Below, in pieces: positions 1 to 64,000 of a stretch of 64,000 bases of DNA. The notes under the pieces were generated by a model. It ran no database searches. It worked only from the letters and a program-made list of their open reading frames with translations, and was not told the origin of the DNA. The translations under genes were made by a program, and so were the position numbers. Position 1 is the first letter of the stretch; each line of letters begins with the position of its first letter. Origin of the DNA: Thermoplasmata archaeon (lineage in GTDB: Archaea; Thermoplasmatota; Thermoplasmata; Thermoplasmatales; ARK-15); assembly GCA_038729465.1 (NCBI GenBank), contig JAVYRZ010000004.1, positions 19,860 through 83,859 of the forward strand, given 5' to 3'.

Positions 1-1
1 A

Positions 2-271
2 ATAAATGAGGATGTGGATATCATTGCCTTGAGCCTGTTAAACGGCGCGCATCTCACAGCATTTGGCAAGGTTGCAAAGCTTTTGAAACAAAAAGGTATA
101 AATGACATTGCTATTGTAGGAGGAGGAACCATACCCATTAGAGACCGGGCAAAACTCGAGAAGATGGGTATAACCGGAAACTATGGTCCTGGCACATCTC
201 TAAGCACGATAATAGAGCATGTAAAAAAGAGAGCGCTGGAAATTAGAAAGTACAAGGATGTGGAAAATTGA
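2..271 (+). CDS. methylmalonyl-CoA mutase B12-binding small subunit, 3' part (gene begins upstream of window)
   Basis: The frame is open to the window edge. The translation DIIALSLLNGAH...IAIVGGGTIP...GPGTS resembles the cobalamin-binding domain of MCM C-terminal subunits. It overlaps the following meaB by 4 nt (TTGA). Confidence 0.75.
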   Translation: MNEDVDIIALSLLNGAHLTAFGKVAKLLKQKGINDIAIVGGGTIPIRDRAKLEKMGITGNYGPGTSLSTIIEHVKKRALEIRKYKDVEN

Positions 272-1191
272 ACAAGAAACTCAGAGAACTGGCGGACGGA
301 ATACTTAATATGGATACAGTCAAGATATCGAAAGGAATATCACTGGTAGAAAACGCATTTGCAAAAGAAGAGGCAAAAGAGTTAATAAAGCAGATATATC
401 CGCACACAGGATCTGCACATTTAATAGGAATAACAGGGCCGCCAGGATGTGGAAAAAGCACACTTATAGGAGCTTTGGGCGAGCAGATATCAAAGTTTGG
501 GTACAAGGTTGCAATACTGGCAATTGACGCATCGAGCCCGTACTCTGGCGGATCGATACTCGGAAACAGAATAAGAATGCAAGAATCACTGGATAAGTAT
601 GGAATATATATGCGCAGCATGGCTTCAAGGGGCATGCGGGGCGGGTTAACAAGGTCTATATGGGATGCAACAAAGATCCTTGATGCGGCAGGGTTTGACT
701 ATATAATTATTGAAACTGTCGGAGCCGGGCAGAGCGATTTTGAGATCATGAACCTGGCAGACACGACGGTAGTAGTATTGGCGCCGGGGCTGGGTGACGA
801 AATACAAGCGATCAAGGCAGGAATGATGGAGATAGGGGATATATTTGTAATAAACAAGGCAGAGCTGGAAGGGGCTATGATCGCGATAAAAGACATACAG
901 AACTCTTTGATTCTGCTTCCGCAGAAAGGCTGGAAAAAAGTGGTGTTGCCAACGGTTGCAAGGCAGAAAGAGGGTATTGACGATCTGTTTAAAGAGATTG
1001 AAAAGCACCAAAAATTTACAGTATCAAATTCTGATAAAGCAAAACGAGAACTGAACTTTGCTATAGAAGAGCTGATCCGAGAAAAGGTAGAGCTGGCATT
1101 GCAAAGCAAAGACCTGAACCAGTACCTGAATGAGCTAAGCGCCAAAAAAGCTGACCCGTACACAATCGCCAAAAAAGTAGTTGATGAGTAG
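268..1191 (+). CDS. meaB: methylmalonyl-CoA mutase-associated GTPase MeaB/ArgK
   Basis: P-loop GITGPPGCGKSTL followed by AILAIDASSPYSGGSILGNRIRM, typical of MeaB. Length is 307 aa and it is translationally coupled to the MCM subunit. TTG start. Confidence 0.85.
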   Translation: MNKKLRELADGILNMDTVKISKGISLVENAFAKEEAKELIKQIYPHTGSAHLIGITGPPGCGKSTLIGALGEQISKFGYKVAILAIDASSPYSGGSILGNRIRMQESLDKYGIYMRSMASRGMRGGLTRSIWDATKILDAAGFDYIIIETVGAGQSDFEIMNLADTTVVVLAPGLGDEIQAIKAGMMEIGDIFVINKAELEGAMIAIKDIQNSLILLPQKGWKKVVLPTVARQKEGIDDLFKEIEKHQKFTVSNSDKAKRELNFAIEELIREKVELALQSKDLNQYLNELSAKKADPYTIAKKVVDE

Positions 1192-2331
1192 CTATTTCAG
1201 AAGCTCTCTTGCAATGACCAGTTTCTGTATCTCGCTAGTACCTTCGTAGATCTCGGTCACTTTTGCGTCCCTGTAATATCGCTCTATGTCAAAATCTTCA
1301 ATGTATCCATAACCACCATAGATCTGCACTGCCAGCCTGCTCGCTTCTACGGCCACTGAGCTCGCGTAATATTTTGCCATGCTTGCCTCTTTTCGCACAT
1401 CTTTTTTCTGGTCATACAACTCTGCAGCTCTGTATACCAAAAGTTTTGCAGCTTCAATTTTTGTTGCAATTTCTGCAATATCAAACTGAATAGCCTCCAT
1501 TTCAGACAGATGCTTTTCAAAAGCCTGACGCTCCATCGAGTATGAAATCATCTTTTCTAGCATTGCTTCTGCAATGCCAAGCGCCTGTGATCCGATACCT
1601 ATTCTACCCATGTTCAGCGCTGCCATCGCGATCTTGAACCCATCTCCCTCTTTTCCTAATATCTGCGACTTGTGCACTTTCACATTGTTCATCGTTATCT
1701 CATTTGTATAAGAGCCCCGGATACCCATCTTTTCAAAGTCCGGCCCTACCTCTATGTTTTCACTGTTTCTCTCAACCAGAAACGCAGTGATACCGTCTGA
1801 TCTTCTCGGCCCCACACTGGTTCTGGCAAACGTGACAAACAGATCTGCAATGCCGGCATTGGTAATGAACGTCTTGGTACCAGAAATATAATAATAGTCT
1901 CCATCAGAGGTTGCACGAGATTGCATTCCTGCTACATCAGAGCCTGCAGCAGGCTCGGTCAGAGCGTACGCACCTATCATCTCTCCAGTCGACAAACGCG
2001 GAAGATACTTGCTTTTTTGCTCTTCGGTACCATTTACGATTATCGGATATTCAACCAGCCCGTCATGAACGTCCATTATTACACATATTGAAGGCGAGGC
2101 CTTGCTGATCTCTTCCAGTATGATCGCGTAACTAAGTATGTCTAGCCCTGAGCCACCATATTGCTGCGGCACAGTCACACCCATGAATCCTTGCTCTCCT
2201 AATTTTTTCAAAAACTCTTTCGATGCTCGCTCTTTCTCTATTTTTTTTATGTTTGGAACTATGTTCTTCTGTACAAACTCTTTAGTCATATTTCTGATCA
2301 ACTGATAATCTATTTCCAAAATTTTCACCAT
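1192..2331 (-). CDS. acyl-CoA dehydrogenase
   Basis: 379 aa. It has the ACAD pattern ALTEPAAGSD, GKEGDGFKIAM and the C-terminal YEGTSEIQKLVIAREL. Confidence 0.9.
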   Translation of the reverse strand: MVKILEIDYQLIRNMTKEFVQKNIVPNIKKIEKERASKEFLKKLGEQGFMGVTVPQQYGGSGLDILSYAIILEEISKASPSICVIMDVHDGLVEYPIIVNGTEEQKSKYLPRLSTGEMIGAYALTEPAAGSDVAGMQSRATSDGDYYYISGTKTFITNAGIADLFVTFARTSVGPRRSDGITAFLVERNSENIEVGPDFEKMGIRGSYTNEITMNNVKVHKSQILGKEGDGFKIAMAALNMGRIGIGSQALGIAEAMLEKMISYSMERQAFEKHLSEMEAIQFDIAEIATKIEAAKLLVYRAAELYDQKKDVRKEASMAKYYASSVAVEASRLAVQIYGGYGYIEDFDIERYYRDAKVTEIYEGTSEIQKLVIARELLK

Positions 2332-2424
2332 TTAGCATATATTTAATATAATATTTTATTTTTTTCATTTTTTAAAAAACATTTTTTAATACTGTTCCAT
2401 ACTATTAAAAAATTGTCAAAGTAT

Positions 2425-3363
2425 TTAGATGTAATCTTTCACATCCACAACATTTTCCACAGAGCCGTTTAGAAATCTGAATATGCTCTCTATTCCATTC
2501 TCGATCATCCGGTCAAGATATCCTTCATAGATGCCAGAAACATGAGGGGTCATGATCACGTTTTCAAGACTCTCGAACGGATAATCCTGTTTGAATGTTT
2601 CATTACGTGGATAGTGCCACCAAACATCCAGACACGCCGTGAATTCCCTGTGTTCACTCAAGAACTCAAACAGGTCTTTTTCGTTGATGATATTGCCTCT
2701 GGCAATGTTTACTAGTATTGCATTATGCTTCATCAGGTTCAATTTATTCTTGTCTATAATGTTTTTAGTATACTTGTTTAAAGGCAATGATATCACCACA
2801 ATGTCAGAGCTCTTTAACACATAATCCAGATCTTCAAGCGTGCCATTGAAATCCAGCTCTGGATACCTATGTCTCGATATTCCAAACACATGCATGTTAA
2901 ATGCCCTTGCAATTTTTGCAATCTCTTTTCCTATGCTTCCATATCCTAATATCCCAATAACTTTTCCTCTCAGACTTATAGCGGGCATAAGCTGCTCAAA
3001 TTTGCCAGTGCGCATGCTTGAATTATGGAATATGATATTTCTGGTTTTTGCAAGAATTAGCGCAAAAACATGCTCTGCGATCACATCCGATGAAGCGCCA
3101 GAGTTTTTTAAAACAATCTTGTCAGATATCTGAGAAAAAGGAATGTTGTCCACTCCCGCAAGCAAAGACTGAATTATCTTCAAATTCTTCATTTTATTGA
3201 TATTAATATTCGCCAATTCTGCGTGCCAACGGTATACAAATATTATATCGATATCGTTCAGAAAATTTTGATCGTTGATATCTTCCATAAAATATACGTT
3301 TCCTAGCTCTTTCAATTTTTCAAATTTCTCGCGTGGTGCTGGAAAGGTGACCAAAATATTCAT
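2425..3363 (-). CDS. D-isomer-specific 2-hydroxyacid dehydrogenase family (glyoxylate/hydroxypyruvate reductase-like)
   Basis: NAD fold GILGYGSIGKEIAKIA. NIARG and TPHVSG motifs match the catalytic Arg/His region of this family. Confidence 0.8.
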   Translation of the reverse strand: MNILVTFPAPREKFEKLKELGNVYFMEDINDQNFLNDIDIIFVYRWHAELANININKMKNLKIIQSLLAGVDNIPFSQISDKIVLKNSGASSDVIAEHVFALILAKTRNIIFHNSSMRTGKFEQLMPAISLRGKVIGILGYGSIGKEIAKIARAFNMHVFGISRHRYPELDFNGTLEDLDYVLKSSDIVVISLPLNKYTKNIIDKNKLNLMKHNAILVNIARGNIINEKDLFEFLSEHREFTACLDVWWHYPRNETFKQDYPFESLENVIMTPHVSGIYEGYLDRMIENGIESIFRFLNGSVENVVDVKDYI

Positions 3364-4223
3364 GCTTTCATCTCTATGATGGAAATAACTTTTTTTGCAA
3401 CTTCGATCGGATCCTTGCCAAATATGTAGGTTGCAGGCTCTATTCCAAACATTCCTGGGTCTACGAGAACTTCATATCCATTATTCGCCGCGTATTTTGA
3501 AAGGTCTTTTATTTTACTCCGATCCACTATTTCGATCTTATACCTCAACTTTTTTAATTTTTTCATGATCTCTGAGTCAAATTTAATGTTCATCACCGCC
3601 CTATAACTAGTCTGTTTTACTCTGCTCAATAATAATTCTGACAAATGCTTGCTTGATCCGTAATCAGGTTCTTCCCATGACCGGATCTTGCCGTTTATTA
3701 CCGTGATCCTTCCTGGTATCGCTGCAACATCGCTTTTTGTGGATGCATCTTTGGTCGCGTAGGCAAGGTTCATTCTTACCTCTGGAGTTATTGAAGATAC
3801 GTCCATGCTCGACAATAAATGTATCGCTTTCTTCAATAGCTCTATATTCTCTTTCTTTTCACCAAGTACGGCAACGTTTCTGAACTTGAAACAGTGATCG
3901 CACGTGCTGATATAGTGAATGTTGCAGAACCTACCTGATTCTCTAAGACCCATGCAAAAATCACAAAAATAGTCTACGGTCTCCGATTCAGAATACTTGT
4001 TGACAATTCTGTCTACCATGTTCTCTGAAAAGACGTTTAATTCGTTAAAAAGATAATCTTTGTCAAGCTCTTCTTTTAAATATTTGTTTACCATCGGCTG
4101 TGTTACATGCAAGATCTCGGAGATCTGGGTTTGAGAGTACCCCTTCTCTACAAGACTCTTTGAAACACGTTTTCTTACCTCTGGAATAAGCTTTTCATTT
4201 ATTTTGATGCACGGAGGATACAT
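3360..4223 (-). CDS. HTH + ThiN-domain protein (ThiR-like thiamine regulator or ThiN thiamine-phosphate synthase)
   Basis: N-terminal HTH (GYSQTQISEILHVTQPMVNKYLKE) and a Cys/His-rich linker. The C-terminal ThiN-like block reads PEVRMNLAYA...DVAAIPGRI...YGSSKH...AVMNIKF...DPGMFGIEPATYIFGKDP. It overlaps the downstream gene by 4 nt. Confidence 0.6.
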   Translation of the reverse strand: MYPPCIKINEKLIPEVRKRVSKSLVEKGYSQTQISEILHVTQPMVNKYLKEELDKDYLFNELNVFSENMVDRIVNKYSESETVDYFCDFCMGLRESGRFCNIHYISTCDHCFKFRNVAVLGEKKENIELLKKAIHLLSSMDVSSITPEVRMNLAYATKDASTKSDVAAIPGRITVINGKIRSWEEPDYGSSKHLSELLLSRVKQTSYRAVMNIKFDSEIMKKLKKLRYKIEIVDRSKIKDLSKYAANNGYEVLVDPGMFGIEPATYIFGKDPIEVAKKVISIIEMKA

Positions 4224-4259
4224 ATAATCAAGTTATAGAATTTTGATATTTTAATTTTG

Positions 4260-5846
4260 TTATTTTAAGAGCTTGCGCATAAAAGGACCGTATAGCTCAT
4301 AACCAAGTTTTCGATAATAATTTCGTGCACCCACTCCGCTGTTTACCAATAAGTATTTAAAGCCCCAGTCTGCCGTGACCTGTTCGGCACGGGTCATAAG
4401 TGCCTTACCATATCCCTGGTGCTGATATCCAAAACTAAAATCATAGTTTAAAGGTACCTCTGGACCAACAACTTTTAACTCTCTCACTATAGCACTGTCA
4501 GAAAGCTCTAGTCTGTGCGCTTTTGTCGAAGGTTTTCTCAGCCTTAAATAACCTATGAGTGCATCGTTGTTTGTGTCTTCAATGCTTATGAATCTTTCAA
4601 TTCCACCAGATGCAGTATACTGCTCTTCTTTTAACTCGATCATCTGGTCTTTTTTGATCTCGTTTTCTCGAATCTTGTAACCAATTTCTCTGCATCTTAT
4701 ACAATTGCACTTTTCTCCGCGCCTTCTCATTGTGTCTTGTATCAATGCTCTTATGTCACTTCTTGTTACTCCTGCTTCTATCAACTGCACAGGTATGTCT
4801 CTCTGTATCCTCTGTATCCTCACCCATCGAGGTATTATCTTCATAACCCTGATCATGAGCTCTACTACATCGTTATTGTAGTATGGTTCATATTCTTTAT
4901 TTTTCCATAACTCGTATAATCCTGTGTTTTTGATCACTAAAGTTGGATATATTTTCAGCATGTCAGGTTTGTATGCATCGTTTTCAAAAACGGTCTTAAA
5001 AGACGCAAGATCTCGGTCAAGATCCATTCCTGGCAAGCCAGGCATCATGTGATACGCAACTTTGAGCCCTGCATCTTTTGAAAGTTGTGTAGACTCTATA
5101 ATTTCAGTCTGCCCATGCCCGCGATTCACAAATTTTAAAACATCATCAAAAACCGTTTGCACACCCAATTCTACTCTTGTTACACCTAATTTTAATGACT
5201 CGTCTATCTGCGAAATGTTGAACCAGTCAGGCCTAGTTTCTACAGTCAACCCGATCGCACGATGTTCTGCAATCTCGTTTTTCTGTATTGCTTCTTCGAG
5301 AGATTCTGATTGCATACCGTTTAAAGCATCGTAGATCCCTTTTACAAAATATTCTTGATATGCAGTGGTCCTTGCTGTAAACGTACCACCCATTACTATA
5401 ACGTCGATCTTTGAGGTTGAATGCCCTATATTTTCAAGCTGCCGCATTCGCATCATTGTCTGCCGGTATGGATCATAATTGTTCTGTATCGCTCTTAATG
5501 CTGCCGGCTCTTTTCCTGTATAGGATTGTGCAGTGTCAAATTCCACTCCCCCAGGGCAATAGATACACTTTCCATGCGGACAAGGGCTCGGAGAGCTCAT
5601 CGCTGCAATGATCGCAACACCTGACAATGTGCGTGTTGGCTTTTTCTTTAAAAATGGATAAAATCGCTCTCGCGCCTCTTCAGGAATAAGTGCGATTATG
5701 TCACTGTTTTTAGGCAGGTTAACCTTGAACTCTTTAGATAACTTCATCTTATATTTTTCTAGGTCATCATAATTTTTTATTTCACCGCTCGTAATATGCT
5801 CTAAAATGTTATCTATCAGGTTCAATAATTTGCTACATTTTAACAT
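4260..5846 (-). CDS. elp3: Elp3-family radical SAM/GNAT tRNA uridine carboxymethyl-modification enzyme
   Basis: 528 aa. It has a radical SAM Cys cluster (SPCPHGKCIYCPGG), a TIM-like core and a C-terminal GNAT (QHQGYGKALM). The architecture is typical of archaeal Elp3. Confidence 0.85.
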   Translation of the reverse strand: MLKCSKLLNLIDNILEHITSGEIKNYDDLEKYKMKLSKEFKVNLPKNSDIIALIPEEARERFYPFLKKKPTRTLSGVAIIAAMSSPSPCPHGKCIYCPGGVEFDTAQSYTGKEPAALRAIQNNYDPYRQTMMRMRQLENIGHSTSKIDVIVMGGTFTARTTAYQEYFVKGIYDALNGMQSESLEEAIQKNEIAEHRAIGLTVETRPDWFNISQIDESLKLGVTRVELGVQTVFDDVLKFVNRGHGQTEIIESTQLSKDAGLKVAYHMMPGLPGMDLDRDLASFKTVFENDAYKPDMLKIYPTLVIKNTGLYELWKNKEYEPYYNNDVVELMIRVMKIIPRWVRIQRIQRDIPVQLIEAGVTRSDIRALIQDTMRRRGEKCNCIRCREIGYKIRENEIKKDQMIELKEEQYTASGGIERFISIEDTNNDALIGYLRLRKPSTKAHRLELSDSAIVRELKVVGPEVPLNYDFSFGYQHQGYGKALMTRAEQVTADWGFKYLLVNSGVGARNYYRKLGYELYGPFMRKLLK

Positions 5847-5924
5847 CTTTAATAAATGTTTCCATACAAATTTATTTTAAATAGCTCAAATAAATTTTAA
5901 ATATGAGCGAGCTCATGCAAGAGC

Positions 5925-7247
5925 ATGGACAGAACCGTAAATATGGGCGGAGCCATAATGCAATCTTTCACATCGATAGGACCAATGTTAAATTTTGTAG
6001 CACTTTTTTCTGTGATTATTGTTTTTTCGGGTGTGGACTTGCCAATAGTTGTGTTGCTCTCTTTTCTTATATCTTATACTACAATTTATACATCCTATAA
6101 GTTCTCTAAAAAGTACTCAACGAATGGCGGCTATTTCTCGTATGTGGGAAAAACACTGGGAAAACTGCCAGGACTGTTTGTAACATTATTCTATATCCTT
6201 TACGGTCTGTTTATATTGCCAAATATTGCGCTCTTTGTAGCCAATTTTTCTGCTACTGCAATATCAATGTCCGGATACAATGTTTATTTTTTTAGACCCT
6301 TGATCATGGTAATATTCATAGCTATTGTTGTTCTGCTAGTTTCAAAAGGCATTAAAACCTCAATCAAATATATTTTAATTGGCGGAATCTTGGAACTATT
6401 ATTTATTTTTGCAATCAGCCTGATGTTCATATTCTACAAGCCTGTTATACCCCCACTTTTTAACAGTTTTAACATTAGCGGGTTTTGGAACGGTACAGTA
6501 TACGGTATCCTGATATTTGCAGGAAGCGGCTCTGCTATTTTTATCTCTGAAAACACCGTGGAATCCAAGAAGAATATACCCAGGTCATTGATCATATCTT
6601 ATACTCTTTCTGGACTGGTAATGGTGCTTGCATCATTTTCTATGATTATTTTCCTTGGTGCAAATAATATAAGTGCATACAGCTCTAATCCTTATATTAT
6701 TGTTACTTATATCTATCAGAGATTTGGTATCATAATATTTTCTTTGTTTCTGTTTTTCACGCTTTTGAGCTCTTTAAATCTAGCAGTATCATATTTAAAC
6801 GCTTTTAGCAGTGCGTATGTGAAGATCAAAGACGAAAATATTATTCCTTTCTCTACCATTTCTATCTTAAACAATAAATCTAAATTTCTAGCACTGATTC
6901 TGGTATTTTCAGTTACATCTTCACTACTTGCATCATACCTGCTAGGCTATTTTTATGGATTTGTTATTTTAGCAACAATAGTCAGCTTAAGCTATATTAT
7001 TGTGCATATATTTACTAACATATCTTTATTTTACATAAAAACTGAGCTCTATAATAAAATATTTTATATTTTGCCTGCAATATCTACAATATTTCTAGCA
7101 CTGTCATTCTACTATTCTTTCAATGATTTTTCAGAACCGATGGTCTACTCGGATTATATAATCATACTATGGGCTTTGATATCGTTGAGCGGAGTTACAC
7201 TTATCAGAATATACAAAAATAATTTTTATCAAAAACTTGAGTTTTAA
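5925..7247 (+). CDS. polytopic membrane transporter, probably APC-superfamily amino acid permease
   Basis: 440 aa with about 12 hydrophobic segments. Assignment rests on general APC-like topology only, and the start is uncertain (several in-frame Met). Confidence 0.5.
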   Translation: MDRTVNMGGAIMQSFTSIGPMLNFVALFSVIIVFSGVDLPIVVLLSFLISYTTIYTSYKFSKKYSTNGGYFSYVGKTLGKLPGLFVTLFYILYGLFILPNIALFVANFSATAISMSGYNVYFFRPLIMVIFIAIVVLLVSKGIKTSIKYILIGGILELLFIFAISLMFIFYKPVIPPLFNSFNISGFWNGTVYGILIFAGSGSAIFISENTVESKKNIPRSLIISYTLSGLVMVLASFSMIIFLGANNISAYSSNPYIIVTYIYQRFGIIIFSLFLFFTLLSSLNLAVSYLNAFSSAYVKIKDENIIPFSTISILNNKSKFLALILVFSVTSSLLASYLLGYFYGFVILATIVSLSYIIVHIFTNISLFYIKTELYNKIFYILPAISTIFLALSFYYSFNDFSEPMVYSDYIIILWALISLSGVTLIRIYKNNFYQKLEF

Positions 7248-7300
7248 TCGTTTTTTTAAATAAATTTATTATATCTATCTATATATTTCCTCCGCATAAA

Positions 7301-8521
7301 ATGAGTAATTTTAAAGTTTCATCACTTCTGGCAAACGTTGCTAATTTAAGAAAGAATCGAACACTTTTAGCGATCTCTATTTCTGAGCTTCTGCGCGTGA
7401 TGGGCAGATCTGGAGGCTGGATATTTATACCGATATACTTGATCACCATTAGAGACGTCTCTTTTTTTACAGTGGGAGTGCTATTTTTCATATCCTCCGC
7501 ATTTACAATACCAACCAGCATTTATGGTGGAAATCTGATAGACCGGTTTGGCAGAAAGAAAATGGCAGTTCTTTTGCCACCACTGTTAATGATCGTATAT
7601 TCTACGATTTCAGCAAGCATCTATTTTAATTATTCTATATTTCTCATATTTGCTGCTTTTATTAGCATTGGACCTCTGAGCAGCATTCAGGGAATCACAG
7701 ACACAGTAATGGTCACAGATACTACTGCTGAAAAAGATAGAATAAACGCATACAGTCTCGTCAGGATCGCTGCGAATATCGGATTTTCAATAGGTCCTGC
7801 ACTGGGAGGGCTGGTGGTGATTTTCAACTATTCTTATGTTACTATCATACCAGCCATCGGAACCATCGCAGAGCTGTTTTTATATGTAAGATTCGTGAAC
7901 GAAACGCTACCCCCCAGAAAACCTGAAAACGTTAAGAGAAGAACCATATCCTTTCCTTATGAAGATAAACTGTTTATTATCATTGGTTTCTTGTTAGCTA
8001 TGTCTTCATTTGCAGTAGGGCCATGGGAATACATTTTGAATCAATTCTTCTCAAGAGCATATTATTTTTCTAGCTGGCAAATCGGATTGTTGTTTGCAGT
8101 AAATGGATTGACTGTTATCATATTCCAGCTTCCTATAAACACTATTTTGAAGAACGTGAGCGAGATGAACAGAATATCATTAGGTATGATCATATATGCT
8201 TCTTCATTTTTTGTGATCGGCATAACTGATAATTTCTATCTGCTGATTTTAGATGTAATATTTCTCACTTTTGGAGAAAATACTATCTCACCTGCCATGA
8301 GCAGCATTATCGGAAAAATAGCACCAATGGACAAAAGAGGCGAATATTTTGGCGGTTTTTCCATGATTAACGGTGTTATAGGACCGTTTTCTCCGGTTTT
8401 TTATGAATATCTGTTATCTTTATTTATACGCCAGTTTATGCTGCTATGGGGTATTATAGCTATTATTTGCGTAATAATAGCAGTTACTGTATTTTTATTA
8501 CATGAACTTAAATATAGTTAA
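7301..8521 (+). CDS. MFS transporter
   Basis: 406 aa with about 12 TM segments. It has the MFS loop motif GNLIDRFGRKKM between TM2 and TM3. Confidence 0.7.
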   Translation: MSNFKVSSLLANVANLRKNRTLLAISISELLRVMGRSGGWIFIPIYLITIRDVSFFTVGVLFFISSAFTIPTSIYGGNLIDRFGRKKMAVLLPPLLMIVYSTISASIYFNYSIFLIFAAFISIGPLSSIQGITDTVMVTDTTAEKDRINAYSLVRIAANIGFSIGPALGGLVVIFNYSYVTIIPAIGTIAELFLYVRFVNETLPPRKPENVKRRTISFPYEDKLFIIIGFLLAMSSFAVGPWEYILNQFFSRAYYFSSWQIGLLFAVNGLTVIIFQLPINTILKNVSEMNRISLGMIIYASSFFVIGITDNFYLLILDVIFLTFGENTISPAMSSIIGKIAPMDKRGEYFGGFSMINGVIGPFSPVFYEYLLSLFIRQFMLLWGIIAIICVIIAVTVFLLHELKYS

Positions 8522-9052
8522 TACTTTTATAGTTATCAGCTACGCGAATTAAAATATTTTTAAAACTTTTCTAATCTTTTTATCGCATTACGAATGTAAA
8601 TTGGAAAATACCTCTTCACAATATAGGTAAGCAACGAAAACTTAATATAATGCTCTTGTTATTGTATTTTTGTCCGCCAAAAGACATAAATGAATGTGGG
8701 CGGATAGCAAATTGCTCCATGCATACCTTCATCCTTAAAGCCAGATACTTTAGGATAAAGTACCTCAGAATAAGCATGATTCATGACCATGGAGAATCTG
8801 CCAGCAACCGTTGAAGTGGGAAGCTCCCTGAGAAAACTGGGGGGAGAAAATCACTCAGTATAAGAGATGTATAGTTTCGACCGTTAAGACAATAGATATA
8901 AAAGTGGAAGAATCTGAAACTTTGACAATACTATGTCTGCATCAGAATGATTAAAACCACTACGGTTCCGCATTAATATCTATACCCTAAAAAATGTGAT
9001 AAGGATAAGCTATACAATTTGAAATAGAAAAAATATTCAGGTGATTTAAAGA

Positions 9053-9685
9053 ATGAGTAATGATAAAATCGATGAATCTCGCAGAAAGTTTTTGAAAATT
9101 GTAGGTATTGGATCTGTTGTAGTGGCTGCAGGCGGATTTGCGCCGGCACTATCTTATTTAATTGCCCCATCTGTAGGCCTTACCTCTTTTCCAACGCTAA
9201 CCCTGGTCGATACCAGTGGCAATCCAATTAAAGCAAGCTCTATTCCTGAAAATAATCCAATAATAACACTGTTTAATTATCCACTATTAAATGAACCGAC
9301 TTTTCTCTTGAATCTAGGAAAATCGGTGCCTAATGGAGTGGGCCCAAATAATAATATTGTTGCTTATAGCGCAATTTGCCAGCATCTCGGATGCGTACCG
9401 CCAAGCATAAAATTTTATCCGCCAGGATCTCCCACTATTATGGGGTATAATACCTATATTATGTGCAGCTGCCATGGAAGCACTTACGACCCGGCCAACG
9501 GTGCTAAAATTATTAGGGGCCCTACAGTGCATCCATTGCCAACGTGCATATTATCCTATAATTCAGTTACTGATACACTGGAAGCTACAAAGATGAGCGG
9601 CCCAGTCATATACGGACATCAAGATGACTTGACTGGAGGATCGCCACCTACTGACAAAAACACAATTGTTACTACAATGGGTTAA
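9053..9685 (+). CDS. Rieske [2Fe-2S] protein with twin-arginine signal
   Basis: Rieske boxes CQHLGC and CSCHGSTYD. The N-terminal SRRKFLKIVGIG Tat motif is followed by a hydrophobic segment. Confidence 0.85.
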   Translation: MSNDKIDESRRKFLKIVGIGSVVVAAGGFAPALSYLIAPSVGLTSFPTLTLVDTSGNPIKASSIPENNPIITLFNYPLLNEPTFLLNLGKSVPNGVGPNNNIVAYSAICQHLGCVPPSIKFYPPGSPTIMGYNTYIMCSCHGSTYDPANGAKIIRGPTVHPLPTCILSYNSVTDTLEATKMSGPVIYGHQDDLTGGSPPTDKNTIVTTMG

Positions 9686-10907
9686 TTTTAAAAATGGTGA
9701 TATGCAAATGAAGATTATTGATAGAGTATGGAATTGGCTGGATACTAGAGGACACATATCTGATATACCATTAAAAGGTATGCCTGATTACTCCCTGAAT
9801 ATTAGCTACTGGATAGGAGCGCTGGTTGCCGCAGCGTTCTTTTATCTGGCCTTAACTGGAATGCTTTTGCTTATGTATTATACCCCTTATTACTATGTAA
9901 GTTCGAATGGGACTATAAATAATCTGGCTTGGACTTCATCCAATAATATATTAACTAAGGTGGCATTTGGAAATTTGCTATTAACTTCACATCAATACAT
10001 GGCTTATGCCATGATATTTTTGATGTTTGTACACTTTTTCAGAAACTATTATCTTGGAGATTATAAAAAACCACGTGAACTTACATGGATAGTGGGTATA
10101 CTAATGTCAATAATTACTATTTTGATGGGTTTCACAGGTTATTTTTTGCCATATACCGAAATATCCAAGGATGCAACCGATGTGGGAATAGGCATGGCTG
10201 GTATTATACCTTACATAGGCAACACTTTGTCTTCAATACTCTCTGGTAATGGAACTATAAGCTCAGAGCTATCTAGATTCCTTGCTTTTCATGTCTTGAT
10301 TTTACCTGCTATATTATTACTTCTGTTCGGATTGCATTTTTATCTATATGAGAAAAATGAGGCTGCACCTCCATTATCTAGCGAATCAAAAAGTGAGAAG
10401 ATAGAACACAAAAAAATAGCATGGTTTCCGGTGTTTCTGGCATATTCTCTAGGAACAGCTTTGCTGTTGTACGGTACCGTATTGATCTGGTCAGCACTGG
10501 AGCCTCTGACATTGCCACCGCCGGTAGGATCTGGCATATCTATAGTTCCAATGCCAGAATGGTACCTTGCTGCATTCTTTAAAATAGTAGATTTTCAGTA
10601 TATAAGCACAAATATCGTATATATTTTATTAATAATAATATTGTTCTTGATACTAGTGCCGTTTTTAGATCGGTCTTCCAGCAGACATCCAAGAGACAGG
10701 CCATTATTCATTGCTATTGTTACCACTTTTATGCAGTATATGATATTGTTTACAATCTGGGCTTATTTACAGCCTGGGGTCGCAGTGCCGGCAACAACCT
10801 GGGTACCGATAAGCGTGGGTATTGGAGCTTATGATATCCTGATAGTTTATGTTTTATATTATAGATATCGAAAAAAGAGTGCTATAAAGGTTGCGGGAGG
10901 CGCATGA
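9666..10907 (+). CDS. cytochrome b (fused b6 / subunit IV-like)
   Basis: Polytopic membrane protein. It has the His pairs expected for bis-haem ligation: H-x13-H in SHQYMAYAMIFLMFVH and H-x14-H in FHVLILPAILLLLFGLH. The true start may be the internal Met at about 9702 (MQMKIIDRVWNWL). Confidence 0.8.
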   Translation: MLLQWVNFKNGDMQMKIIDRVWNWLDTRGHISDIPLKGMPDYSLNISYWIGALVAAAFFYLALTGMLLLMYYTPYYYVSSNGTINNLAWTSSNNILTKVAFGNLLLTSHQYMAYAMIFLMFVHFFRNYYLGDYKKPRELTWIVGILMSIITILMGFTGYFLPYTEISKDATDVGIGMAGIIPYIGNTLSSILSGNGTISSELSRFLAFHVLILPAILLLLFGLHFYLYEKNEAAPPLSSESKSEKIEHKKIAWFPVFLAYSLGTALLLYGTVLIWSALEPLTLPPPVGSGISIVPMPEWYLAAFFKIVDFQYISTNIVYILLIIILFLILVPFLDRSSSRHPRDRPLFIAIVTTFMQYMILFTIWAYLQPGVAVPATTWVPISVGIGAYDILIVYVLYYRYRKKSAIKVAGGA

Positions 10908-11155
10908 GAATGAAAAGACATCCAGCTATGATCTTGTTTTTATTCTTTGCTTTTCTGGTCATGTTAGATACTATATTCATGGGTGAGATTTTTAATCTCA
11001 CAACAATTTTTGCAGAGGGCTTTAATTTTATCTACTTGATCGGAATTATTGTGCTGTCTGTTTTTACGGTGTTTACTACATATTTACTCTTTGAATTTAT
11101 TAAAAAAGTAGAAACGCTGAGGAGATCTATTAGAGGAGGGGATATTAAACAATGA
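10904..11155 (+). CDS. small membrane protein, putative accessory subunit of the Rieske/cyt b complex
   Basis: 83 aa with 2-3 hydrophobic helices. The ATGA start/stop overlap with cytochrome b implies translational coupling. No family recognised. Confidence 0.5.
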   Translation: MRMKRHPAMILFLFFAFLVMLDTIFMGEIFNLTTIFAEGFNFIYLIGIIVLSVFTVFTTYLLFEFIKKVETLRRSIRGGDIKQ

Positions 11156-11349
11156 TACTTTCTGAAAAAACAACAAAAAAAATCATGATCATAGCTTCAT
11201 TGGTATTAATAATACAGATAATTCTTGTAGGTGTGATCTATTATGCTTTTTCAAGATCTGACTATAGTGCATTTGGAGTTGCACTAGGCCTTGAATTTAT
11301 ATTGACTGCAGAAAACCTGTTTCTATTCTCGTTTTTTGGTAAAAGGTAA
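11152..11349 (+). CDS. small membrane protein, putative accessory subunit
   Basis: 65 aa with 2 hydrophobic helices. It overlaps the preceding ORF by 4 nt. No family recognised. Confidence 0.45.
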   Translation: MILSEKTTKKIMIIASLVLIIQIILVGVIYYAFSRSDYSAFGVALGLEFILTAENLFLFSFFGKR

Positions 11350-11354
11350 ATATT

Positions 11355-12080
11355 ATGTATAAAGAATTTAAAAAATTGCAAATCTGGACCGAAGACAGGA
11401 TTGGAATTATGGCACTGGACAACGGAACCAATAACGATATGGATATAGAACTATTATCCGAGATATTGAGTGCGTTAAGTGTTAGCATTACAGACCAGCA
11501 TATAGATTATATTGTTATAACAGGATCCAAAAACACATTTTCTTTGGGTCTTAATTTTTGTGAAAACAGGTTTGAGAACAGTGAAGAGATCCAAATGATA
11601 TTAAATATAGGGCATAGCATCGCTACAACGTTGCTCTCTACCCCAAAGCTGGTGGTCTCTATAATAAATGGCACTGCTGTTGACGCGGGATTAGAACTGG
11701 TTTTACTCTCGGATATTATAATCAGCAAGAAAAACGTGAAAGTTGGATTTCCAGGGTTATGGTTTGATCTGCCACATATAATCGGCACTCCTACCCTGTT
11801 TTCTTTAATTTATGGAAAAAACAAATATTATAAAATGATTTCTGAGCAATTGTACTTATCTGAAAGCATAGACATAATAAACAAAATTTTGCCAGCTGAT
11901 ACGCTAATGAAAAGCGCAAAAGAATATATTACCTATTTGCCTTATTTCCAGAACCGATTCAAAAAAGAGATTTTTAGTCTTTACAGACCTTATCTGGACT
12001 TTGAAAGATATGACTTAATTGCCTTAAATAGCAAGCCTAAAATCAGAGAATTAAGGCAAGAACTGTCAAAAACACTGTAA
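11355..12080 (+). CDS. crotonase-fold (enoyl-CoA hydratase/isomerase family) protein, probably not a canonical hydratase
   Basis: ITGSKNTFSLGLNF and INGTAVDAGLELVLLSD match the crotonase oxyanion-hole regions. The usual second catalytic PE is replaced by PG (VGFPGLWF). It starts 5 nt after the preceding stop. Confidence 0.65.
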   Translation: MYKEFKKLQIWTEDRIGIMALDNGTNNDMDIELLSEILSALSVSITDQHIDYIVITGSKNTFSLGLNFCENRFENSEEIQMILNIGHSIATTLLSTPKLVVSIINGTAVDAGLELVLLSDIIISKKNVKVGFPGLWFDLPHIIGTPTLFSLIYGKNKYYKMISEQLYLSESIDIINKILPADTLMKSAKEYITYLPYFQNRFKKEIFSLYRPYLDFERYDLIALNSKPKIRELRQELSKTL

Positions 12081-12090
12081 ATGTTTACGA

Positions 12091-12879
12091 TTATTTCTTA
12101 TACACGATCTTTGATATCAAAGCTCCCGCAATGTAGAGCCCTGAGAGAATCAGCCCGATCATAGTCTCAATTATTCCACCTGTTGCTCCCGGTGAAACTA
12201 GCAAGGCTATAAAAAAAGAAACTACTACGGCATACTTCCAGTTTTTAAGCCATGTTTGGGGACTTACTAATCCTATGTATGACAAAAATACAATTATGAC
12301 AGGCATTTCAAATGATAACCCTGTCAGAATTATGATTTTTACTACGAGCGTAAAAAATCCAAGCACGCTCATCGTAGGTATAACATTTAGATCTGAAGCG
12401 AAAATCAATACCACCTTGAATAACAACGGCAAAATAATGTAGTATGCAAAGGAAGCACCTAGCAAAAATAGGATTATCGAAGGGAGAATGATGTATAATA
12501 TTGCCTTTTTCTCTTTTTTGTACAGGGCCGGAGACAGATACTTAATAGCAAAATACAAGATAAATGGAACTGAAAATATTAAAGCAAGAGCAAGCCCAGA
12601 ATAGATATCAACAAATATCAGATCAAATGGATTAATATTGATTAAGATCAGGCCATGGGAAAGAGTAGTATCTTTAATGTATATAAAAAATGAAATAGAA
12701 AAGCTGTGAAAAAAATCGGGATAAGGATAGTAGATGTTTATGTTGTTAAACCTGTATATCTTGTAACTAAGGAAAAGCACAGATACAAAAAATATGAAAA
12801 AAACCAATAAAATACGTTTTAAAAAAGAGACTAAAATTTTATAGTTTTCAATAATATCCTTAAACTCCATGAAACTCAA
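12091..12879 (-). CDS. tatC: twin-arginine translocase subunit TatC
   Basis: 262 aa, 6 TM. TatC-like blocks include LSPALYKKEKK, GLSFEMPVIIVFLSYIGLV and KYAVVVSFFIALLVSP. It lies directly downstream of tatA. Confidence 0.8.
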   Translation of the reverse strand: MSFMEFKDIIENYKILVSFLKRILLVFFIFFVSVLFLSYKIYRFNNINIYYPYPDFFHSFSISFFIYIKDTTLSHGLILININPFDLIFVDIYSGLALALIFSVPFILYFAIKYLSPALYKKEKKAILYIILPSIILFLLGASFAYYIILPLLFKVVLIFASDLNVIPTMSVLGFFTLVVKIIILTGLSFEMPVIIVFLSYIGLVSPQTWLKNWKYAVVVSFFIALLVSPGATGGIIETMIGLILSGLYIAGALISKIVYKK

Positions 12880-12895
12880 CTAATTAGAAAATGGC

Positions 12896-13114
12896 TTATT
12901 TTTTTGTTTCTGATTCGTTATCTTTGTTTTTAGACTCTATGCTTTTTTTGATCTCTTCTTCAACTTCCATCTGGCCACGCTTAAACTCGCCCATGGCCCT
13001 TCCCAGCGATTTTGCGAACTCTGGTATCTTTTTTGCGCCGCCGAACAGTACCAATATTACTACTATCAAAATCAGCCAATCCATTATATTTCCTATCATT
13101 CTTATTACCTTCAC
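12896..13114 (-). CDS. tatA: twin-arginine translocase subunit TatA/E
   Basis: LILIVVILVLFGGAKKIPEFAKSLGRAMGEFKRG is the canonical TatA TM plus amphipathic helix. The start is probably one of the internal Met codons (for example MDWL at about 13084). Confidence 0.85.
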   Translation of the reverse strand: MKVIRMIGNIMDWLILIVVILVLFGGAKKIPEFAKSLGRAMGEFKRGQMEVEEEIKKSIESKNKDNESETKK

Positions 13115-13184
13115 AATACCTATTTAATTAAAATATTTAAGATTTGCGCATGCACACTCTATAAATACTATCTCAAAGTATAAA

Positions 13185-13709
13185 TCATAAGATTTCCATT
13201 TTATCATTCTCTAAAAACCTATTTTTGCTAGTTATAATGTGAATAGCCTCTCCTATTAATAATCCAGAAGTTAAGGCAAGTATTGAGTCAATACTTATAT
13301 CTATAATAAAAGTAGAAGGTAACAAAAATTCCATAGTAATACGCACTATAAATGAAATTAGCCAGAAAAAAAGAATGAAAGTGGATCGCTTATAATATAG
13401 CGTGCCGTTTTTGTAAAAAAATGAAACTTTCTCCCCAAACCTGATGCCTAATATAAGCCCTCCAATAATAAAGATAAAAGTAATGAAGAAAAATGGCTCT
13501 AAAATGGCACTTGGCACTATGAACGCGATGGTAATGAGAATATATAAAACAGGAAGGGTAAGCACTCGTCTCGCACTGTATGCCCTGCCTCTTATGCCTC
13601 TATACACTCTTCTTGTTACTATCAACACGAATATTGCAAATACAATTAGTATAGTAGACAAATTTTCCGCAGATCCAGAAGGTGTTGCATTCATGTATAA
13701 AAATATCAC
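13185..13709 (-). CDS. hypothetical polytopic membrane protein
   Basis: 174 aa with 4-5 hydrophobic segments and an Arg-rich loop (RRVYRGIRGRAYSARR). No family confidently recognised. Confidence 0.45.
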   Translation of the reverse strand: MIFLYMNATPSGSAENLSTILIVFAIFVLIVTRRVYRGIRGRAYSARRVLTLPVLYILITIAFIVPSAILEPFFFITFIFIIGGLILGIRFGEKVSFFYKNGTLYYKRSTFILFFWLISFIVRITMEFLLPSTFIIDISIDSILALTSGLLIGEAIHIITSKNRFLENDKMEIL

Positions 13710-13910
13710 ATTAGACCCTATTGTTACGGCAAATATTAAGTTTTGCCAGTATTGTCAAAAAGCCTAAGCTATAGATGATGTATGATGTTTTTTAAGCCTT
13801 CAGAGCATAGATCACTGCTAGAAAAAGCAAATTCAGTCTAAGATTGGGAAATCTAGCATGATAATAAAGAATATTCAAAAATTATATTAAATAAATAGTA
13901 TTTAGTACAG

Positions 13911-15281
13911 ATGATGAACTCTAAAGAGAAGCGAATACTCCTCATACTAAGTTTTACTTCATTTTTAATCATGTACACTGAAGCTATGATGATTCCAGCA
14001 CTACCACAGATCCTGGCTGAGTTGAATTATTCTATTAGCTCTTCCAGTTTAGCATGGATAATCACTTCGTATCTCTTAGTAGCTGCGACTACCATGGCAT
14101 TGTTAGCTAAGTTGAGCGAAAGATATGGCAGAAAAGTTATATTGTTACTCTCCATTTTGATTTATTTAATTTCTGTTTCTCTAAGCGGATTCCAAGTTTT
14201 TTATACTAATCTGATAATCTTGAGGGGCATTCAGGGCATTGGAGCAGGGGTATTTCCTATCTCTTATTCTATTATTTCAGACCAGTTTGATAAACATAAT
14301 GTCGGCTTGGCACAGGGCGTTTTAAGTTCTATGTTTGCACTGGGAGCTAGCATGGGAATAATCGGCGGAGCGATGATAGATTATTTGTCAAACTGGCAAT
14401 GGTCTTATCACACTATTGTTCCTTTTGTAATATTGGACCTGGTCTTTGTTTTAATGTATATTCCGAAAGATTACAATGACAAAAATATTAAAATCGATAT
14501 GCCCGGCATAGTTACATTGGGTATTACATTGTTCTTTTTTGTATATTCTCTAACTCTTCCATTTAGTTCTGCACAATGGTATATGGCACTTTCTTTAGTC
14601 ATATTCATATTGTTCATAATGATTGAATGGATATCTACAAATCCGATTGTAAGACTGGATATTCTTAAAAGTAGAGAAGTAATGATCGCAAACATCACAG
14701 CTTTTTTTATAGGAGTTACACAGTTTGAGTTTTATCAGCCGATTATATTAAAACTTACTAATCCCGGTATCTTTGGTTTTAATTTAAACTATTTGCAAGC
14801 GGGACTTATTATATTGCCTTATTCTGTGATAATGCTTATTATATCTCCAGTCGTAGGATTTAATCTTAATAAAATTAGCAAGCGGTTTTTTTTAATTTTT
14901 GGGTCAATGCTTATATTTGCTGGATATTCACTTCTCGGAGTTTTCAATAATAATCTAATATTAATAATAGTTTGGGAGTTATTCATCTCCTCAGGACTGG
15001 CAATAGATCTCGTCTCTTCCATAAATCTTCTTACAACTTCTGTTTCGAGGGAAATAATACCCTCGGCAACTGGCATGAACATGATAGCAAGAACTGCAGG
15101 GGGAGTGGTTGGAGGAACGATTGCAGGGTACATACTTTCAAATTATACATATTATTATAACTTTAATATTTACGCTTTACCAATAATATTACCTGACAAA
15201 TTCTCGTATTTGTTTGTTTTTAGTGTTGCGGCCATATTTGCTATTATTATTTTGATAACCGCACTATTTTCAAAAAAATAA
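13911..15281 (+). CDS. MFS transporter (14-TM drug:H+ antiporter-like)
   Basis: 456 aa with about 14 TM segments. MFS motifs include LSERYGRKVILL and RGIQGIGAG. Confidence 0.75.
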   Translation: MMNSKEKRILLILSFTSFLIMYTEAMMIPALPQILAELNYSISSSSLAWIITSYLLVAATTMALLAKLSERYGRKVILLLSILIYLISVSLSGFQVFYTNLIILRGIQGIGAGVFPISYSIISDQFDKHNVGLAQGVLSSMFALGASMGIIGGAMIDYLSNWQWSYHTIVPFVILDLVFVLMYIPKDYNDKNIKIDMPGIVTLGITLFFFVYSLTLPFSSAQWYMALSLVIFILFIMIEWISTNPIVRLDILKSREVMIANITAFFIGVTQFEFYQPIILKLTNPGIFGFNLNYLQAGLIILPYSVIMLIISPVVGFNLNKISKRFFLIFGSMLIFAGYSLLGVFNNNLILIIVWELFISSGLAIDLVSSINLLTTSVSREIIPSATGMNMIARTAGGVVGGTIAGYILSNYTYYYNFNIYALPIILPDKFSYLFVFSVAAIFAIIILITALFSKK

Positions 15282-15292
15282 AATTAAAGTGT

Positions 15293-16435
15293 TTATTTTT
15301 TATGTGCAGGATTTTTGTATATTAGTGCTATAATTGCAGTGCCTATTAGAATTACTATGATTATCATTGCTATCAATATGGTTGTGATAGGTAATATAAA
15401 ACTACTAGTGCTAGAAGGTGATGAAGAAGATATACTAAGTGAATAAAAGGATGGTGCTATGCTTTTTACAAATGCAGATTCTCCTTGATATCCTTGCCAT
15501 ATGGCAAATGCAACACTGTATGTTTTCCCCTGACCAAACTGAACCTCATAGCTTGAGAGCTGCGAAGGAGTTGTGAAAGATCTTGCATACTCGACTGTCC
15601 AGTTACCGTTTGAATAGTTTGCAGCAGTCCAGACAATATATGGATCTACATTTACAGTTTCAGGCACCGGATTATACCAGCTTGCATAGGTGTTTCCTCC
15701 AATGCCTACCTGGTACAGATTAGTTTGATTTGAGTACAGATTCAAAGCGAAACTATGCGTCGGAGTTGTGTTTGTTCCTGTTGCAGTAGTATTTGTCCAC
15801 AAATTCCAGGCAGGATCTTTTGAAGAGTTGTCTGTAGATCCAAATTCCCATTCCCAAATATTGGCTGCTCCAGTGGATAGAGAACCGCCGTTAGCGCCTA
15901 GATTCATACAGTCAGAAGTTGCACCAAGGCTCCACATAATTGCCATTCTATCTGGATAATAGTATGTCGCATTGTGAAAAAGTCCTACTAATGTACCGTT
16001 TTCAACAGCCTGCTGTTCCTGGGTTCTGTTAGGGTTATCTATATAATAGGTACCTGTACTGTTTTTACCTTCAAGAATTGCAACTGTATTAAATCCAAAT
16101 GCAGAAGAGCCTAAATATGATGGATTGCTATCCTGCCAAGTAATTAGCATGTATATGTCAGTATTAGTATGCGCAGATTTCACACTGATTTGAGGTGTAT
16201 GACCGCCCCCCTGCACAGACTCTATTAAAGAGATTGGTGTCCACGGAATGTTTTTCCAATACGATTCCGTACCAGGTGCAGTCCAGTTAGGTGTACCTGT
16301 TACACTATATGATATTATCGTGTTAGAACTCTGTGCATTAACTATGTTCAAAAAGCCGGTAAACCCTATTATAGCTACCGCAGCAACTAAAATAGATAAC
16401 ACTGCTTTCTTACCGAAAATGTTTGATTTGCCCAT
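15293..16435 (-). CDS. secreted, C-terminally membrane-anchored glycoprotein with EB_dh/DOMON-like (haem-binding) domain
   Basis: It has an N-terminal signal peptide, a Ser-rich stalk and a C-terminal TM, plus many N-x-S/T sequons. YWKNIPW...ISVKSAHTNTDIYMLITWQD...DRMAIMW fits the ethylbenzene-dehydrogenase-gamma-like domain pattern. This is a by-eye assignment. Confidence 0.5.
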   Translation of the reverse strand: MGKSNIFGKKAVLSILVAAVAIIGFTGFLNIVNAQSSNTIISYSVTGTPNWTAPGTESYWKNIPWTPISLIESVQGGGHTPQISVKSAHTNTDIYMLITWQDSNPSYLGSSAFGFNTVAILEGKNSTGTYYIDNPNRTQEQQAVENGTLVGLFHNATYYYPDRMAIMWSLGATSDCMNLGANGGSLSTGAANIWEWEFGSTDNSSKDPAWNLWTNTTATGTNTTPTHSFALNLYSNQTNLYQVGIGGNTYASWYNPVPETVNVDPYIVWTAANYSNGNWTVEYARSFTTPSQLSSYEVQFGQGKTYSVAFAIWQGYQGESAFVKSIAPSFYSLSISSSSPSSTSSFILPITTILIAMIIIVILIGTAIIALIYKNPAHKK

Positions 16436-17043
16436 AAGTCGATAAAACTCATTCTGCTATTTATAGATTATTATTTTTCATTGCTGAGTAGTGTTGCTTT
16501 ATATTATGAATTATTTTTGTCTTTATAATTAAGCTCATAATATTTTATATATATAAGTTAAGAATTTCCAGATCCTGTCATCAAGAATGGTAATATACCA
16601 GGCTTTATAACGGTCTGTAAAAAAAGTAGAGAGGTTAACTACAATTTTTCGAAAGATTAGGTCTAACGATTTTTAAAAATTTGCTTTATACCTAAAAATT
16701 ATGAACAATTAAATAAAGATAGATTAAAAAATAGGATAATTTCGCAAAGATATGATAGGTCTATTTGTATGTTGTTTAGAAATTTAGATATATTCACATT
16801 CTTTTTTATAGTAATATTAGGCATATTTAATCTATTTATTGTTGTTAAGATTAAAAAAATTTTTGTTAAAGAGATTTTTTTAGAGTGTTTATTGATCTTT
16901 GTATGCTCTGAAATCACATTCGCAGGTTTCTCAATAAGTTTTCTAAAAATCCTATCTATAGTATAAGTGTTATAAATTAGAGATATTTAAAAATCTGCCG
17001 ATAGTCTGGTGAAAAGTCAATATATTTAAATATTGGAAACACA

Positions 17044-18219
17044 ATGAATTATTATATGATATCTTTTATTTCTAATGAGCTTGAAGATTTTCGTATAAAG
17101 ATCAGGAAATTCTGTGAAGAAAATATTCAAAAAAACGCAAGCAGATGGGATGAAAACGAAGAGTTTCCGGTTGAATCTCACAAGGCATTGGCGGAGGAAG
17201 GAATATTAGGATTAGGCATACCAGAAGAATATGGAGGTACTGACCCGAGCAAGATCAAAGAAATTATTGCAACTGAAGAAATTGCGCGCGTGGACTCTAA
17301 CACTGCCATACTGATGGAATTGAAAAGTTTATACGAAAACACGATTCTCTTCTTTGGCAATGAGAATCAGAAGAAAACGTTGAAAGAAATTGTAGCAGGG
17401 GAAAAAATACCAGCATTTGCATTTACAGAGCCTGTTGGAGGAACAGACGTGGGAGGTATCAGAAGCACTGCAAAAAAAGTTAATGATACATATTATCTGA
17501 CAGGCTCTAAGAATTTTATCACAAATGCTCTGGTTGCGGACTATTTTATTGTATTTGCAAAAACAGCACCGGAACTGAGAGAGAGAGGAATATCTGCATT
17601 TCTGGTTGAAAAAAATACGCCGAATTTTAGAATTGGACCTAAGATTCATATGACTGGTATGAGAGGTACTGCAATTTCTTCGCTCTATTATAATAACTCT
17701 CCAATCACTGAAAGATCTATAATTGGCACTGAAAACATGGGACTAAAGATCTTTTCTACAGTGCTTGAAAGAGCAAGGGTAACATTGTCTGCAGGATCGC
17801 TTGGCATGATGCAGAGAATTTTTGAAGAATCTGTTAGATTTGCAAATAACAGAGAAAGTAATGGATTGTCGATCATAAATTATCAGTATATACAGAATTA
17901 TATATCAGAGATATTAACTAATCTTGAAGCATCAAGGCTTCTTGTTTACAACACTGCAATGTTGATGGATATGAAAAAGCCTATAAGCATAGAAAGCACT
18001 GCTACAAAGCTTTTTGTAACTGAGGCATTGATGAAAAGTGTAGAAAATAGTCTTCATGTTTCTGGCGGATTTGGATACTTACGTGGTACTGTTATAGAAA
18101 GGTTTGCTAGAGACGCACATGCATCTACATTGGGACTCGGATCTTCTGAAGCAATGAAAATCATTCTCACGCATTTGATTAAGCAATCAAACGTAAAGAA
18201 TAAAAACAAGTTTGCATAG
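17044..18219 (+). CDS. acyl-CoA dehydrogenase family protein
   Basis: 391 aa. It has the ACAD pattern FAFTEPVGGTD, LTGSKNFITNA and GGFGYLRG. Confidence 0.85.
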   Translation: MNYYMISFISNELEDFRIKIRKFCEENIQKNASRWDENEEFPVESHKALAEEGILGLGIPEEYGGTDPSKIKEIIATEEIARVDSNTAILMELKSLYENTILFFGNENQKKTLKEIVAGEKIPAFAFTEPVGGTDVGGIRSTAKKVNDTYYLTGSKNFITNALVADYFIVFAKTAPELRERGISAFLVEKNTPNFRIGPKIHMTGMRGTAISSLYYNNSPITERSIIGTENMGLKIFSTVLERARVTLSAGSLGMMQRIFEESVRFANNRESNGLSIINYQYIQNYISEILTNLEASRLLVYNTAMLMDMKKPISIESTATKLFVTEALMKSVENSLHVSGGFGYLRGTVIERFARDAHASTLGLGSSEAMKIILTHLIKQSNVKNKNKFA

Positions 18220-18248
18220 AGAAAATAAACAATATAGAGACTGAAAGC

Positions 18249-19412
18249 TTATAACTCTCTTTTTATCAATTTTGATGCTTCAATGATATGCATTGTATCT
18301 GCACTAAACGAAAATCGGATATGATTCTCTCCATTTTTGCCAAACACAGAACCTGGTACAGTGCCTATTTTCTCTTTTTCAAGAATAGATCTTGAAAATT
18401 CCCATGAGTTTTTAATGCCTTTAGGATATCTCTTGATGCGTGCCCACAGATAAAATGTACCTTCGGGTAATATAGGATTAAAGTATCTTGAATTTTTTAC
18501 AGCATCGTAAAGTATATCTCTCCGCTTTTGGTACTCTTTTCTCATCTTCTCAATCTCATCCTGTGAACTGCTTAAAGCTGCAAGTGCACCATACTGTACA
18601 ATCGAAGCTACACCATTGACTGTGTATCTGAGCATTTTTCTTGCACGCTCTATCAGCTGATCGTGGTCCAAATAGATATATCCTATTCTCAAGCCACTCA
18701 TAGCATAACTTTTTGACATTGAAAAAATTGAGATTGTGTCTGGATAAATTGAAGCCGGGCTAATATGTTTATTATTATCGAATATTATGTCTTCATATGC
18801 TTCATCGCTCACGATAAAACTGTTTTTTTCAGCCGCAAATCTGGCAATTTTTTTCAGTTCTTCAATCTTAAACACTTTGCCAGTAGGATTGTGAGGAGAA
18901 CTGATGAATATAGCACGGATATTTTCAAGTTCTGAAATATTTTCCAAATCTTTATAGTGATCGATCGAGATGCTTATTGGCTTTCCGCCAGCAAGTTTTA
19001 TTATTTCTCCAATATCAGACCACATAGGGTCTGGAACTATTACTTTGTCGCCTCTGGATAACAGAGATCTGAATATGATATAAAGCGCATTCGTACCCCC
19101 GCTCGTAACTAAGACATTGTCTGAAATTGCATTTTTTATCTTGTTCTTTTTTCTTAATTTAATTGAAATATATTCTCTAAGCTCTGGAATACCTGCAGAC
19201 TCTGTATAATGGGTCTTGCCGGTAATCAAAGCCTCTTTAATAGCATTGCTTATATTATCTGAAACATTGAAAGATGGATCACCAGACTCTAATCTGTATA
19301 CTTTTTTTCCTTCGCTCTGCAATTTTAACATCAAGTCTCTAATCTGGGCTATATCATTTACTGCAACGTTATCCAAAACATTTTTTTTAAGTTGGGCTTT
19401 TTCCATAAACAA
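18249..19412 (-). CDS. class I/II PLP-dependent aminotransferase (aspartate aminotransferase-like)
   Basis: SPHNPTGKV and the Schiff-base lysine context SMSKSYAMSGLRIGY. Confidence 0.85.
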   Translation of the reverse strand: MFMEKAQLKKNVLDNVAVNDIAQIRDLMLKLQSEGKKVYRLESGDPSFNVSDNISNAIKEALITGKTHYTESAGIPELREYISIKLRKKNKIKNAISDNVLVTSGGTNALYIIFRSLLSRGDKVIVPDPMWSDIGEIIKLAGGKPISISIDHYKDLENISELENIRAIFISSPHNPTGKVFKIEELKKIARFAAEKNSFIVSDEAYEDIIFDNNKHISPASIYPDTISIFSMSKSYAMSGLRIGYIYLDHDQLIERARKMLRYTVNGVASIVQYGALAALSSSQDEIEKMRKEYQKRRDILYDAVKNSRYFNPILPEGTFYLWARIKRYPKGIKNSWEFSRSILEKEKIGTVPGSVFGKNGENHIRFSFSADTMHIIEASKLIKREL

Positions 19413-19474
19413 TAATGATTAACTCAAGTATATTAAAATTCTCTTTTGTTCTTGTGTACAAATGATTAAATATA

Positions 19475-20518
19475 ATGTCTGGATTACGAAAAGAGATGGT
19501 TCTTAAAAAAGAATACAACAATAATATTGAAGAAATAAAACCAGAGCTATTCAAGATTCAGATTCCGTTACCAGATAGTCCTCTCAGATTCGTGAATTCT
19601 TATTTGATCAAGGGAGCTAAAAGATCATTGGTAATCGATACTGGCCTAAATCTAAAAGAATGTTATGAAGCAATGATTAAAGCCTTGGATGAGCTTGATG
19701 TAAAACTGGATAATACCGATTTTTTTATAACTCACATGCATTCAGATCATATTGGTTTAATCAGCAAATTGGCAGCAACAGCCACTGTGTATTTGAGTAA
19801 TGTTGAACATAAAATTGTGTTTGAATATGCAAACAGTTCTACATACTGGCTGGAAATCAATAAATACATGGATAAAAACGGTTTTCCTGAAAGTGAGCTA
19901 AATAGTGCATTTAAAATTCTAAATAACATGTTTGTTAAAACGTATCCGATAAGTGATGAATTTAAAAAAATAAACTTTAAAGCACTGAATGATAAAGATA
20001 TCCTAAACTATGGCACCTTTAGGTTAGAGGCAGTGCTTACCCCCGGCCATTCACCAGGGCATATGTGCCTGTATGAGCCAGACAAAAAAATGCTATTTTC
20101 AGGAGATCACCTTCTTTTTGATATAACTCCTAACATTACATGGTGGCCTTCTTTGGACAACTCGCTGAAAAATTATCTTGAAAGCCTGGATAAAATATAT
20201 GATCTGGATATAGAATTGGTTTTACCAGGACATGGAAAATTGGGATTTGATCACAGAAAAAGAATAAATGAAATTAAAAATCATCATAAAATCAGGCTTG
20301 ATGAAATACTGTTAGCTATAAAAGAAGGGAAAAAAACAGCATATGAAATTGCAGGATCTATATCATGGAACTTGAAGGCTGGAGGCTGGAAATCTTTTCC
20401 AGAAACACAGAAATATTTTGCAGTTGGAGAAACAATAGCGCACTTAATTTATCTAGAACGTGAGAAACTTATAAGATCAATGTTAACAGATCAAACAATT
20501 TATTATGAACGGGCTTGA
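19475..20518 (+). CDS. MBL-fold metallo-hydrolase
   Basis: The HxHxDH motif (THMHSDHIG), downstream TPGHSPGH and GDHLLF are typical of the metallo-beta-lactamase fold. Confidence 0.8.
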   Translation: MSGLRKEMVLKKEYNNNIEEIKPELFKIQIPLPDSPLRFVNSYLIKGAKRSLVIDTGLNLKECYEAMIKALDELDVKLDNTDFFITHMHSDHIGLISKLAATATVYLSNVEHKIVFEYANSSTYWLEINKYMDKNGFPESELNSAFKILNNMFVKTYPISDEFKKINFKALNDKDILNYGTFRLEAVLTPGHSPGHMCLYEPDKKMLFSGDHLLFDITPNITWWPSLDNSLKNYLESLDKIYDLDIELVLPGHGKLGFDHRKRINEIKNHHKIRLDEILLAIKEGKKTAYEIAGSISWNLKAGGWKSFPETQKYFAVGETIAHLIYLEREKLIRSMLTDQTIYYERA

Positions 20519-20605
20519 ATATATAACTTTGCAATTAAGATAAATATTTTTGATGAAAATCGGAAAATATTAAATATTCTAGGTACATTATAGACCTAGA
20601 GCTCT

Positions 20606-20679
20606 GGGGCTGTAGCTTAGCTAGGTAGAGCGACGGGCTCATAACCCGCTGGTCGTCGGTTCGAACCCGATCAGCCCCA
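20606..20679 (+). tRNA. tRNA with CAU anticodon (elongator Met or Ile2 requiring C34 modification)
   Basis: Hand-folded cloverleaf. Acceptor GGGGCTG/CAGCCCC, anticodon loop CTCATAA, T arm GTCGG-TTCGAAC-CCGAT, discriminator A. There is no encoded CCA and no intron. G1:C72 argues against an archaeal initiator. Confidence 0.85.
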
Positions 20680-20694
20680 CTGATCGTGATTTGA

Positions 20695-20702
20695 TTTTTT
20701 TT
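20695..20702 (+). terminator. oligo-T tract downstream of tRNA-CAU
   Basis: A T8 run lies 16 nt after the tRNA 3' end. Archaeal RNAP terminates at oligo-T stretches. Confidence 0.3.
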
Positions 20703-20864
20703 ATATCTTCTTGAAAATATTCTGAAAACTTTTTCTTACTACACCACCAGCATTTTAGTTTGCTATTTAAGTATATCTATAAGTAAACTAAATATTGACT
20801 TATCGTATTGTTAGTGTAGCAGAAGATAATGATTTACATTAGAGGCACAGGAAATCCAGTTAGA

Positions 20865-22625
20865 TCAGTTTTTTAAATATTTATCAAACCATGCAAGCTT
20901 TCTCTCCAATCTATCAACCATGTTTTTTGGAACTCCTGCTCTGGCATGCTCGTGGTTGTCTCCCATATATCTCACAAGTTCTGTATCAACATTGTTCAGT
21001 TTTAAAGCCACAAAAAACTGTTCTGCCTGCTCAATCGGGCATCTGTAATCTTCTTCACCTGTAATAAGCATAGTTGGAGTCTTTACATTTTTTATATACA
21101 TTATCGGCGAATATGCCATCAATTTTTCAACAGAACTCTTTTCGTATGGATCTTTTATTCCTAGCTCCATTGCATTGAACCAGAACCCTATGTCGCTTGT
21201 TCCAACCATGCTAAAAAGATTGGAAATAGAGCGTTCTGAAATAGCGCAGTCAAACTCATTATCATGCGTTACGATCCAGTTAGTCATGAACCCACCATAT
21301 GATCCACCTGTCACACCAATCTTTCCAGTTAATTTGTATTTTTCCTTTACTGTTTTCAGAAACTTTTGCAAGAACTTCAAATCATTTCCACCCCAGTCTC
21401 CAACACATGCTTTTTCATATTCTTGTCCATAACCTGTGCTTCCAGGCGGATTTGCAAATAATATGTTGTATCCGTTTTCATAAAAATACTGAAACTCTAT
21501 AAAATAAGTATGTCCATATGCACTATGCGGACCCCCATGTATAAAAAGGATGGATGGTGAATCAGGAGATCGTATTAGCGCAAATTCTTCTCCTTCATCA
21601 ACATTGATCGTATCGGGTACTGCTCCTTTAATATTTTCGTTTATATCATATTCTCTCACAAAGTTAACAATAGATGGTTTTTTATGCGTGGAATAGATAT
21701 ATGCTAGATTTTTGTTAACATCAAAATCAATGATGTTTTCATGATCTGGGGTCAGTTTTTCAATCTTTTCGCCTATGCGAAATACAAACGAAGACGATCT
21801 TTCATGCCCAATTGCATAAAGAGTATCTCCGTAAAATTTGACCTTGTATCTAGAACTTGAAAATGAATCACTGATTATTGAGTTATCAGCATCATTGCCC
21901 ACCATCAGTTCTGTTTTTTCTTCAGGAAATATTATCTTACTTACTTTCCACGGCTCAATGCCGTAATGTCCGGAAAAAGCAATTCTTCCATGCTCGGAAA
22001 CTGCAAATCCATTTATTGACGCAGGTTCTTCCGTTATCCTTTTTATTACGATTCCATCGTTGTCTATTTCGTATAAATCGCTAACATCGTAGTCATCCAT
22101 GTTTTCAGTTGTTTCGATGAGTATTCTATTATTGTTTGAGGCTATTGCATTTACATCAAAGCGGCCAGAATAAATTTTCTTAACCTCTTTTCCCACAGTG
22201 TAGAGAGCGTAATTTTTTCTTATGAGCCCGCGTGCATTGTACCTGTATTTTATCTTGTCTGCAGCGAATGGAAGGCTGTTATCTGAATCTTCCAGGCCAA
22301 TTACAAACATGTTCCCTTTGATCAACAAATAATCTTTTATCTTATGAAATGATACAATCTCTCTCGGCTCTTTCATTGCTGAAAGCTCCATTAGAGTATC
22401 TCTCTCTTTCTCATGTCTTATATAAAAAAGCCTGCCATCTATAAATTTCGCGTTCTTCTCATGTTCTCCATATGTTAGTTGCTGAGTATTTCCATAGCTG
22501 TCGATCTGATAAATAGATGAGTGATATTCATCGTTTTTTATAAAGTTCAGAGAGAATAGAGCAAAATCTCCTGCTGAAAAAATTTCATTTGCAAATTTTA
22601 CCAAATACGCATCTTTCGCTATCAT
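20865..22625 (-). CDS. S9 family serine peptidase (acylaminoacyl-peptidase / prolyl oligopeptidase-like)
   Basis: 586 aa with an N-terminal beta-propeller-like region. The C-terminal alpha/beta hydrolase carries the nucleophile elbow GGSYGGFMT and GEEDYRCP. Confidence 0.85.
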   Translation of the reverse strand: MIAKDAYLVKFANEIFSAGDFALFSLNFIKNDEYHSSIYQIDSYGNTQQLTYGEHEKNAKFIDGRLFYIRHEKERDTLMELSAMKEPREIVSFHKIKDYLLIKGNMFVIGLEDSDNSLPFAADKIKYRYNARGLIRKNYALYTVGKEVKKIYSGRFDVNAIASNNNRILIETTENMDDYDVSDLYEIDNDGIVIKRITEEPASINGFAVSEHGRIAFSGHYGIEPWKVSKIIFPEEKTELMVGNDADNSIISDSFSSSRYKVKFYGDTLYAIGHERSSSFVFRIGEKIEKLTPDHENIIDFDVNKNLAYIYSTHKKPSIVNFVREYDINENIKGAVPDTINVDEGEEFALIRSPDSPSILFIHGGPHSAYGHTYFIEFQYFYENGYNILFANPPGSTGYGQEYEKACVGDWGGNDLKFLQKFLKTVKEKYKLTGKIGVTGGSYGGFMTNWIVTHDNEFDCAISERSISNLFSMVGTSDIGFWFNAMELGIKDPYEKSSVEKLMAYSPIMYIKNVKTPTMLITGEEDYRCPIEQAEQFFVALKLNNVDTELVRYMGDNHEHARAGVPKNMVDRLERKLAWFDKYLKN

Positions 22626-22734
22626 ATTGATATTAATCTGTTCATTCTATTTAAAATTTTATTTTAAATCTTGGCAATGCACACTGTTTTAGAGACTGTT
22701 CTGAAAAATAACTTTACAAAAAATATATGCTCTA

Positions 22735-22819
22735 GTGCGGAGGGCCGGATTCGAACCGGCGGATCCCTACAGAAACAGATCTTGAGTCTGTCGCCTTTAA
22801 CCTGGCTCGGCAACCTCCG
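22735..22819 (-). tRNA. tRNA-Leu (CAA)
   Basis: The reverse complement folds with acceptor GCGGAGG/CCTCCGC, anticodon stem ACAGA/TCTGT with loop CTCAAGA, a long variable arm, T arm GCCGG-TTCGAAT-CCGGC and discriminator A. Confidence 0.9.
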
Positions 22820-22852
22820 CTCTTTAAAAACAGGTAAAATCAAGATAATATT

Positions 22853-23293
22853 TCAATCTTTTCTCTTTCTTTTTATGTTTTTCCTACTGGTAGAATCTTT
22901 AGAATTATCATACTCTGGTGTTAAATCCTTTAATTTAGTCTGATCAATATCTTCTTTTGAAGGTTCCTCGTTTAAATTTAAATTCTCTTCCAGATCTTCA
23001 AACTTTGAAGAAATGAGAGTGCCAAACTCATTTATTATTCTCTCTTTTTCTGCATTAATGTCTTTGTATATAGCATCTATCTTATCCTCGATCTGAGATG
23101 TAATTTCATAAGAATTAGTGTTTAATTTTGCTGATAAAACACTTAAGAAAGCAATGCTTCCCTCTAGGTTCTTTATAATGACCATTGCTTCAGCCTGATC
23201 TTTTTCTAGCTTTTCTATTCTCTTTAAAATAGAGTCAAGCTGTTGCCCGATCATCTCAAAGTTTGAGGTTATTACTTTCGATACCATCTGCAT
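22853..23293 (-). CDS. hypothetical coiled-coil protein with basic C-terminal tail
   Basis: 146 aa with heptad-like Leu/Ile/Glu/Lys-rich sequence, ending in RKNIKRKRKD. No family recognised. Confidence 0.45.
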   Translation of the reverse strand: MQMVSKVITSNFEMIGQQLDSILKRIEKLEKDQAEAMVIIKNLEGSIAFLSVLSAKLNTNSYEITSQIEDKIDAIYKDINAEKERIINEFGTLISSKFEDLEENLNLNEEPSKEDIDQTKLKDLTPEYDNSKDSTSRKNIKRKRKD

Positions 23294-23329
23294 TACTCCT
23301 TTATTGTCTACTATATATTTTTCCTATAC

Positions 23330-24586
23330 TTAAATATTATCGTGATCCTCGTAATAGTATTTGCCAGAGCCTGCACTAGCTTCCAGCTCAAAGTTCTCAA
23401 TCTTGAATTCTCCTCTTACTATGACCGTGTGCGGAAAAATGGCAGACAGTTTTTCATAAGGGCTCCATCCGCATTTATAATGCAGTTTTCTAGCATCTAT
23501 TTTCTTCGTGTCAGAGATCTTGAACGCAATTAAATCTGCATCAAATCCTGGCTCAATGCTACCTTTTTTAATATTTAACAATTTTGCAGGAGCTCTTGAA
23601 AGCACATCAATTAAGCGTTCTATCGTGATCTCTCCTCTCCTGTAACGCTCTAAAAACAATGGCAGAGTGGTCTCTACGTTCGGAACTCCCGACGGTGCAT
23701 ATTCAAATTCTTTTTCTTTTTCCTCGATAGTATGCGGAGCATGATCTGATGCTACAAAGTCAATGCTGCCTGCTATAAGCATATTCCATAGCTGGCCAGC
23801 AGTATGTTTTGATCTTACTGGCGGATTTGTTTTTGCATATGCATTTAGATCTGAAGAATAGTCCAAAAACAGATGATGGGGTGTGACGTCAGTGCTGTAA
23901 TCTGCACTGATCGCATAAGGTATGGTGTCAGGACTGCTTACATGTGTGATATGCATGTTTTTCAAGTTTCTTGAGATCAGTAAGCGAACAGCATTGATCT
24001 CGCTGATTTCCGATCTGATCATGCTATGCTCTTTCAGATTTTTTGCAGTGCCTTGCAAAAACTCTGATTTTAGCTCAGAATGCACAAATATGATCTTTTC
24101 AGCAGCTATTTTTGAGGCGTTATCTAACAACAGATCCAAATTTTCGGGGTTTATTCCTGTAGTTTCAGACATATACAGCTTGAATGCAGGAACATCTTTA
24201 ACAAAATATTCATTATACTTTTCAGACACTGCTGCGAACAATCCAAAATCTATGTATGACTTTGCAGACGCTAACCGTTTTTTCTCTTCGAAAGATTCTT
24301 TGTTGTCAGTAACAGGTTTAGTGTTTGGCATATCCATTACAAAACTCACGCCGCCAAACAACGCACTTAGAGAGCCAGTCTCAAAGTCCTCTTTATATGT
24401 ATAGCCAGGCTCTCTAAAATGAACATGCAGGTCCAGCATTGAGGGAATGATCAATCCTTCAATCTTTATCGTTTTTGAACCTGTTATATTTTTTTTGATC
24501 TCTTTTATCTTTCCATCTTCAATGCCTATGTTAACATCAATTATGTTTCCATCTTTCGAGATCTTTCCGTCCAGTATATAATCCAT
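23330..24586 (-). CDS. pyrC: dihydroorotase (amidohydrolase superfamily)
   Basis: The metal-binding DLHVHFREPG motif, FVMDMPNTKP and ASDHAPH are typical of archaeal and bacterial type I dihydroorotases. Confidence 0.8.
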   Translation of the reverse strand: MDYILDGKISKDGNIIDVNIGIEDGKIKEIKKNITGSKTIKIEGLIIPSMLDLHVHFREPGYTYKEDFETGSLSALFGGVSFVMDMPNTKPVTDNKESFEEKKRLASAKSYIDFGLFAAVSEKYNEYFVKDVPAFKLYMSETTGINPENLDLLLDNASKIAAEKIIFVHSELKSEFLQGTAKNLKEHSMIRSEISEINAVRLLISRNLKNMHITHVSSPDTIPYAISADYSTDVTPHHLFLDYSSDLNAYAKTNPPVRSKHTAGQLWNMLIAGSIDFVASDHAPHTIEEKEKEFEYAPSGVPNVETTLPLFLERYRRGEITIERLIDVLSRAPAKLLNIKKGSIEPGFDADLIAFKISDTKKIDARKLHYKCGWSPYEKLSAIFPHTVIVRGEFKIENFELEASAGSGKYYYEDHDNI

Positions 24587-24588
24587 GA

Positions 24589-25200
24589 TCAGATCCTCTT
24601 TTTTACAATGGTTCCTTTCGGTTCTGTTTCTTCAAATATAGTCCCTGAAAACTTATAAAATCTGACATTTTTGTTTTTCCAGCAACTTGGGCTTAACCCT
24701 GCTTTAAGACATGTTTCAATAAGATATGTCTTTATATCCCAAGAGTTCTCAACAGGCACCTGTGGCAACAATAAGCCACGCATTCCACCCAATTCTGCAA
24801 TAAGGCCGTCTTGCCCTATTTTTATGATGTTAAAATAGTCTTCAGGATCATTGATACTAATCAATGACGGAGGCGTCAGCAACGACACCTCAAAAACTAG
24901 ATGATCAAGCTCATCATACTCCACAGGCATGAACCTGGGATCTTCGGTGGCTGCGTAAATGGCAGACTTTACTAATGCCTCTATTAACGGATAAATAGGC
25001 TCTGGAAAGCCAATGCATCCCCTCAGCTCTTTTGACGGATAGCTGGAGATCGTGGTAAACACGCCAGTTTTCATTTTAAACTTGTCTGGAACATTCTCTG
25101 GAACTTTCACCCTATGTTCTTTCAAATACTCTGTTACCGCATCTCGTGATATCTGAACTGCTAATATTCCCTCTTTATTTTCAAACTCCATGCTTATCAC
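24589..25200 (-). CDS. AMMECR1 domain protein
   Basis: LRGCIGF, DPRF and the LLPQV blocks are characteristic of AMMECR1. Length is 203 aa. Confidence 0.8.
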   Translation of the reverse strand: MISMEFENKEGILAVQISRDAVTEYLKEHRVKVPENVPDKFKMKTGVFTTISSYPSKELRGCIGFPEPIYPLIEALVKSAIYAATEDPRFMPVEYDELDHLVFEVSLLTPPSLISINDPEDYFNIIKIGQDGLIAELGGMRGLLLPQVPVENSWDIKTYLIETCLKAGLSPSCWKNKNVRFYKFSGTIFEETEPKGTIVKKRI

Positions 25201-25810
25201 CCCATATCAATTTATGAAGCTGTGGCAATACTCTTACATTCAACCGGTCTTTTAATACTTTTTCCACGAGCTCTTTATAGTTTTTGTTACCCTCTGGCTG
25301 CAAGATCACTTCACTTTCTATCTCATGCTCTTTTAAAAACTGTTTCATGTATTTATAATCTTCTTCATCCGCAATCACAAATTTGATGCTGTCTTTCTTT
25401 CCCAAAATTTCAAGATTTGAATCTAAAAGCTTGTCCTGCATCTTTGAAGAGGGCGTCTTAATATCCATATTTATAAATATTGTATCTTCACAAGGAATGT
25501 CTATTAATGATATTGATCCGTTTGTCTGGATAAGTATATTATACTCTTCTTTTAAAAGCTGGTATATCAATGTATACACATCTTCTTGCAATAAAGGCTC
25601 TCCACCTGTTATGCAGACCCATCGAACCTTGTGCTTTTTTATCTCTTTCATCACTTCTTCCACACTCATTTGCGAACCTTCAAAAAATGCATACTTTGTA
25701 TCGCACCACTCACATCTTAAATTGCAGCCTGTAAAACGTACAAAAACCATCGGTATCCCGATGTGTACACCTTCTCCTTGTATTGAATAAAATATCTCAT
25801 TGATCTTCAT
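25181..25810 (-). CDS. queE: 7-carboxy-7-deazaguanine synthase (radical SAM)
   Basis: EIFYSIQGEGVHIGIPMVFVRFTGCNLRCEWCDTKY is the QueE N-terminal signature with CxxxCxxC. Length is 209 aa. Confidence 0.8.
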   Translation of the reverse strand: MKINEIFYSIQGEGVHIGIPMVFVRFTGCNLRCEWCDTKYAFFEGSQMSVEEVMKEIKKHKVRWVCITGGEPLLQEDVYTLIYQLLKEEYNILIQTNGSISLIDIPCEDTIFINMDIKTPSSKMQDKLLDSNLEILGKKDSIKFVIADEEDYKYMKQFLKEHEIESEVILQPEGNKNYKELVEKVLKDRLNVRVLPQLHKLIWGDKHGV

Positions 25811-25821
25811 TTTTCATCCTT

Positions 25822-26361
25822 CTAAACCCATATAGCATGCCTGGACCTCATGCTCTTTTCTGTTTCATTCATTACAGACATAAGCTGAGCAACCAAACTG
25901 TCAAAAAATAGCAACGTGTTCAATTCAAATAGTGTACCTAAAGGTGCCAGCTCTGGATTATCTTTTTTTACTTTTAATATAAATGATAGATTTGCATATT
26001 TTAATAGCGGCGCATTGTCGTTGCCTGTTATCACTATGATCTTGGATTTTACTTTTTTGCATACCTGTGCAACCAGCAACGTGGACTTGGTAGTTCCCTG
26101 ATTTGAAATCAGTATGGTCAAATCCCGGTCTGATACTATCGGAGTAATAGTTTCTCCGATAAAATATGCTGTAATGCCCAGTTGTACTAGCCTCATAGCA
26201 AAAGCTTTGCTGATTATGCCTGACCTGCCAGCACCGTACACAAACACATGGTTTGTCTCCAAAATCATATTTACAGTTGAATCTATCTTTTCTTTTTCAA
26301 TATGATCCATCGTTTCTCGTAAATGATCTAATATATAATTTTCAGCAGTGTTAAATATCAT
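25822..26361 (-). CDS. SIS-domain sugar-phosphate isomerase (6-phospho-3-hexuloisomerase-like)
   Basis: 179 aa. It has the SIS fold motif VFVYGAGRSGIISKAFAMRL and ISNQGTTKST. Confidence 0.6.
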   Translation of the reverse strand: MIFNTAENYILDHLRETMDHIEKEKIDSTVNMILETNHVFVYGAGRSGIISKAFAMRLVQLGITAYFIGETITPIVSDRDLTILISNQGTTKSTLLVAQVCKKVKSKIIVITGNDNAPLLKYANLSFILKVKKDNPELAPLGTLFELNTLLFFDSLVAQLMSVMNETEKSMRSRHAIWV

Positions 26362-27386
26362 TTTTTCACCTTTTTCTGCAATAAATCGCCCAGCTTACGT
26401 TCGTATATTATTCTCATATACTGGGCGTCATGCTCTATCAATGGTGAATTCGAGATTATCGTAATCTCTCTGTCCTCATTCACTAACAGATCTGCAAGAG
26501 CCTCGAATTTCAAGTCTCCTTTTTTGACCGGCGAAATTCGGATATCGTTATTTGCCGTAAACTCAATGCCTGCAAATTGAAAATAAAGCTCATTTTTATA
26601 GTATGGTTTTACCATGTCCAATATTGTTTCAAATTCTTCCTTTTCTTTTAATGTGTAGTCTTGCCTTGCAAATAGCTTTGCAAAATTTATAATGGGCAAC
26701 ACGCCGCTGTTATTACTGCTAAGCGTAACAAGCTCATCCAGTGCTCCAAATACCTCTTTCTTTTCTGAAGTCTCGAATCCCAGCTTTAAATTAATCTTTT
26801 CTTTTTTTAATCTCTTTCGTATTTGCTTTATATTCATATCAACAATTTTTAAAGCGTCAGCGCTCTTTAGCTTTTCATATAATCCTATATTGCTGATCAC
26901 CATCTCAGCGCCTAGCTCATCACCCAGATATGAAGACCATAGTATGTAATTAATAGATCTCTCTATCAGGTTTGGATTGTTTATAAGATCCATATAATAG
27001 GGAGTATGAATGTTAATTTTTATATCCAGCTCTTTTGCCAGGGTCTTTAAATCTCTGAGCTCTTCATAACTTCTTGCCAGGTTCCACTGCAGAATCTGCA
27101 AGATGTCATTTTCCTCAATCTTTGAGTTTATGCCTATTGGCACAAAATTCCCGTTTTTATCAGCTCTGCTGATATTTACTATAATTCTGCTCTCTTCCCT
27201 CTTATCTGGAACTACTTCTCTCGGATACAATCCCGCCTCTTCAAATGCTTCTTTTTCGAAAATATTAACTTTCAAAAACTGTACTTCTAAAGCACTTAAT
27301 CCCATTAAATAAGCGTCTTCAATGCCATCTCTCAAAGTTCTGCCTTTTGAAGATAGGGGAATTCCAGCTATGCCAAAACGAATCAT
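26358..27386 (-). CDS. xylose-isomerase-like TIM-barrel protein (AP-endonuclease 2 / sugar-phosphate isomerase superfamily)
   Basis: The N-terminal RFGIAGIP...GLSALEVQF pattern resembles this superfamily. Assignment is by eye only. It overlaps the SIS gene by 4 nt. Confidence 0.4.
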   Translation of the reverse strand: MIRFGIAGIPLSSKGRTLRDGIEDAYLMGLSALEVQFLKVNIFEKEAFEEAGLYPREVVPDKREESRIIVNISRADKNGNFVPIGINSKIEENDILQILQWNLARSYEELRDLKTLAKELDIKINIHTPYYMDLINNPNLIERSINYILWSSYLGDELGAEMVISNIGLYEKLKSADALKIVDMNIKQIRKRLKKEKINLKLGFETSEKKEVFGALDELVTLSSNNSGVLPIINFAKLFARQDYTLKEKEEFETILDMVKPYYKNELYFQFAGIEFTANNDIRISPVKKGDLKFEALADLLVNEDREITIISNSPLIEHDAQYMRIIYERKLGDLLQKKVKK

Positions 27387-27429
27387 TTATTATTTTCACC
27401 TTTGAAGATACTATATATCTTTGCTTATT

Positions 27430-28503
27430 TTATAATTTTTCGGTTTTTATGTTAATTTTCTCTACTTCTAACTGATCCCATGTTGGATATACTTCTGTTA
27501 TATAACACTGTTCATCTAGATATTTTGCAATCTTTTCAAGTATCCATGGTGCTATGTATATTTTATCAGACCTGATCTCAATTAATGTTTTAGGTACATC
27601 GTATCTTTTTATCAAACGTAATGCTAATTTTTCAGGGTTATCTGTATAGATCTCGCCTCTAAGCAATGTGCTATCACTCGTTATTACCTCATATTCTTTT
27701 GCCACGTTCTTTGCCCTTCTTTTTAGCCGGTTCTTCATCTGTATCCCATCTTTAAATGCCGCAGAACAGTAATGAACGATCATGTCAGTATCCGATTCTT
27801 TCAACACCTTTAAAGCCGTAGTTTCACTGTCTTTCACTGCGGTGGAAATATAAGATTTAGTCTCAAAATTTAAAAGTTTCATGCTCTGCCAGTTTGTGTC
27901 TGAAAACTCAAGCTCGTTCAGATTTATAAATTTTACATTTAATGACTCTGCAACCTTGATAAGTGTTAATAATTCTTTTTCTTTATGCGGTATAACTGGC
28001 ACTTCGATGCCAACATTAAGCTCTGCGTTTACGGCGTTCATGAGAATGTTTGCATAACCAGAGCCTTTTAATCGAGTCCAGTAAATCTCAGGAACATGAA
28101 TTCTTAGATCGTCTAGACCTGCTTCTTTCAATTTTTTAAAAGCGTCTTTGCTGCCAGTCACAGTGTATAGATGAATATGATGCTTTTCTCCAAATTCATC
28201 TTTTAATAAATTGATATATCTCAACGTTCTATCAAGCTTTATTAAGGGATCGCCGCCGGTTATGCCAGTTCCTAAAGCGCTGATCATCTTTGCTTCATAT
28301 ATTACATCTTTATCCTCTTTTACGGGCATCTCATCTGCATAAATCACGTCGAGATTCTTTTTTTGATCACTTAGCGGGCAGTAATAACAGTGATGACTAC
28401 ATAATCCAGTTACAAACAAAACCATCTTACCACCTAAAGCACATAAACTACATCCTTCAGGCAAGGGCTTCGTGGTAGCAGATCCTTTTTGTAATTTTAT
28501 CAT
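27430..28503 (-). CDS. radical SAM protein (PflA-related, function unknown)
   Basis: The CSHHCYYCP (CxxxCxxC) cluster lies near the N-terminus, GGDPL follows, and the length is 357 aa. Confidence 0.75.
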   Translation of the reverse strand: MIKLQKGSATTKPLPEGCSLCALGGKMVLFVTGLCSHHCYYCPLSDQKKNLDVIYADEMPVKEDKDVIYEAKMISALGTGITGGDPLIKLDRTLRYINLLKDEFGEKHHIHLYTVTGSKDAFKKLKEAGLDDLRIHVPEIYWTRLKGSGYANILMNAVNAELNVGIEVPVIPHKEKELLTLIKVAESLNVKFINLNELEFSDTNWQSMKLLNFETKSYISTAVKDSETTALKVLKESDTDMIVHYCSAAFKDGIQMKNRLKRRAKNVAKEYEVITSDSTLLRGEIYTDNPEKLALRLIKRYDVPKTLIEIRSDKIYIAPWILEKIAKYLDEQCYITEVYPTWDQLEVEKINIKTEKL

Positions 28504-28549
28504 TTTTCAGATATTAAAATATATAACGATATTTAAAAGTATCTGAGCA

Positions 28550-28918
28550 TTGATCTTAAAAATATTGAATTTTGAAACATCTACTATGAAAAAAATAACC
28601 GAAAAGTTTAAAACAAATATGAATTTAAGGAGTGTGATGGTTAATACAGATTATAAGAAAAGAAATGTATCTAAAAAAAACAGGAAATTGGACATGCACA
28701 AAACTCCTGAATTTACATATTTGACTAATAAAGTACTAGAATCATTGCCCGAAAACGTGAGAGGCTCTATATCTGGATCTATATATGCAAAAGCCTCAAG
28801 ACTGGGAATAAATGACGCAAAAGAGTTCATACTGAAAAAAAAGCAGGAAGGCATATTGACAGATGTCATGGCCGAAAGCTTGATAAACCTGTTGTTTAGA
28901 TACAGCAAATATAGATGA
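28550..28918 (+). CDS. hypothetical small basic protein
   Basis: 122-aa ORF whose true start is probably an internal Met. It has a Lys/Arg-rich N-terminus and a predicted helical C-terminus. It sits 6 nt upstream of the next ORF, so the two are probably co-transcribed. No family recognised. Confidence 0.4.
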   Translation: MILKILNFETSTMKKITEKFKTNMNLRSVMVNTDYKKRNVSKKNRKLDMHKTPEFTYLTNKVLESLPENVRGSISGSIYAKASRLGINDAKEFILKKKQEGILTDVMAESLINLLFRYSKYR

Positions 28919-28924
28919 GGAAAA

Positions 28925-30403
28925 ATGTATGATTTTTATTATAGCAGGGGAAACAGGCTGAACAGGCAATTAAATAATGAATTTACAAAAAAACACACAC
29001 TTTTTTTAAATAGAGAATGGGAAGGATCTGGATTTTTATTAAAGTCTTCATACACCGAGAAAATAGGATACTTGCTAGAACCTTTTCTTTTTAAGATATA
29101 CGGTACCTATAAAGTCAGAATGCTGGTGTCCAGCTTTGATCAAAATGCTATATCGATACTGTTACTAATACCAGATTCAATTGCCAGAACTTTAAAAAAC
29201 AGTTATGTGAGAGTGAAAGGTACCATTGATGAATTATCAAATTACATAACTATTCCTGGTCGCTTTATTTTAATAAACGAGCTGGACCCTCTGAACTTGG
29301 ATACTGTATTTAAAGAGGTAAAACCGGCAATAGACGAGCACAGATTGCTCAACATGATAGATGAAAACGTGGATAAGAACAGCTCTCTATTAAACAGGTT
29401 CTTAAAGTTATTTTACATTAGCACGCCTTTATATTATAATAAAAGCGGCGGGATTGGAGCCTATTTTATAAATTACGAGCCTGGCACTTCTCGTTTTACG
29501 AATCTGGCATCGGTGCAGAACATCAAAGATTCTGTGAAAGACATCGAAGCAGTGATACATCCACTGTTCAGATCTGGAATAATATCTTATACGAACCAAT
29601 ATGATGAAAGTGAAAAAATAATCAAAAAATTTTCAATGCCCATCAAATATCAGCATAAGGCTGAAGATGAAACATCCAGAATATTAAGATCTAGAACTGA
29701 CTCTTTAGAGTTCACTTTTACTACCATAAAATCAGGAAATGTTAATGAGCTATCAGCTATGCAGAAAGATATTATCACCTACATAGACCAGCCGTTGCTG
29801 GTCTCGAATGAAGATTTGCAGTTTGAGCTCACTGAACTAAAAGAATATTCTTTAGATATCGGACACATGGCATTATTAAAACATTTTTCTAATGTTCAGA
29901 GCGAGTTAAGTGCAAAAGAGATATTTGAGATCCGGGCCAAAATGCTGTATAATATAGAGAAAAATATCCCTGAGATTAAAGAGTGCATGGAAAACAACGT
30001 ATTCTTCAATGATAGCGTTTATGGGGGATTGGGAGAGCAGGCAATACGCATGGTCAATTCCCTTAAAAGATACGGATTGGATAATATGGTCATAGAACAG
30101 ACTGTGTCTGCACATCTGACAGATATCCTGGACAGAATATATGAACAGTACAGGCCCCAGATAAAAAAAGAGCTAACTCACCTGAAAATCGAATCTAACA
30201 CGCAGAGAAAACAGAAAATAGCAATGAGGACCTTATCTGAATTAAACTGGTTTTTGCCAGACTGCTGGCAATATGATGACTTTGAAAAGCTGCTGTTTGA
30301 AAAGGATATGGAAAGCAGAGAAATTGAAAAAATTTTCAAGGCATTGAAAGAAAGCAAATTGATATACGAGACAAAAAAAGGATGCTTTAAAGCTATTCTG
30401 TGA
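28925..30403 (+). CDS. hypothetical protein, possible N-terminal OB-like fold and C-terminal winged-helix
   Basis: 492-aa uninterrupted ORF. VRVKGTIDELSNYITIPGRFILINEL looks like an OB-strand pattern. The C-terminal EIEKIFKALKESKLIYETKKGCFKAI looks like a wHTH. No P-loop is present. Confidence 0.45.
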   Translation: MYDFYYSRGNRLNRQLNNEFTKKHTLFLNREWEGSGFLLKSSYTEKIGYLLEPFLFKIYGTYKVRMLVSSFDQNAISILLLIPDSIARTLKNSYVRVKGTIDELSNYITIPGRFILINELDPLNLDTVFKEVKPAIDEHRLLNMIDENVDKNSSLLNRFLKLFYISTPLYYNKSGGIGAYFINYEPGTSRFTNLASVQNIKDSVKDIEAVIHPLFRSGIISYTNQYDESEKIIKKFSMPIKYQHKAEDETSRILRSRTDSLEFTFTTIKSGNVNELSAMQKDIITYIDQPLLVSNEDLQFELTELKEYSLDIGHMALLKHFSNVQSELSAKEIFEIRAKMLYNIEKNIPEIKECMENNVFFNDSVYGGLGEQAIRMVNSLKRYGLDNMVIEQTVSAHLTDILDRIYEQYRPQIKKELTHLKIESNTQRKQKIAMRTLSELNWFLPDCWQYDDFEKLLFEKDMESREIEKIFKALKESKLIYETKKGCFKAIL

Positions 30404-30695
30404 GCGTGAAGAGTTTGTGGTCTCCAGATACATCAAATAATCCAAGCCTAGCTCCGGCATCAAGCCATCCATACGCATAATTTATTGCTGCAAAAGAGTT
30501 CACATAGTCACCATGCTCATAAAAATATTTGGCATCTTTATAATAAGACCAGATCATGTTTAAAAAGTCATCCGAAACACGATTTAAATGTGATGGTTTC
30601 GGAGCAGTAACATTCACTTTTTCCAGCGCGGTCTTGGTAAGATCCAGATAATGCTCAAGTTTCTCTTTCTCTATTTTATTGTTCACCATGCTCAC
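30393..30695 (-). CDS. DUF357-family protein
   Basis: YYKDAKYFYEHGDYVNSFAAINYAYGWLDAGARLGLFDV matches the DUF357 signature as I recall it. It overlaps the upstream HerA-like gene by 4 nt. Confidence 0.6.
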   Translation of the reverse strand: MSMVNNKIEKEKLEHYLDLTKTALEKVNVTAPKPSHLNRVSDDFLNMIWSYYKDAKYFYEHGDYVNSFAAINYAYGWLDAGARLGLFDVSGDHKLFTLTE

Positions 30696-32164
30696 CCTAC
30701 AATATTAACACTTTCTCCACCATGTTTGCTCTGTCTAGGCCTTATCTCCACAAATAGCGGCATATTCAGGTTCCCTCCCATTACCAGCGCAACTCCTACC
30801 GGCAATCTCTGAATCTCTTCGAGCGATCCTCTGGTTAATCCTTCTACTGAGCTTCCGATCGCTTTTAGATCGTTCGGATTCGTGACCTTAAGTATGATCT
30901 GCGTATTGCACTGGCTCAACACATTTTTGTCTACTTTGGCAGGTCTCTGAGAGATCAGGCACAGACCAAGCCCGAACTTGCGTCCCTCTGAAGCAATGGT
31001 CCTCAATATTTTTGAAGAAAGTGCCTTGCCCTGTTGCGGCACAAAATTGTGACATTCTTCCACTACGAGCATTAACGGCGGAATCTTGTCTCTTTTTCTG
31101 AGCTCGAATAAGGCAAATGATAGTCTCTGTGTAACAAGCTCTTGTATGTCTGGAGGTACGCCCCTGAGATTTATGATCGATAGCTTTCCTTTTTGCACAA
31201 TCTCATCTATTTTCGTGCCTTTCTTCTCGAATATACCGATCTCGTTAAGATAAGTCAGCGCATTTACCAGCACATTCACTGTTGCAGACTCTTCTTCCTC
31301 TTCCAGAACACGGATTATGTCTTCTACGCCATACTCTATTTTAGAGAGTTTCAGGCGGTCTATAGCTTTTCGCAACGGTACAAGATAAGGTCTGTAATCT
31401 GCAAGGTTCATCAAAGTTAACAGCTCTCTAGAAGTCATCTGAAACAACGTAAACTTTAACGGTTTAGAGTCCCTGTTTACAGTTGTATCAGGGCTGAATA
31501 TCAGCAGGTCTGAATCAAATCCTTTGGGATCCAGATCATATTTTTTCAACTGCTCTGAGTTTTTAGAAGGACTTTTAATGCTGCTGTACTCTCCATGTGG
31601 ATCAATTACCACCGCCGTAACATTATGCTTTAAAAGCTCTTCAAGTATCACGCCCGTCAAGTAACTTTTTCCGCCGCCAGTCTTTGAGAGAATGCTCACA
31701 TGTTTTTGGATCAGGCTGTTTATATCCAAATATATCGGAATGTCATGATTGTAAAGTTTTCCAATAAAGGCGCCCGTCTTCTTGATCGCATCTATTCCTA
31801 TCACTTTTTTTATAACAGAATCCTGAGCTTTGTATACTTCGGCACCTGCAAAAAAAGGAGTTTTTGGATACTGCAATACCCCCGCATCATCCCTGTAGCC
31901 TATAATCGTTATAGTTCCTACTATCGTTTCCTGTATTGGCACCTTTTCACCATTGTTCATCTCCAGCGCTTTGACCGAGGATAAATCTGTTTTTCTCTCA
32001 ATAGTATCTATTCTCCCCAGTACCCATCCTACTGTCTGATGTTTAATCTGCACGTATTCTCCCTGATCTATGCTGGACACGACCGTAAACTGTACCTGTG
32101 TTGTGCCTACATCTCCATATATTATTCCTACTTTATCCATGCTTTTTTGCTCAAACAGATCCAT
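30692..32164 (-). CDS. HerA-like (DUF87) P-loop ATPase
   Basis: An N-terminal barrel-like region is followed by Walker A SKTGGGKSY, Walker B LMLVVEECHNF and the RKFGLGLCLISQRP block typical of HerA/FtsK-class ATPases. Confidence 0.75.
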   Translation of the reverse strand: MDLFEQKSMDKVGIIYGDVGTTQVQFTVVSSIDQGEYVQIKHQTVGWVLGRIDTIERKTDLSSVKALEMNNGEKVPIQETIVGTITIIGYRDDAGVLQYPKTPFFAGAEVYKAQDSVIKKVIGIDAIKKTGAFIGKLYNHDIPIYLDINSLIQKHVSILSKTGGGKSYLTGVILEELLKHNVTAVVIDPHGEYSSIKSPSKNSEQLKKYDLDPKGFDSDLLIFSPDTTVNRDSKPLKFTLFQMTSRELLTLMNLADYRPYLVPLRKAIDRLKLSKIEYGVEDIIRVLEEEEESATVNVLVNALTYLNEIGIFEKKGTKIDEIVQKGKLSIINLRGVPPDIQELVTQRLSFALFELRKRDKIPPLMLVVEECHNFVPQQGKALSSKILRTIASEGRKFGLGLCLISQRPAKVDKNVLSQCNTQIILKVTNPNDLKAIGSSVEGLTRGSLEEIQRLPVGVALVMGGNLNMPLFVEIRPRQSKHGGESVNIVG

Positions 32165-32249
32165 TTTTATTTGCTCCTTTATCTCATATTATGTTATTCT
32201 ATTTATTTCAATATTATATATTACATTTGCGATGAAACTATCATTTTTT

Positions 32250-33239
32250 TTATAGATAAGGAAATACTAAGAAAATGTATATTATAAAAAATATCAACCC
32301 GAACAACAGCGCATAAGATGGTATGCGCCCTTTGTTTATGTAGTACAGGTATATCAGGGATATGGTTGTAGTTGCTATAACACTTATGTATGCATAATAG
32401 TCAAGCAACCAAGGCACCAATAAAAGTGCCAGGCCAGGATAAAACGTCGAGTACAGAACCTTTTCTCCCACGAGCGAAGATATTGCAAAGTTATCTTTTC
32501 CTTTATATGCCCAGATCATTGCACTAAGCGTCTCGGGTATGGCAGTACCAACCGGAACCAGTATTATTGCAGTGGCAAGGGCGCTGAGCCCTGTGTTAAC
32601 AGATACCTGTTCAATGCTCTGCACCAGGATGCTAGATCCAAAATATATGCCCGCTATAGATAGAATAAGTTGCAAAATCAGTGCAAAGTTGGGTGCCAAA
32701 ACCCTGCTCAACATCAAAGTTCCAGTTTCTTCGACATGCTCTGCAGCTCTGTTCCTGTACATTAGCACCATATAATATCCATAACTTCCCAAAAACAATG
32801 CCGCAAAGAGGTATTTGAGTATTGATATATTGAAAAAGTAGGGAATAAGAATCAGTGGAAACAGTATTACAATAAAAGCGTATGGAATACGCAGAACTTT
32901 GTCGATCTTTAAATCTCTCTTCTTCCTTTTATTGAAAAACATGGCAATTATAATAGAGACAAAAACGAGTGTATAAGCGATGGTAGATGCCATAAAAGGC
33001 TCTCCCAATATGGTGCCTATGCCTATTTCATCGCCCGAGATGCCCCTGTATATGAACACCGCTATTACAAAAACAGTCAGCTCTGGAAAAGAGGTTATAA
33101 GAGGAGCTACGATTGCACCCGTGAAAGAATGCGACCATCTCATTTTTCTTGCGATATGCTCAATAGTGTTGGTAAACACTACAGTAGATATAAAAATAAG
33201 CACCAGTCCGGAAATCAATAAGAGAATAGTATCTTGCAA
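32250..33239 (-). CDS. Ca2+/cation antiporter (CaCA, Na+/Ca2+ exchanger family)
   Basis: 329 aa with about 10 TM segments. The two alpha-repeat-like motifs are ITSFPEL and GTAIPETLSA. Confidence 0.7.
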   Translation of the reverse strand: MQDTILLLISGLVLIFISTVVFTNTIEHIARKMRWSHSFTGAIVAPLITSFPELTVFVIAVFIYRGISGDEIGIGTILGEPFMASTIAYTLVFVSIIIAMFFNKRKKRDLKIDKVLRIPYAFIVILFPLILIPYFFNISILKYLFAALFLGSYGYYMVLMYRNRAAEHVEETGTLMLSRVLAPNFALILQLILSIAGIYFGSSILVQSIEQVSVNTGLSALATAIILVPVGTAIPETLSAMIWAYKGKDNFAISSLVGEKVLYSTFYPGLALLLVPWLLDYYAYISVIATTTISLIYLYYINKGRIPSYALLFGLIFFIIYIFLVFPYL

Positions 33240-33377
33240 ATATGATCACCATTATATATGCATGGATAGAGAAAAGAACATAATAAATATTTTTCATTAT
33301 AACATCATTTTTTTTAAAAACATTTATATGTTAGTTATGCTATATCTGACAATTAGCTGACATAAAAAGGTAATAAT

Positions 33378-34211
33378 ATGACAAACGTTGCGGTAGAGAA
33401 ATATAAAAATGCGTTACTAGGCGACAAAAAAAGTGAAAATACGGTTCGAGAGTATCTGAACATAGTTAAAAATTTCCTTGAATACACACAGAAAGATCCA
33501 GAAAAAGTTACCAGCGCAGACATAGAAAAATACAAAGTGTATATGGCAGTTGAAAAATACTATTCTAAAAACAGCATTTATACCGCAATAAAGGCTATTC
33601 AGTCTTTTTACAGATTCTTGAAGCTTGATACTGCAATGAACATTTCAGTGCCTAGAAGACCAAAACAGAACCCAAAGTATCTAACATTGAGCGAAACTGC
33701 CAGATTGCTTGAGGCCGCTAGACACGACCAGAGAGATTATGCAATTCTTACCATTCTGGCATATACTGGACTCAGAGTTAACGAATTATGCAACCTTAAA
33801 ATTTCGGACATTGACTTTGCAGAAAAAGTCATACATGTCCAGAACGGAAAAGGAGACAAGGACAGAATCGTAATCATGGAAGATAAGACACTGGAGGCTC
33901 TGAAAAAATACATATCAATCCGTACACCAGTAAAAGATTATCTTTTTACAAGCCAGAAAAAAACAAAAATCTCATCCGCTCATGTAGAAAGGCTTGTCAG
34001 AACATATGCTTCAAAATGCGGTATTACAAAGAAGGTAACTCCACATGTACTTAGACACACTTTTGCCACAACACTCCTTAGAAACGGTGCAGATATTAGG
34101 TTTATACAGCAGATACTAGGACATTCAAGCCTTGCAACAACACAGATTTATACTCATGTCGACGATCAGAGCCTGAAATATGCGTATGAAAAAGCAAAAC
34201 CTAACTACTAA
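33378..34211 (+). CDS. xerA: tyrosine recombinase XerA-like
   Basis: 277 aa with an N-terminal SAM-like core-binding domain. The catalytic region reads TGLRVNEL...HVLRHTFAT...GHSSLATTQIYTHV (R-H-R-Y signature). Confidence 0.85.
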   Translation: MTNVAVEKYKNALLGDKKSENTVREYLNIVKNFLEYTQKDPEKVTSADIEKYKVYMAVEKYYSKNSIYTAIKAIQSFYRFLKLDTAMNISVPRRPKQNPKYLTLSETARLLEAARHDQRDYAILTILAYTGLRVNELCNLKISDIDFAEKVIHVQNGKGDKDRIVIMEDKTLEALKKYISIRTPVKDYLFTSQKKTKISSAHVERLVRTYASKCGITKKVTPHVLRHTFATTLLRNGADIRFIQQILGHSSLATTQIYTHVDDQSLKYAYEKAKPNY

Positions 34212-34219
34212 TATATTTT

Positions 34220-34582
34220 TTATTTCTCGGATTCAAAGATCAAAGATATAGAATTTACGCAGTGTCTTACATTTTTTTCTGTGAAATTCTCACCTTCAAA
34301 AACATGTCCGAGATGCGCGCCACAGTTTGCACATTGAATTTCGGTTCGTATACCGTCAGGATCTGGCACTCTTTTAACCGCTCCAGGAATTTCAGCATCA
34401 AAACTGGGCCAGCCACATTCAGCATCAAATTTGCTATCCGACCTATACAATGGTGCTCCACATCTTCTGCATCTGTATATTCCCTTCCTAAAATTATTTT
34501 CGTACTCTCCAGAATATGGTGGTTCGGTTCCTTTGTATATAATTACTCTTTCTTCTGCAGGTGTTAATTTTCGATATCCCAT
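34220..34582 (-). CDS. msrB: peptide-methionine (R)-S-oxide reductase
   Basis: Zn-binding CRRCGAPLY and [12 protein letters not shown] are present, along with the catalytic region RHCVNS. Confidence 0.9.
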
Positions 34583-34639
34583 GTTGTTTTACAATAGCGT
34601 TTATAATATATAATATTTATCCTGATCTCGATTATGTGA

Positions 34640-35090
34640 CATAAGTCCTTTTTACTCTCTCATCAAAAAAATGTTGTGATTTGTTCCTATGAATATTTGT
34701 GCTGTCGATATTCTATCTTCTCTTTTTTGACTTATGTCCCAGCCAAATTCTCTTTTATCTACTGAAAATCCTGCTTCTGAATTCTCTCTCTTGAATTATT
34801 CTTTTGGATATTTACACGGATCTTCCATTAAATAGTTGATCATCTCTTTTCTACTTCGACTGTATTGTTGCATTCTTCTTTGTTGTATCTTCTGAGTAAT
34901 CGTCTATTATTGACTGCCCTGAATAATACTGATCCAACCTCACACTGTTTATTTTTAAAACTAATGCTTTTAACATTATCATCGCTTTATTATACGCATC
35001 TCGCCCTGATTTCATGCTCGTTCCATATCCTACATACAGTTTTGTATCCAGATCCATGATCGCAAAAGGAGAAAGAGATCTTAAAGACAA
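34640..35090 (-). pseudogene. decayed DDE transposase, C-terminal half (IS4/IS5-type YREK signature)
   Basis: The 79-aa ORF (SPFAIMDLDTK...DQYYSGQS) is followed by a frame change and then ...KE*FKRENSEAGFSVDKREFGW. This is an x2-R-x3-E-x6-K signature with a TAA (34796-34798) exactly where the Tyr codon should be. The N-terminal half is missing. Confidence 0.55.
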
Positions 35091-35620
35091 TTTTAAAAAA
35101 ACTCTTTGATCTGATCTCAGAAAATACTAACTTATTATATTTGGATGAATGTCACTTCAACCAGCATGGCTCCAGATACAGAATATTGTTAACAGCAGAG
35201 GATAGAGATCCAGAAATATTACAAGAACATACAAGGAACAGTATCAGAGTATTTGGATCAGTAAATCCAAGAAATGGACAGTTCAGACAAAGATAACAAC
35301 CACTTATAACGCTATTACATTCAGAGATTATCTTATGGAAATATCTCCAAAAAATAAAGATATAGATAATACTAGATAATGCAAAGTATCATCATGCAAC
35401 ATCGCTAAACAAATTTCTTGAAAATAATAATGTAATACTTGAATATCTATCACCATATTTTCCAGAGCTTAATGCGATAGAAAGAGTATGGGAAGTTATA
35501 AGAAAACTAGAACATCAATATTTTCCGTCAATTTGTGATCTTGTATTAGGACTTAATGAACAATTCAGAAGTTTCAGCAAATCTAATGAGACTTTAAGAA
35601 AATTATGCAAAATTACTTAA
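35066..35620 (+). pseudogene. decayed IS630-family transposase, C-terminal DDE half
   Basis: The translation gives LYLDECHF...FGSVNPRNGQF, then an in-frame TAA at 35294-35296 and a frameshift near 35360-35372. It continues IILDNAKYHHA...YLSPYFPELNAIERVWEVIRK, the D, D, E blocks of IS630/Tc1-like transposases. The N-terminal HTH half is absent. Confidence 0.7.
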
Positions 35621-35672
35621 TGCGTTATGATAGAACCGTCCTTACAAATACCTTTTCTGTTTATTTTTAATA

Positions 35673-36173
35673 TTATTTCTCTATTCCTATCCTTGCCAAT
35701 ACTCCCTTACTATAGTAATGTTTTATCTCTTTCATTTCTGTTACAAGATCTGCTTTATCAATAACTTTTTCTGAAGCATATCTTCCAGTTAAAACCAGTT
35801 CTAGATTTGATGGTAATGTATTTAATACCTCTAAAAGATCATCAACATTTAGCAGCTTATAAAAAAGTGCAACGTTAATTTCGTCCAGTATTATTAAATC
35901 ATATTTTTTTGAATAAATTTTTTCAACCGCAAATTTAAACCCTTTTTCAGCCATTAAAAAGTCTGCTTCAGCGGGACTATCTATGACAAACCATGGATTT
36001 CCAAATTGATATACCTCAATTCCTAAAGCCTTAGCAGAGATTGTTTCTCCAGAGTCTTCATTTTTCAAAAATTGTACAACGCAAACTTTAAAACCTCTGC
36101 CTTTTGCTCGCATAGCCAATCCAAAAGCAGCTGTAGTCTTGCCTTTTCCATTACCACAATAAACATGTATCAT
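35673..36173 (-). CDS. cobA: ATP:cob(I)alamin adenosyltransferase (CobA/CobO/BtuR type)
   Basis: GNGKGKTTAAFGLAMRAKGRGFKVCVVQFLK, ILDEINVAL and LTGR match CobA-type adenosyltransferases. Length is 166 aa. Confidence 0.85.
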   Translation of the reverse strand: MIHVYCGNGKGKTTAAFGLAMRAKGRGFKVCVVQFLKNEDSGETISAKALGIEVYQFGNPWFVIDSPAEADFLMAEKGFKFAVEKIYSKKYDLIILDEINVALFYKLLNVDDLLEVLNTLPSNLELVLTGRYASEKVIDKADLVTEMKEIKHYYSKGVLARIGIEK

Positions 36174-36451
36174 ATAAGATCACATTAAAGTTTACTTTAA
36201 TAAAGTAATGTATACTTAACAACTATAAATATATTTTTAATTTTTTGAATGATTAATGGGCAGATCCACCTAAAAAATAGAGGCTTTTAAGAGAAAAATT
36301 GAATAATGCAAGAGTTATGCAACTTTAAGATACATCGGTTCATGATTTAGGCATCTTGTACATGAGTGTATAATTCATTATGTTTTTATTTAAAGGACCT
36401 TTGCCATAAGTTACAGTAAATTATTAATAGTAGCAACTGATTTTAGGGTCT

Positions 36452-37039
36452 ATGTTATCAATTAAAGCTGCCTTAGTTACTTTAATAATTGCTCTGTTTA
36501 TCGTGGTAAACATAGCTACATTTACTTCAGCCGCTGCACCGGTAAATATTGATACACCTTATTCTGTGACCTCTGTGAATAGCAATATTTCATATCCTAA
36601 TATTACAATTCATCTTATAAATGGAAAGACATATTCGCTCACTAGCTCGTATTGGAAAAATTACATAATGCCGTTTATTTTTTATGATAGACAAATTGCT
36701 AAGTTTAATTGGTCTACAACAAACGAGTCTAACTACATATTTTTTGACTATAGTTTAAGAGGCTTGAACCCCTTCGGTGCTGAATTTATTTTTGCACTGG
36801 AAAGATATAGCAATGTTACAAATGCTACTATTGTCGATGCTTTATTAGCTGTAAGACCTCTTCCGTCAGTTAATGCACCTTATACAAACGGACAAGCATT
36901 GGATCTTGGAATTTTACCAGGATTACCTTCAACTTCTCTAATTAAGAGCAGCAATATTTCACAGTATTATCCAGAGATTGTAATAATTTCGCTTATTGCC
37001 GTAGTGATAATATTGCACTATGTATTTAAAAAATTCTAG
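36452..37039 (+). CDS. hypothetical secreted / C-terminally anchored surface protein
   Basis: It has an N-terminal signal-like TM, a C-terminal TM followed by KKF, and several N-x-S/T sequons. The gene is very AT-rich and no family was recognised. Confidence 0.45.
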   Translation: MLSIKAALVTLIIALFIVVNIATFTSAAAPVNIDTPYSVTSVNSNISYPNITIHLINGKTYSLTSSYWKNYIMPFIFYDRQIAKFNWSTTNESNYIFFDYSLRGLNPFGAEFIFALERYSNVTNATIVDALLAVRPLPSVNAPYTNGQALDLGILPGLPSTSLIKSSNISQYYPEIVIISLIAVVIILHYVFKKF

Positions 37040-37132
37040 GAACAAACTATTTTAATTTTTTATATTTCTATTTATAAAATACAGAAAGGTTAATTATATA
37101 AAAATAATTAATTAAGATCAGGTGAAATTATA

Positions 37133-37387
37133 ATGAATATAGATGCGATTTTAATGGCTATAATATTGGTATTCGGTTCTCTTTTTTTAGTGCTGTCTGT
37201 TGCTTCATTTATTAGAGTTCGGTCAAAAATATTTATTTTTGCAATTATTTTATTTTCTATGTTTTTATTAAAGCCTATCATCTATTTTATATCTATTTTT
37301 GGTGCTATAAATCTACCGCTTTATTTATATGCACTTATTGATGTTTTAATACTTTTTATCTTGTATATGCTAATTGTTAAAAGGTGA
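37133..37387 (+). CDS. hypothetical small membrane protein (3 TM)
   Basis: 84 aa and almost entirely hydrophobic. Its stop overlaps the GTG start of the downstream wHTH gene (GTGA). Confidence 0.4.
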   Translation: MNIDAILMAIILVFGSLFLVLSVASFIRVRSKIFIFAIILFSMFLLKPIIYFISIFGAINLPLYLYALIDVLILFILYMLIVKR

Positions 37388-37911
37388 ATATAAAGTTGGG
37401 ATTTGAACTTGAATACCAGAGGAAAATTTACGAAACCATAGTTAACAATCCAGGCATACATTTTAGAGAATTGTCTAGAATTACAAATATACAGATAGGT
37501 GTGCTTGAATATCATTTACATAATCTTGAAAAATCTGAATTGATAGTATCTAAGATCGATGGAAAATATCGGAGATATTATGCTAGTAATACCCATTCTC
37601 CCGAAGAGAGATACATATTAGGGATATTAAGGCAGGATATACCAAGAAGAATAGTTATAATTTTACTTGAAAAAAAATTAGTTTCTGCTAAAGATATAAA
37701 TAAAGAACTAAAGCTTACTAATGCATCTTTAGCATATTATCTAAAAAAATTATTGAACTATAATATCATAGAGTATAAAATAGAAAATGATGAAAAACTC
37801 TATTTTTCCAAGTCTCCAGAGAAAATAGCAAATGTGCTTATTAGGTACAGGAGAACCTTTATAGACAAACTTATAGACTCTTTTGTAGATTTGTGGCTGT
37901 CAGATAAATAG
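37384..37911 (+). CDS. winged helix-turn-helix transcriptional regulator (ArsR-like)
   Basis: IYETIVNNPGIHFRELSRITNIQIGVLEYHLHNLEKSELIVSKIDGKYRRYY is a classic wHTH. A second helical domain follows. GTG start. Confidence 0.6.
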   Translation: MNIKLGFELEYQRKIYETIVNNPGIHFRELSRITNIQIGVLEYHLHNLEKSELIVSKIDGKYRRYYASNTHSPEERYILGILRQDIPRRIVIILLEKKLVSAKDINKELKLTNASLAYYLKKLLNYNIIEYKIENDEKLYFSKSPEKIANVLIRYRRTFIDKLIDSFVDLWLSDK

Positions 37912-37914
37912 TGC

Positions 37915-38847
37915 TTAATCTTTTTTTCTTATGCTTATAAATCCGATAGATATTATAACTATTGCAATAAACATTCCTGTAACTAAAGAGTAAATATTAT
38001 CCAGAATAAATTGTCTAGCTTGGCTTAGAACAGCATGAATTGTACTAAAAATGGATCCTGGCAAATTTAGTTCTGGGTCATGTGCAATACTAGAAACGCT
38101 TGGATAAAAGAAAAATATGTTTAATATACTATTGTTGAAACTGTAATATGTGCTAAAATTTTGGGCTTCATTGCCGGATAGATAATTGCTCCAACCATAG
38201 GTATTTATAATATTTTTTTCATTAACTAACCCTACAGACATATAATCCTCAGTTCCTGAAAATATTGATAAAGAGGTCTTTCCAGTTACATTGCTCCAGA
38301 TTTTATTTCTGTTTTGCATATACCCACATTTGAGACCTTTTTCAAAACCTGAATACTGCTGTTTTAATACAATGTACTTTGCTTTTATCTGCCCTGATTG
38401 ATTTATTAGTATATTAATGTTTAAGGTACTATTGTTTACTGGGATAGTATATAAACCAGTAAAGCTTGAGATAGTTTTATTGTATGGTTTGCTTGCTATT
38501 AAAAACTGAAAAGTAATATTGAAACTGCTGGAATCATTTATTTCCAATAATTTGTTCATTATAATCTCAATATATTTACCATATTGCTGATTCGTGCTGT
38601 TTATCTGAGAAATTTTCCATAAGCCAGATAATGAACGATCCATAGTTATTTGATTATTGTTCTGCATCAGTAAAATATCAGTATAAGTGATCGAATAATT
38701 ACTGGAGTCTGAAACAACAGATATTTCTGGAATATTTTTAGAAATTAATATTTGGAAGTTTGTTGCATTTATCACAATATTTTGTGAATTAGTGTTGGTA
38801 ACAGCGCCATTTACCGATGCTGGCACAATAAATAAAGATATTATCAA
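37915..38847 (-). CDS. hypothetical secreted / C-terminally anchored glycoprotein
   Basis: 310 aa with a signal-like N-terminus (TTG start in the ORF track) and a C-terminal TM followed by RKKD. It carries at least ten N-x-S/T sequons. No family recognised. Confidence 0.45.
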   Translation of the reverse strand: MIISLFIVPASVNGAVTNTNSQNIVINATNFQILISKNIPEISVVSDSSNYSITYTDILLMQNNNQITMDRSLSGLWKISQINSTNQQYGKYIEIIMNKLLEINDSSSFNITFQFLIASKPYNKTISSFTGLYTIPVNNSTLNINILINQSGQIKAKYIVLKQQYSGFEKGLKCGYMQNRNKIWSNVTGKTSLSIFSGTEDYMSVGLVNEKNIINTYGWSNYLSGNEAQNFSTYYSFNNSILNIFFFYPSVSSIAHDPELNLPGSIFSTIHAVLSQARQFILDNIYSLVTGMFIAIVIISIGFISIRKKD

Positions 38848-39033
38848 TACGATTAAAAGCTTATTCAGGATAATCCCACCTCTCTTAAATTTAAAAAAGA
38901 TGGATGATGATCAGTGTAAAATTTTAGTAACCTATGACTTCTTTTAATCATTAGAAAGATATCAAATTTTCAATATATACTCTTTATGGTACAATTTTTA
39001 ACAACTCTCCGATTTCAAAATTTGCAAATGGAA

Positions 39034-39375
39034 TTATTCTTTGTAGGGAATTGCACATAAAAATATCCATTCACCATCGTCATTGTTTTTATACCAGTGA
39101 ACTACGTCGGGTTCTATATATGCAAAATCTCCCTCTTTAAGATCTTTTTGAACATTACCTGCAGCAACTGTACCTTTTCCTTTTAATATATATATTTCAT
39201 GCTCCCATGGATGTTGATGAGGAGGGATATATCCACCTTTTTTAAGTACAAATCTCCTTAGTGCAAAAGTATTGGCCCCATCTTTCTTAGTTATTAACCA
39301 CTGAATATATGCATTTTTAGCTCCATCCATATCTACTTCATTTGATTCAATGTCAATAATATTTTTAGAATACAT
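39034..39375 (-). CDS. cupin-domain protein
   Basis: It has the cupin motifs PPHQHPWEHEIYILKG and GDFAYIEPDVVHW. Length is 113 aa. Confidence 0.75.
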   Translation of the reverse strand: MYSKNIIDIESNEVDMDGAKNAYIQWLITKKDGANTFALRRFVLKKGGYIPPHQHPWEHEIYILKGKGTVAAGNVQKDLKEGDFAYIEPDVVHWYKNNDDGEWIFLCAIPYKE

Positions 39376-40038
39376 CTTTACTCACGACCATATCTTTCTA
39401 TTTTATTTAAAATACAATTTACTATTTTATATTATCTCTTTTCATTTCAAATTTTGATATCTAAAATGATTTTCTATAGATAGATCATTATTTAGATCTA
39501 GCAATGTTCCCATAAATTAACGGTCAAATTTAATTCACGTAAGATCGTCTGTATCATTAAGCACAGATTTCAGAGCGTTATCACTACAGAGATTGAAAAG
39601 GTAAAATAAGATTTTTGAATATACTCTATGAAAAATACAAGAAACGTGGAAAAATAGTAGTAAAGTAACCATGTAGAAAGATAAAACATCAGAAGATCAA
39701 AAAAAGACCGTCCTTATTATAAGATTTAAATATCCAACTGCGGACCTCTGGCAATAGAGCATTATTTAAAAGAGAGATCAATAAAAATGTCACATAATGA
39801 TATCTCCAAGATCTTAAAGAAACTTACTTCCCCCGAAATTTAAGCATAAGAAAGAGATAACTTCTAAATGATGTTAACATAGTTAACGAAAAACTTAACT
39901 TAATCATTAATGACAAAATAAGTGATTCAATATCTGCAGGGGGATAGATCAATAAAACAAAGATAAATATTGTTGCAAATCAACAGTGTCCAGGAATTTC
40001 ACGCAAAAATTATAATATACTATTAAATTCACATATCT

Positions 40039-40824
40039 GTGAAATTATCTATAATCACAACCGTTAAAAACGAAGAAGAAAATATTTTAAATTTTATAGA
40101 ATCTGCTCTTTTACAAGAGCCTCCCTGGGAACTTATTATAGTAGATTCTATGAGCACAGATAAGACAACAGAAGTAATTAAAAAATATGCAGAAAGATAT
40201 GATAATATAAAGCTAATCCAGAAAAAATGCAGCAGAGGAGAGGGACGGAATATAGGAGTAGCAAATTCAAGTTCAGATTATGTTATATTCACAGACGGAG
40301 ACGTAATTTTAGATCCGTTGTGGCTAAAATATATACGAGAAGATTTTGAAAAAGGGGAAGAAATAGTTGCTGGAAATACCATTTTGACTGGAAACAAAAA
40401 ATTTGCAGAGTTAGAGAGAGTCAAACTATATTATAAAAATGTGGATCTTACTTTTCCAAGCTGTAACTTAGGTTATAAAAAATCCTTATTTTTAAAGATT
40501 GGTGGTTTTGACCCGGTATTTATTACAGCCGAAGATATTGACCTGAATTTTAGGGCAGTCGATGAAAATAAAAAATTATACTATGATGAAAGAGCAATTG
40601 TATATAACAAGACCAGAGATAATTATATTTCTTTTTATAAACAGGCGTTTTGGAACGGTTATGGTAGAAAACAGCTTACGTTAAAACATGGCAATTTATG
40701 GAGAAACTATAACTTAAAAAAAATGTTCAACAATAAAACTTTTAAATTAGTGCCGTTATCTAGGTTGGCTATAGCAATGCTTGGATATTTATATTGTAAA
40801 GTGAAAAAAGGTGGATTTAAGTGA
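40039..40824 (+). CDS. family 2 glycosyltransferase
   Basis: LSIITTVKNEEENI...IIVDSMSTDKT...FTDGD is the GT-A fold with a DxD-like motif. GTG start. Confidence 0.8.
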   Translation: MKLSIITTVKNEEENILNFIESALLQEPPWELIIVDSMSTDKTTEVIKKYAERYDNIKLIQKKCSRGEGRNIGVANSSSDYVIFTDGDVILDPLWLKYIREDFEKGEEIVAGNTILTGNKKFAELERVKLYYKNVDLTFPSCNLGYKKSLFLKIGGFDPVFITAEDIDLNFRAVDENKKLYYDERAIVYNKTRDNYISFYKQAFWNGYGRKQLTLKHGNLWRNYNLKKMFNNKTFKLVPLSRLAIAMLGYLYCKVKKGGFK

Positions 40825-41483
40825 TCTCAATAGTAATCCCTACCAGAAACGAAGAGAAAAGTATAGGGTTAGTAATCAGCGAGATTCATAAAGAGATGAA
40901 TGAAGAATATGAAATAATAGTGGTAGATAGCTCCTCAGATAAAACCCCTGAAATTGCCAATTCCTTGGGTGCTAAGATAATCAGAGAAGAGAGAAAGGGA
41001 TATGGAAGAGCATATAAAACTGGTTTTTCTGTGGTAAATGGAGATATAATAGTAACTTTGGACGGAGATGATACATATCCTGTTACTGAGATACCTGTCT
41101 TGATAGAGTATCTACGTTCTCACGATGTAGATTTTATTTCTTGTGATCGAATTACAAAATTGAGTGGTCTAGAAGAGATGGATAAAACACATAGGCTTGG
41201 AAATGCTATTTTGAATTTTGCGTTTTTAATGCTTTATTTCCATAAAATAAAAGATTCCCAGTCAGGAATGTGGATATTTAAAAAATCATTGCTTAAAAAA
41301 ATGAATTTAAATGCGGATGGAATGGCATTTTCTGAAGAAATTAAAGTAGAGGCCTTAAAAAATGGTAAATTTATTGAGATTCCTATTAAATACGGCATTA
41401 GAAAAGGTCAAAAAAAGTTAAATACATTTAGAGATGGGATACTAAATCTATTGTTTTTAATAAAAAAAAGGTTTACAGGATAG
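40821..41483 (+). CDS. family 2 glycosyltransferase (dolichyl-phosphate hexose synthase-like)
   Basis: ISIVIPTRNEEKSI...IIVVDSSSDKTPEIA...TLDGDDTYP. Its size and motifs resemble Dpm1/AglD-type enzymes. It overlaps the upstream GT2 gene by 4 nt. Confidence 0.8.
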   Translation: MISIVIPTRNEEKSIGLVISEIHKEMNEEYEIIVVDSSSDKTPEIANSLGAKIIREERKGYGRAYKTGFSVVNGDIIVTLDGDDTYPVTEIPVLIEYLRSHDVDFISCDRITKLSGLEEMDKTHRLGNAILNFAFLMLYFHKIKDSQSGMWIFKKSLLKKMNLNADGMAFSEEIKVEALKNGKFIEIPIKYGIRKGQKKLNTFRDGILNLLFLIKKRFTG

Positions 41484-41484
41484 A

Positions 41485-42231
41485 TTAATCACCTTCAATT
41501 CTCGGAGCCAGCAAAAATAATCCATTTCCTTTATTGTCCTTGAATGTAAACTCTATTTTTACAGGGTAATCTTTTCCTAAATTTATCGTTACATCCTCAG
41601 AAAAATCTACCGCTCTTATAAATTTCAATAGATAGTCTATAGGATAAAGACTTTTAACCTCTTCCTGGCATTGTAAATCTTTCAAAAGATCTTTCGGGAT
41701 AACCATCTTTGAGGTGTCTTCTTCTGATGAAGTATAAATCTCAAGCTCATTCGGTGTTAGGTATAGTGTAATATTATCTGAAACTGCTTCACCCGCTCTC
41801 AATCCTTCAGCAAACTGAGATGAAGATACTGTCACTTTCGCCGGTAAGCCTAGTGAGGGAATTTTTGGAGATGTGATATTTGAAGGATCAATTGTTGTCA
41901 TACTTCTTGTTAAGTTCCTGACTGAAAATGTAATCTTACGATCATCTAATTTCAAAGACACAATGTCGTCAGGTGCTGCAAGTTTCAAGAAATCCTTAAT
42001 TTTATCCAGATCTATGCCTATGCTGATATCTTCTTCAAAGTTATACTCTATGAAAGCCTCTTTTCCGAGGTTTACTACTATCATAGCTACATGAGCACTA
42101 TCAACACATTTAACGTCCAAACCTTTTTCTGCAAATTCAAATTTAGCTTCAGTAACCAAGGTCAAAAGCATGTTTACGACGTCTCTTAAATCTTTAATCC
42201 TCATTTTAAGTTCCATAATGAACTCCCACAA
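41485..42231 (-). CDS. pcn: DNA polymerase sliding clamp PCNA
   Basis: About 245 aa with a two-domain clamp pattern. The N-terminus (RDVVNMLLTLVTEAKFEFAEKGLDVKCVDSAHVAM) and C-terminus (FLLAPRIE) are typical of archaeal PCNA. The start is probably an internal Met. Confidence 0.85.
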   Translation of the reverse strand: MWEFIMELKMRIKDLRDVVNMLLTLVTEAKFEFAEKGLDVKCVDSAHVAMIVVNLGKEAFIEYNFEEDISIGIDLDKIKDFLKLAAPDDIVSLKLDDRKITFSVRNLTRSMTTIDPSNITSPKIPSLGLPAKVTVSSSQFAEGLRAGEAVSDNITLYLTPNELEIYTSSEEDTSKMVIPKDLLKDLQCQEEVKSLYPIDYLLKFIRAVDFSEDVTINLGKDYPVKIEFTFKDNKGNGLFLLAPRIEGD

Positions 42232-42271
42232 AACTGTATTTACTTACAAATTAATAAAATTTTGCATGTAT

Positions 42272-43081
42272 TCAGTTTTTATTTTCTATATTATTCAATA
42301 GCTTATCTGTTATTGTATTGAATTCTTTTACATAGTCTGTTTCAACAGGTTCTAATATAAACGGAATACCTTTATCTCCAGACTCTACAATCTTCTTGTT
42401 CAACGGCACTCTGCCTAAAAATGGTACGCTAAAATCCTTGGCCGCTTTCTCTCCACCGCCTATTCCAAACACATCTCCGCTCATATTTTCTATTAATCCT
42501 ACAACCTTTACATTAACCTGCCTTGCAAAATTGATTGCTTTTTTGGCATCTATTAACGCTACTTCCTGAGGTGTTATTACTATTATGACCCCGTCTACAT
42601 CTTTTATCAACTGCACTACACTCAACGGCTCGTCGCCAGTTCCCGGCGGTAAATCAACAATAAGATAATCTAACTCGCCCCAGTTTACATCTTCTAAAAA
42701 TTGTTGTATTGCCTTATGCTTTAATGAACCTCTCCATATCACTGGAGTATCTGAGTCGGGTAGTATTAATTCAATAGAGACCATTTTTAGAGTTGAAGAG
42801 ACAGAAATAGGATCAATGCCTTCATCTGAACCATACAGTTTTGTAGTTGAAGGTATGCCTAACATTTTTGGGACATTTGGGCCATGCATATCTGCATCTA
42901 AAATTCCAACTTTATATCCTCTATTAGACAGTGCTACTGCAAGGTTTACAGCAACTGTGGTTTTACCAACTCCTCCTTTACCACTCATCACCATAAGCTT
43001 ATGTTTAATACCTTTCATTTTTTGTTGCATCTTATCAGTTTGCTGTAAAATAGGCTTTATTTTTGAAAGATCTGCTACCAT
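42272..43081 (-). CDS. Mrp/NBP35/ApbC-family Fe-S cluster carrier ATPase
   Basis: It has the deviant Walker [11 protein letters not shown], followed by [17 protein letters not shown] and DLPPGTGD. Confidence 0.85.
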
Positions 43082-43107
43082 ATATCTTCACCTAACTGAG
43101 AATTGCT

Positions 43108-43668
43108 TTATCTTATATTAACTTTTTTAAATATCAGAAAATAATGATACTTCAGATCTTTTTCTTTAATCAACTTAAATTTATTGCCTTCAAACATATT
43201 GATCATCTTTTCTTTAGGGATCCTTATTCTTTCTGGAGGGCCAAACGGAGTATCTAACTTAAAATCCAGTATTGCCACTCTGTTATTACATATCTTATAA
43301 AGTTTTTCAAATACCTTATCCTGACAATCTAGGTCATGAAATACATTTGCAAGAAAAATAAGATCATAAGTTCCAAGATCAAAAGTGCAGATGTCTGCTT
43401 TATATGTTTTAACACCAAGGCTATTGAGCTCTTCAAAAAAATCGCTGTATAAATCTATAGCGGTTACATTTTTCGATCTCTTTACAAACATTTTTGTGTA
43501 AAAACCATCTCCACAGCCGGCATCTAAAATGCTCATATTCTCACTGACTTCTAAAAAATCCAGTATTTCATTTTCATCGAACAAAGACTCTCTTTTATGA
43601 AACATAAATATAAAAATAACGACAAAGTATATAATATTTGATGTGTTAATAGCGACAGGGTGATTCAT
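43108..43668 (-). CDS. class I SAM-dependent methyltransferase
   Basis: It has motif I ILDAGCGDGFYT. The annotated start is only 4 nt from the divergent hmgA start, so the true start is probably an internal Met (about 43605). Confidence 0.7.
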   Translation of the reverse strand: MNHPVAINTSNIIYFVVIFIFMFHKRESLFDENEILDFLEVSENMSILDAGCGDGFYTKMFVKRSKNVTAIDLYSDFFEELNSLGVKTYKADICTFDLGTYDLIFLANVFHDLDCQDKVFEKLYKICNNRVAILDFKLDTPFGPPERIRIPKEKMINMFEGNKFKLIKEKDLKYHYFLIFKKVNIR

Positions 43669-43672
43669 TAAA

Positions 43673-44923
43673 ATGAAAACCTCTAAAATCTCTGGATTTT
43701 ATAATTTATCGATAACAGATCGACTAAAGATACTGAGAGATTTTGCGAACCTCACAGATGAAGATTTAAAAATATTCAGTTCTACTATGGACCTTGAAGT
43801 TGCAAACAGAATGATTGAAAATGTGGTTGGCCTAACTGAGATACCGGTAGGCATTGCTACAAATTTTTTGATCAATGAAAAAGAGTATTTGATACCCATG
43901 GCGATAGAAGAGCCGAGTGTAGTTGCAGCAGCCAGCAATGCTGCAAAGCTTGCCAGGGTAAAAGGTGGCTTTAAGGCAACTGCTACTGAACCATTGATGA
44001 TTGGTCAGATTCAGCTTGTAAAGCTTAAAGACCCTTATTCTGCAAAATTTGAAGTTATAAGACACAAAGAAGAGATTATCAAAATAGCGAATGAGCAGGA
44101 TCCCATGCTTCTTAGTCTGGGTGGTGGTGCAAAAAATATAGAAGTGAGAATACTGGATTCCGCGGTTGGAACAATGGTCATAGTTCATCTGATCGTGGAT
44201 GTAAGAGATGCGATGGGTGCCAATGCCGTTAACACAATGGCAGAGGCTGTAGCACCATATTTAGAGTCAATAACTGGCGGTAAAGTGTATCTCAGGATAC
44301 TCAGCAATCTGGCTGTTTACAGACTGGCTAGGGCAAAAGCCTTATTTGCAAGGCAAGAGCTGGGAGATAATGCAATAGAAGGCATAATAAGTGCTTACCA
44401 CTTTGCAGAGATCGATCCTTTCAGAGCCGCTACACATAATAAGGGTATTATGAATGGGATAGATGCTGTGATAGTGGCAACCTCAAATGATTGGAGAGCT
44501 GTAGAGGCTGGAGCACATGCCTATGCAGCGCTTAAAGGATATGACTCGCTGACAAAATGGGAAACATCAGAGGATGGGGATCTGATTGGAACTATTGAGC
44601 TTCCTATAGCCATAGGGGTGATTGGAGGTGCCACTTCTTCGAATCCAAAAGCAAAGATTGCAAGAAAGATCCTCAATGTGAACACAGCACAGGAATTTTC
44701 AGAGGTATTGGCCAGTGTGGGGCTGGCTCAAAACTTTGCAGCGATAAGGGCACTTGCAACTGAGGGAATACAGAGAGGGCATATGGGCCTACATGCTCGC
44801 AACATTGCAATTATGGCGGGAGCCAAGGGTGAGGAGATCGAAAAGGTAACACAGGCAATGATACAGAGAAAAAAGATAAGGGTAGACATAGCCAAAGAAA
44901 TACTGGCCCAAATCAGAGAATGA
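43673..44923 (+). CDS. hmgA: hydroxymethylglutaryl-CoA reductase, class II
   Basis: 416 aa. ENVVGLTEIPVGIATNFLINEKEYLIPMAIEEPSVVAAASNAAKLAR and DAMGANAVNT align by eye with class II (Pseudomonas mevalonii-type) HMGR. There is no N-terminal membrane domain. Confidence 0.85.
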   Translation: MKTSKISGFYNLSITDRLKILRDFANLTDEDLKIFSSTMDLEVANRMIENVVGLTEIPVGIATNFLINEKEYLIPMAIEEPSVVAAASNAAKLARVKGGFKATATEPLMIGQIQLVKLKDPYSAKFEVIRHKEEIIKIANEQDPMLLSLGGGAKNIEVRILDSAVGTMVIVHLIVDVRDAMGANAVNTMAEAVAPYLESITGGKVYLRILSNLAVYRLARAKALFARQELGDNAIEGIISAYHFAEIDPFRAATHNKGIMNGIDAVIVATSNDWRAVEAGAHAYAALKGYDSLTKWETSEDGDLIGTIELPIAIGVIGGATSSNPKAKIARKILNVNTAQEFSEVLASVGLAQNFAAIRALATEGIQRGHMGLHARNIAIMAGAKGEEIEKVTQAMIQRKKIRVDIAKEILAQIRE

Positions 44924-44930
44924 TGAAAAA

Positions 44931-45395
44931 ATGTATCCAGAGAGTATGAATCAGCCAGAGAGTTACATTAGTTCGGATATAGAGACAATAAAATCGATAA
45001 CAAAGATTGTGGGATATATTTTGATAATATTTGGGATAATAGGCATAATATTTAGCATTCTCACATTGATAAGTAGCATATTTACAACTCTTTTTTCCTT
45101 CTTTGCCGGTTTTTCTGTATTTTTTTCTGGATTGTTGGAACTGATAGTGTCTGCAATTGTGCTATACATTGGATACAACTGCTTAAATATCATTCCACCT
45201 TTGATCAGTAAGGGTAATTATGTACATGCGAAAGACAAAACTATGATCTATATGATCTTAACATTCATATTCGCTATGATATCATTCAGGAACTTGATCG
45301 TAATAATATATCTTATCGCCGCAATATTATTGCTTGTAGCATATATAAAATATGATTATTTAATTAGAAATATTGCAAAATTGAGACCTCAATAA
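44931..45395 (+). CDS. hypothetical membrane protein (4 TM)
   Basis: 154 aa with four hydrophobic segments. No family recognised. Confidence 0.4.
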   Translation: MYPESMNQPESYISSDIETIKSITKIVGYILIIFGIIGIIFSILTLISSIFTTLFSFFAGFSVFFSGLLELIVSAIVLYIGYNCLNIIPPLISKGNYVHAKDKTMIYMILTFIFAMISFRNLIVIIYLIAAILLLVAYIKYDYLIRNIAKLRPQ

Positions 45396-45396
45396 T

Positions 45397-46056
45397 CTAA
45401 TCTTTTAAGATCTCTAACTTTTTTATATTAAATATGCCGGAGCTTCCATACCATTCTTTTGTGTATTCTTTCACAATCAATCTTTTTTTAAAGAACGGAG
45501 CATTAAGGACAATGCTTTCATATTCTCCACCCTCCCCAGAGATATTAATCCTGTATTTTTTGTTCAGTTCAACAAGCTTGGACAATAGCTGCATATCAAA
45601 CTTAGCACCTAAAAACTCCATATCCAACCCTTCTGCAGAAACTGACGAAATGTATGCCTCAAATCCTGATTTTATTATCTCTTCGATTAGTAACCGCTCA
45701 TCCTTATACCATAGAGGAGTATAAGAGATCTTATTTAGATTTGTACAAATTCGTTCAAGTTTAGTTTTTTGAAACTCTGACTTTATTGCTCCGCTGACCA
45801 CAATTTTCGCATCGTAATTTCCAAGCATCTCTTCCAGATCATTTGTATCATCGCTCAGGTAAAAAAGGTCCAGAGGTATACCAATAGCCTCTGCAATGGT
45901 TTTAGTATGCTCTATGTTAGGCACATGGTACATCACTGATTCTTTGTTTGTTGGGTGTATAGCTACAAGCTTTTCAATATTCATACCCTGTTGCAATGCC
46001 ATATATAGCGCAAAAGTGCTATCCTTCCCACCAGAATATAGAGAGATCGCTTTCAT
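45397..46056 (-). CDS. dph6: diphthine-ammonia ligase-like PP-loop ATPase (MJ0570 family)
   Basis: The N-terminal PP-loop is LYSGGKDSTFAL. GEGGEYESIVLNAPFF is typical of the Dph6 N-terminal domain family. Confidence 0.7.
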   Translation of the reverse strand: MKAISLYSGGKDSTFALYMALQQGMNIEKLVAIHPTNKESVMYHVPNIEHTKTIAEAIGIPLDLFYLSDDTNDLEEMLGNYDAKIVVSGAIKSEFQKTKLERICTNLNKISYTPLWYKDERLLIEEIIKSGFEAYISSVSAEGLDMEFLGAKFDMQLLSKLVELNKKYRINISGEGGEYESIVLNAPFFKKRLIVKEYTKEWYGSSGIFNIKKLEILKD

Positions 46057-46323
46057 TTACAGTTCCAATATAAGATAAGTGTTTATCAAATTTTCCTAAT
46101 TAAGACTTTTTTAATTCACTTTAGTTATTTTCAAAATTCAAGTTTATCAATAATATATTGGTTCTCCGAAAATTACTTGATTGAAACAGTTTTCAAATGA
46201 TACTTGATGATTTTTTTAATGGCTCTTGAAGATTTTCAATGAACTTTGGCATAACCCGATTGGCATAGATAATATTTTTAGTGCAAGAAAATATTTATTA
46301 GTTAAGATAATTTATATGTTCTG

Positions 46324-49098
46324 ATGAATAGTGATATTGAAAAGAAATGGCAGAACCTATGGAACTCTAAAAAGATATTTGAACCTAAATTAGATAAAAA
46401 CAAAAAGAAGTTTTTTATTACTGTCCCATATCCATATGCAAATGGCCCGTTACATATTGGGCATGGAAGAGCATATACTGTCGGAGATGTAATTGCAAGG
46501 TTTAAGCGGGCTCAGGGTTACAATGTTTTGTTTCCAATGGCCTTTCATGTTTCTGGCACTCCGATTCTCGCTATATCCGATATGATAAAAAACAAAGATC
46601 CTGAAATAATAAATCTATATATATCATATTTGAAGCTATATGAAAACGATGATGAAAAGATTAAAGAGATTTTAAATGATTTTGCTTCCCCATATAATGT
46701 TGCAATTTATTTTGCTGAAAAAATTCAAGAAGATTTTAAAAGTTTAGGATTATCTATTGACTGGACTAGAAAATTTCATACTGCAGAAAAGCAATATAAT
46801 AAATTTGTAGAATGGCAATTTAAAAAGCTTTATAGTTTAAATTTAATAAAGAAGGGAGATTATCCGATCACATTTAGCATAAAAGACCAGAATCCGGTTG
46901 GAGAAGATGATATTAAGGAGGGAGATACAGACAAAGTATCAATACTTGAATTTACAAGCATTAAATTCAGCTTTGAAGATGGATATCTTTTGGCCAGCAC
47001 CCTGAGACCTGAAACGGTATTTGGGGTAACAAATCTATGGATTAATCCTAATTCAGAGTACTTTAAAGTACGCATCTCGGATAAGCTGTACTTTGTTTCA
47101 AAAGAAGCTTTTGAAAAACTAGAGTATCAGATAGAAAATGTGAAAAGCATAGAAAAATTAAAAGGCACATATTTTATTGATAAAACTGCAAAGTTAGATA
47201 TTCTTGACAGAGCAGTTCCAATATTGCCAGCAGAGTTTGTAGACCCAGATAATGCAACCGGCATAGTATACTCTGTTCCTGCGCATGCACCTTATGACTT
47301 TATTGCTTTAAGAGATCTAAAGCAAAACGAGAATTATGCGCAATTAAATATAACACCGATAAAAATAATTGATCTTCCAAATTATAAGACGTTCCCTGCC
47401 GAAGAAGTATGTAAAAAACTGAATATTAAAGATCAAAATGATGTAAAGCTGGAAGAAGCCACGAAGATCATCTATAAAGATGAGTTTTATAATGGCATTT
47501 TAAATGAAAAATGTGGCCAATTTCAAGGGTTGAAGATCTCTGAAATAAAAGACAATGTTCAGAAGTGGCTACTGGAAACCGGAAATGCAATGTTATTTTA
47601 CGAGCTGTCCAGAAAAACTATGACCAGAGGTGGCAATAAGGTCATTGCTTCGATAGTGCATGGGCAATGGTTCATTGACTACAAAGATCAAAAGTTAAAA
47701 ACCATGGCGCATAATTTAGTTTCAAAGATGGATATTTATCCTGAAAAATATAAGCAACAATTTAATGAAGTAATTGATTGGTTAAGAGAAAGACCATGCG
47801 CCAGAAGAAGGGGATTAGGAACAAATCTTCCATTTGAAGATGGTTGGGTTATTGAATCACTTTCAGACTCAACGATATATATGGTTTTATATACCATAAT
47901 CAATTACATAAGAGAATATAACATATCTCCCGAAGATCTCACTTATGAATTTTTTGAATCCTTGTTTTTGGATGCAGAGTATGATGGAGCTGTTGCACCA
48001 GAATTGATGCAAAATATTAAAGAATCATTTAAATACTGGTATCCAAACGATATCAGGGTCACAAGCACTCCGCATATCAGCAATCATCTTACATTTTTTA
48101 TAATGAATCATGCTGCAATATTTCCAGAAGTTTACTGGCCTAAGGCATTAGGAATACTTGGCGTGCTAATAAGAGAAGGCGCTAAAATGTCAAAATCTAA
48201 AGGAAATGTGGTGCCGCTCTCTTCAGTATCAAATAAGTATTCAGCCGATCTATATAGATTATATATCGTATCTACAACAGATATAGATAGTGAAATGGAC
48301 TGGAGAGAATCTGAAGTTGAAGGGTTAGAAAGAAAATTTGAAAGATTTGAAGAACTTATTAATGAATCTGTTGAAGTAAATAAAATAAAAGAGATGGATT
48401 CGTTAGATCTATGGCTATTATCTAGATTTTATTCTAAACTGAAAGATGCAAAGGCAAAGATGTCACAATATAAGTTCAGGGATGCGGTCATAGAAATATT
48501 TTTCAATTTTATGATCGATATAAAATATTACGAGAAAAGAAAAGGAAAAGAAAGTAGAAGAAAAATAATACGCAATATAATGGAAGATTGGTTAATAAGT
48601 TTGTCTCCCGTAATACCTCATATATGCGAAGAATACTGGCATAAGCTGGGCTATGAAAATTTCATATCTTTACAGCTCTTCCCAGAAACAAACGAGAAAT
48701 TAATAAACAAAAATATAGAATATGAGGTAGAATATGTAGAATCTGTTTTATCTGACATTATGCATATATTAGAATTGCTAAAAAATAGATCAAATACTGT
48801 ATATATATATACTTTGAACGAAGCCAGGCAACATATCTTGGATCTTGCTTTGAAAGAAGACAGAAAGATTCTTATGAGTTCTCTTAAGAACAAAGAAGAT
48901 ATTTTATTTGCAAACAAACTTTATTCCGGCAACATACTAAAAAGTTACAGGAAAATAGACGAACCTGAGCTGCTCAAAGAGTCTAGTAAATACATTGAGA
49001 ATGAGATCGGGTTGAAGCTAGTAATAAACGGTGATTATGACCCTAAAAACAAGAAAAATTATGCACTTCCAAATAAACCGTCTATATACATAGAATAA
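46324..49098 (+). CDS. leuS: leucyl-tRNA synthetase (archaeal type)
   Basis: 924 aa with the HIGH motif (PYANGPLHIGH), the KMSKS motif (KMSKSKGN) and a CP1 editing insertion. Confidence 0.95.
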   Translation: MNSDIEKKWQNLWNSKKIFEPKLDKNKKKFFITVPYPYANGPLHIGHGRAYTVGDVIARFKRAQGYNVLFPMAFHVSGTPILAISDMIKNKDPEIINLYISYLKLYENDDEKIKEILNDFASPYNVAIYFAEKIQEDFKSLGLSIDWTRKFHTAEKQYNKFVEWQFKKLYSLNLIKKGDYPITFSIKDQNPVGEDDIKEGDTDKVSILEFTSIKFSFEDGYLLASTLRPETVFGVTNLWINPNSEYFKVRISDKLYFVSKEAFEKLEYQIENVKSIEKLKGTYFIDKTAKLDILDRAVPILPAEFVDPDNATGIVYSVPAHAPYDFIALRDLKQNENYAQLNITPIKIIDLPNYKTFPAEEVCKKLNIKDQNDVKLEEATKIIYKDEFYNGILNEKCGQFQGLKISEIKDNVQKWLLETGNAMLFYELSRKTMTRGGNKVIASIVHGQWFIDYKDQKLKTMAHNLVSKMDIYPEKYKQQFNEVIDWLRERPCARRRGLGTNLPFEDGWVIESLSDSTIYMVLYTIINYIREYNISPEDLTYEFFESLFLDAEYDGAVAPELMQNIKESFKYWYPNDIRVTSTPHISNHLTFFIMNHAAIFPEVYWPKALGILGVLIREGAKMSKSKGNVVPLSSVSNKYSADLYRLYIVSTTDIDSEMDWRESEVEGLERKFERFEELINESVEVNKIKEMDSLDLWLLSRFYSKLKDAKAKMSQYKFRDAVIEIFFNFMIDIKYYEKRKGKESRRKIIRNIMEDWLISLSPVIPHICEEYWHKLGYENFISLQLFPETNEKLINKNIEYEVEYVESVLSDIMHILELLKNRSNTVYIYTLNEARQHILDLALKEDRKILMSSLKNKEDILFANKLYSGNILKSYRKIDEPELLKESSKYIENEIGLKLVINGDYDPKNKKNYALPNKPSIYIE

Positions 49099-50043
49099 TC
49101 ATGGATGATACCAGTCAATCTGTATAAACTCTTTCCCATCCGTAAGTATCAGTTTTTTATTTACACCGTGCGCTAATCTTACGCCTCTTGCAATATCTTC
49201 CATCTTTTCATCCCTGAAAAATAGATGTACGAGATACTCTGCATGTTCTTTTATGCTATTGCCATATGCTCTAAAATCTGCTCCAAACTTAAATCCAGCC
49301 TTTAAAAATAAACCATCATCCATCATTTTTTTGTACACTTTATACTTTAACTCGAATAAAATATCTCTTTCTTTAGCATAATGAAAAAATTCGTTATTGC
49401 TTAGTCCATTCAACACTAAAATTCCTTTTTCTATAAGATATTCTGATTCTAATAAAGATAAAGTAATAAGCAACCCTGACTTTTTACCAAATGCACCTAT
49501 TTCTTTTGACTTTTCTAATATTACATTTTTCTCCAATAATGTCCCAGATAAGCTATCTTTAATGTTATTATTAAAACCACCTTTCAAAACAGGGTTGCTT
49601 AACATAAAATATGTGATCTCTAGATCCTCATCAATTACTGCTATGATATGGTTCCCAAACTCATTAATTTGCTCCACTATTTTTTCAAATTTTACAAATG
49701 ATCCTAAATCATAAGCTATGACCCTCTGGACTGTGCCATTTTTCAAAACTTCTAAAAAGGTATTATTTACCTTAATTTTATACCCTTTGTTTTTAAGATC
49801 ACGATATATATAATACTCAGCTCCAAATCTTGGATCTAATGCAACAGAATACTGAAATAATGATATAAAATCTTTATCTTTTAGCTCTAACTTTTTATTC
49901 TCTAGAAGATAACATGCTTCTATTAATGATAATTTTAGCCTGTTCTTATTAAAAGTTCCTAAAAAGCCATTGTTATATAATTTATTTGACTCAGACTTAT
50001 TAGTGATTATTATAAAGTCAGTTTTTAAAGATGCTGTGGTCAT
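49099..50043 (-). CDS. endA: tRNA-splicing endonuclease, duplicated two-domain type
   Basis: 314 aa. An N-terminal degenerate repeat precedes the C-terminal catalytic repeat with GFKFGADFRAYG and HAEYLVH. Confidence 0.75.
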   Translation of the reverse strand: MTTASLKTDFIIITNKSESNKLYNNGFLGTFNKNRLKLSLIEACYLLENKKLELKDKDFISLFQYSVALDPRFGAEYYIYRDLKNKGYKIKVNNTFLEVLKNGTVQRVIAYDLGSFVKFEKIVEQINEFGNHIIAVIDEDLEITYFMLSNPVLKGGFNNNIKDSLSGTLLEKNVILEKSKEIGAFGKKSGLLITLSLLESEYLIEKGILVLNGLSNNEFFHYAKERDILFELKYKVYKKMMDDGLFLKAGFKFGADFRAYGNSIKEHAEYLVHLFFRDEKMEDIARGVRLAHGVNKKLILTDGKEFIQIDWYHP

Positions 50044-50573
50044 GCTATTAGTTTCCTACTTTCTTTATTGTATATAGATTCACAGATCCATTTTAAAGTA
50101 TTTAAAATATTATCCCCGTTTTTAGCACTAACTATTGCATAAGTAGCTTTAAATTTATTTGCTAGCGCTTTCAAATCTTCTTCCCAGAATAGAGAATGGT
50201 ATTTAGAGTCAGATTTGTTTCCTAAAAATACAATATTTATGTTTCCTACCGTTTTTATAATTTTATCTGCAATCTCTTCTGCTGCATGAAGTGATTCTAT
50301 ACTCGTAACATCAGTTACTATCATTCCAACTTTTGTGTTTTTTAATTTCTGTAAATAGAGATTATCAGAATCCTGCTCTGAAATTAATAATGTCAAAAAT
50401 ATTTTCCCGTCAACAGTTTCACAATCCATCTTTTTTTGAAAGAATTCTCCCTTATCTAGTTTTTTCGGAACATCAGCAAATATATCATATACTATCCTGT
50501 TAATTATCGAAGTTTTACCAGCCCCTTTAGGGCCTAAAAACATTATTTTCCAAGTAATGATATTATCCGCCAT
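50040..50573 (-). CDS. Ras-superfamily-like small GTPase with divergent switch II
   Basis: G1 GPKGAGKTS, G4 GNKSD and G5 SAK are present. The canonical G3 DxxGQ is replaced by LLISEQDS. It overlaps endA by 4 nt. Confidence 0.6.
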   Translation of the reverse strand: MADNIITWKIMFLGPKGAGKTSIINRIVYDIFADVPKKLDKGEFFQKKMDCETVDGKIFLTLLISEQDSDNLYLQKLKNTKVGMIVTDVTSIESLHAAEEIADKIIKTVGNINIVFLGNKSDSKYHSLFWEEDLKALANKFKATYAIVSAKNGDNILNTLKWICESIYNKESRKLIA

Positions 50574-50765
50574 CAGGTCATTAATTGTTATTTTATATTT
50601 AATACTTTTCTAATATTGCACTCTATTCAATGAATAAAATTATTACCTAGGTTGGTTTTTTAAAGATTATGTTTTTTATTTTATTTTGCTTGCTTGAAAT
50701 CAGAGTTTCACTCTAATAAAATATATATTACAACATTTAAAAAGTTAGTATAGCAAAAATCAAAA

Positions 50766-51131
50766 CTATGCTGATTTTGACCGCGCAATTTTTTCTATTA
50801 TTTGTTTTAGAGCATTTGCATTGTTATAAGTTAATTCTTTAGATCCAAATAAGAAAATGATATCCTCTTTTTTTGATAGAATCTTGTTTAAAAATTCTGA
50901 AAATGCTGGATTGTGTAAAAGCTCAATCTCATATTTACTCAAAAATTCAGCCCATTTTCCAGGATCATGGTTAAACCATTTTCTCAGAGAATCAGATGGC
51001 GCAAATCCTCTAGCCCAAAGATCTAATTTAACATTCTCTTTTTTGACTCCTCTTGGCCATAGCCTGTCTACCAGGATCCTATATCCGTCTCTCTGGCAAC
51101 TATAAACTCTACAAACTATTATTTCCGACAT
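50766..51131 (-). CDS. DUF488-family protein
   Basis: ILVDRLWPRGVKKE...LWARGFAPSDSLRKWFNHDPGKWAEF matches the DUF488 pattern. Length is 121 aa. Confidence 0.75.
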   Translation of the reverse strand: MSEIIVCRVYSCQRDGYRILVDRLWPRGVKKENVKLDLWARGFAPSDSLRKWFNHDPGKWAEFLSKYEIELLHNPAFSEFLNKILSKKEDIIFLFGSKELTYNNANALKQIIEKIARSKSA

Positions 51132-51175
51132 GTTCCACCCATTTTTATTTATTCTTTATATTGAGATTTTTTATG

Positions 51176-51847
51176 TTATTTATCTCCTTTGCTATCTCTT
51201 ATCTCCTTTAATGCCTCTTTATCCCTAGAGTATAAGTAAGGTGCAAGATCCAGTGATTCGGGACTATTTTTTAATTTTCTTTTATACACATCTCTTAAGT
51301 GCCGGTCAATTTCTCTGCAATAATCATCCCATTTCACGCCAAGTGATTCAACATACTCCTTCTCAATTTTAGTCGCAATCTCATGAGCATATGGATATTC
51401 ATAAGCGTCATCAGATAACCATTTTTCAGGAATCTCATGATGTCTGTCTATCGATATGCGCGTGTCTACTTTCTTACCATCCACCTCAATGATCTTAGGA
51501 AAATGCTCGTCCAGAAAAACTGTTTTACCATCTATAGAATAGCCGCCAGTATATTTTATATCGTGCTCAGTATCAACTTTAATCTGGTCTCCAGTTTTAA
51601 AATCGATGACTGTCCCTATTTCTTCTCCATTTAAAAATACATGCTCTTTCTCATCTATCTGTATGATAGTACCTCTTTTAATATCTACTCTGGATATTAT
51701 TTTAGCATAAGATGGTGTTTTATAATTTATTGCTACAATCGTGTATCTTTCAGTATAACTATCCTTCTTTTTGCCGTGCTCTATAACCTCATAGTCGTCC
51801 ATAAAAAACAATACTGATTGATCATATATAAACATTATGTAGATCAT
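51176..51847 (-). CDS. hypothetical protein
   Basis: 223-aa ORF. The first roughly 15 codons look like translated promoter, so the start is probably at MDDYEV (about 51802). It is acidic and Lys-rich, and no family was recognised. Confidence 0.4.
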   Translation of the reverse strand: MIYIMFIYDQSVLFFMDDYEVIEHGKKKDSYTERYTIVAINYKTPSYAKIISRVDIKRGTIIQIDEKEHVFLNGEEIGTVIDFKTGDQIKVDTEHDIKYTGGYSIDGKTVFLDEHFPKIIEVDGKKVDTRISIDRHHEIPEKWLSDDAYEYPYAHEIATKIEKEYVESLGVKWDDYCREIDRHLRDVYKRKLKNSPESLDLAPYLYSRDKEALKEIRDSKGDK

Positions 51848-52143
51848 AAATCTATAAAGACCAATCGAATGAAATAATGTTATTAATACAAAATTTCATT
51901 ATTATTGCGACCTTAATATCTTTTTCTACTTTTTATATTAACTTAAAGTGGACAGCATAAAAATAAAAGATGAAAAACACATTAATGAAATGTATGATAT
52001 ATATGATTTAAATATTTTCAAAAATAAAATTTTTATGATGAATATATTAAATTAAAAATTTATTATTTAATAAAAAATCTAAAAACGATTATTTTTTTAC
52101 TATTTTAAAAAATTATAAATAGATAATTGCAATTATCTTATTT

Positions 52144-52998
52144 ATGTACAGCATAGGGTTGATCTATTTTTTATTGATACTAATCACTTCTGTTTGTGCA
52201 GGGATGTTAGGTGCTATGGCAGGTTTAGGGGGTGGAATATTAATTGTACCATTTTTAACGGCACTTCTAAATGTTAATGTTGATTATGCCATAGGAGCGT
52301 CTATCATTGCGGTGATAGCTACTTCTAGCGGTTCTGCATACGCCTATGTCAAAGAAAAAGTATCAAATATAAGAATAGGCACCTTTTTAGTTCTTTTTAC
52401 TGTCCCTGGGGCTATTATCGGCGCAGTAATCGAAGGATTTACTCAGCCAAAATATTTATTTTTGGTGTTTGGCTTAGTTATGTTTATTTCCATATTTGCA
52501 ATGTATAAAAAGATTAAAGAGAAAGAGAATTTGGATCCAGTAGTAGTTGATGATAAACTTGCAGATAAGTTAAAACTTCATTCTAAATATTATGATGCCA
52601 GGTTAAAAAGAGAGATTAAATATAAAGTTCAACGTGTAAAAGAGGGATCCTTGGTAATGTTTTTTGCCGGTATCGCTTCAGGACTTCTGGGTATAGGATC
52701 TGGAGCATTTAATGTCCTTGGCCTAGATATGATCATGAAATTGCCTATCAAGGTATCCACCACGACCTCTAATTTTATGATAGGGATAACTGCTGCGGCT
52801 AGTGCAGGCATATATTTCTTGAGAGGAGATGTAGATCCATTTATTGCCGCACCTGTGGCCATAGGAGTTCTTATAGGAGCAGTGGGTGGTGCCAGGATTT
52901 TGTTGAAAATAAATAGTAATACTGTAAGAGTGATATTTTTGGCGATTTTGTTTGCGATGGGTGTAGACATGATAATAAAAGGTATAGGAGGTATATGA
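52144..52998 (+). CDS. TauE/SafE-family anion (sulfite/organosulfonate) transporter
   Basis: 284 aa with about 8 TM segments. The duplicated GxGGG-rich helices (GAMAGLGGGILIVPFL and GLLGIGSGAF) are typical of the DUF81/TauE family. Confidence 0.8.
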   Translation: MYSIGLIYFLLILITSVCAGMLGAMAGLGGGILIVPFLTALLNVNVDYAIGASIIAVIATSSGSAYAYVKEKVSNIRIGTFLVLFTVPGAIIGAVIEGFTQPKYLFLVFGLVMFISIFAMYKKIKEKENLDPVVVDDKLADKLKLHSKYYDARLKREIKYKVQRVKEGSLVMFFAGIASGLLGIGSGAFNVLGLDMIMKLPIKVSTTTSNFMIGITAAASAGIYFLRGDVDPFIAAPVAIGVLIGAVGGARILLKINSNTVRVIFLAILFAMGVDMIIKGIGGI

Positions 52999-53414
52999 AA
53001 ATGAACGTGAATATAAAAGAAGAGGAAAGAATTGAGGCAAAAGTTTTGAGCTCTTTTTTGAAATGGAGCGTTATAGTGTCTGCGATGGTAATCACTGCTG
53101 GAATAGTAATACTAATAACACTTTGCAGTACTGGATATGGTTCCTCAAATATCTGCCTATTACTGGGGCAGATAAAAGGTACAAATGTTTTTCCTGTATC
53201 TGTTCTGAGTGTTTTTTCAGGAATATTACAGGAAAAATCCTTCGCAATAATACAGCTAGGTATTTTGTTTTTAATAGCAAGTCCTTTTATCAGAGTGTTA
53301 CTTCAGACTGGAATCTACGTAAAAGAAAAGGATAAACTATTCACATTGATATCCACAGTAGTATTTATATTCCTCATAGTTTCTATTATATTACCTACAT
53401 TGATTAAAATGTAA
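52995..53414 (+). CDS. DUF1634-like small membrane protein
   Basis: 139 aa with 4 TM segments. It overlaps the TauE gene by 4 nt. This size and pairing are typical of DUF1634 partners of TauE genes. Confidence 0.5.
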   Translation: MKMNVNIKEEERIEAKVLSSFLKWSVIVSAMVITAGIVILITLCSTGYGSSNICLLLGQIKGTNVFPVSVLSVFSGILQEKSFAIIQLGILFLIASPFIRVLLQTGIYVKEKDKLFTLISTVVFIFLIVSIILPTLIKM

Positions 53415-53506
53415 GTCCAACAAAAATGCCAAGGAATTTAATTTCAGATACGAATATTTTTAGAGCTTATCTCAAATTATTTTAAATATAAATAAGTAAA
53501 AAATTT

Positions 53507-55747
53507 TTATAGCCCTTTATATGGGTTTGGTCCGATCGATTTTATATACTCTACAAAATTATTTATGATCTTGTCTACCTTATTCCAGTCTGATATTTCC
53601 ACCTGCTCTAGTTTTAGTCTTTCTGACTCTAATGCAAGTCTCTGAAACGTTTCTTGCATGTTTTCAATTCTCTTGCTTGCCAGTTCAGATCCTCTAATAA
53701 AGTGGCACTGATAATCTTCTCCAAACTTGCAACCCATTAAAAGTATTCCATCGATTCCCTTGGAAAGTGCGTCAGCTATGAAAATGGTATTTACTGACCC
53801 CAGACATCTAACCGGTATTATTCTCACAAATTCACTGTAACTTATGCGGTTCTTAGACGCCATGTCCAGTGCGGGGTAAGCATCATTCTCGCAGGCAAAT
53901 ACCAATATTCTAGGTTTATCCTCCTCTTCGGGAACTACTATAGATTTTATAGTACTTGAAACCACATCCACTGAATACTGTTTAAAAGAGATTGCCTGTG
54001 CAGGGCAGGCGCCTAGACAGGCGCCGCAAGCCCTACACCGGAGTGGATTATAGAGTGGGTAGGTTTTGTCATCTTCATTCAGAGCTCCAAATGGACACTC
54101 TTCAGTACATCTCCTGCACTGTGTGCATCTTTGCATAGAAATTGTAAGGTGATCTAGATCTCCTACTCTAGTTTGGCCTGTTATCTCACCTCTAGATATT
54201 TCCTCTACTGCCTGAATAGCCTTTAAAGCCGCGCCTTTTGCATCAAGTTCGCAGTTAAGGACTGTCATAGGAGATCGAACAGTACCGGCAGCATATATGC
54301 CGGTTCTTCTACTTTCATATGGAAAGCATATATAATGAGAGTCTGGAAAACCGTCTCTCAATGTTGGCAATTCAGGGCCCTGTCTATACTGTAGATTAAG
54401 TATATGCTTACCGCTCTTAAGAGCTTCTACAGACTCAACTGGCACTGATTGAATATGCGAATAAATTGGAGCACCGGCATCAGGATACTCTTCCTTTACA
54501 GTGTAAAGACCATATAACGAGGATAGCATGCCTGTAGCCAGCGTTATAATGTCTACTTTTACACGTATATCTTTGCCCAAAAGCGTATCTTTTACGTATA
54601 TTGAAAATTCTGAATTGCTGTTTTCACGGCCTATTTCTTCGACAGTACCCTTGGTTAAATAGATTCCTTCATCTTCCTGCACTTTTTTATAAAATTCCTC
54701 ATATATCCCGAGAGTTCTAATATCCTTATAGAAAATGTACACCTTTGAATCTTTTATACTCTTTCTTATTTCCAGTGCCTCTTTTAATGAGCTTAAACAG
54801 CATACAGTAGAGCAGTAAGGTATATTCTCTTTTTCCCTCTGCCCTGCACACAATATAAATGCAAAGTTTTTAGGATCTTTATTACTGGCTGTTTTGATGT
54901 TATTATCTTTCAACATTTTTTCAAGCTCTAGATTTGTTATGATATCTGGTTGCTTTCCATATTGATATTTATCAATCTTGCTGGCATCGTAAGGTTTCCA
55001 TCCGGTAGCTAAAACTATTGCACCGGCTCTGATATTTTCCACTACTCCATTATTCTTAAATGTTACATCAAACATTCCAGGCTGACCAGATATTGAGTCT
55101 ATTTCGCTTGAAGTATATACTTTTATTCTGTGATCATTTTCTAATTTACCTATTTTCTCGCCTATATATTTTGCAGCATCTACAGGCTCCTTATATGGAA
55201 ATTTACCAGGCAGGATCTCTTTGTATTCCCTGATTTTCCCACCTAGCTTTATATCTTTTTCAATCAAGTAAACTTTATAGTTTGCTTTAGCAATTTCCAA
55301 TGCTGCAGTAATGCCCGTGATTCCTCCACCAACCACCAGTATCTCCCGTGAAATATTTTCTATATCAGGCACCGGTAAATCTTTTTTTATGGCTGACACT
55401 ATGCCCATTCTCAGATAATCCTCCGCCATCATCTGTGTATTCTCATTTTTTTCATGAGACCATACCACTCCCTCTCTTAAATTTACACGCTCAGTAATTA
55501 CATCCTTGCCAAAATTAAAAATATCCTGCTTTTCACGCATAGAGCATGCTGCAATAACAACAGTATTAATTCCATTATCTATATCATCTCTGATATGCTT
55601 GGAATCAGAACAGAGAGTATCATATACTTTTACTGGAACTTTATACTCTTTTTCAGCGATATTTTTAAGTGCCTCAATATCCAGGTTCTTGCCTATATCA
55701 CAGCCACTGCAAATATATACACTAACTTTTTTAGCCACTTCACTCAC
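53507..55747 (-). CDS. qmoB: quinone-interacting membrane-bound oxidoreductase subunit B (HdrA-like flavoprotein with MvhD-like domain)
   Basis: 746 aa with an N-terminal YICSGCDIG and the FAD fold VVGGGITGITAALE. Two ferredoxin motifs are present (CTQCRRCTEECP and CRACGACLGACP). The C-terminal MvhD-like region reads ILVFACENDAYPALD. It overlaps qmoA by 8 nt. Confidence 0.85.
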   Translation of the reverse strand: MSEVAKKVSVYICSGCDIGKNLDIEALKNIAEKEYKVPVKVYDTLCSDSKHIRDDIDNGINTVVIAACSMREKQDIFNFGKDVITERVNLREGVVWSHEKNENTQMMAEDYLRMGIVSAIKKDLPVPDIENISREILVVGGGITGITAALEIAKANYKVYLIEKDIKLGGKIREYKEILPGKFPYKEPVDAAKYIGEKIGKLENDHRIKVYTSSEIDSISGQPGMFDVTFKNNGVVENIRAGAIVLATGWKPYDASKIDKYQYGKQPDIITNLELEKMLKDNNIKTASNKDPKNFAFILCAGQREKENIPYCSTVCCLSSLKEALEIRKSIKDSKVYIFYKDIRTLGIYEEFYKKVQEDEGIYLTKGTVEEIGRENSNSEFSIYVKDTLLGKDIRVKVDIITLATGMLSSLYGLYTVKEEYPDAGAPIYSHIQSVPVESVEALKSGKHILNLQYRQGPELPTLRDGFPDSHYICFPYESRRTGIYAAGTVRSPMTVLNCELDAKGAALKAIQAVEEISRGEITGQTRVGDLDHLTISMQRCTQCRRCTEECPFGALNEDDKTYPLYNPLRCRACGACLGACPAQAISFKQYSVDVVSSTIKSIVVPEEEDKPRILVFACENDAYPALDMASKNRISYSEFVRIIPVRCLGSVNTIFIADALSKGIDGILLMGCKFGEDYQCHFIRGSELASKRIENMQETFQRLALESERLKLEQVEISDWNKVDKIINNFVEYIKSIGPNPYKGL

Positions 55748-56978
55748 CCTTTCTTAAGTGTTGCATAGCTCCAAGCACTGCCGCCGTTGCATCCTGGTTA
55801 CTGGATGATACGTCTGCAGGTTTTTTAGCTACACCAGCTACATTAAAAATATCGTCTTCTATGACAAACCCAAAATTATCATATTTTAAGCCATCAATTT
55901 TGTTGGATACTGTACTGGGTTGCATACCAGTTGCTAAAATAACCAAATCAAATTCCTTTTTTATTTTAATCCCGCTAGCTGTATCTTCAACCTGGACAAT
56001 TAGGTTCTTGCTAGGCGTTTCTTCAATCTTGGCAACCTTTCCCTTCGTAAATGTGACGTTCTTGTCAGTTTGCAATTTCTCTAAGAAATGTTCATACAAA
56101 CCATACGCCCTGAGATCAATATAGAATATTGTTATGTTCGCATCAGCATATTGTTCCCTTATGTAGAAAGCATGCTTCATTGATGCTAGACAACATATCT
56201 GCGAACAGTATGGCAAGTAATTTTCATCTCTAGAGCCTGCACATTGAACTATTGCAATATTTTTTGGTTCTTTGTTATCAGATATCCTGATAATCTTTCC
56301 TTTTGTAGGACCATTAGGTGATGCAATTCTTTCAAACATGATATTTGTAATAACATTTTGATATTCCCCAAATCCGAGATGTGCCAGTTTTTTTGCGTCA
56401 TAAGGATCCCATCCAGTAGATACAATAACAGATTTTGCATCAATTTGTATTTTTTCCTCCTTCATGGCTAGATCTATGGCATTGTATTGGCATGCACTTA
56501 CGCATTTAGCACATTCCTTTCCAAGGCAATATTTGGGATCTATAACATATAGATCTGGAAAAGCTAGATCATGAGGAATATATATCGCTTTTGTGGTGTC
56601 CATTCCAAAATTAAAATCATTTTTTCTAGATACGGGACAGACCTCAACACATTTGCCACATGAAGTACATAAATCATTAACGAAACGCGGCAATATAGAT
56701 ATATCTACTGTATAATTATCATTAACGTTTACTACTTTTTTTACATTGGCATTCGTAATGTATTTAAGATTGTTCAGGTTTTTAAGCCTTTTAATAAGTA
56801 TTTCAAAACCACAATAAGGTGGACATAATTTTGGGAAATATTTGTTGAGTTGCACTACTCTTCCACCTAAATATGGATTCTTTTCAAGTAATATCACGTT
56901 ATACCCTGTTTCCGCAGCCTCTACTGCCGAGGTTATGCCGGAAATTCCACCACCGATTACTACAATATCTGTATTCAA
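55740..56978 (-). CDS. qmoA: quinone-interacting membrane-bound oxidoreductase subunit A (HdrA-like flavoprotein)
   Basis: 412 aa with the FAD fold VVIGGGISGITSAVEAAE, then LGGRVVQLNKYFPKLCPPYCG and the Cys motif CTSCGKCVEVCP. It lies directly downstream of aprA. Confidence 0.85.
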   Translation of the reverse strand: MNTDIVVIGGGISGITSAVEAAETGYNVILLEKNPYLGGRVVQLNKYFPKLCPPYCGFEILIKRLKNLNNLKYITNANVKKVVNVNDNYTVDISILPRFVNDLCTSCGKCVEVCPVSRKNDFNFGMDTTKAIYIPHDLAFPDLYVIDPKYCLGKECAKCVSACQYNAIDLAMKEEKIQIDAKSVIVSTGWDPYDAKKLAHLGFGEYQNVITNIMFERIASPNGPTKGKIIRISDNKEPKNIAIVQCAGSRDENYLPYCSQICCLASMKHAFYIREQYADANITIFYIDLRAYGLYEHFLEKLQTDKNVTFTKGKVAKIEETPSKNLIVQVEDTASGIKIKKEFDLVILATGMQPSTVSNKIDGLKYDNFGFVIEDDIFNVAGVAKKPADVSSSNQDATAAVLGAMQHLRKGE

Positions 56979-57008
56979 GCTTTAACATCCCCTAAAATAA
57001 AAAAAAGA

Positions 57009-58952
57009 TTAGAGAGTGTAATCTGCCACCTGTACATACGGCACTTTCTGTAGCTCCCAGTTTCCACTGACAGGGTCTTTTCTTCCAACACTGAAGCATT
57101 TCCAGTTTTTGTCGTCTAGATCTGGATAGTCAGTTCGGTAGTAATATCCAGGCCATCTGGTCTCTTTCCTGAACTTTAGATGCTGTACATGTGCCTCTGC
57201 AACAGTAACTCTGTGCCACATTTCCCAAGTTCTTAAAAGTTCATGCAAATTTCTAGCTGCTAGCTTGTTCATATCCTCTTTTAGAACTTGAATCTTGCTC
57301 AAAGCTATGTTTAAATAGGTTTCATTGATCCTGAACCATGTAGACGTTCCGCCTGCATATTCATCCATGATCTTCTGTAACCTCCACAGTGCCTGTTTTG
57401 GGAATAGGAAATTTGGGTTTATTTCTTCTGCAGTAGTAGCATTCTTGAACTGTTCATACGTAACCATAGGCTGGAATATCTTCTTCTTGAGCTCTGTGAC
57501 GCTATTTTCATCGATACTTACACCATCTCCCTGTTCAACAACATATCTTACAGCTTCCTTACCTGCAATTCTTCCTTCCGTAAAAGAACCGCTTGAGAAT
57601 TTGTGTGGAGAAGCACCTGCGTTATCACCTATGGCAAATAATCCCTTTATCGTGGTCATTCTATTGTACTGCAAGGGAAACAATGTTTTGTATTCATCAG
57701 GCATCAGATCCTGAGGACCGCAGACCCATAATCCTGCACAGCCCGAATGTGAACCCATCAAATAAGGCTCTGCTGCAGCGATTTCAGATGGCGTTTTGTC
57801 AGGCTCAGTATTCGTTGAAGCCCAAAGCATTGCCTGATCTACTGTCATATCCAAGAAATCTTCCCACGCCTCATCAAGCAATTTCTTAGTCTTTTTAGCG
57901 TCTCCTGTAGCTAACTTCTCGATTGCCCACTCTGTTCTCATCCATATTGGGCCTCTTCCATTTACCATCTCTTCAATCATCTGATGGTTTCTAAGTGGTG
58001 TTGGCGTTGGTGTTGCATCAGCGTATGGCTTATATTTTGCCATAGCTTCAACATTTTCAGTGTAATCTTTATCATATGTATTTGTTGCCTTGCTCTTGAA
58101 CAGCAAGAACCATGCACCCACAGGACCATAACCATCCTTAAACCTTGTGGGTATAAATCTGTGCTCCATCTGTGTGGTATGTGCCCCTGCATTTATAGCC
58201 ATTGCATATCCGCTTCCGGTGTTAAACACTGCATACCATATCCTTCCCATACCCTCAGCAGTGCTTTTAGGCCTGAATAACGAAGTGGCACCTCCAGTTG
58301 CTAATATAACTGTTTTAGCTTTAAATATGTAGAATATAGGATCTCTCACACTGAATCCAATAGCACCAGCTACTTTTTGTGGATCGTTTTTGTCCATTAT
58401 CAGATGACTCAAAAATACCCTTTCATATATGTTCTGATCACCAAGCGCTTTTTTTGCAGCCTCTGCAACTATTGGCTTGTATGACTCTCCATTGATCATT
58501 ATCTGCCATCTGCCCTCTCTTATATATTTTCCATTCTCATCTTTCCAGATTGGCAATCCCCATTTTTCAAAAAGATGTACGCTGTCATCAACATTTCTTG
58601 CGTAATCTGCTACTAGATCCTCTCTGGAGACCCCCATCATATCAAGATTAACGTATCTTACGAATTCTTCAAGCGTTATCGGTTTGTTATTTGTAAACTG
58701 TGACCTATCTGACAGACCTAAATAACAGTTTATGGCTGATAACCCATGAGCTACTGCCCCACTTCTTTCAATTGCAGCTTTTTCTACCAGTGTAACTTTT
58801 TTGCCCGCGGCCTTGGCCCAGTATGCTGCCTCATAAGCTGCTCCGCATCCGGACATACCACCGCCTATAATCAAAACATCAGTTTCAACTACTTCAGTTT
58901 TTATATCTTCTGGCTTGTAATTTTCTACTTTTCTATAAATTTCTACTGCCAT
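57009..58952 (-). CDS. aprA: adenylylsulfate (APS) reductase alpha subunit
   Basis: 647-aa flavoprotein of the fumarate-reductase family (LIIGGGMSGCGAAYEA). It sits 12 nt downstream of aprB, and its size and context are diagnostic. Confidence 0.92.
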   Translation of the reverse strand: MAVEIYRKVENYKPEDIKTEVVETDVLIIGGGMSGCGAAYEAAYWAKAAGKKVTLVEKAAIERSGAVAHGLSAINCYLGLSDRSQFTNNKPITLEEFVRYVNLDMMGVSREDLVADYARNVDDSVHLFEKWGLPIWKDENGKYIREGRWQIMINGESYKPIVAEAAKKALGDQNIYERVFLSHLIMDKNDPQKVAGAIGFSVRDPIFYIFKAKTVILATGGATSLFRPKSTAEGMGRIWYAVFNTGSGYAMAINAGAHTTQMEHRFIPTRFKDGYGPVGAWFLLFKSKATNTYDKDYTENVEAMAKYKPYADATPTPTPLRNHQMIEEMVNGRGPIWMRTEWAIEKLATGDAKKTKKLLDEAWEDFLDMTVDQAMLWASTNTEPDKTPSEIAAAEPYLMGSHSGCAGLWVCGPQDLMPDEYKTLFPLQYNRMTTIKGLFAIGDNAGASPHKFSSGSFTEGRIAGKEAVRYVVEQGDGVSIDENSVTELKKKIFQPMVTYEQFKNATTAEEINPNFLFPKQALWRLQKIMDEYAGGTSTWFRINETYLNIALSKIQVLKEDMNKLAARNLHELLRTWEMWHRVTVAEAHVQHLKFRKETRWPGYYYRTDYPDLDDKNWKCFSVGRKDPVSGNWELQKVPYVQVADYTL

Positions 58953-58964
58953 ATTTAATTCCTC

Positions 58965-59426
58965 CTATTTCATCTTCTTCTTTAATGTATATCTTGCTGG
59001 GTCTTTGCAATCTCTTCCACCTGCATAATCGAGCGACTTTAATTTTTCCAGAGTTGGTTCTTCAAAGCCTTCAAAAGGATTTATAGAGTCCCAAGCATTG
59101 GTCCTTATCGGGAATTTAAATCTGAAAATTTTTCCGTTTCTAAACTTTACCAGCCACAAAATAGAGTCAGTTCCTCTCTTAGGTGTCACGGAAGATCCTA
59201 GTGGCACAAAGTCAGAATATCCTCTTACTTCAATGGCATCCTGCGGGCAGGTTTTTACGCAGGAATAGCATTCCCAACACATATCAGGTTCCTGATTATA
59301 TGCTTTCATCTTCGCTTTGTCCAAGATCATTAAATCATTCGGACAGATGTACTGACAAGCAGTCCTTGCTAGCGCCTTACAGCCATCACATTTATCTGGG
59401 TTTACATAAGTTGGCATATTATTCAC
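58965..59426 (-). CDS. aprB: adenylylsulfate (APS) reductase beta subunit
   Basis: MPTYVNPDKCDGCKA...CQYICPNDLM...CWECYSCVKTCPQDAI gives the two [4Fe-4S] motifs. The extended C-terminal tail is typical of AprB. The start is probably at MPTYV (59417). Confidence 0.92.
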   Translation of the reverse strand: MNNMPTYVNPDKCDGCKALARTACQYICPNDLMILDKAKMKAYNQEPDMCWECYSCVKTCPQDAIEVRGYSDFVPLGSSVTPKRGTDSILWLVKFRNGKIFRFKFPIRTNAWDSINPFEGFEEPTLEKLKSLDYAGGRDCKDPARYTLKKKMK

Positions 59427-59498
59427 CTCTTTTACTAAATACCTATATGTTTTCGTTATATTAAAATTTTTTTACGATTTTTGATATATAATAATAGA

Positions 59499-59572
59499 AT
59501 ATGTAAAAATATAAATTAATAAAACATATTTTTGCTATTAAATTAAAATTTTTTAAAATTTATGTAAAAATA
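59499..59572. repeat. two copies of the 12-mer TATGTAAAAATA (59499-59510 and 59561-59572) in the aprB upstream region
   Basis: Read directly from the sequence. On the coding (minus) strand it reads TATTTTTACATA, starting about 73 and 135 nt upstream of the aprB ORF. These may be TATA/BRE-like or regulator sites. Confidence 0.35.
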
Positions 59573-59593
59573 AAAAATAAAAGATATTTGATT

Positions 59594-59938
59594 TTATTCT
59601 TTCATTTCATTCTCTTTTATTACTTCACACATGGGTGTGCCCTGGCACAGAAATTCTTCAACCACTTCTGGTCCCGTGGATCTTTTTCTTACGCATATAT
59701 TGAATAGCTGGTCTTTAGCTTCTTTTGGCAACAATTCTATAGTTTTAGTGGTGGCACTATCAAACTTGGCATTAGGATACATTTTTAATAACCTGTCTTT
59801 CTGGGCCAATGTACACTTTATCAACAGTGATCTCATCCCTGCAAGTACATCCTTGGTTAAATCTGCCAATCCCGCAGCCTTTAACTTTTCAAATCTCTCT
59901 TCATTAATCCATATTGGTATTCCGTTGATTTCATCCAT
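59594..59938 (-). CDS. hypothetical protein between sat and aprB (C-terminal CQGTPMC motif)
   Basis: 114-aa ORF 14 nt downstream of the sat stop, so probably co-transcribed with sat. No family recognised. It has three Cys, two of them in C-x5-C near the C-terminus. Confidence 0.55.
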   Translation of the reverse strand: MDEINGIPIWINEERFEKLKAAGLADLTKDVLAGMRSLLIKCTLAQKDRLLKMYPNAKFDSATTKTIELLPKEAKDQLFNICVRKRSTGPEVVEEFLCQGTPMCEVIKENEMKE

Positions 59939-59952
59939 TTTATAACACCTCT

Positions 59953-61251
59953 TTAAGCCTTTCCAACTTTTATATGATCAAGAGTAAATATCGATTTGCG
60001 GTTGGCCAGATAATTATCGTTTACAAAAGGCGAACCGTATCCATATTTTTCTGAGCATTCCATAACTTTGTCAAATACTTCTGGCCTGAATACAAGTTTA
60101 GTGGGTTTTACTCCATCCATCAAAATACTTCTAATCATAGTGCCGCTGAAAGCTTGGCTCTGCTCTTTATGCGCACAAAGTGCTGAAGAAGTTACTTCTG
60201 AACACACTGGGCAATACCAGTTCTCCATCAAAAATAGTACCTTAATTCCTAATTTATCCTTGTATTTTTTAAGCAAATAATGTGCATCATAAGGGCCATA
60301 ATAATTTCCAACTCCTGCATGGTCTCTGCCGAACATATGGTGAGTACAACCAATATTGGTTCTTAATGCTGAATGGAATAGCGCTTCTCTGGGTCCAGCA
60401 TATCTCATATCCCACAGTGCAAATGTAACTGCATGAGTGTCTTCTCTAAAATATCCGGCAGTCCTCAGTATCTCATGTGTCAACAAAATAGCTTCATCAA
60501 TATAATCTCCTTTTCGCTTCTCTCCTATAATGCAGTTTACAAGCACGCCAGTCTTTATTGTATCTACAGTTAGATCTTCATTTGCTGCAAACCATGCAAG
60601 CTTCATTAGCCATTCATGTCCTGTATGTGGTACATTTCTCGTCTGATGCGCTACTATATGTTCCCAACCTTTCTGCTTAAACAGCTCTCGATGTTGTAAT
60701 GGCGTTTTCCAGAACGATGCATATGGTTCATTAAATTTGGGTTCGTTTACAAGAGTCACTTTACCGCCAATAAAATTATCTTTGTAATCCAAAGTTCTTT
60801 TCACGCCTGGATGTTTTATATCACTTGTTCCATAAACATTTTTAGCAAGATCTTTTTTATCATATTTATATATCTCATCTATATCAAAAATTGCCAGTGG
60901 TTCATTTTGATATGACAATACTACTGATTCTCCATCTTTTATATCGTATTTTTTTAGCTCTTCATCGGATAAGTCAAAGACAATAGGTATGCTCCACACC
61001 GCACCGTTAGTCAAAGTGTTTTCTTTGCTTACGCCATCTAGATCCTCATTGCCCATGAAACCCTGTAAAGGTGTGAAAAACCCATAAGAGAGGTTTATGC
61101 ATTCATGTGCAATCTGTTCTCTGATTGGTATTTTCCTTAATCCTTGAACTTTATTTTCAGCCTTGTCTGATTTTAAGACATTTTCGACTATTCTTTTACC
61201 GCCATGACCGATATCATTCATATATATTCCTCCTACTTTACATAGATTCAA
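59953..61251 (-). CDS. sat: sulfate adenylyltransferase (ATP sulfurylase), homo-oligomeric type without APS-kinase domain
   Basis: It has HQTRNVPHTGHEWLMK (the QxRN/HxxH nucleotidyltransferase motif) and FGRDHAGVG. The start is probably at MNDIGHGGKRIV (61221). Confidence 0.9.
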   Translation of the reverse strand: MNLCKVGGIYMNDIGHGGKRIVENVLKSDKAENKVQGLRKIPIREQIAHECINLSYGFFTPLQGFMGNEDLDGVSKENTLTNGAVWSIPIVFDLSDEELKKYDIKDGESVVLSYQNEPLAIFDIDEIYKYDKKDLAKNVYGTSDIKHPGVKRTLDYKDNFIGGKVTLVNEPKFNEPYASFWKTPLQHRELFKQKGWEHIVAHQTRNVPHTGHEWLMKLAWFAANEDLTVDTIKTGVLVNCIIGEKRKGDYIDEAILLTHEILRTAGYFREDTHAVTFALWDMRYAGPREALFHSALRTNIGCTHHMFGRDHAGVGNYYGPYDAHYLLKKYKDKLGIKVLFLMENWYCPVCSEVTSSALCAHKEQSQAFSGTMIRSILMDGVKPTKLVFRPEVFDKVMECSEKYGYGSPFVNDNYLANRKSIFTLDHIKVGKA

Positions 61252-61305
61252 AATATATATATAAATTTATCGAATTTCGGTAATTTATTTTTATAAAGAG
61301 TTAAA

Positions 61306-61335
61306 TTAGATAAATTATTGATTAAATTTATCTAA
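61306..61335. repeat. 11-bp perfect inverted repeat (TTAGATAAATT / AATTTATCTAA, 8-nt spacer) in the qmoC-sat spacer
   Basis: Read directly from the sequence. It lies 35-64 nt downstream of the qmoC stop and upstream of sat, so it could be a terminator hairpin or an operator. Its AT-rich composition lowers significance. Confidence 0.35.
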
Positions 61336-61369
61336 ATTAGTTTTTTTATCTTGTAAATAGTTTAAAAAA

Positions 61370-62470
61370 TTATATAGCAGGAACTCTGCCGATTGATCTA
61401 GTGTATATCATTGCTATACTCCTATAAATCAAATGTGCAAATTTTGAATATGGTGCGTAGACTATAAGCATGAAAATCAGTGTTAGATGAACAAGGTAAG
61501 TCCAGTAAGCAAAGACACTTCCATCAAGTCTGAGTATTTCCATTGTTACGCCGGTGATCGCGGTAAAAAATAATAGAAATATAAAGAGCCAGTCAAAATA
61601 GGTGTTTTCCTTGGGGACCTTGTTTGAAACATGATTGTATATTACTATTATTATACCGGTTAAAATTACCACTGCACCTATATTCCCTATAATGTTTGCA
61701 GGACCACCTATCAGTGAGTGCTGAACTCCTAGAAAATGTATCTCAAATGCAGCCGTTGCAGTAGCTACCAGTAAAAATATAAAGCCATAAAATGTAAATA
61801 AATGAGCATAATACCTTACATGATTAGTTTCACATTTTTTAAACCAAGAATGAGCAATGATATCTTTAAGTACCAAGATTAGAGAACTGAAAAAGCTCAT
61901 CTTGTTTTTTTGCTCGGCAGTCAAGCTTCTCCAGAATCTCCATAAACTGAACAAAGCAATTAATGCTACGATCACTCCAATTGTTGTACCTATTACATCT
62001 ATGTATATATATGGTATAAAGTTGGAGAAATAAATAGCTCCATCTGCCGGCATCTTCAATCCCAATCCATAGATTAATAGAGCTATAAAGAGAACTGGAA
62101 ATAGTATAAAGAAAGGCAGATATTTTTTTTCACTAATCCCCTTTGCAACGAATCTCGGCCAGGAGTTCTCTTCTATTGCTATCTCTCGGACTGCATTCAA
62201 AACACTTCCAGGTTTAGCATTTCTTGGACAATCTTTAGAGCAATCAGCACAATTATGGCATAGCCAGATATCCGGATCTTTGAGAAGAGTATCTTTAAGC
62301 CCCCACTGTGCCCATATCATCTCTTTCCTTGGAAATGGATTATTATCAGGGCTCAAAGGACATACCACGGAGCATTCTGCGCATTGCATACATTTTTTTA
62401 CATCTTTGCCGCCATGCTTAATTATTTCATCGATAAATTTTGTATCTACATCAATATATTCTGAGTTCAT
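61370..62470 (-). CDS. qmoC: quinone-interacting membrane-bound oxidoreductase subunit C (HdrC-like Fe-S domain fused to a HdrE/NarI-like haem b membrane domain)
   Basis: The N-terminal CMQCAECSVVCP and CHNCADCSKDCP motifs are followed by about 6 TM helices with conserved His. Context with sat/aprBA/qmoAB supports the call. Confidence 0.8.
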   Translation of the reverse strand: MNSEYIDVDTKFIDEIIKHGGKDVKKCMQCAECSVVCPLSPDNNPFPRKEMIWAQWGLKDTLLKDPDIWLCHNCADCSKDCPRNAKPGSVLNAVREIAIEENSWPRFVAKGISEKKYLPFFILFPVLFIALLIYGLGLKMPADGAIYFSNFIPYIYIDVIGTTIGVIVALIALFSLWRFWRSLTAEQKNKMSFFSSLILVLKDIIAHSWFKKCETNHVRYYAHLFTFYGFIFLLVATATAAFEIHFLGVQHSLIGGPANIIGNIGAVVILTGIIIVIYNHVSNKVPKENTYFDWLFIFLLFFTAITGVTMEILRLDGSVFAYWTYLVHLTLIFMLIVYAPYSKFAHLIYRSIAMIYTRSIGRVPAI

Positions 62471-62610
62471 ATACTCACCATATATTTTTCGTCATTTAAT
62501 AGTTTTTTTTCATTTTTGATTTTGGTTATAGTTAATTTTTTATGATAAATGTAAATGCAAATAACTATAAATATCTTATTATGTCTTTTATATAATAAAA
62601 ATTATCGATA

Positions 62611-63369
62611 TTAGGTTTTAACATTCCATAAAAGCTCAAAATGATTTTTATTAGCCATTATTGATTCTTTTGCAAGTATGTTGATTCCAAATAGCTCTCC
62701 GTCCGGTTGTGTAAATGTTAGCAATAAATTTTTTTCATCAATTATCAGCATATATTCATAAAATGAATCTACAATCTTGTATTCGATTCCGGTATTATTC
62801 ATAAAATCTATACAATTTTTAGAAAAATTACCAAGAACTCTAATCTTTATATCTTTATTTTCTGCAATCTTGCCTAGAGTTTTGATGCAATTTAGTGCTG
62901 CTAATGGCCTGTGACCTGCAATAAGGCATTCTCTTTCAGTGGATGCAATCATAGACGTAGCCTTGTTGTAAACATTATTCTTTCCTTTTATTGTCCATAT
63001 TAATGAAATTTCATTTTTTATCTCTTTTTCGTCGATACTTTTCTCTATTTCCCTAGCAATCTTTTTTAAATGTTTTAGCTTAGTTTTAGCCTCTTCACAA
63101 TAATGATCTATATAGTTTTTTAGGGCGATGCTAGGATAAATTACTCTAAATATCTGGGGTTTGGTAGCACTTTTTTCAATAAATCCTTTTTTCTCTAAAT
63201 TTGACATAATTTCGTAGATTTTGGATTGAGGTATATTTCCAGACTTAGAAATGCTCCAAGCTGTACCTTCTTTAATCGTAAGTATAGTCTGATACGCTTT
63301 TGCTTCATACTCTGTCATACCAAACTCTTTCAAATTTTTTAACAATTCCATATGGTTCATTAGTATCAA
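62611..63369 (-). CDS. TrmB-family transcriptional regulator
   Basis: The N-terminal wHTH reads LKEFGMTEYEAKAYQTILTIKEGTAWSISKSGNIPQSKIYEIMSNLEKKGFIE. A TrmB-like C-terminal domain follows. It is divergent from dsrC. Confidence 0.75.
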   Translation of the reverse strand: MILMNHMELLKNLKEFGMTEYEAKAYQTILTIKEGTAWSISKSGNIPQSKIYEIMSNLEKKGFIEKSATKPQIFRVIYPSIALKNYIDHYCEEAKTKLKHLKKIAREIEKSIDEKEIKNEISLIWTIKGKNNVYNKATSMIASTERECLIAGHRPLAALNCIKTLGKIAENKDIKIRVLGNFSKNCIDFMNNTGIEYKIVDSFYEYMLIIDEKNLLLTFTQPDGELFGINILAKESIMANKNHFELLWNVKT

Positions 63370-63533
63370 AATAACTTAAATAGGGATTACATATATATCT
63401 TTTTTTTAAAATAAGAAAATATAATTTATTTATGTATCTAAAAATTTAATTTTTAAACTAAATAAGATATATTTTAAAATAAAATAACAAAAATTGTCAT
63501 AAAAAAACAAAATGTTTTTATTACTGTTTTATA

Positions 63534-63552
63534 TTACTACTATTAGTAGTAA
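63534..63552. promoter_or_regulatory. perfect 9+9 inverted repeat TTACTACTA-t-TAGTAGTAA (core TACT-N3-AGTA), candidate operator upstream of dsrC
   Basis: Read directly from the sequence. It ends 4 nt before the GAGGTGA Shine-Dalgarno (63557-63563) and 15 nt before the dsrC ATG. TATTACT half-sites are also at 63519-63525 and 63532-63538. Confidence 0.45.
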
Positions 63553-63567
63553 AAATGAGGTGAGAGA

Positions 63568-63906
63568 ATGGCTGAAAATTATGTAATTGTGAAAAATCCG
63601 GATGGATCCGAGAAAAAAATAGCCATTGATGAAGATGGTTTTATAAAGGATCCTGCTGATTGGTGTGAAGCTTTTGCTTTAGCAGTAGCTAAAGAAGAAG
63701 GAATCGAAAAGGTGACCGATGAACATTTAAAAGTGATAAACTATCTAAGGAGCTATTTTTTACAGTTTGATAGTTGCCCACCTATAAAGATGCTTTTAAA
63801 GAACACTGGTTTAGATATTAAAACTTTGTATATTTTATTTCCTACCGGCCCAGCAAAAGGTGCCTGCAGGTTAGCTGGTGCTCCTAAACCTACGGGGTGC
63901 GTATAA
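63568..63906 (+). CDS. dsrC: DsrC (TusE/DsrC family) with both redox-active C-terminal cysteines
   Basis: 112 aa. DEDGFIKDPADW, LTDEHLKVINYLRSYF and the C-terminal arm PTGPAKGACRLAGAPKPTGCV are present. The penultimate Cys and a second Cys 11 positions upstream give C-x10-C. A strong SD lies upstream. Confidence 0.9.
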   Translation: MAENYVIVKNPDGSEKKIAIDEDGFIKDPADWCEAFALAVAKEEGIEKVTDEHLKVINYLRSYFLQFDSCPPIKMLLKNTGLDIKTLYILFPTGPAKGACRLAGAPKPTGCV

Positions 63907-63908
63907 AT

Positions 63909-64000
63909 ATGATATATGTAGCATGTCCAGTCTGTGGATTTACAATAGATTCATTTTCTGAAGAAGATCTGAAAAGTCCAGTCCGAGAAAAGAGACTTAG
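63909..64000 (+). CDS. hypothetical protein, 5' part only (runs off window); possible zinc-ribbon
   Basis: The ATG lies 2 nt after the dsrC stop. It translates as MIYVACPVCGFTIDSFSEEDLKSPVREKRL with a CPxC knuckle. The sequence is too short to classify. Confidence 0.3.
   Translation, partial: MIYVACPVCGFTIDSFSEEDLKSPVREKRL

Follow-up and report, generated by a model that had tools for sequence, protein, structure and literature searches.

Dissimilatory sulfate reduction (DSR) in acidic springs has been attributed to archaea of ARK-15 and the Thermoplasmatales by Qi et al. 2024 (PMC11094006), who worked from the same assemblies as those considered here and reported from these springs both DSR genes and transcripts of dsrA belonging to an ARK-15 MAG. 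The Thermoplasmatota are also among the archaea that encode the Dsr pathway (Diao et al. 2023), and the DsrAB of ARK-15 falls within the reductive archaeal type (mLife 2026). The suggestion of a preliminary description of this locus, that it might mark an unrecognised lineage, is overtaken by these three studies, which already cover ARK-15 or the Thermoplasmatota. Related thermoacidophilic Diaforarchaea reduce sulfite, not sulfate (Colman 2020), and are without sat and aprAB.

The window, that is, the whole stretch of 64,000 nucleotides that was analysed, is 99.92% identical over positions 47009-64000 to GenBank contig JAVZWD010000011. This contig belongs to MAG DRTY-9_201803_bins_12 (97% complete) from a Tengchong acidic hot spring, which is placed by GTDB in Thermoplasmatota; Thermoplasmata; order ARK-15. 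The host is thus neither one of the Archaeoglobi nor one of the Thermoproteales, as had been argued, and its marker genes do not place it in any archaeal group known to reduce sulfate. The low GC remarked on at the outset is about 35% in window and MAG alike, and the class II HMG-CoA reductase, two-domain EndA and XerA were correctly recognised; archaeal LeuRS, EndA, PCNA and XerA lie on the same contig as the cluster. The features of the locus are as follows.

52144-52998, plus strand: TauE/SafE (TSUP-family) permease, 284 aa
52995-53414, plus strand: DUF1634 small membrane protein, 139 aa
53507-55747, minus strand: QmoB, ORF of 746 aa
55740-56978, minus strand: QmoA, ORF of 412 aa
57009-58952, minus strand: AprA, ORF of 647 aa
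58965-59426, minus strand: AprB, ORF of 153 aa
59594-59938, minus strand: DUF6955 protein, ORF of 114 aa
59953-61251, minus strand: Sat, ORF of 432 aa
61370-62470, minus strand: QmoC, ORF of 366 aa
62611-63369, minus strand: TrmB-family regulator, at the head of the minus-strand string
63370-63567: AT-rich intergenic region between the divergent trmB and dsrC
63568-63906, plus strand: DsrC, ORF of 112 aa, first gene of the dsr operon
63909-64000, plus strand: first 30 codons of orf99, a gene cut by the window end

The minus strand from 53507 to 63369 thus reads trmB-qmoC-sat-DUF6955-aprB-aprA-qmoA-qmoB, with all genes intact by an ORF check of the window, and dsrC (63568-63906) diverges from this string. 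The seven co-oriented genes and the divergent dsrC of the preliminary description are all present and intact; the TrmB-family regulator is an eighth co-oriented gene that was missing from that list. Public gene calls give shorter ORFs with later starts for Sat (422 aa), AprB (150 aa), QmoB (743 aa, starting at 55738) and TrmB (249 aa). The start of sat is probably at 61221, giving 422 aa, and that of aprB is probably the methionine of MPTYVNP at 59417, giving 150 aa.

The gene identities originally assigned stand, with AprA, AprB, Sat, QmoC and DsrC passing curated family cut-offs and the diagnostic motifs of Sat, AprB, QmoB, QmoC and DsrC all found in the translations. AprA scores 993 bits against TIGR02061 (cut-off 642) and 978 bits, at 66% identity, against the crystal-structure protein of A. 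fulgidus (2FJA/1JNR), of whose active-site residues 10 of the 10 checked are kept. AprB scores 218 bits against TIGR02060 (cut-off 136), matches the APS-reductase_C domain, carries the motifs MPTYVNPDKCDGC and CWECYSCVKTCP, and aligns with the A. fulgidus subunit 1JNR_B (230 bits) at both cysteine clusters and at the tryptophan of CWEC. These matches identify AprA as the alpha (FAD) subunit and AprB as the beta subunit, with two [4Fe-4S] clusters, of APS reductase. Sat (NF003166, 497 bits against a cut-off of 387; PUA_2 and ATP-sulfurylase domains matched) contains HQTRNVPHTGH and GRDHAGVG, and its QTRNVPHxGH and GRDHAGVG motifs align with those of the solved ATP sulfurylase 8A8D; it is recognisable as a homo-oligomeric-type ATP sulfurylase with a PUA-like and a catalytic domain. 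The catalytic residues of AprA and Sat are retained, which speaks against either being a decayed paralogue. The 114-aa ORF, 14 nt 3' of sat, belongs to Pfam DUF6955 (103 bits against a cut-off of 27), a family of 273 clusters, every one of them named hypothetical. It lies directly 3' of sat in Bacillota, Desulfarculaceae and Thermoplasmatota loci with the same Sat type. Its AF2 model has a pLDDT of 85.5, and a Foldseek search with this model gave no PDB match (best E 1.7). The protein is a putative Sat-linked accessory.

The three Qmo subunits are equally distinctive in their domains. QmoA (HdrA-family match of 365 bits; FAD and Fer4 domains matched) is assigned as an HdrA-like FAD flavoprotein carrying a single ferredoxin motif. 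QmoB matches Fer4 and Pyr_redox_2, has CxxCxxCxxxC motifs at 541 and 571, and carries, towards its C-terminus, an FlpD/MvhD domain (residues 614-739; Pfam FlpD, 149.5 bits), and thus reads as an HdrA-like flavoprotein with the two [4Fe-4S] ferredoxin motifs and MvhD-like tail earlier ascribed to it. QmoC (NF038018, 390 bits against a cut-off of 300) shows six hydrophobic segments in addition to CxxCxxCxxxC motifs at 27 and 71, in line with the two Fe-S motifs and about six transmembrane helices first reported. Across 49 homologues its cluster cysteines are conserved at 100% (8 of 8), and the best-conserved histidines are H223, H328 and H346, each at 100%, and H207 at 84%. It is classed as the membrane subunit, with an HdrC-like domain holding two [4Fe-4S] clusters and a NarI-like di-haem b domain. 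A comparison of gene order in 83 loci shows qmoC to be displaced, lying upstream of sat and not after qmoB.

DsrC (PF04358, 110 bits; TIGR03342, 109 bits against a cut-off of 53.5) ends in the tail GACRLAGAPKPTGCV, the C-x10-C (C-x10-C-V) pattern described at first, with both redox cysteines present. The search for dsrAB and dsrMK that had been proposed finds these genes directly beyond the window end, where the full contig continues as dsrC-orf99-dsrA-dsrB-dsrM-dsrK-sqr. Four assemblies made independently from this population (L001, L084-L086) each carry the genes from dsrC to dsrK without interruption, and orf99 encodes a 99-aa Zn-ribbon protein, the window translation matching L084:10342-10641. 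Because this operon adjoins the window cluster, the entire sulfate-to-sulfide pathway lies in one supercluster of about 19 kb. DsrB passes the TIGR02066 cut-off, and the best matches of DsrA, DsrM and DsrK are Dsr models. DsrA scores 301 bits, below the curated DsrA cut-off of 393, a result expected for the archaeal type and no proof of function; DsrAB is of the divergent archaeal type. Neither a pyrophosphatase nor DsrN, DsrD or DsrJOP was found in the cluster.

Several further elements accompany the cluster. The TauE permease (Pfam TauE, 171.6 bits; seven hydrophobic segments) and the DUF1634 protein (69 bits), whose gene shares its first 4 nt with the stop end of tauE, form a pair (52144-53414, plus strand) that abuts qmoB and is repeatedly linked to the cluster across loci. 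In locus L006 sat, DUF6955, tauE and DUF1634 (50 bits there) form a single co-directional string, and in Archaeoglobaceae loci L013 and L018 TauE follows qmoC. TauE is a candidate sulfate importer or sulfite exporter, with DUF1634 as its presumed partner subunit. The TrmB-family winged-helix protein (Pfam TrmB, 68 bits at residues 13-79; TrmBL1 model, 87 bits, under its cut-off) is a candidate regulator of the divergent apr and dsr promoters. It is conserved at 93% in a related Kamchatka locus (L004) and absent from the matching position in Thermoplasmatales loci. A 17-nt palindrome, TACTACTATTAGTAGTA, lies at 63535-63551 and ends 17 nt before the dsrC ATG; it occurs only once in the window, against a chance expectation of 0.19 matches and with the observed count attained in none of the shuffles, is identical in L004, and was not found in Thermoplasmatales loci. 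It is a candidate operator.

The region probably forms one half of a full supercluster for canonical DSR, namely the part for sulfate activation and APS reduction, carried on the chromosome of a thermoacidophilic, uncultured ARK-15 archaeon; the gene set for sulfate respiration is intact and, as far as sequence tells, apparently functional. We infer enzymatic activity and pathway direction from homology. Sulfate would enter the cell, possibly by way of the adjoining TauE-DUF1634 permease, and be converted with ATP to APS by Sat, with the DUF6955 protein as a Sat-associated accessory. AprBA would then reduce APS to sulfite and AMP with electrons drawn from the quinol pool of the membrane by way of QmoC (di-haem b, two [4Fe-4S]) and the flavoproteins QmoA and QmoB. 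The archaeal-type DsrAB would transfer the sulfur of sulfite, as it is reduced, to the pair of cysteines at the C-terminus of DsrC, and DsrMK would regenerate DsrC with release of sulfide. The TrmB-family regulator, placed between the divergent gene strings, would probably control both.

It is rather unlikely that the module instead operates backwards or reversibly (sulfite to APS to sulfate, with a yield of ATP), or serves the disproportionation of sulfur compounds, in a facultatively (micro)aerobic acidophile. Some sulfur oxidisers do use Sat-AprBA-Qmo in the reverse direction (Neukirchen 2023), a DsrE-like gene lies between dsrC and aprB in the related Thermoplasmatales locus L008, and Qi et al. 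2024 found sulfite-oxidation and sulfate-reduction genes both to be ubiquitous. A type III SQR-like gene directly follows dsrK, and the same contig encodes a Rieske protein with a SoxC-like cytochrome b as well as a cytochrome like CbsA, so that sulfur metabolism could be facultative or partly oxidative. However, DsrEFH and DsrL were not found in or near the ARK-15 cluster, the DsrAB is of the reductive type noted above, and according to Diao et al. 2023 every Dsr pathway known so far from archaea runs in the reductive direction only. In the AprA tree the Thermoplasmata sequences sit with sulfate reducers, far from the Gammaproteobacteria/Chromatiales clade, and in pool DRTY-6 the abundance of DSR genes rose with sulfate and acidification (Qi et al. 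2024).

An assimilatory role, by a Sat/APS-kinase/PAPS-reductase route like that of Methanothermococcus thermolithotrophicus and without energy conservation, is very improbable. Among solved structures, Sat does match best the assimilatory enzyme of that organism (8A8D), and Sat-DUF6955 is also found as a pair in Mycobacterium, a genus that does not respire sulfate. The AprA-like PAPS reductase of M. thermolithotrophicus (8A8O) matches the window AprA at 344 bits, far below the dissimilatory scores given above, no APS kinase was found in the cluster, and the QmoABC, DsrC, DsrAB and DsrMK encoded there have no assimilatory role.

Least probable of all is a mis-assembled or mis-binned piece of an Archaeoglobi or bacterial sulfate-reducer genome: AprA is 76-78% identical to that of Archaeoglobaceae MAGs, and close Sat/DUF6955 homologues labelled 'Micrarchaeia/Micrarchaeaceae' in NCBI indicate that binning errors do occur in this contig family, but both the window and L001 join the cluster physically to archaeal LeuRS, EndA, a Ras-like GTPase and DUF488 (L002 and L003 being short contigs that hold the cluster alone), the 49 other window genes cannot be told apart from it by GC3 or codon usage, a 91%-identical version occurs in a Kamchatka Thermoplasmata MAG (L004) and monophyletic versions occur in six further Thermoplasmatota species representatives, and contiguity and composition together refute the idea for practical purposes.

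A dissimilatory cluster resident in ARK-15 may still have had several sources. The trees bearing on this are neighbor-joining trees with 100 bootstraps, built from sequences sampled only from AprA-linked loci and with Thermoproteota references absent. In these, AprA, AprB, QmoA, QmoB and QmoC each place the Thermoplasmata in one clade (95-100% support) that is sister to Archaeoglobaceae MAGs (78-100%; 100% for QmoA), and the A. fulgidus AprA is next to join at 100%. QmoB is 62-65% identical to the aprBA-adjacent QmoB of Archaeoglobaceae MAGs, and the Archaeoglobaceae contigs whose AprA is 77% identical have a PCNA that is merely 34% identical. Sat groups with Bacillota and Desulfarculaceae (91%), its closest relatives outside the Thermoplasmata being bacterial at about 60-62% identity, and a Sat clade of Thermoplasmata and Archaeoglobaceae receives 0% support. 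The proposal of a laterally acquired module is supported by this placement of AprBA-QmoABC beside Archaeoglobaceae and of Sat-DUF6955 beside the bacterial type. It had been offered as an alternative to a distinct lineage; both hold, and the two do not exclude each other.

The cluster thus appears to be a mosaic of differently derived parts. AprBA-QmoABC may have arrived as a block from Archaeoglobaceae or from a donor common to both, Sat-DUF6955 belongs to a type that is mainly bacterial, and DsrAB, DsrC and DsrMK belong to the old archaeal type. Because codon usage is like that of the host, any transfer must be old, and the acquisitions may be old enough for complete amelioration. The capacity of the lineage was already published in 2024 from the same metagenome genomes, and what is new is chiefly the patchwork origin that its genes appear to have.

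The feature at the right-hand end of the window is a real and complete sulfate-activation and APS-reduction set, and very probably a functional one. Every gene named in the preliminary description was confirmed at its coordinates by ORF listing and profile searches, and every motif quoted there is present. All seven of the co-oriented genes that it described were found, but it overlooked an eighth, a TrmB-family regulator, as well as the TauE-DUF1634 permease pair that adjoins qmoB. The genes of the cluster, together with those of the dsr operon that continues past the window end, are listed below; in the public gene calls, Sat, AprB, QmoB and TrmB begin a little further downstream.

Genes of the sulfate-reduction cluster and the adjoining dsr operon
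52144-53414, plus strand: TauE-DUF1634 permease pair, convergent with qmoB
53507-55747, minus strand: qmoB (ORF listing and profile searches)
55740-56978, minus strand: qmoA (ORF listing and profile searches)
57009-58952, minus strand: aprA; TIGR02061, 993.1 bits against a cut-off of 641.75, full length
58965-59426, minus strand: aprB; TIGR02060, 218 bits against a cut-off of 135.65; PF12139, 95 bits
59594-59938, minus strand: DUF6955 ORF, 114 aa (ORF listing and profile searches)
59953-61251, minus strand: sat; NF003166, 497.5 bits against 387; TIGR00339, 376.7 against 322.95; PF14306 and PF01747 match
61370-62470, minus strand: qmoC; NF038018, 390.4 bits against a cut-off of 300
62611-63369, minus strand: TrmB-family regulator, heading the co-oriented string as its eighth gene
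63568-63906, plus strand: dsrC; TIGR03342, 109 bits against 53.5; PF04358, 110 bits
63909-63998, plus strand: first 30 codons of orf99, a Zn-ribbon ORF of 99 aa with two CxxC motifs, directly after dsrC
Beyond the window, same contig: dsrA, 397 aa; 300.9 bits against a cut-off of 392.85
Beyond the window, same contig: dsrB, 356 aa; 359.9 bits against a cut-off of 341.5, which it passes
Beyond the window, same contig: dsrM, 252 aa; 75 bits against a cut-off of 300
Beyond the window, same contig: dsrK, 470 aa; 298.7 bits against a cut-off of 400
Beyond the window, same contig: gene for a type III SQR-like flavoprotein, 13 nt after dsrK

Alignments to solved structures argue that the enzymes are intact. 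AprA can be aligned over its whole length with the crystal-structure protein of A. fulgidus (978 bits, 66% identity), and in a global alignment to 2FJA_A all ten of the FAD- and substrate-site residues checked are identical, these being what we take to be N74, Y95, E141, W234, R265, V273, G274, L278, R317 and H398 of the A. fulgidus protein. AprB keeps both [4Fe-4S] cysteine motifs, the CWEC tryptophan and the AprB-specific C-terminal tail (alignment to 1JNR_B, 230 bits). Sat consists of a PUA-like N-domain and a catalytic domain by profile search, and its QTRNxxHxGH (HxxH) and GRDHAG nucleotide-/sulfate-binding motifs, present as AHQTRNVPHTGHEW and FGRDHAGVGNYYGPY, align with those of the solved ATP sulfurylase 8A8D. 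The possibility that AprA or Sat had lost catalytic residues thus finds no footing: the residues are kept, and both proteins look functional rather than decayed. QmoA and QmoB are HdrA-like flavoproteins encoded beside aprBA (HdrA-family matches of 365 and 416 bits), the C-terminus of QmoB being MvhD-like (FlpD, 149.5 bits); in about 60 loci the apr-linked QmoA and QmoB are their orthologues, and their assignment draws on the HdrA-family models and this orthology rather than on a curated QmoA/QmoB model. QmoC combines an HdrC-like di-cluster domain with a NarI-like haem b membrane domain of six hydrophobic transmembrane segments. Across 49 homologues all eight of its cluster cysteines are conserved in 100%, and the best-conserved histidines are H207 (84%) and H223, H328 and H346 (100% each). 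DsrC ends in the tail C-RLAGAPKPTG-C-V, with both C-terminal cysteines 10 residues apart; a paralogue of the TusE/RspA type was rejected, the TusE model scoring 77 bits, below its 191-bit cut-off.

The remainder of the sulfite-reduction machinery lies just outside the window. In public contigs carrying the cluster of the same ARK-15 population (L001, L084-L086), dsrAB and dsrMK are linked to dsrC on one contig, the stretch from orf99 to the SQR-like gene corresponding to L084:10342-16246. DsrA, DsrK and DsrM score below the curated cut-offs, yet Dsr models are their best matches. DsrA reaches 211 bits against A. fulgidus DsrA (3MM5_A) and about 140 bits against Desulfovibrio DsrA, and is 29-31% identical to the bacterial DsrA of the fetched loci. 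This low similarity to both the A. fulgidus and the bacterial proteins fits an archaeal reductive type, and ARK-15 DsrAB have been placed in that type, in RA-DsrAB clades 1 and 5 (mLife 2026). No DsrD or DsrJOP was found within 10 kb of the cluster, and no DsrEFH or DsrL in the ARK-15 cluster (about 20 kb around it examined). Thus, with DsrAB that fit the archaeal type, with DsrMK and without DsrD, DsrJOP, DsrEFH or DsrL, the choice between reductive and oxidative markers that the preliminary description had raised falls on the reductive, minimal archaeal side for the roughly 20 kb around the cluster. A role for orf99 as a DsrD analogue was also considered and rejected, since neither family searches nor homologues lend it support: there is no match to DsrD (PF08679) and no Pfam or NCBIfam match beyond a sub-threshold one to Fin, and the homologues fall into seven clusters, all of close relatives, of which the sole organism-labelled one comes from a Thermoplasmata MAG.

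Canonical dissimilatory sulfate reduction is the best-supported reading of this gene set. Sat would form APS from sulfate; AprBA would reduce APS to sulfite, with electrons passing from the quinol pool to QmoC, QmoA and QmoB; DsrAB would then reduce sulfite onto DsrC, which DsrMK would recycle. An oxidative or bidirectional use of the module is improbable; the SQR-like gene after dsrK, the Rieske, SoxC-like cytochrome b and CbsA-like respiratory genes in the window and a DsrE-like gene in a related Thermoplasmatales locus (L008) would be in keeping with it, whereas the Dsr type and a cluster lacking DsrEFH and DsrL speak against it. Assimilatory use and mis-binning are both effectively excluded by profile scores, structure matches, contig contiguity and codon usage. 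An SQR gene within a sulfite-reduction operon is unexpected, and its product could re-oxidise product sulfide or serve detoxification. The respiratory genes, at 9053-10907 and 15293-16435, encode a Rieske protein, a SoxC-like cytochrome b and a CbsA-like cytochrome b558/566 with an EB_dh haem domain, which are quinol-oxidising respiratory parts of the Sulfolobus type. Their presence on one contig with a sulfate-reduction cluster is a hint that the host's lifestyle is facultative and not strictly anaerobic.

The residence of the cluster in an ARK-15 genome can be traced through independent assemblies. An exact-sequence look-up found identical AprA in three NCBI assemblies, and over window positions 47009-64000 the identity to JAVZWD010000011.1 is 99.92%. 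This contig belongs to MAG DRTY-9_201803_bins_12 from an acidic Tengchong hot-spring pool (97% complete, 1.30 Mb, 35.2% GC), which GTDB v207 assigns to Thermoplasmatota; Thermoplasmata; order and family ARK-15 (Qi et al. 2024 supplement, PMC11094006). Beyond the cluster, the window consists of ordinary archaeal chromosome and encodes archaeal LeuRS, two-domain EndA, PCNA, XerA, class II HMG-CoA reductase (TIGR00532, 507 bits), Elp3, diphthine-ammonia ligase, HerA and TatC. In the cluster genes GC3 lies at 0.27-0.38 (background 0.327 +/- 0.063), and their codon-usage distances, short dsrC excepted, lie inside the spread of 49 other window genes. On these values recent transfer and contamination were rejected, and, given also the archaeal chromosomal context, the cluster is a long-resident part of the genome, neither a mis-binned fragment nor a recent island. 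The host is likewise no member of the Archaeoglobi or Thermoproteales, which leaves standing the view taken in the preliminary description: the host MAG is ARK-15, and the window PCNA is 34% identical to PCNA on Archaeoglobaceae contigs, the sole housekeeping baseline for this comparison. To our knowledge, cultured archaeal sulfate reducers are otherwise only Archaeoglobus and a few Thermoproteales. No homologues of the 49 other window proteins were found in the flanks of the Thermoplasmatales loci. NCBI entries labelled 'Candidatus Micrarchaeaceae/Micrarchaeia archaeon' carry a DUF6955 protein 88% identical and a Sat 94% identical to those of the window (P0002, P0131). Micrarchaeota are episymbionts of Thermoplasmatales, and these entries probably represent a binning error, with a Thermoplasmata contig inside a Micrarchaeota MAG.

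Several other loci of the window deserve mention. A Ras-family small GTPase gene (50040-50573; PF00071, 58.6 bits) overlaps the start of endA by 4 nt, and the two are apparently co-transcribed. The stretch of about 1.1 kb at 34583-35672, adjoining xerA and msrB, has no long ORF and only short transposase-like frames (for example MDECHFNQHGSRYR...); it is probably the decayed remnant of an insertion sequence. Between 36 and 40 kb, GC falls to 0.29 (low-GC stretch 36000-40000). A single minus-strand string at 24589-28503 encodes AMMECR1, two radical-SAM proteins, a SIS-domain protein and a weak TIM-barrel ORF, and may be an AmmeMemoRadiSam-like system.

Within the cluster, gaps of 140-176 nt precede qmoC, sat and aprB, each with a Shine-Dalgarno-like GGTGA or GGAGG near the start codon, which suggests several transcription units: trmB, qmoC, sat-DUF6955 and aprBA-qmoAB. 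Between dsrC and trmB, at 63535-63551, lies a 17-nt perfect-arm palindrome, TACTACTATTAGTAGTA (TACTACTA-T-TAGTAGTA), ending 17 nt upstream of the start codon of dsrC. It occurs once in the window, and the Kamchatka relative (L004) has an identical copy; the Thermoplasmatales loci instead have a different conserved upstream block in common, TTTACCTAATCTGTAAGGTGTCCAATT. As a matter of speculation, the palindrome could serve the neighbouring TrmB-like regulator as its operator. A k-mer comparison of five upstream regions for a shared operator returned only trivial AT-rich 8-9-mers, and a short inverted-repeat search only weak AT palindromes. Rfam and tRNA scans gave no match in the cluster or its surroundings; tRNAs were found only at 20.6 and 22.7 kb. 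A sigma-70 promoter and terminator scan of 51800-64000 was set aside as uninformative for an archaeon (53 promoter-like sites against 52.6 expected).

The phylogenetic affinities of the module differ from gene to gene. The 80 closest AprA loci were collected in a scan of GTDB species representatives, and gene order was compared across 83 loci. Window AprA is 97% identical to that of the Thermoplasmata MAG from Kamchatka, 82-84% to that of five more Thermoplasmatota MAGs, 76-79% to that of Archaeoglobaceae MAGs and of unclassified archaeal MAGs clustering with them, and 58% or less to that of bacteria and one Archaeoglobus MAG; none of the 80 closest AprA loci is from Thermoproteota. In neighbour-joining trees (100 bootstraps) of AprA, AprB, QmoA, QmoB and QmoC, the Thermoplasmata form a clade with 95-100% support, and its sister group is made up of the Archaeoglobaceae MAGs (78-100% support); the next to join these two is A. 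fulgidus AprA, at 100% bootstrap. The sisterhood with Archaeoglobaceae MAGs, set against PCNA of only 34% identity on the same contigs, argues that AprBA-QmoABC was transferred as one unit between Thermoplasmata and Archaeoglobi-like lineages. A. fulgidus branches outside the Thermoplasmata/Archaeoglobaceae-MAG pair, so that a donor on the Archaeoglobi side would be the simpler reading. In the Archaeoglobus sp. JdFR-22 locus (L018), AprB is 76% identical to that of the window and AprA just 58%, the latter falling outside the archaeal AprA clade, which suggests that this aprBA is chimeric or that its two subunits have different histories.

Sat has a different affinity. Thermoplasmata Sat is about 41% identical to Sat of the Archaeoglobaceae MAGs and 60-62% to that of Desulfofundulus/Bacillota and Desulfarculaceae, with which it groups at 91% bootstrap; a clade of Thermoplasmata and Archaeoglobaceae Sat receives 0% support. 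A database-wide search with Sat recovered Thermoplasmata relatives at 63-73% identity and then a bacterial tier at about 60-62% that includes Mycobacterium, Desulfofundulus, Thermodesulforhabdus and Dehalococcoidales. With an archaeal-type Dsr core, an Archaeoglobi-related AprBA-Qmo block and a bacterial-type Sat-DUF6955 pair, the cluster appears to be a three-way mosaic. Of the two alternatives offered in the preliminary description, a laterally acquired module is therefore the one that the Apr, Sat and Qmo trees bear out, since foreign affinities were found in them.

Gene order sets ARK-15 apart as well. The usual contiguous qmoA-qmoB-qmoC order, a non-defining feature of QmoABC, does not occur in the window, where sat-DUF6955-aprBA stands between qmoC and qmoAB. 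Placement of qmoC before sat is found only in ARK-15 (the window and L001-L004) among the 83 loci, with L067 showing a different variant.

Close counterparts are loci of the Thermoplasmatales family GCA-001856825 (L005, L007-L009) and of Thermoplasmatota FK_Sedi (L006), in which the same dsrK-M-B-A-orf99-dsrC run is divergent from aprBA-qmo. Their sequences are 81-84% (AprA), 52-63% (Qmo) and 47-70% (Dsr) identical to those of the window and monophyletic with them, but unlike in ARK-15 their qmoABC genes are contiguous. The four family GCA-001856825 loci also differ from ARK-15 in having no sat in the neighbourhood, and in L006 a sat-DUF6955-tauE-DUF1634 string is divergent from aprBA-qmoABC. 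At L008:8211-9226 a DsrE-like gene and an HTH_10 (Bat-type) regulator lie between dsrC and aprB, where ARK-15 has trmB-qmoC-sat-DUF6955. The order sat-DUF6955-aprB-aprA-qmoA-qmoB is shared with Desulfofundulus/Bacillota and Desulfarculaceae (L019-L025, L058, L068, L072), at 48-56% identity for DUF6955, 54-56% for AprA and 46-54% for QmoA and QmoB. QmoC-like matches in the Bacillota loci are weak (24-26%) and lie about 4 kb downstream, and the DsrAB of these bacteria is presumably bacterial-type.

The DUF6955 gene is always found directly after one type of sat (L006, L019-L025, L058, L068, L069, L072), including on a Mycobacterium contig (P0116, P0212). This strict position, kept even in organisms that are not sulfate reducers, suggests that DUF6955 is a Sat accessory. 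The family comprises 273 clusters, all annotated as hypothetical, and is strongly conserved, with 16 columns invariant across 46 sequences. AF2 predicts its fold confidently (pLDDT 85.5) as a pair of beta-alpha units with a short beta-hairpin and, at the C-terminus, two helices; Foldseek gave no PDB fold match, and the open-access full-text literature contains no mention of the domain. In two Thermoplasmatota lineages the TauE-DUF1634 pair accompanies the cluster, with sat, DUF6955, tauE and DUF1634 forming a single co-directional string at L006:5659-8716, and TauE also follows qmoC in Archaeoglobaceae (L013, L018). Since its linkage with sat, apr and qmo recurs among archaea, the pair is a candidate for a transporter dedicated to sulfate or sulfite. 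TSUP proteins, the family of TauE, have been proposed, and remain unproven, as sulfate transporters of sulfate reducers (Marietou 2018).

These observations bear on how archaea came to respire sulfate. The current published scheme has interdomain transfers to Archaeoglobus and Vulcanisaeta, two at the least, and regards the Diaforarchaea as sulfite reducers only (Neukirchen 2023). We tentatively suggest, with a little less confidence than doubt, that ARK-15 and related Thermoplasmata represent a third, independent route, a two-step upgrade with dedicated accessory parts. It would have started from an ancestral sulfite-reducing 'Diaforarchaeal' DsrABC-MK core, which would have gained the Archaeoglobaceae-related AprBA-QmoABC block by intra-archaeal transfer and captured a mainly bacterial-type Sat-DUF6955 pair separately; DUF6955 would be a general Sat accessory protein and TauE-DUF1634 a dedicated sulfate or sulfite permease of these archaea.

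Known systems share parts of this arrangement. A. fulgidus has the same logic of Sat, then AprBA, with QmoABC as electron donor (AF1667-1670; 1JNR/2FJA), but its qmoABC occupies a separate locus (AF0661-0663), unlike in the window. It also has bacterial-type DsrAB with DsrD and DsrMKJOP (Neukirchen 2023), whereas the ARK-15 DsrAB fits the archaeal type and is accompanied by DsrMK only, with no DsrD found in the cluster, in a host of a different phylum. The sulfate-reducing Vulcanisaeta and other Thermoproteales combine archaeal-type DsrAB with a later-acquired Sat-AprBA-Qmo module, as ARK-15 appears to do; theirs came by a separate interdomain transfer from bacteria (Neukirchen 2023), unlike the Archaeoglobaceae-related AprBA-Qmo of ARK-15. 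The YNP-TEG Diaforarchaea, thermoacidophiles related to the Thermoplasmata, possess archaeal-type DsrABC and DsrMK without Sat or true AprAB, and their enrichments reduced sulfite, not sulfate (Colman et al. 2020, PMC7174415); ARK-15, in contrast, carries a complete, intact Sat-AprBA-QmoABC set.

The other alternative of the preliminary description, that of an unrecognised lineage, does not hold, because ARK-15 has already been reported, from metagenomes only. Dissimilatory sulfate reduction was attributed to it along with ARK-15 dsrA transcripts, the most abundant representative being without aprAB (Qi et al. 2024, PMC11094006), and Thermoplasmatota are among the Dsr-encoding archaea of Diao et al. 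(2023). A search of open-access full text found no paper on Archaeoglobi-like Thermoplasmata AprBA-Qmo, a bacterial-type Sat-DUF6955 or a displaced qmoC. As the enzymes are canonical and the lineage-level claim was already made from the same data by Qi et al. (2024), the advance is incremental and no new kind of system is involved; what merits follow-up is the mosaic origin, the tie of DUF6955 to Sat and that of TauE-DUF1634 to the cluster. The mosaic offers a test case for whether sulfite reduction preceded sulfate reduction and for the spread of the sulfate-activating module from one archaeal lineage to another. Should the pathway be active, true sulfate respiration at low pH and high temperature would be carried out by abundant, uncultured Thermoplasmata, which matters for the sulfur cycle and for the formation of sulfide in acidic geothermal systems.

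Follow-up and report, generated by a model that had tools for sequence, protein, structure and literature searches.

Organization of the sat–aprBA locus

The analysed stretch of DNA (the window; 64,000 nucleotides from a Thermoplasmata archaeon) carries a group of sulfate-reduction genes, among which a small ORF is placed between sat and aprB. The following features have been identified:

53507..56978, minus strand: qmoA (55740-56978) and qmoB (53507-55747), ORFs; conserved after aprBA in related loci
57009..58952, minus strand: aprA (APS reductase alpha), PF00890 and PF02910; 68% identity to Archaeoglobaceae AprA
58965..59426, minus strand: aprB (APS reductase beta), TIGR02060, E=2.7e-65
59427..59593, minus strand: spacer between the ORF and aprB, 167 nt, very AT-rich
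59594..59938, minus strand: DUF6955 gene (the ORF studied), 114 aa and stop, ATG start, uninterrupted
59597..59647, minus strand: lineage-specific C-terminal tail of the ORF, residues 98-114, CQGTPMCEVIKENEMKE, past the end of the Pfam domain
59939-59952, minus strand: spacer between sat and the ORF, exactly 14 nt, AGAGGTGTTATAAA
59946..59951, minus strand: GAGGTG, Shine-Dalgarno-like, 7 nt 5' of the ORF ATG and inside the sat–ORF spacer
59953..61251, minus strand: sat (sulfate adenylyltransferase), PF14306 and PF01747; NF003166, E=1.7e-149
61370..62470, minus strand: qmoC, NF038018, E=9.6e-117; upstream of sat and away from qmoAB
63568..63906, divergent orientation: dsrC

The ORF had been described before, with no strand given, as an uninterrupted frame of 114 amino acids that begins 14 nt past the sat stop and lies between sat and aprB. 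Each of these points holds: the frame is found on the minus strand, the sat stop codon TAA (59955-59953) and the ORF ATG (59938-59936), both read from the sequence, leave precisely this spacer, and the flanking genes match PF01747/PF14306 and TIGR02060, respectively. The listed TTG start of sat is probably too far upstream; the homologues align from about residue 11, an ATG at 61221. The true start of aprB is probably the ATG at 59417; residue 4 of the window AprB aligns to residue 1 of the Archaeoglobus fulgidus AprB (1jnr_B). The spacer of 167 nt may contain an internal promoter of aprBA. Several archaeal housekeeping genes (tRNA-intron endonuclease, diphthamide synthase, HMG-CoA reductase) have also been found in the window.

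The order with qmoC before sat is also present in a relative, L001 (a contig of a “Thermoplasmata archaeon” MAG), which shows 91% DNA identity to the window over 9.4 kb. The two copies of the ORF differ in 28 codons, 24 of them synonymous and 4 non-synonymous, which argues for purifying selection on the protein. The ORF is a real gene; its product is translated and soluble, a DUF6955 protein whose core domain comprises about 100 residues.

The DUF6955 family

The ORF had been regarded in the earlier note as having no recognisable family, which turned out to be wrong. Its product matches Pfam PF22271 (DUF6955) with E=8.3e-30 and 103.3 bits against a cut-off of 27; residues 7-97 align to profile positions 3-91 of 91, residue 97 being the end of the domain. 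Within the 90%-identity cluster of the ORF, a protein of 114 aa already carries the NCBI label “DUF6955 family protein [Thermoplasmata archaeon]”. No other Pfam family was found at E up to 1, the NCBIfam profile search gave no match, and the search of PDB sequences with the family profile returned chance matches only (best E=0.018). Neither similarity to CysN or CysD nor a GTPase motif was detected with the Pfam and NCBIfam profiles. The label “Zn-dependent protease with MMP-like domain”, attached by the JGI source to two members of the cluster, is not credible; a minimal zincin/COG3824 identity was rejected, as the protein contains no histidine, and hence no HExxH, and does not match the Zincin_1 profile.

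A word-index search yielded 273 homologues, mostly of 96-102 aa, and all 120 of the homologues listed carry PF22271; the length of the relatives ranges from 94 to 117 aa. The exhaustive HMM search of 1.84 billion representatives gave just 63 clusters at 50% identity, with no credible multi-domain fusion among them, and the family is thus compact and stand-alone. Members from Desulfobacterota, Nitrospirota, Firmicutes, Chloroflexota, Actinomycetota and other groups are 55-65% identical to the window protein. The residues W10, N12, E13, R15, L24, A33, L51, D60, T63, T64, I67, E68, K75 and F79 are invariant in alignment A1, A2 or both. These residues build the motifs IWINEER and AKFDSATTKSIELLP; the window ORF belongs to the type I subfamily and possesses IWINEER and AKFDSATTKTIELLP. 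It is a regular member of a catalogued, uncharacterised family.

Predicted structure and comparison with known folds

The AlphaFold2 model, built from an alignment of 72 sequences (mean pLDDT 83.7, pTM 0.74), predicts a compact alpha/beta domain with the elements b1(5-11), a1(13-22), b2(36-42), a2(44-53), b3(58-60), b4(66-68), a3(72-85) and a4(90-99). Foldseek found no matching fold in the PDB (best E=0.96), and its weak matches are assorted small alpha/beta domains (PII, ACT, acylphosphatase, Cas2). The HMM and structure-prediction searches that had been recommended for this ORF have provided a Pfam family and a confident model, but not a fold match in the PDB. No HTH, RHH, zinc-ribbon, nucleotide-binding P-loop or metal ligands are predicted in the model, and the histidine count of the protein is zero.

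Two known groups of small proteins were compared with the model. The TusA/SirA proteins have the topology b-a-b-a-b-b and a CPxP cysteine. The core element order of the ORF is identical, and it is likewise a small protein of sulfur metabolism; its b1-a1 junction, however, has N-E-E-R and no conserved cysteine. A TusA/SirA-like identity was discarded, with an hhalign probability of 1.2% for a 9-residue chance match, and no TusA entry occurs among the top 50 Foldseek matches. The ACT/PII-like regulators (the AHAS small subunit IlvH, GlnK, PstA) resemble the ORF in having a small alpha/beta domain and a gene beside that of the catalytic subunit. In contrast to their ferredoxin-like b-a-b-b-a-b arrangement, the strand–helix order of the ORF is different and no sequence signal is present; the Foldseek matches of this kind (7p4y_H, 4rwx_B, 2f1f_A and 9c7n_C) all have E>2, with query TM-scores of 0.15-0.25.

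Gene neighbourhood of DUF6955

Loci were compared in both directions. The ORF-anchored set comprised the best 80 of 219 loci from species-representative genomes, searched with the window proteins (tblastn). In essentially all 80, sat is located on the same strand just upstream of the ORF, with a gap of at most 130 nt between the sat stop and the ORF in about 71 of the 80 (median 14 nt); an overlap of 4 nt between them is seen in Actinomycetota, several Mycobacterium species among these. AprBA follows the ORF in only about 30 loci of this set. The reverse test used the 80 closest metagenome loci of Sat, 79 of them with enough downstream DNA. The ORF comes directly after sat in 76 of these 79, and three close Sat loci are without it. 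In only 25 of the 76 is aprB also present. Greedy ORF calling picks antisense ORFs in high-GC loci and was therefore applied to low-GC loci only.

The spacing and the surroundings of the pair were analysed as well. The median distance from the ORF stop to aprB is 132 nt (29 loci), ten times the sat–ORF spacer. A divergent member of the Thermoproteota type, P0186, begins 9 nt after a Sat gene of 461 codons. In Desulfatibacillum and Syntrophobacterales, the sat–ORF pair follows qmoABC and aprBA is elsewhere; in Mycobacterium the pair stands alone among unrelated genes; Calditrichaceae have clusters of the order PAPS_reduct–arylsulfotransferase–sat–ORF–SSF; and Spirochaetota and Aerophobetes have sulfatase–sat–sulfatase–PAPS_reduct–ORF–TauE clusters, the only ones with other genes between sat and the ORF. 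No fixed gene lies 3' of the ORF, where an anion porin, TauE, a TRAP transporter, RNase R, an SSF transporter and nuo genes alternate.

The constant neighbour of the DUF6955 gene is sat, not aprBA. Since two thirds of the loci are without aprBA beside the gene and the pair is alone in Mycobacterium, the partner is taken to be Sat rather than the Sat/Apr pair. The gene and a large clade of Sat of the homo-oligomeric type are inherited together, in an arrangement suited to co-expression with sat, in dissimilatory, assimilatory-like and stand-alone settings and independently of whether APS is consumed by AprBA, by PAPS-reductase-like enzymes or, as in Mycobacterium, by nothing encoded nearby. The Sat clade accompanied by DUF6955 includes those of Archaeoglobus, spore-forming and Syntrophobacterales-type sulfate reducers, Nitrospirota, sulfate-reducing Thermoplasmata and some Mycobacterium.

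The ORF had been proposed as a dedicated accessory factor of the Sat/Apr step on the ground of a position conserved across distant archaea. The idea of an accessory factor stands because of this conserved position, which includes the DUF6955 gene between sat and aprB of Archaeoglobus and extends well beyond the archaea; the partner, however, is Sat alone. The earlier note had tied the proposal both to homologues next to sat/aprBA in other genomes and to a C-terminal Cys pair: homologues beside sat occur in many genomes, but the pair is not conserved.

Archaeoglobus ORF2 and the subfamilies of DUF6955

A “Sat-ORF2-AprAB operon” has been named for A. fulgidus, in which AF1667-AF1670 are highly expressed at all times (PMC3949148). 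The sat-ORF2-aprBA locus given for this organism in the earlier note is in agreement with the literature, and in A. neptunius and Archaeoglobus sp. the corresponding slot holds DUF6955. These loci were reached through the A. fulgidus AprB of PDB 1jnr, and not through the A. fulgidus genome itself; the identity of their AprB to that of A. fulgidus is 96% for A. neptunius and 95% for Archaeoglobus sp. Their gene order (L094-L097) is sat (456 aa), DUF6955 (115 aa), aprB (150 aa) and aprA (643 aa), and the 115-aa protein matches the DUF6955 model with E=2.9e-32 (hmmscan). The comparison with the Archaeoglobus ORF, which had been called for, revealed a common Pfam family, but an identity of only 23% and no cysteine in the Archaeoglobus protein. 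A. fulgidus was not found among the direct homologues of the window ORF, and the search started from the divergent P0186 reached Thermoproteota and Thermodesulfovibrionales, not Archaeoglobus.

Three types may be distinguished in the family. Type I comprises the window protein, most bacterial members and those of some Archaeoglobales MAGs (L002, L003). Type II is found in the Archaeoglobus fulgidus group, Thermoproteota and Thermodesulfovibrionales, and the Sat paired with it is longer and about 44% identical to the window Sat. Both types, grouped here as Sat-coupled DUF6955, have R15, L24, A57, I67, E68, P71 and V92 in common. The window ORF and Archaeoglobus ORF2 match one DUF6955 model and occupy an identical slot between sat and aprB, but differ in their motifs (WINEER / SATTKSIELLP for type I, LDxxR / IKGTPLE / FGG for type II) and in the extra Cys-bearing tail of 17 residues in the window protein. 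Type III, from Desulfobacterales and others, does not adjoin sat: in one case the gene precedes dsrA-dsrB-dsrD by 590 nt on the same strand, in another it is transcribed divergently from an operon with a NIR_SIR gene at its end, and others adjoin unrelated genes. The location of type III away from sat, in one case near dsrABD, indicates that the DUF6955 fold is not bound to Sat in every case.

Co-variation of DUF6955 with Sat

Pairwise distances between ORF sequences correlate with those between Sat sequences (r=0.90), a value as high being reached in 0 of 999 permutations; when the analysis is repeated on 134 non-redundant pairs, r=0.89 is obtained. The two proteins are about equally conserved, with a mean identity of 61% for the ORF and 64% for Sat. 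The C-terminal tail of Sat, about 28 residues long (398-425; consensus ECAEKYGFGSPFVTxEYLxKRxPVF), is conserved in the window's clade (0.76), as strongly as the catalytic core, and was considered as a candidate docking site for the ORF protein; no solved ATP sulfurylase aligns beyond Sat residue 398. The correlation of this tail with the ORF (r=0.665) falls among the values of other 28-residue segments (0.35-0.84), so it is not above background, and the part of Sat co-varying most with the ORF is 355-390. Mutual information between the proteins, underpowered at Neff 31, ranked Sat 384/ORF 35 and Sat 380/ORF 72 highest, pairs which are not reliable, and at this Neff no interface was singled out by inter-protein covariation.

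Proposed role of the DUF6955 protein

The most likely reading, at about even odds, is that the DUF6955 protein would act on Sat as a bound small subunit without catalytic function or as an allosteric modulator. An action on the Sat step in this form is suggested by the enzyme-like conservation over nearly the whole chain, the tight operon coupling and the fact that the ORF shows no signature of catalysis, of a cofactor or of nucleic-acid binding. Such a protein would tune the thermodynamically unfavourable step of sulfate activation, and its effects could concern the stability of Sat, product inhibition by APS or the hand-off of APS. Contacts or ligand binding would involve the invariant polar patch, which is made up of the b1-a1 junction (W10, N12, E13, R15) and the b3-b4 hairpin (D60-S-A-T-T-K65, E68, P71, K75).

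Recombinant Sat of A. fulgidus is said, from the work of Sperling et al. in 1998, to be active without a partner. The ATPS of M. thermolithotrophicus, the closest solved homologue (8a8d), is also active without one (PMC10322725). As Sat enzymes are active alone in vitro, any role of the ORF would be modulatory and not essential for catalysis.

The closest working analogy would be DsrD, a winged-helix protein of about 78 aa. Both are small stand-alone proteins, widely conserved and free of cofactor motifs, with a gene immediately behind that of a core sulfate-reduction enzyme; the analogy is functional and no homology is claimed. In contrast to DsrD, the model of the ORF is b-a-b-a-b-b-a-a and not a winged helix, and its partner would be Sat, not DsrAB. 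DsrD, too, had no assigned function for years, until it proved to activate DsrAB allosterically (PMC8794893).

A more far-reaching version, possible but doubtful, is that the supposedly homo-oligomeric Sat enzymes of this clade are two-component enzymes, with DUF6955 as an obligatory small subunit that binds Sat and controls the first, energetically uphill step of both sulfate reduction and sulfate assimilation. In such an enzyme, DUF6955 might, for example, relieve product inhibition by APS or gate its release.

Alternative explanations

Gene adjacency and co-inheritance are equally expected of a carrier, a sensor or a regulator. The main alternative to a Sat-binding subunit, though a rather unlikely one, is a free carrier, buffer or sensor for APS, AMP, PPi or sulfate that forms no stable complex with Sat; it could, for example, sequester the strongly inhibitory APS and pass it to the APS-consuming enzyme of the organism. 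The indifference of the Sat link to the downstream pathway is consistent with this, as is an adenylate kinase gene directly before the ORF in one locus (L063). With R15 and K75, the invariant D-S-A-T-T-K loop, rich in hydroxyl groups and charges, would make a fitting anion site, and the weak Foldseek matches are mostly ligand-binding alpha/beta domains (PII/GlnK, PstA, ACT, acylphosphatase), although all of them at E>2. However, no significant match in fold or sequence to nucleotide- or anion-binding families was obtained, the Archaeoglobus-type subfamily lacks the loop and is still found behind sat, and conservation at the level of an enzyme suits a protein–protein interface better.

It is improbable that the protein is an RNA- or DNA-binding regulator controlling its own expression and that of sat and other sulfur-pathway genes. 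Such a function would fit the type III members located near dsrABD and next to the operon with the NIR_SIR gene, and marginal matches exist, with E=0.052 for a “DNA-binding protein” (27ae) and E=0.036 for the DbpA RNA-binding domain. Both matches are at chance level, though, and the model is devoid of HTH, RHH and zinc-ribbon. Furthermore, an identity of 55-65% between archaea and bacterial phyla is unexpected for a protein that has to match lineage-specific promoters, and the gene moves with sat into unrelated regulatory settings.

An adaptor linking Sat to AprBA and channelling APS between the enzymes, as put forward in the earlier note under the name of a coupling factor, would explain why the gene lies between sat and aprB in the window, in 25-30 related loci and in Archaeoglobus. 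This is contradicted by the absence of aprBA from the flanks in about two thirds of the loci and by the packing of the ORF close to sat (14 nt) and loosely to aprB (132 nt), which make such a function quite improbable. In Mycobacterium, Calditrichaceae, Spirochaetota and Aerophobetes the pair is retained although the examined flanks contain no apr gene, and in the qmoABC–sat–ORF loci aprBA is placed elsewhere.

The C-terminus of the ORF, ending in EEFLCQGTPMCEVIKENEMKE, contains the C-x5-C pair described before, confirmed as C98-x5-C104; the other cysteines of the protein are C42 and C82. Among the 200 family sequences compared, the pair is present in three, all of the window's own lineage, and the tail bearing it is confined to the window, L001, P0001 and P0003. 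P0002, 88% identical to the window ORF, is without the tail and the pair, and the sole other C..C arrangement within the last 30 residues is an unrelated C-x4-C in L056. Residues 102-114 have a pLDDT below 50, the tail being modelled as disordered. A redox-active or metal-binding protein using this pair, as envisaged earlier, is highly improbable despite the four cysteines of the window protein and the retention of the pair in its closest relatives, because the pair is limited to the window lineage and the tail is predicted to be disordered, lies outside the Pfam domain and belongs to a protein with no histidine, while 26 of the 200 members and the Archaeoglobus protein have no cysteine at all. 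The tail is best seen as a lineage-specific, presumably disordered appendage outside the conserved function, and the Cys pair as a red herring.

Significance

No paper naming DUF6955 was found in the literature searched, nor any mention of AF1668 as a Sat-linked gene or of CT0862/CT0863, and a general literature search on the function of the ORF family gave nothing. Compared with the literature, the scale and specificity of the coupling to Sat are new, as is the membership of Archaeoglobus ORF2 in DUF6955. The gene of the window is an ordinary representative of the family, the Cys pair being a local peculiarity. As it belongs to a real and strongly conserved family placed directly behind sat in many bacteria and archaea, the ORF is probably an unstudied helper of Sat and not a cysteine-based redox protein.

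Models of sulfate respiration and of isotope fractionation, as well as marker-gene surveys, treat the Sat step as a one-protein reaction. DUF6955 follows sat in 96% of the nearest Sat loci, in archaea and at least eight bacterial lineages. If Sat is bound or modulated by this protein, the view of the rate and reversibility of the first step would have to be revised, and DUF6955 would supply a new marker for the Sat clade. If the two-component version were true, sulfate reduction would possess, at its first step, a regulator left unstudied from the time that “ORF2” was reported in the A. fulgidus sat-aprBA operon. DUF6955 forms a well-defined and experimentally approachable target at the first step of sulfate reduction.

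The sulfate-reduction locus of the Thermoplasmata archaeon

The genes qmoC, sat, the DUF6955 gene, aprB, aprA, qmoA and qmoB follow one another on a single strand, with qmoC placed ahead of sat and apart from qmoAB. This order, together with the divergent dsrC, shows that this Thermoplasmata archaeon has a locus for sulfate reduction in the window. The same gene order is found in the Thermoplasmata MAG L001. For the phylum of this archaeon, the Dsr pathway is documented by MAG evidence only (PMC10591310). Immediately ahead of qmoC-sat lies the gene of a TrmB-family protein that may regulate the locus.

Features of the window locus
within 53507-63906, minus strand: qmoC-sat-DUF6955-aprB-aprA-qmoA-qmoB
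63568-63906: dsrC, divergent from qmoC-sat-DUF6955-aprBA-qmoAB
62611-63369, minus strand: TrmB-family transcriptional regulator
59953-60051: conserved C-terminal tail of Sat (residues ~398-432)
52144-52998, plus strand: TauE/SafE-family membrane protein, just past qmoB (E=2.9e-50)

For sat and aprB, the ORF starts called mechanically (TTG at 61251 and GTG at 59426) probably lie too far upstream, judging from the alignments: homologues of sat begin to align at the ATG at 61221 (residue 11; stretch 61221-61251), and those of aprB at the ATG at 59417 (residue 4, the counterpart of A. fulgidus AprB residue 1; stretch 59417-59426). Elsewhere in the window, a 177-aa Ras/Roc-family small GTPase (50040-50573, minus strand; PF00071, E=7e-16) adjoins the tRNA-intron endonuclease gene.

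The C-terminal tail of Sat

Alignment of 151 Sat sequences revealed a tail of about 28 residues (ECAEKYGFGSPFVTxEYLxKRxPVF), common to the DUF6955-linked Sat clade and conserved to the same degree as the catalytic core. In none of the 14 solved ATP sulfurylases does the alignment extend beyond residue 398 of the query Sat. The tail could serve as a docking element; its covariation with the DUF6955 protein did not rise over background.

Other genomic settings of DUF6955

Organosulfate-type clusters house sat-DUF6955 in lineages other than sulfate reducers (loci L083:117-6895, L086:2876-9231, L018:292-5291 and L063:384-3631). One example, from Calditrichaceae, combines sat and DUF6955 with PAPS_reduct, two arylsulfotransferases and an SSF transporter; another, from Spirochaetota and Aerophobetes, reads sulfatase-sat-sulfatase-PAPS_reduct-DUF6955-TauE. 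In L063, an adenylate kinase gene immediately precedes DUF6955. As well as the TauE/SafE gene past qmoB in the window, there are TauE genes downstream of DUF6955 in Dehalococcoidales (L007) and Spirochaetota (L086) loci; the TauE/SafE protein may transport sulfate or sulfite in such clusters.

A divergent third subtype, with the motifs INVFLDDEK...NPLAGK, is not adjacent to sat. One such gene is divergent to an operon ending in NIR_SIR; further members neighbour a 2-hydroxyacid dehydrogenase and an ABC-F ATPase.

Loci of the third subtype
L178:6001-6402: DUF6955 gene, 590 nt upstream of dsrA-dsrB-dsrD
L178:6993-9665: dsrA, dsrB and dsrD, downstream of it
L092:3365-3697 and L180:8001-8324: further DUF6955 genes

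Annotation of the DUF6955 gene

A 104-aa antisense "shadow" ORF (window 59631-59945, plus strand) covers nearly the whole DUF6955 gene; it is without support and should not be annotated.

The Archaeoglobales DUF6955 proteins P0122 and P0123 (cluster of P0004) carry the JGI/IMG label "predicted Zn-dependent protease with MMP-like domain". This name was rejected: the family lacks an HExxH motif and the window protein contains no histidine at all. The label therefore looks like a mis-annotation of DUF6955, and one that could spread.
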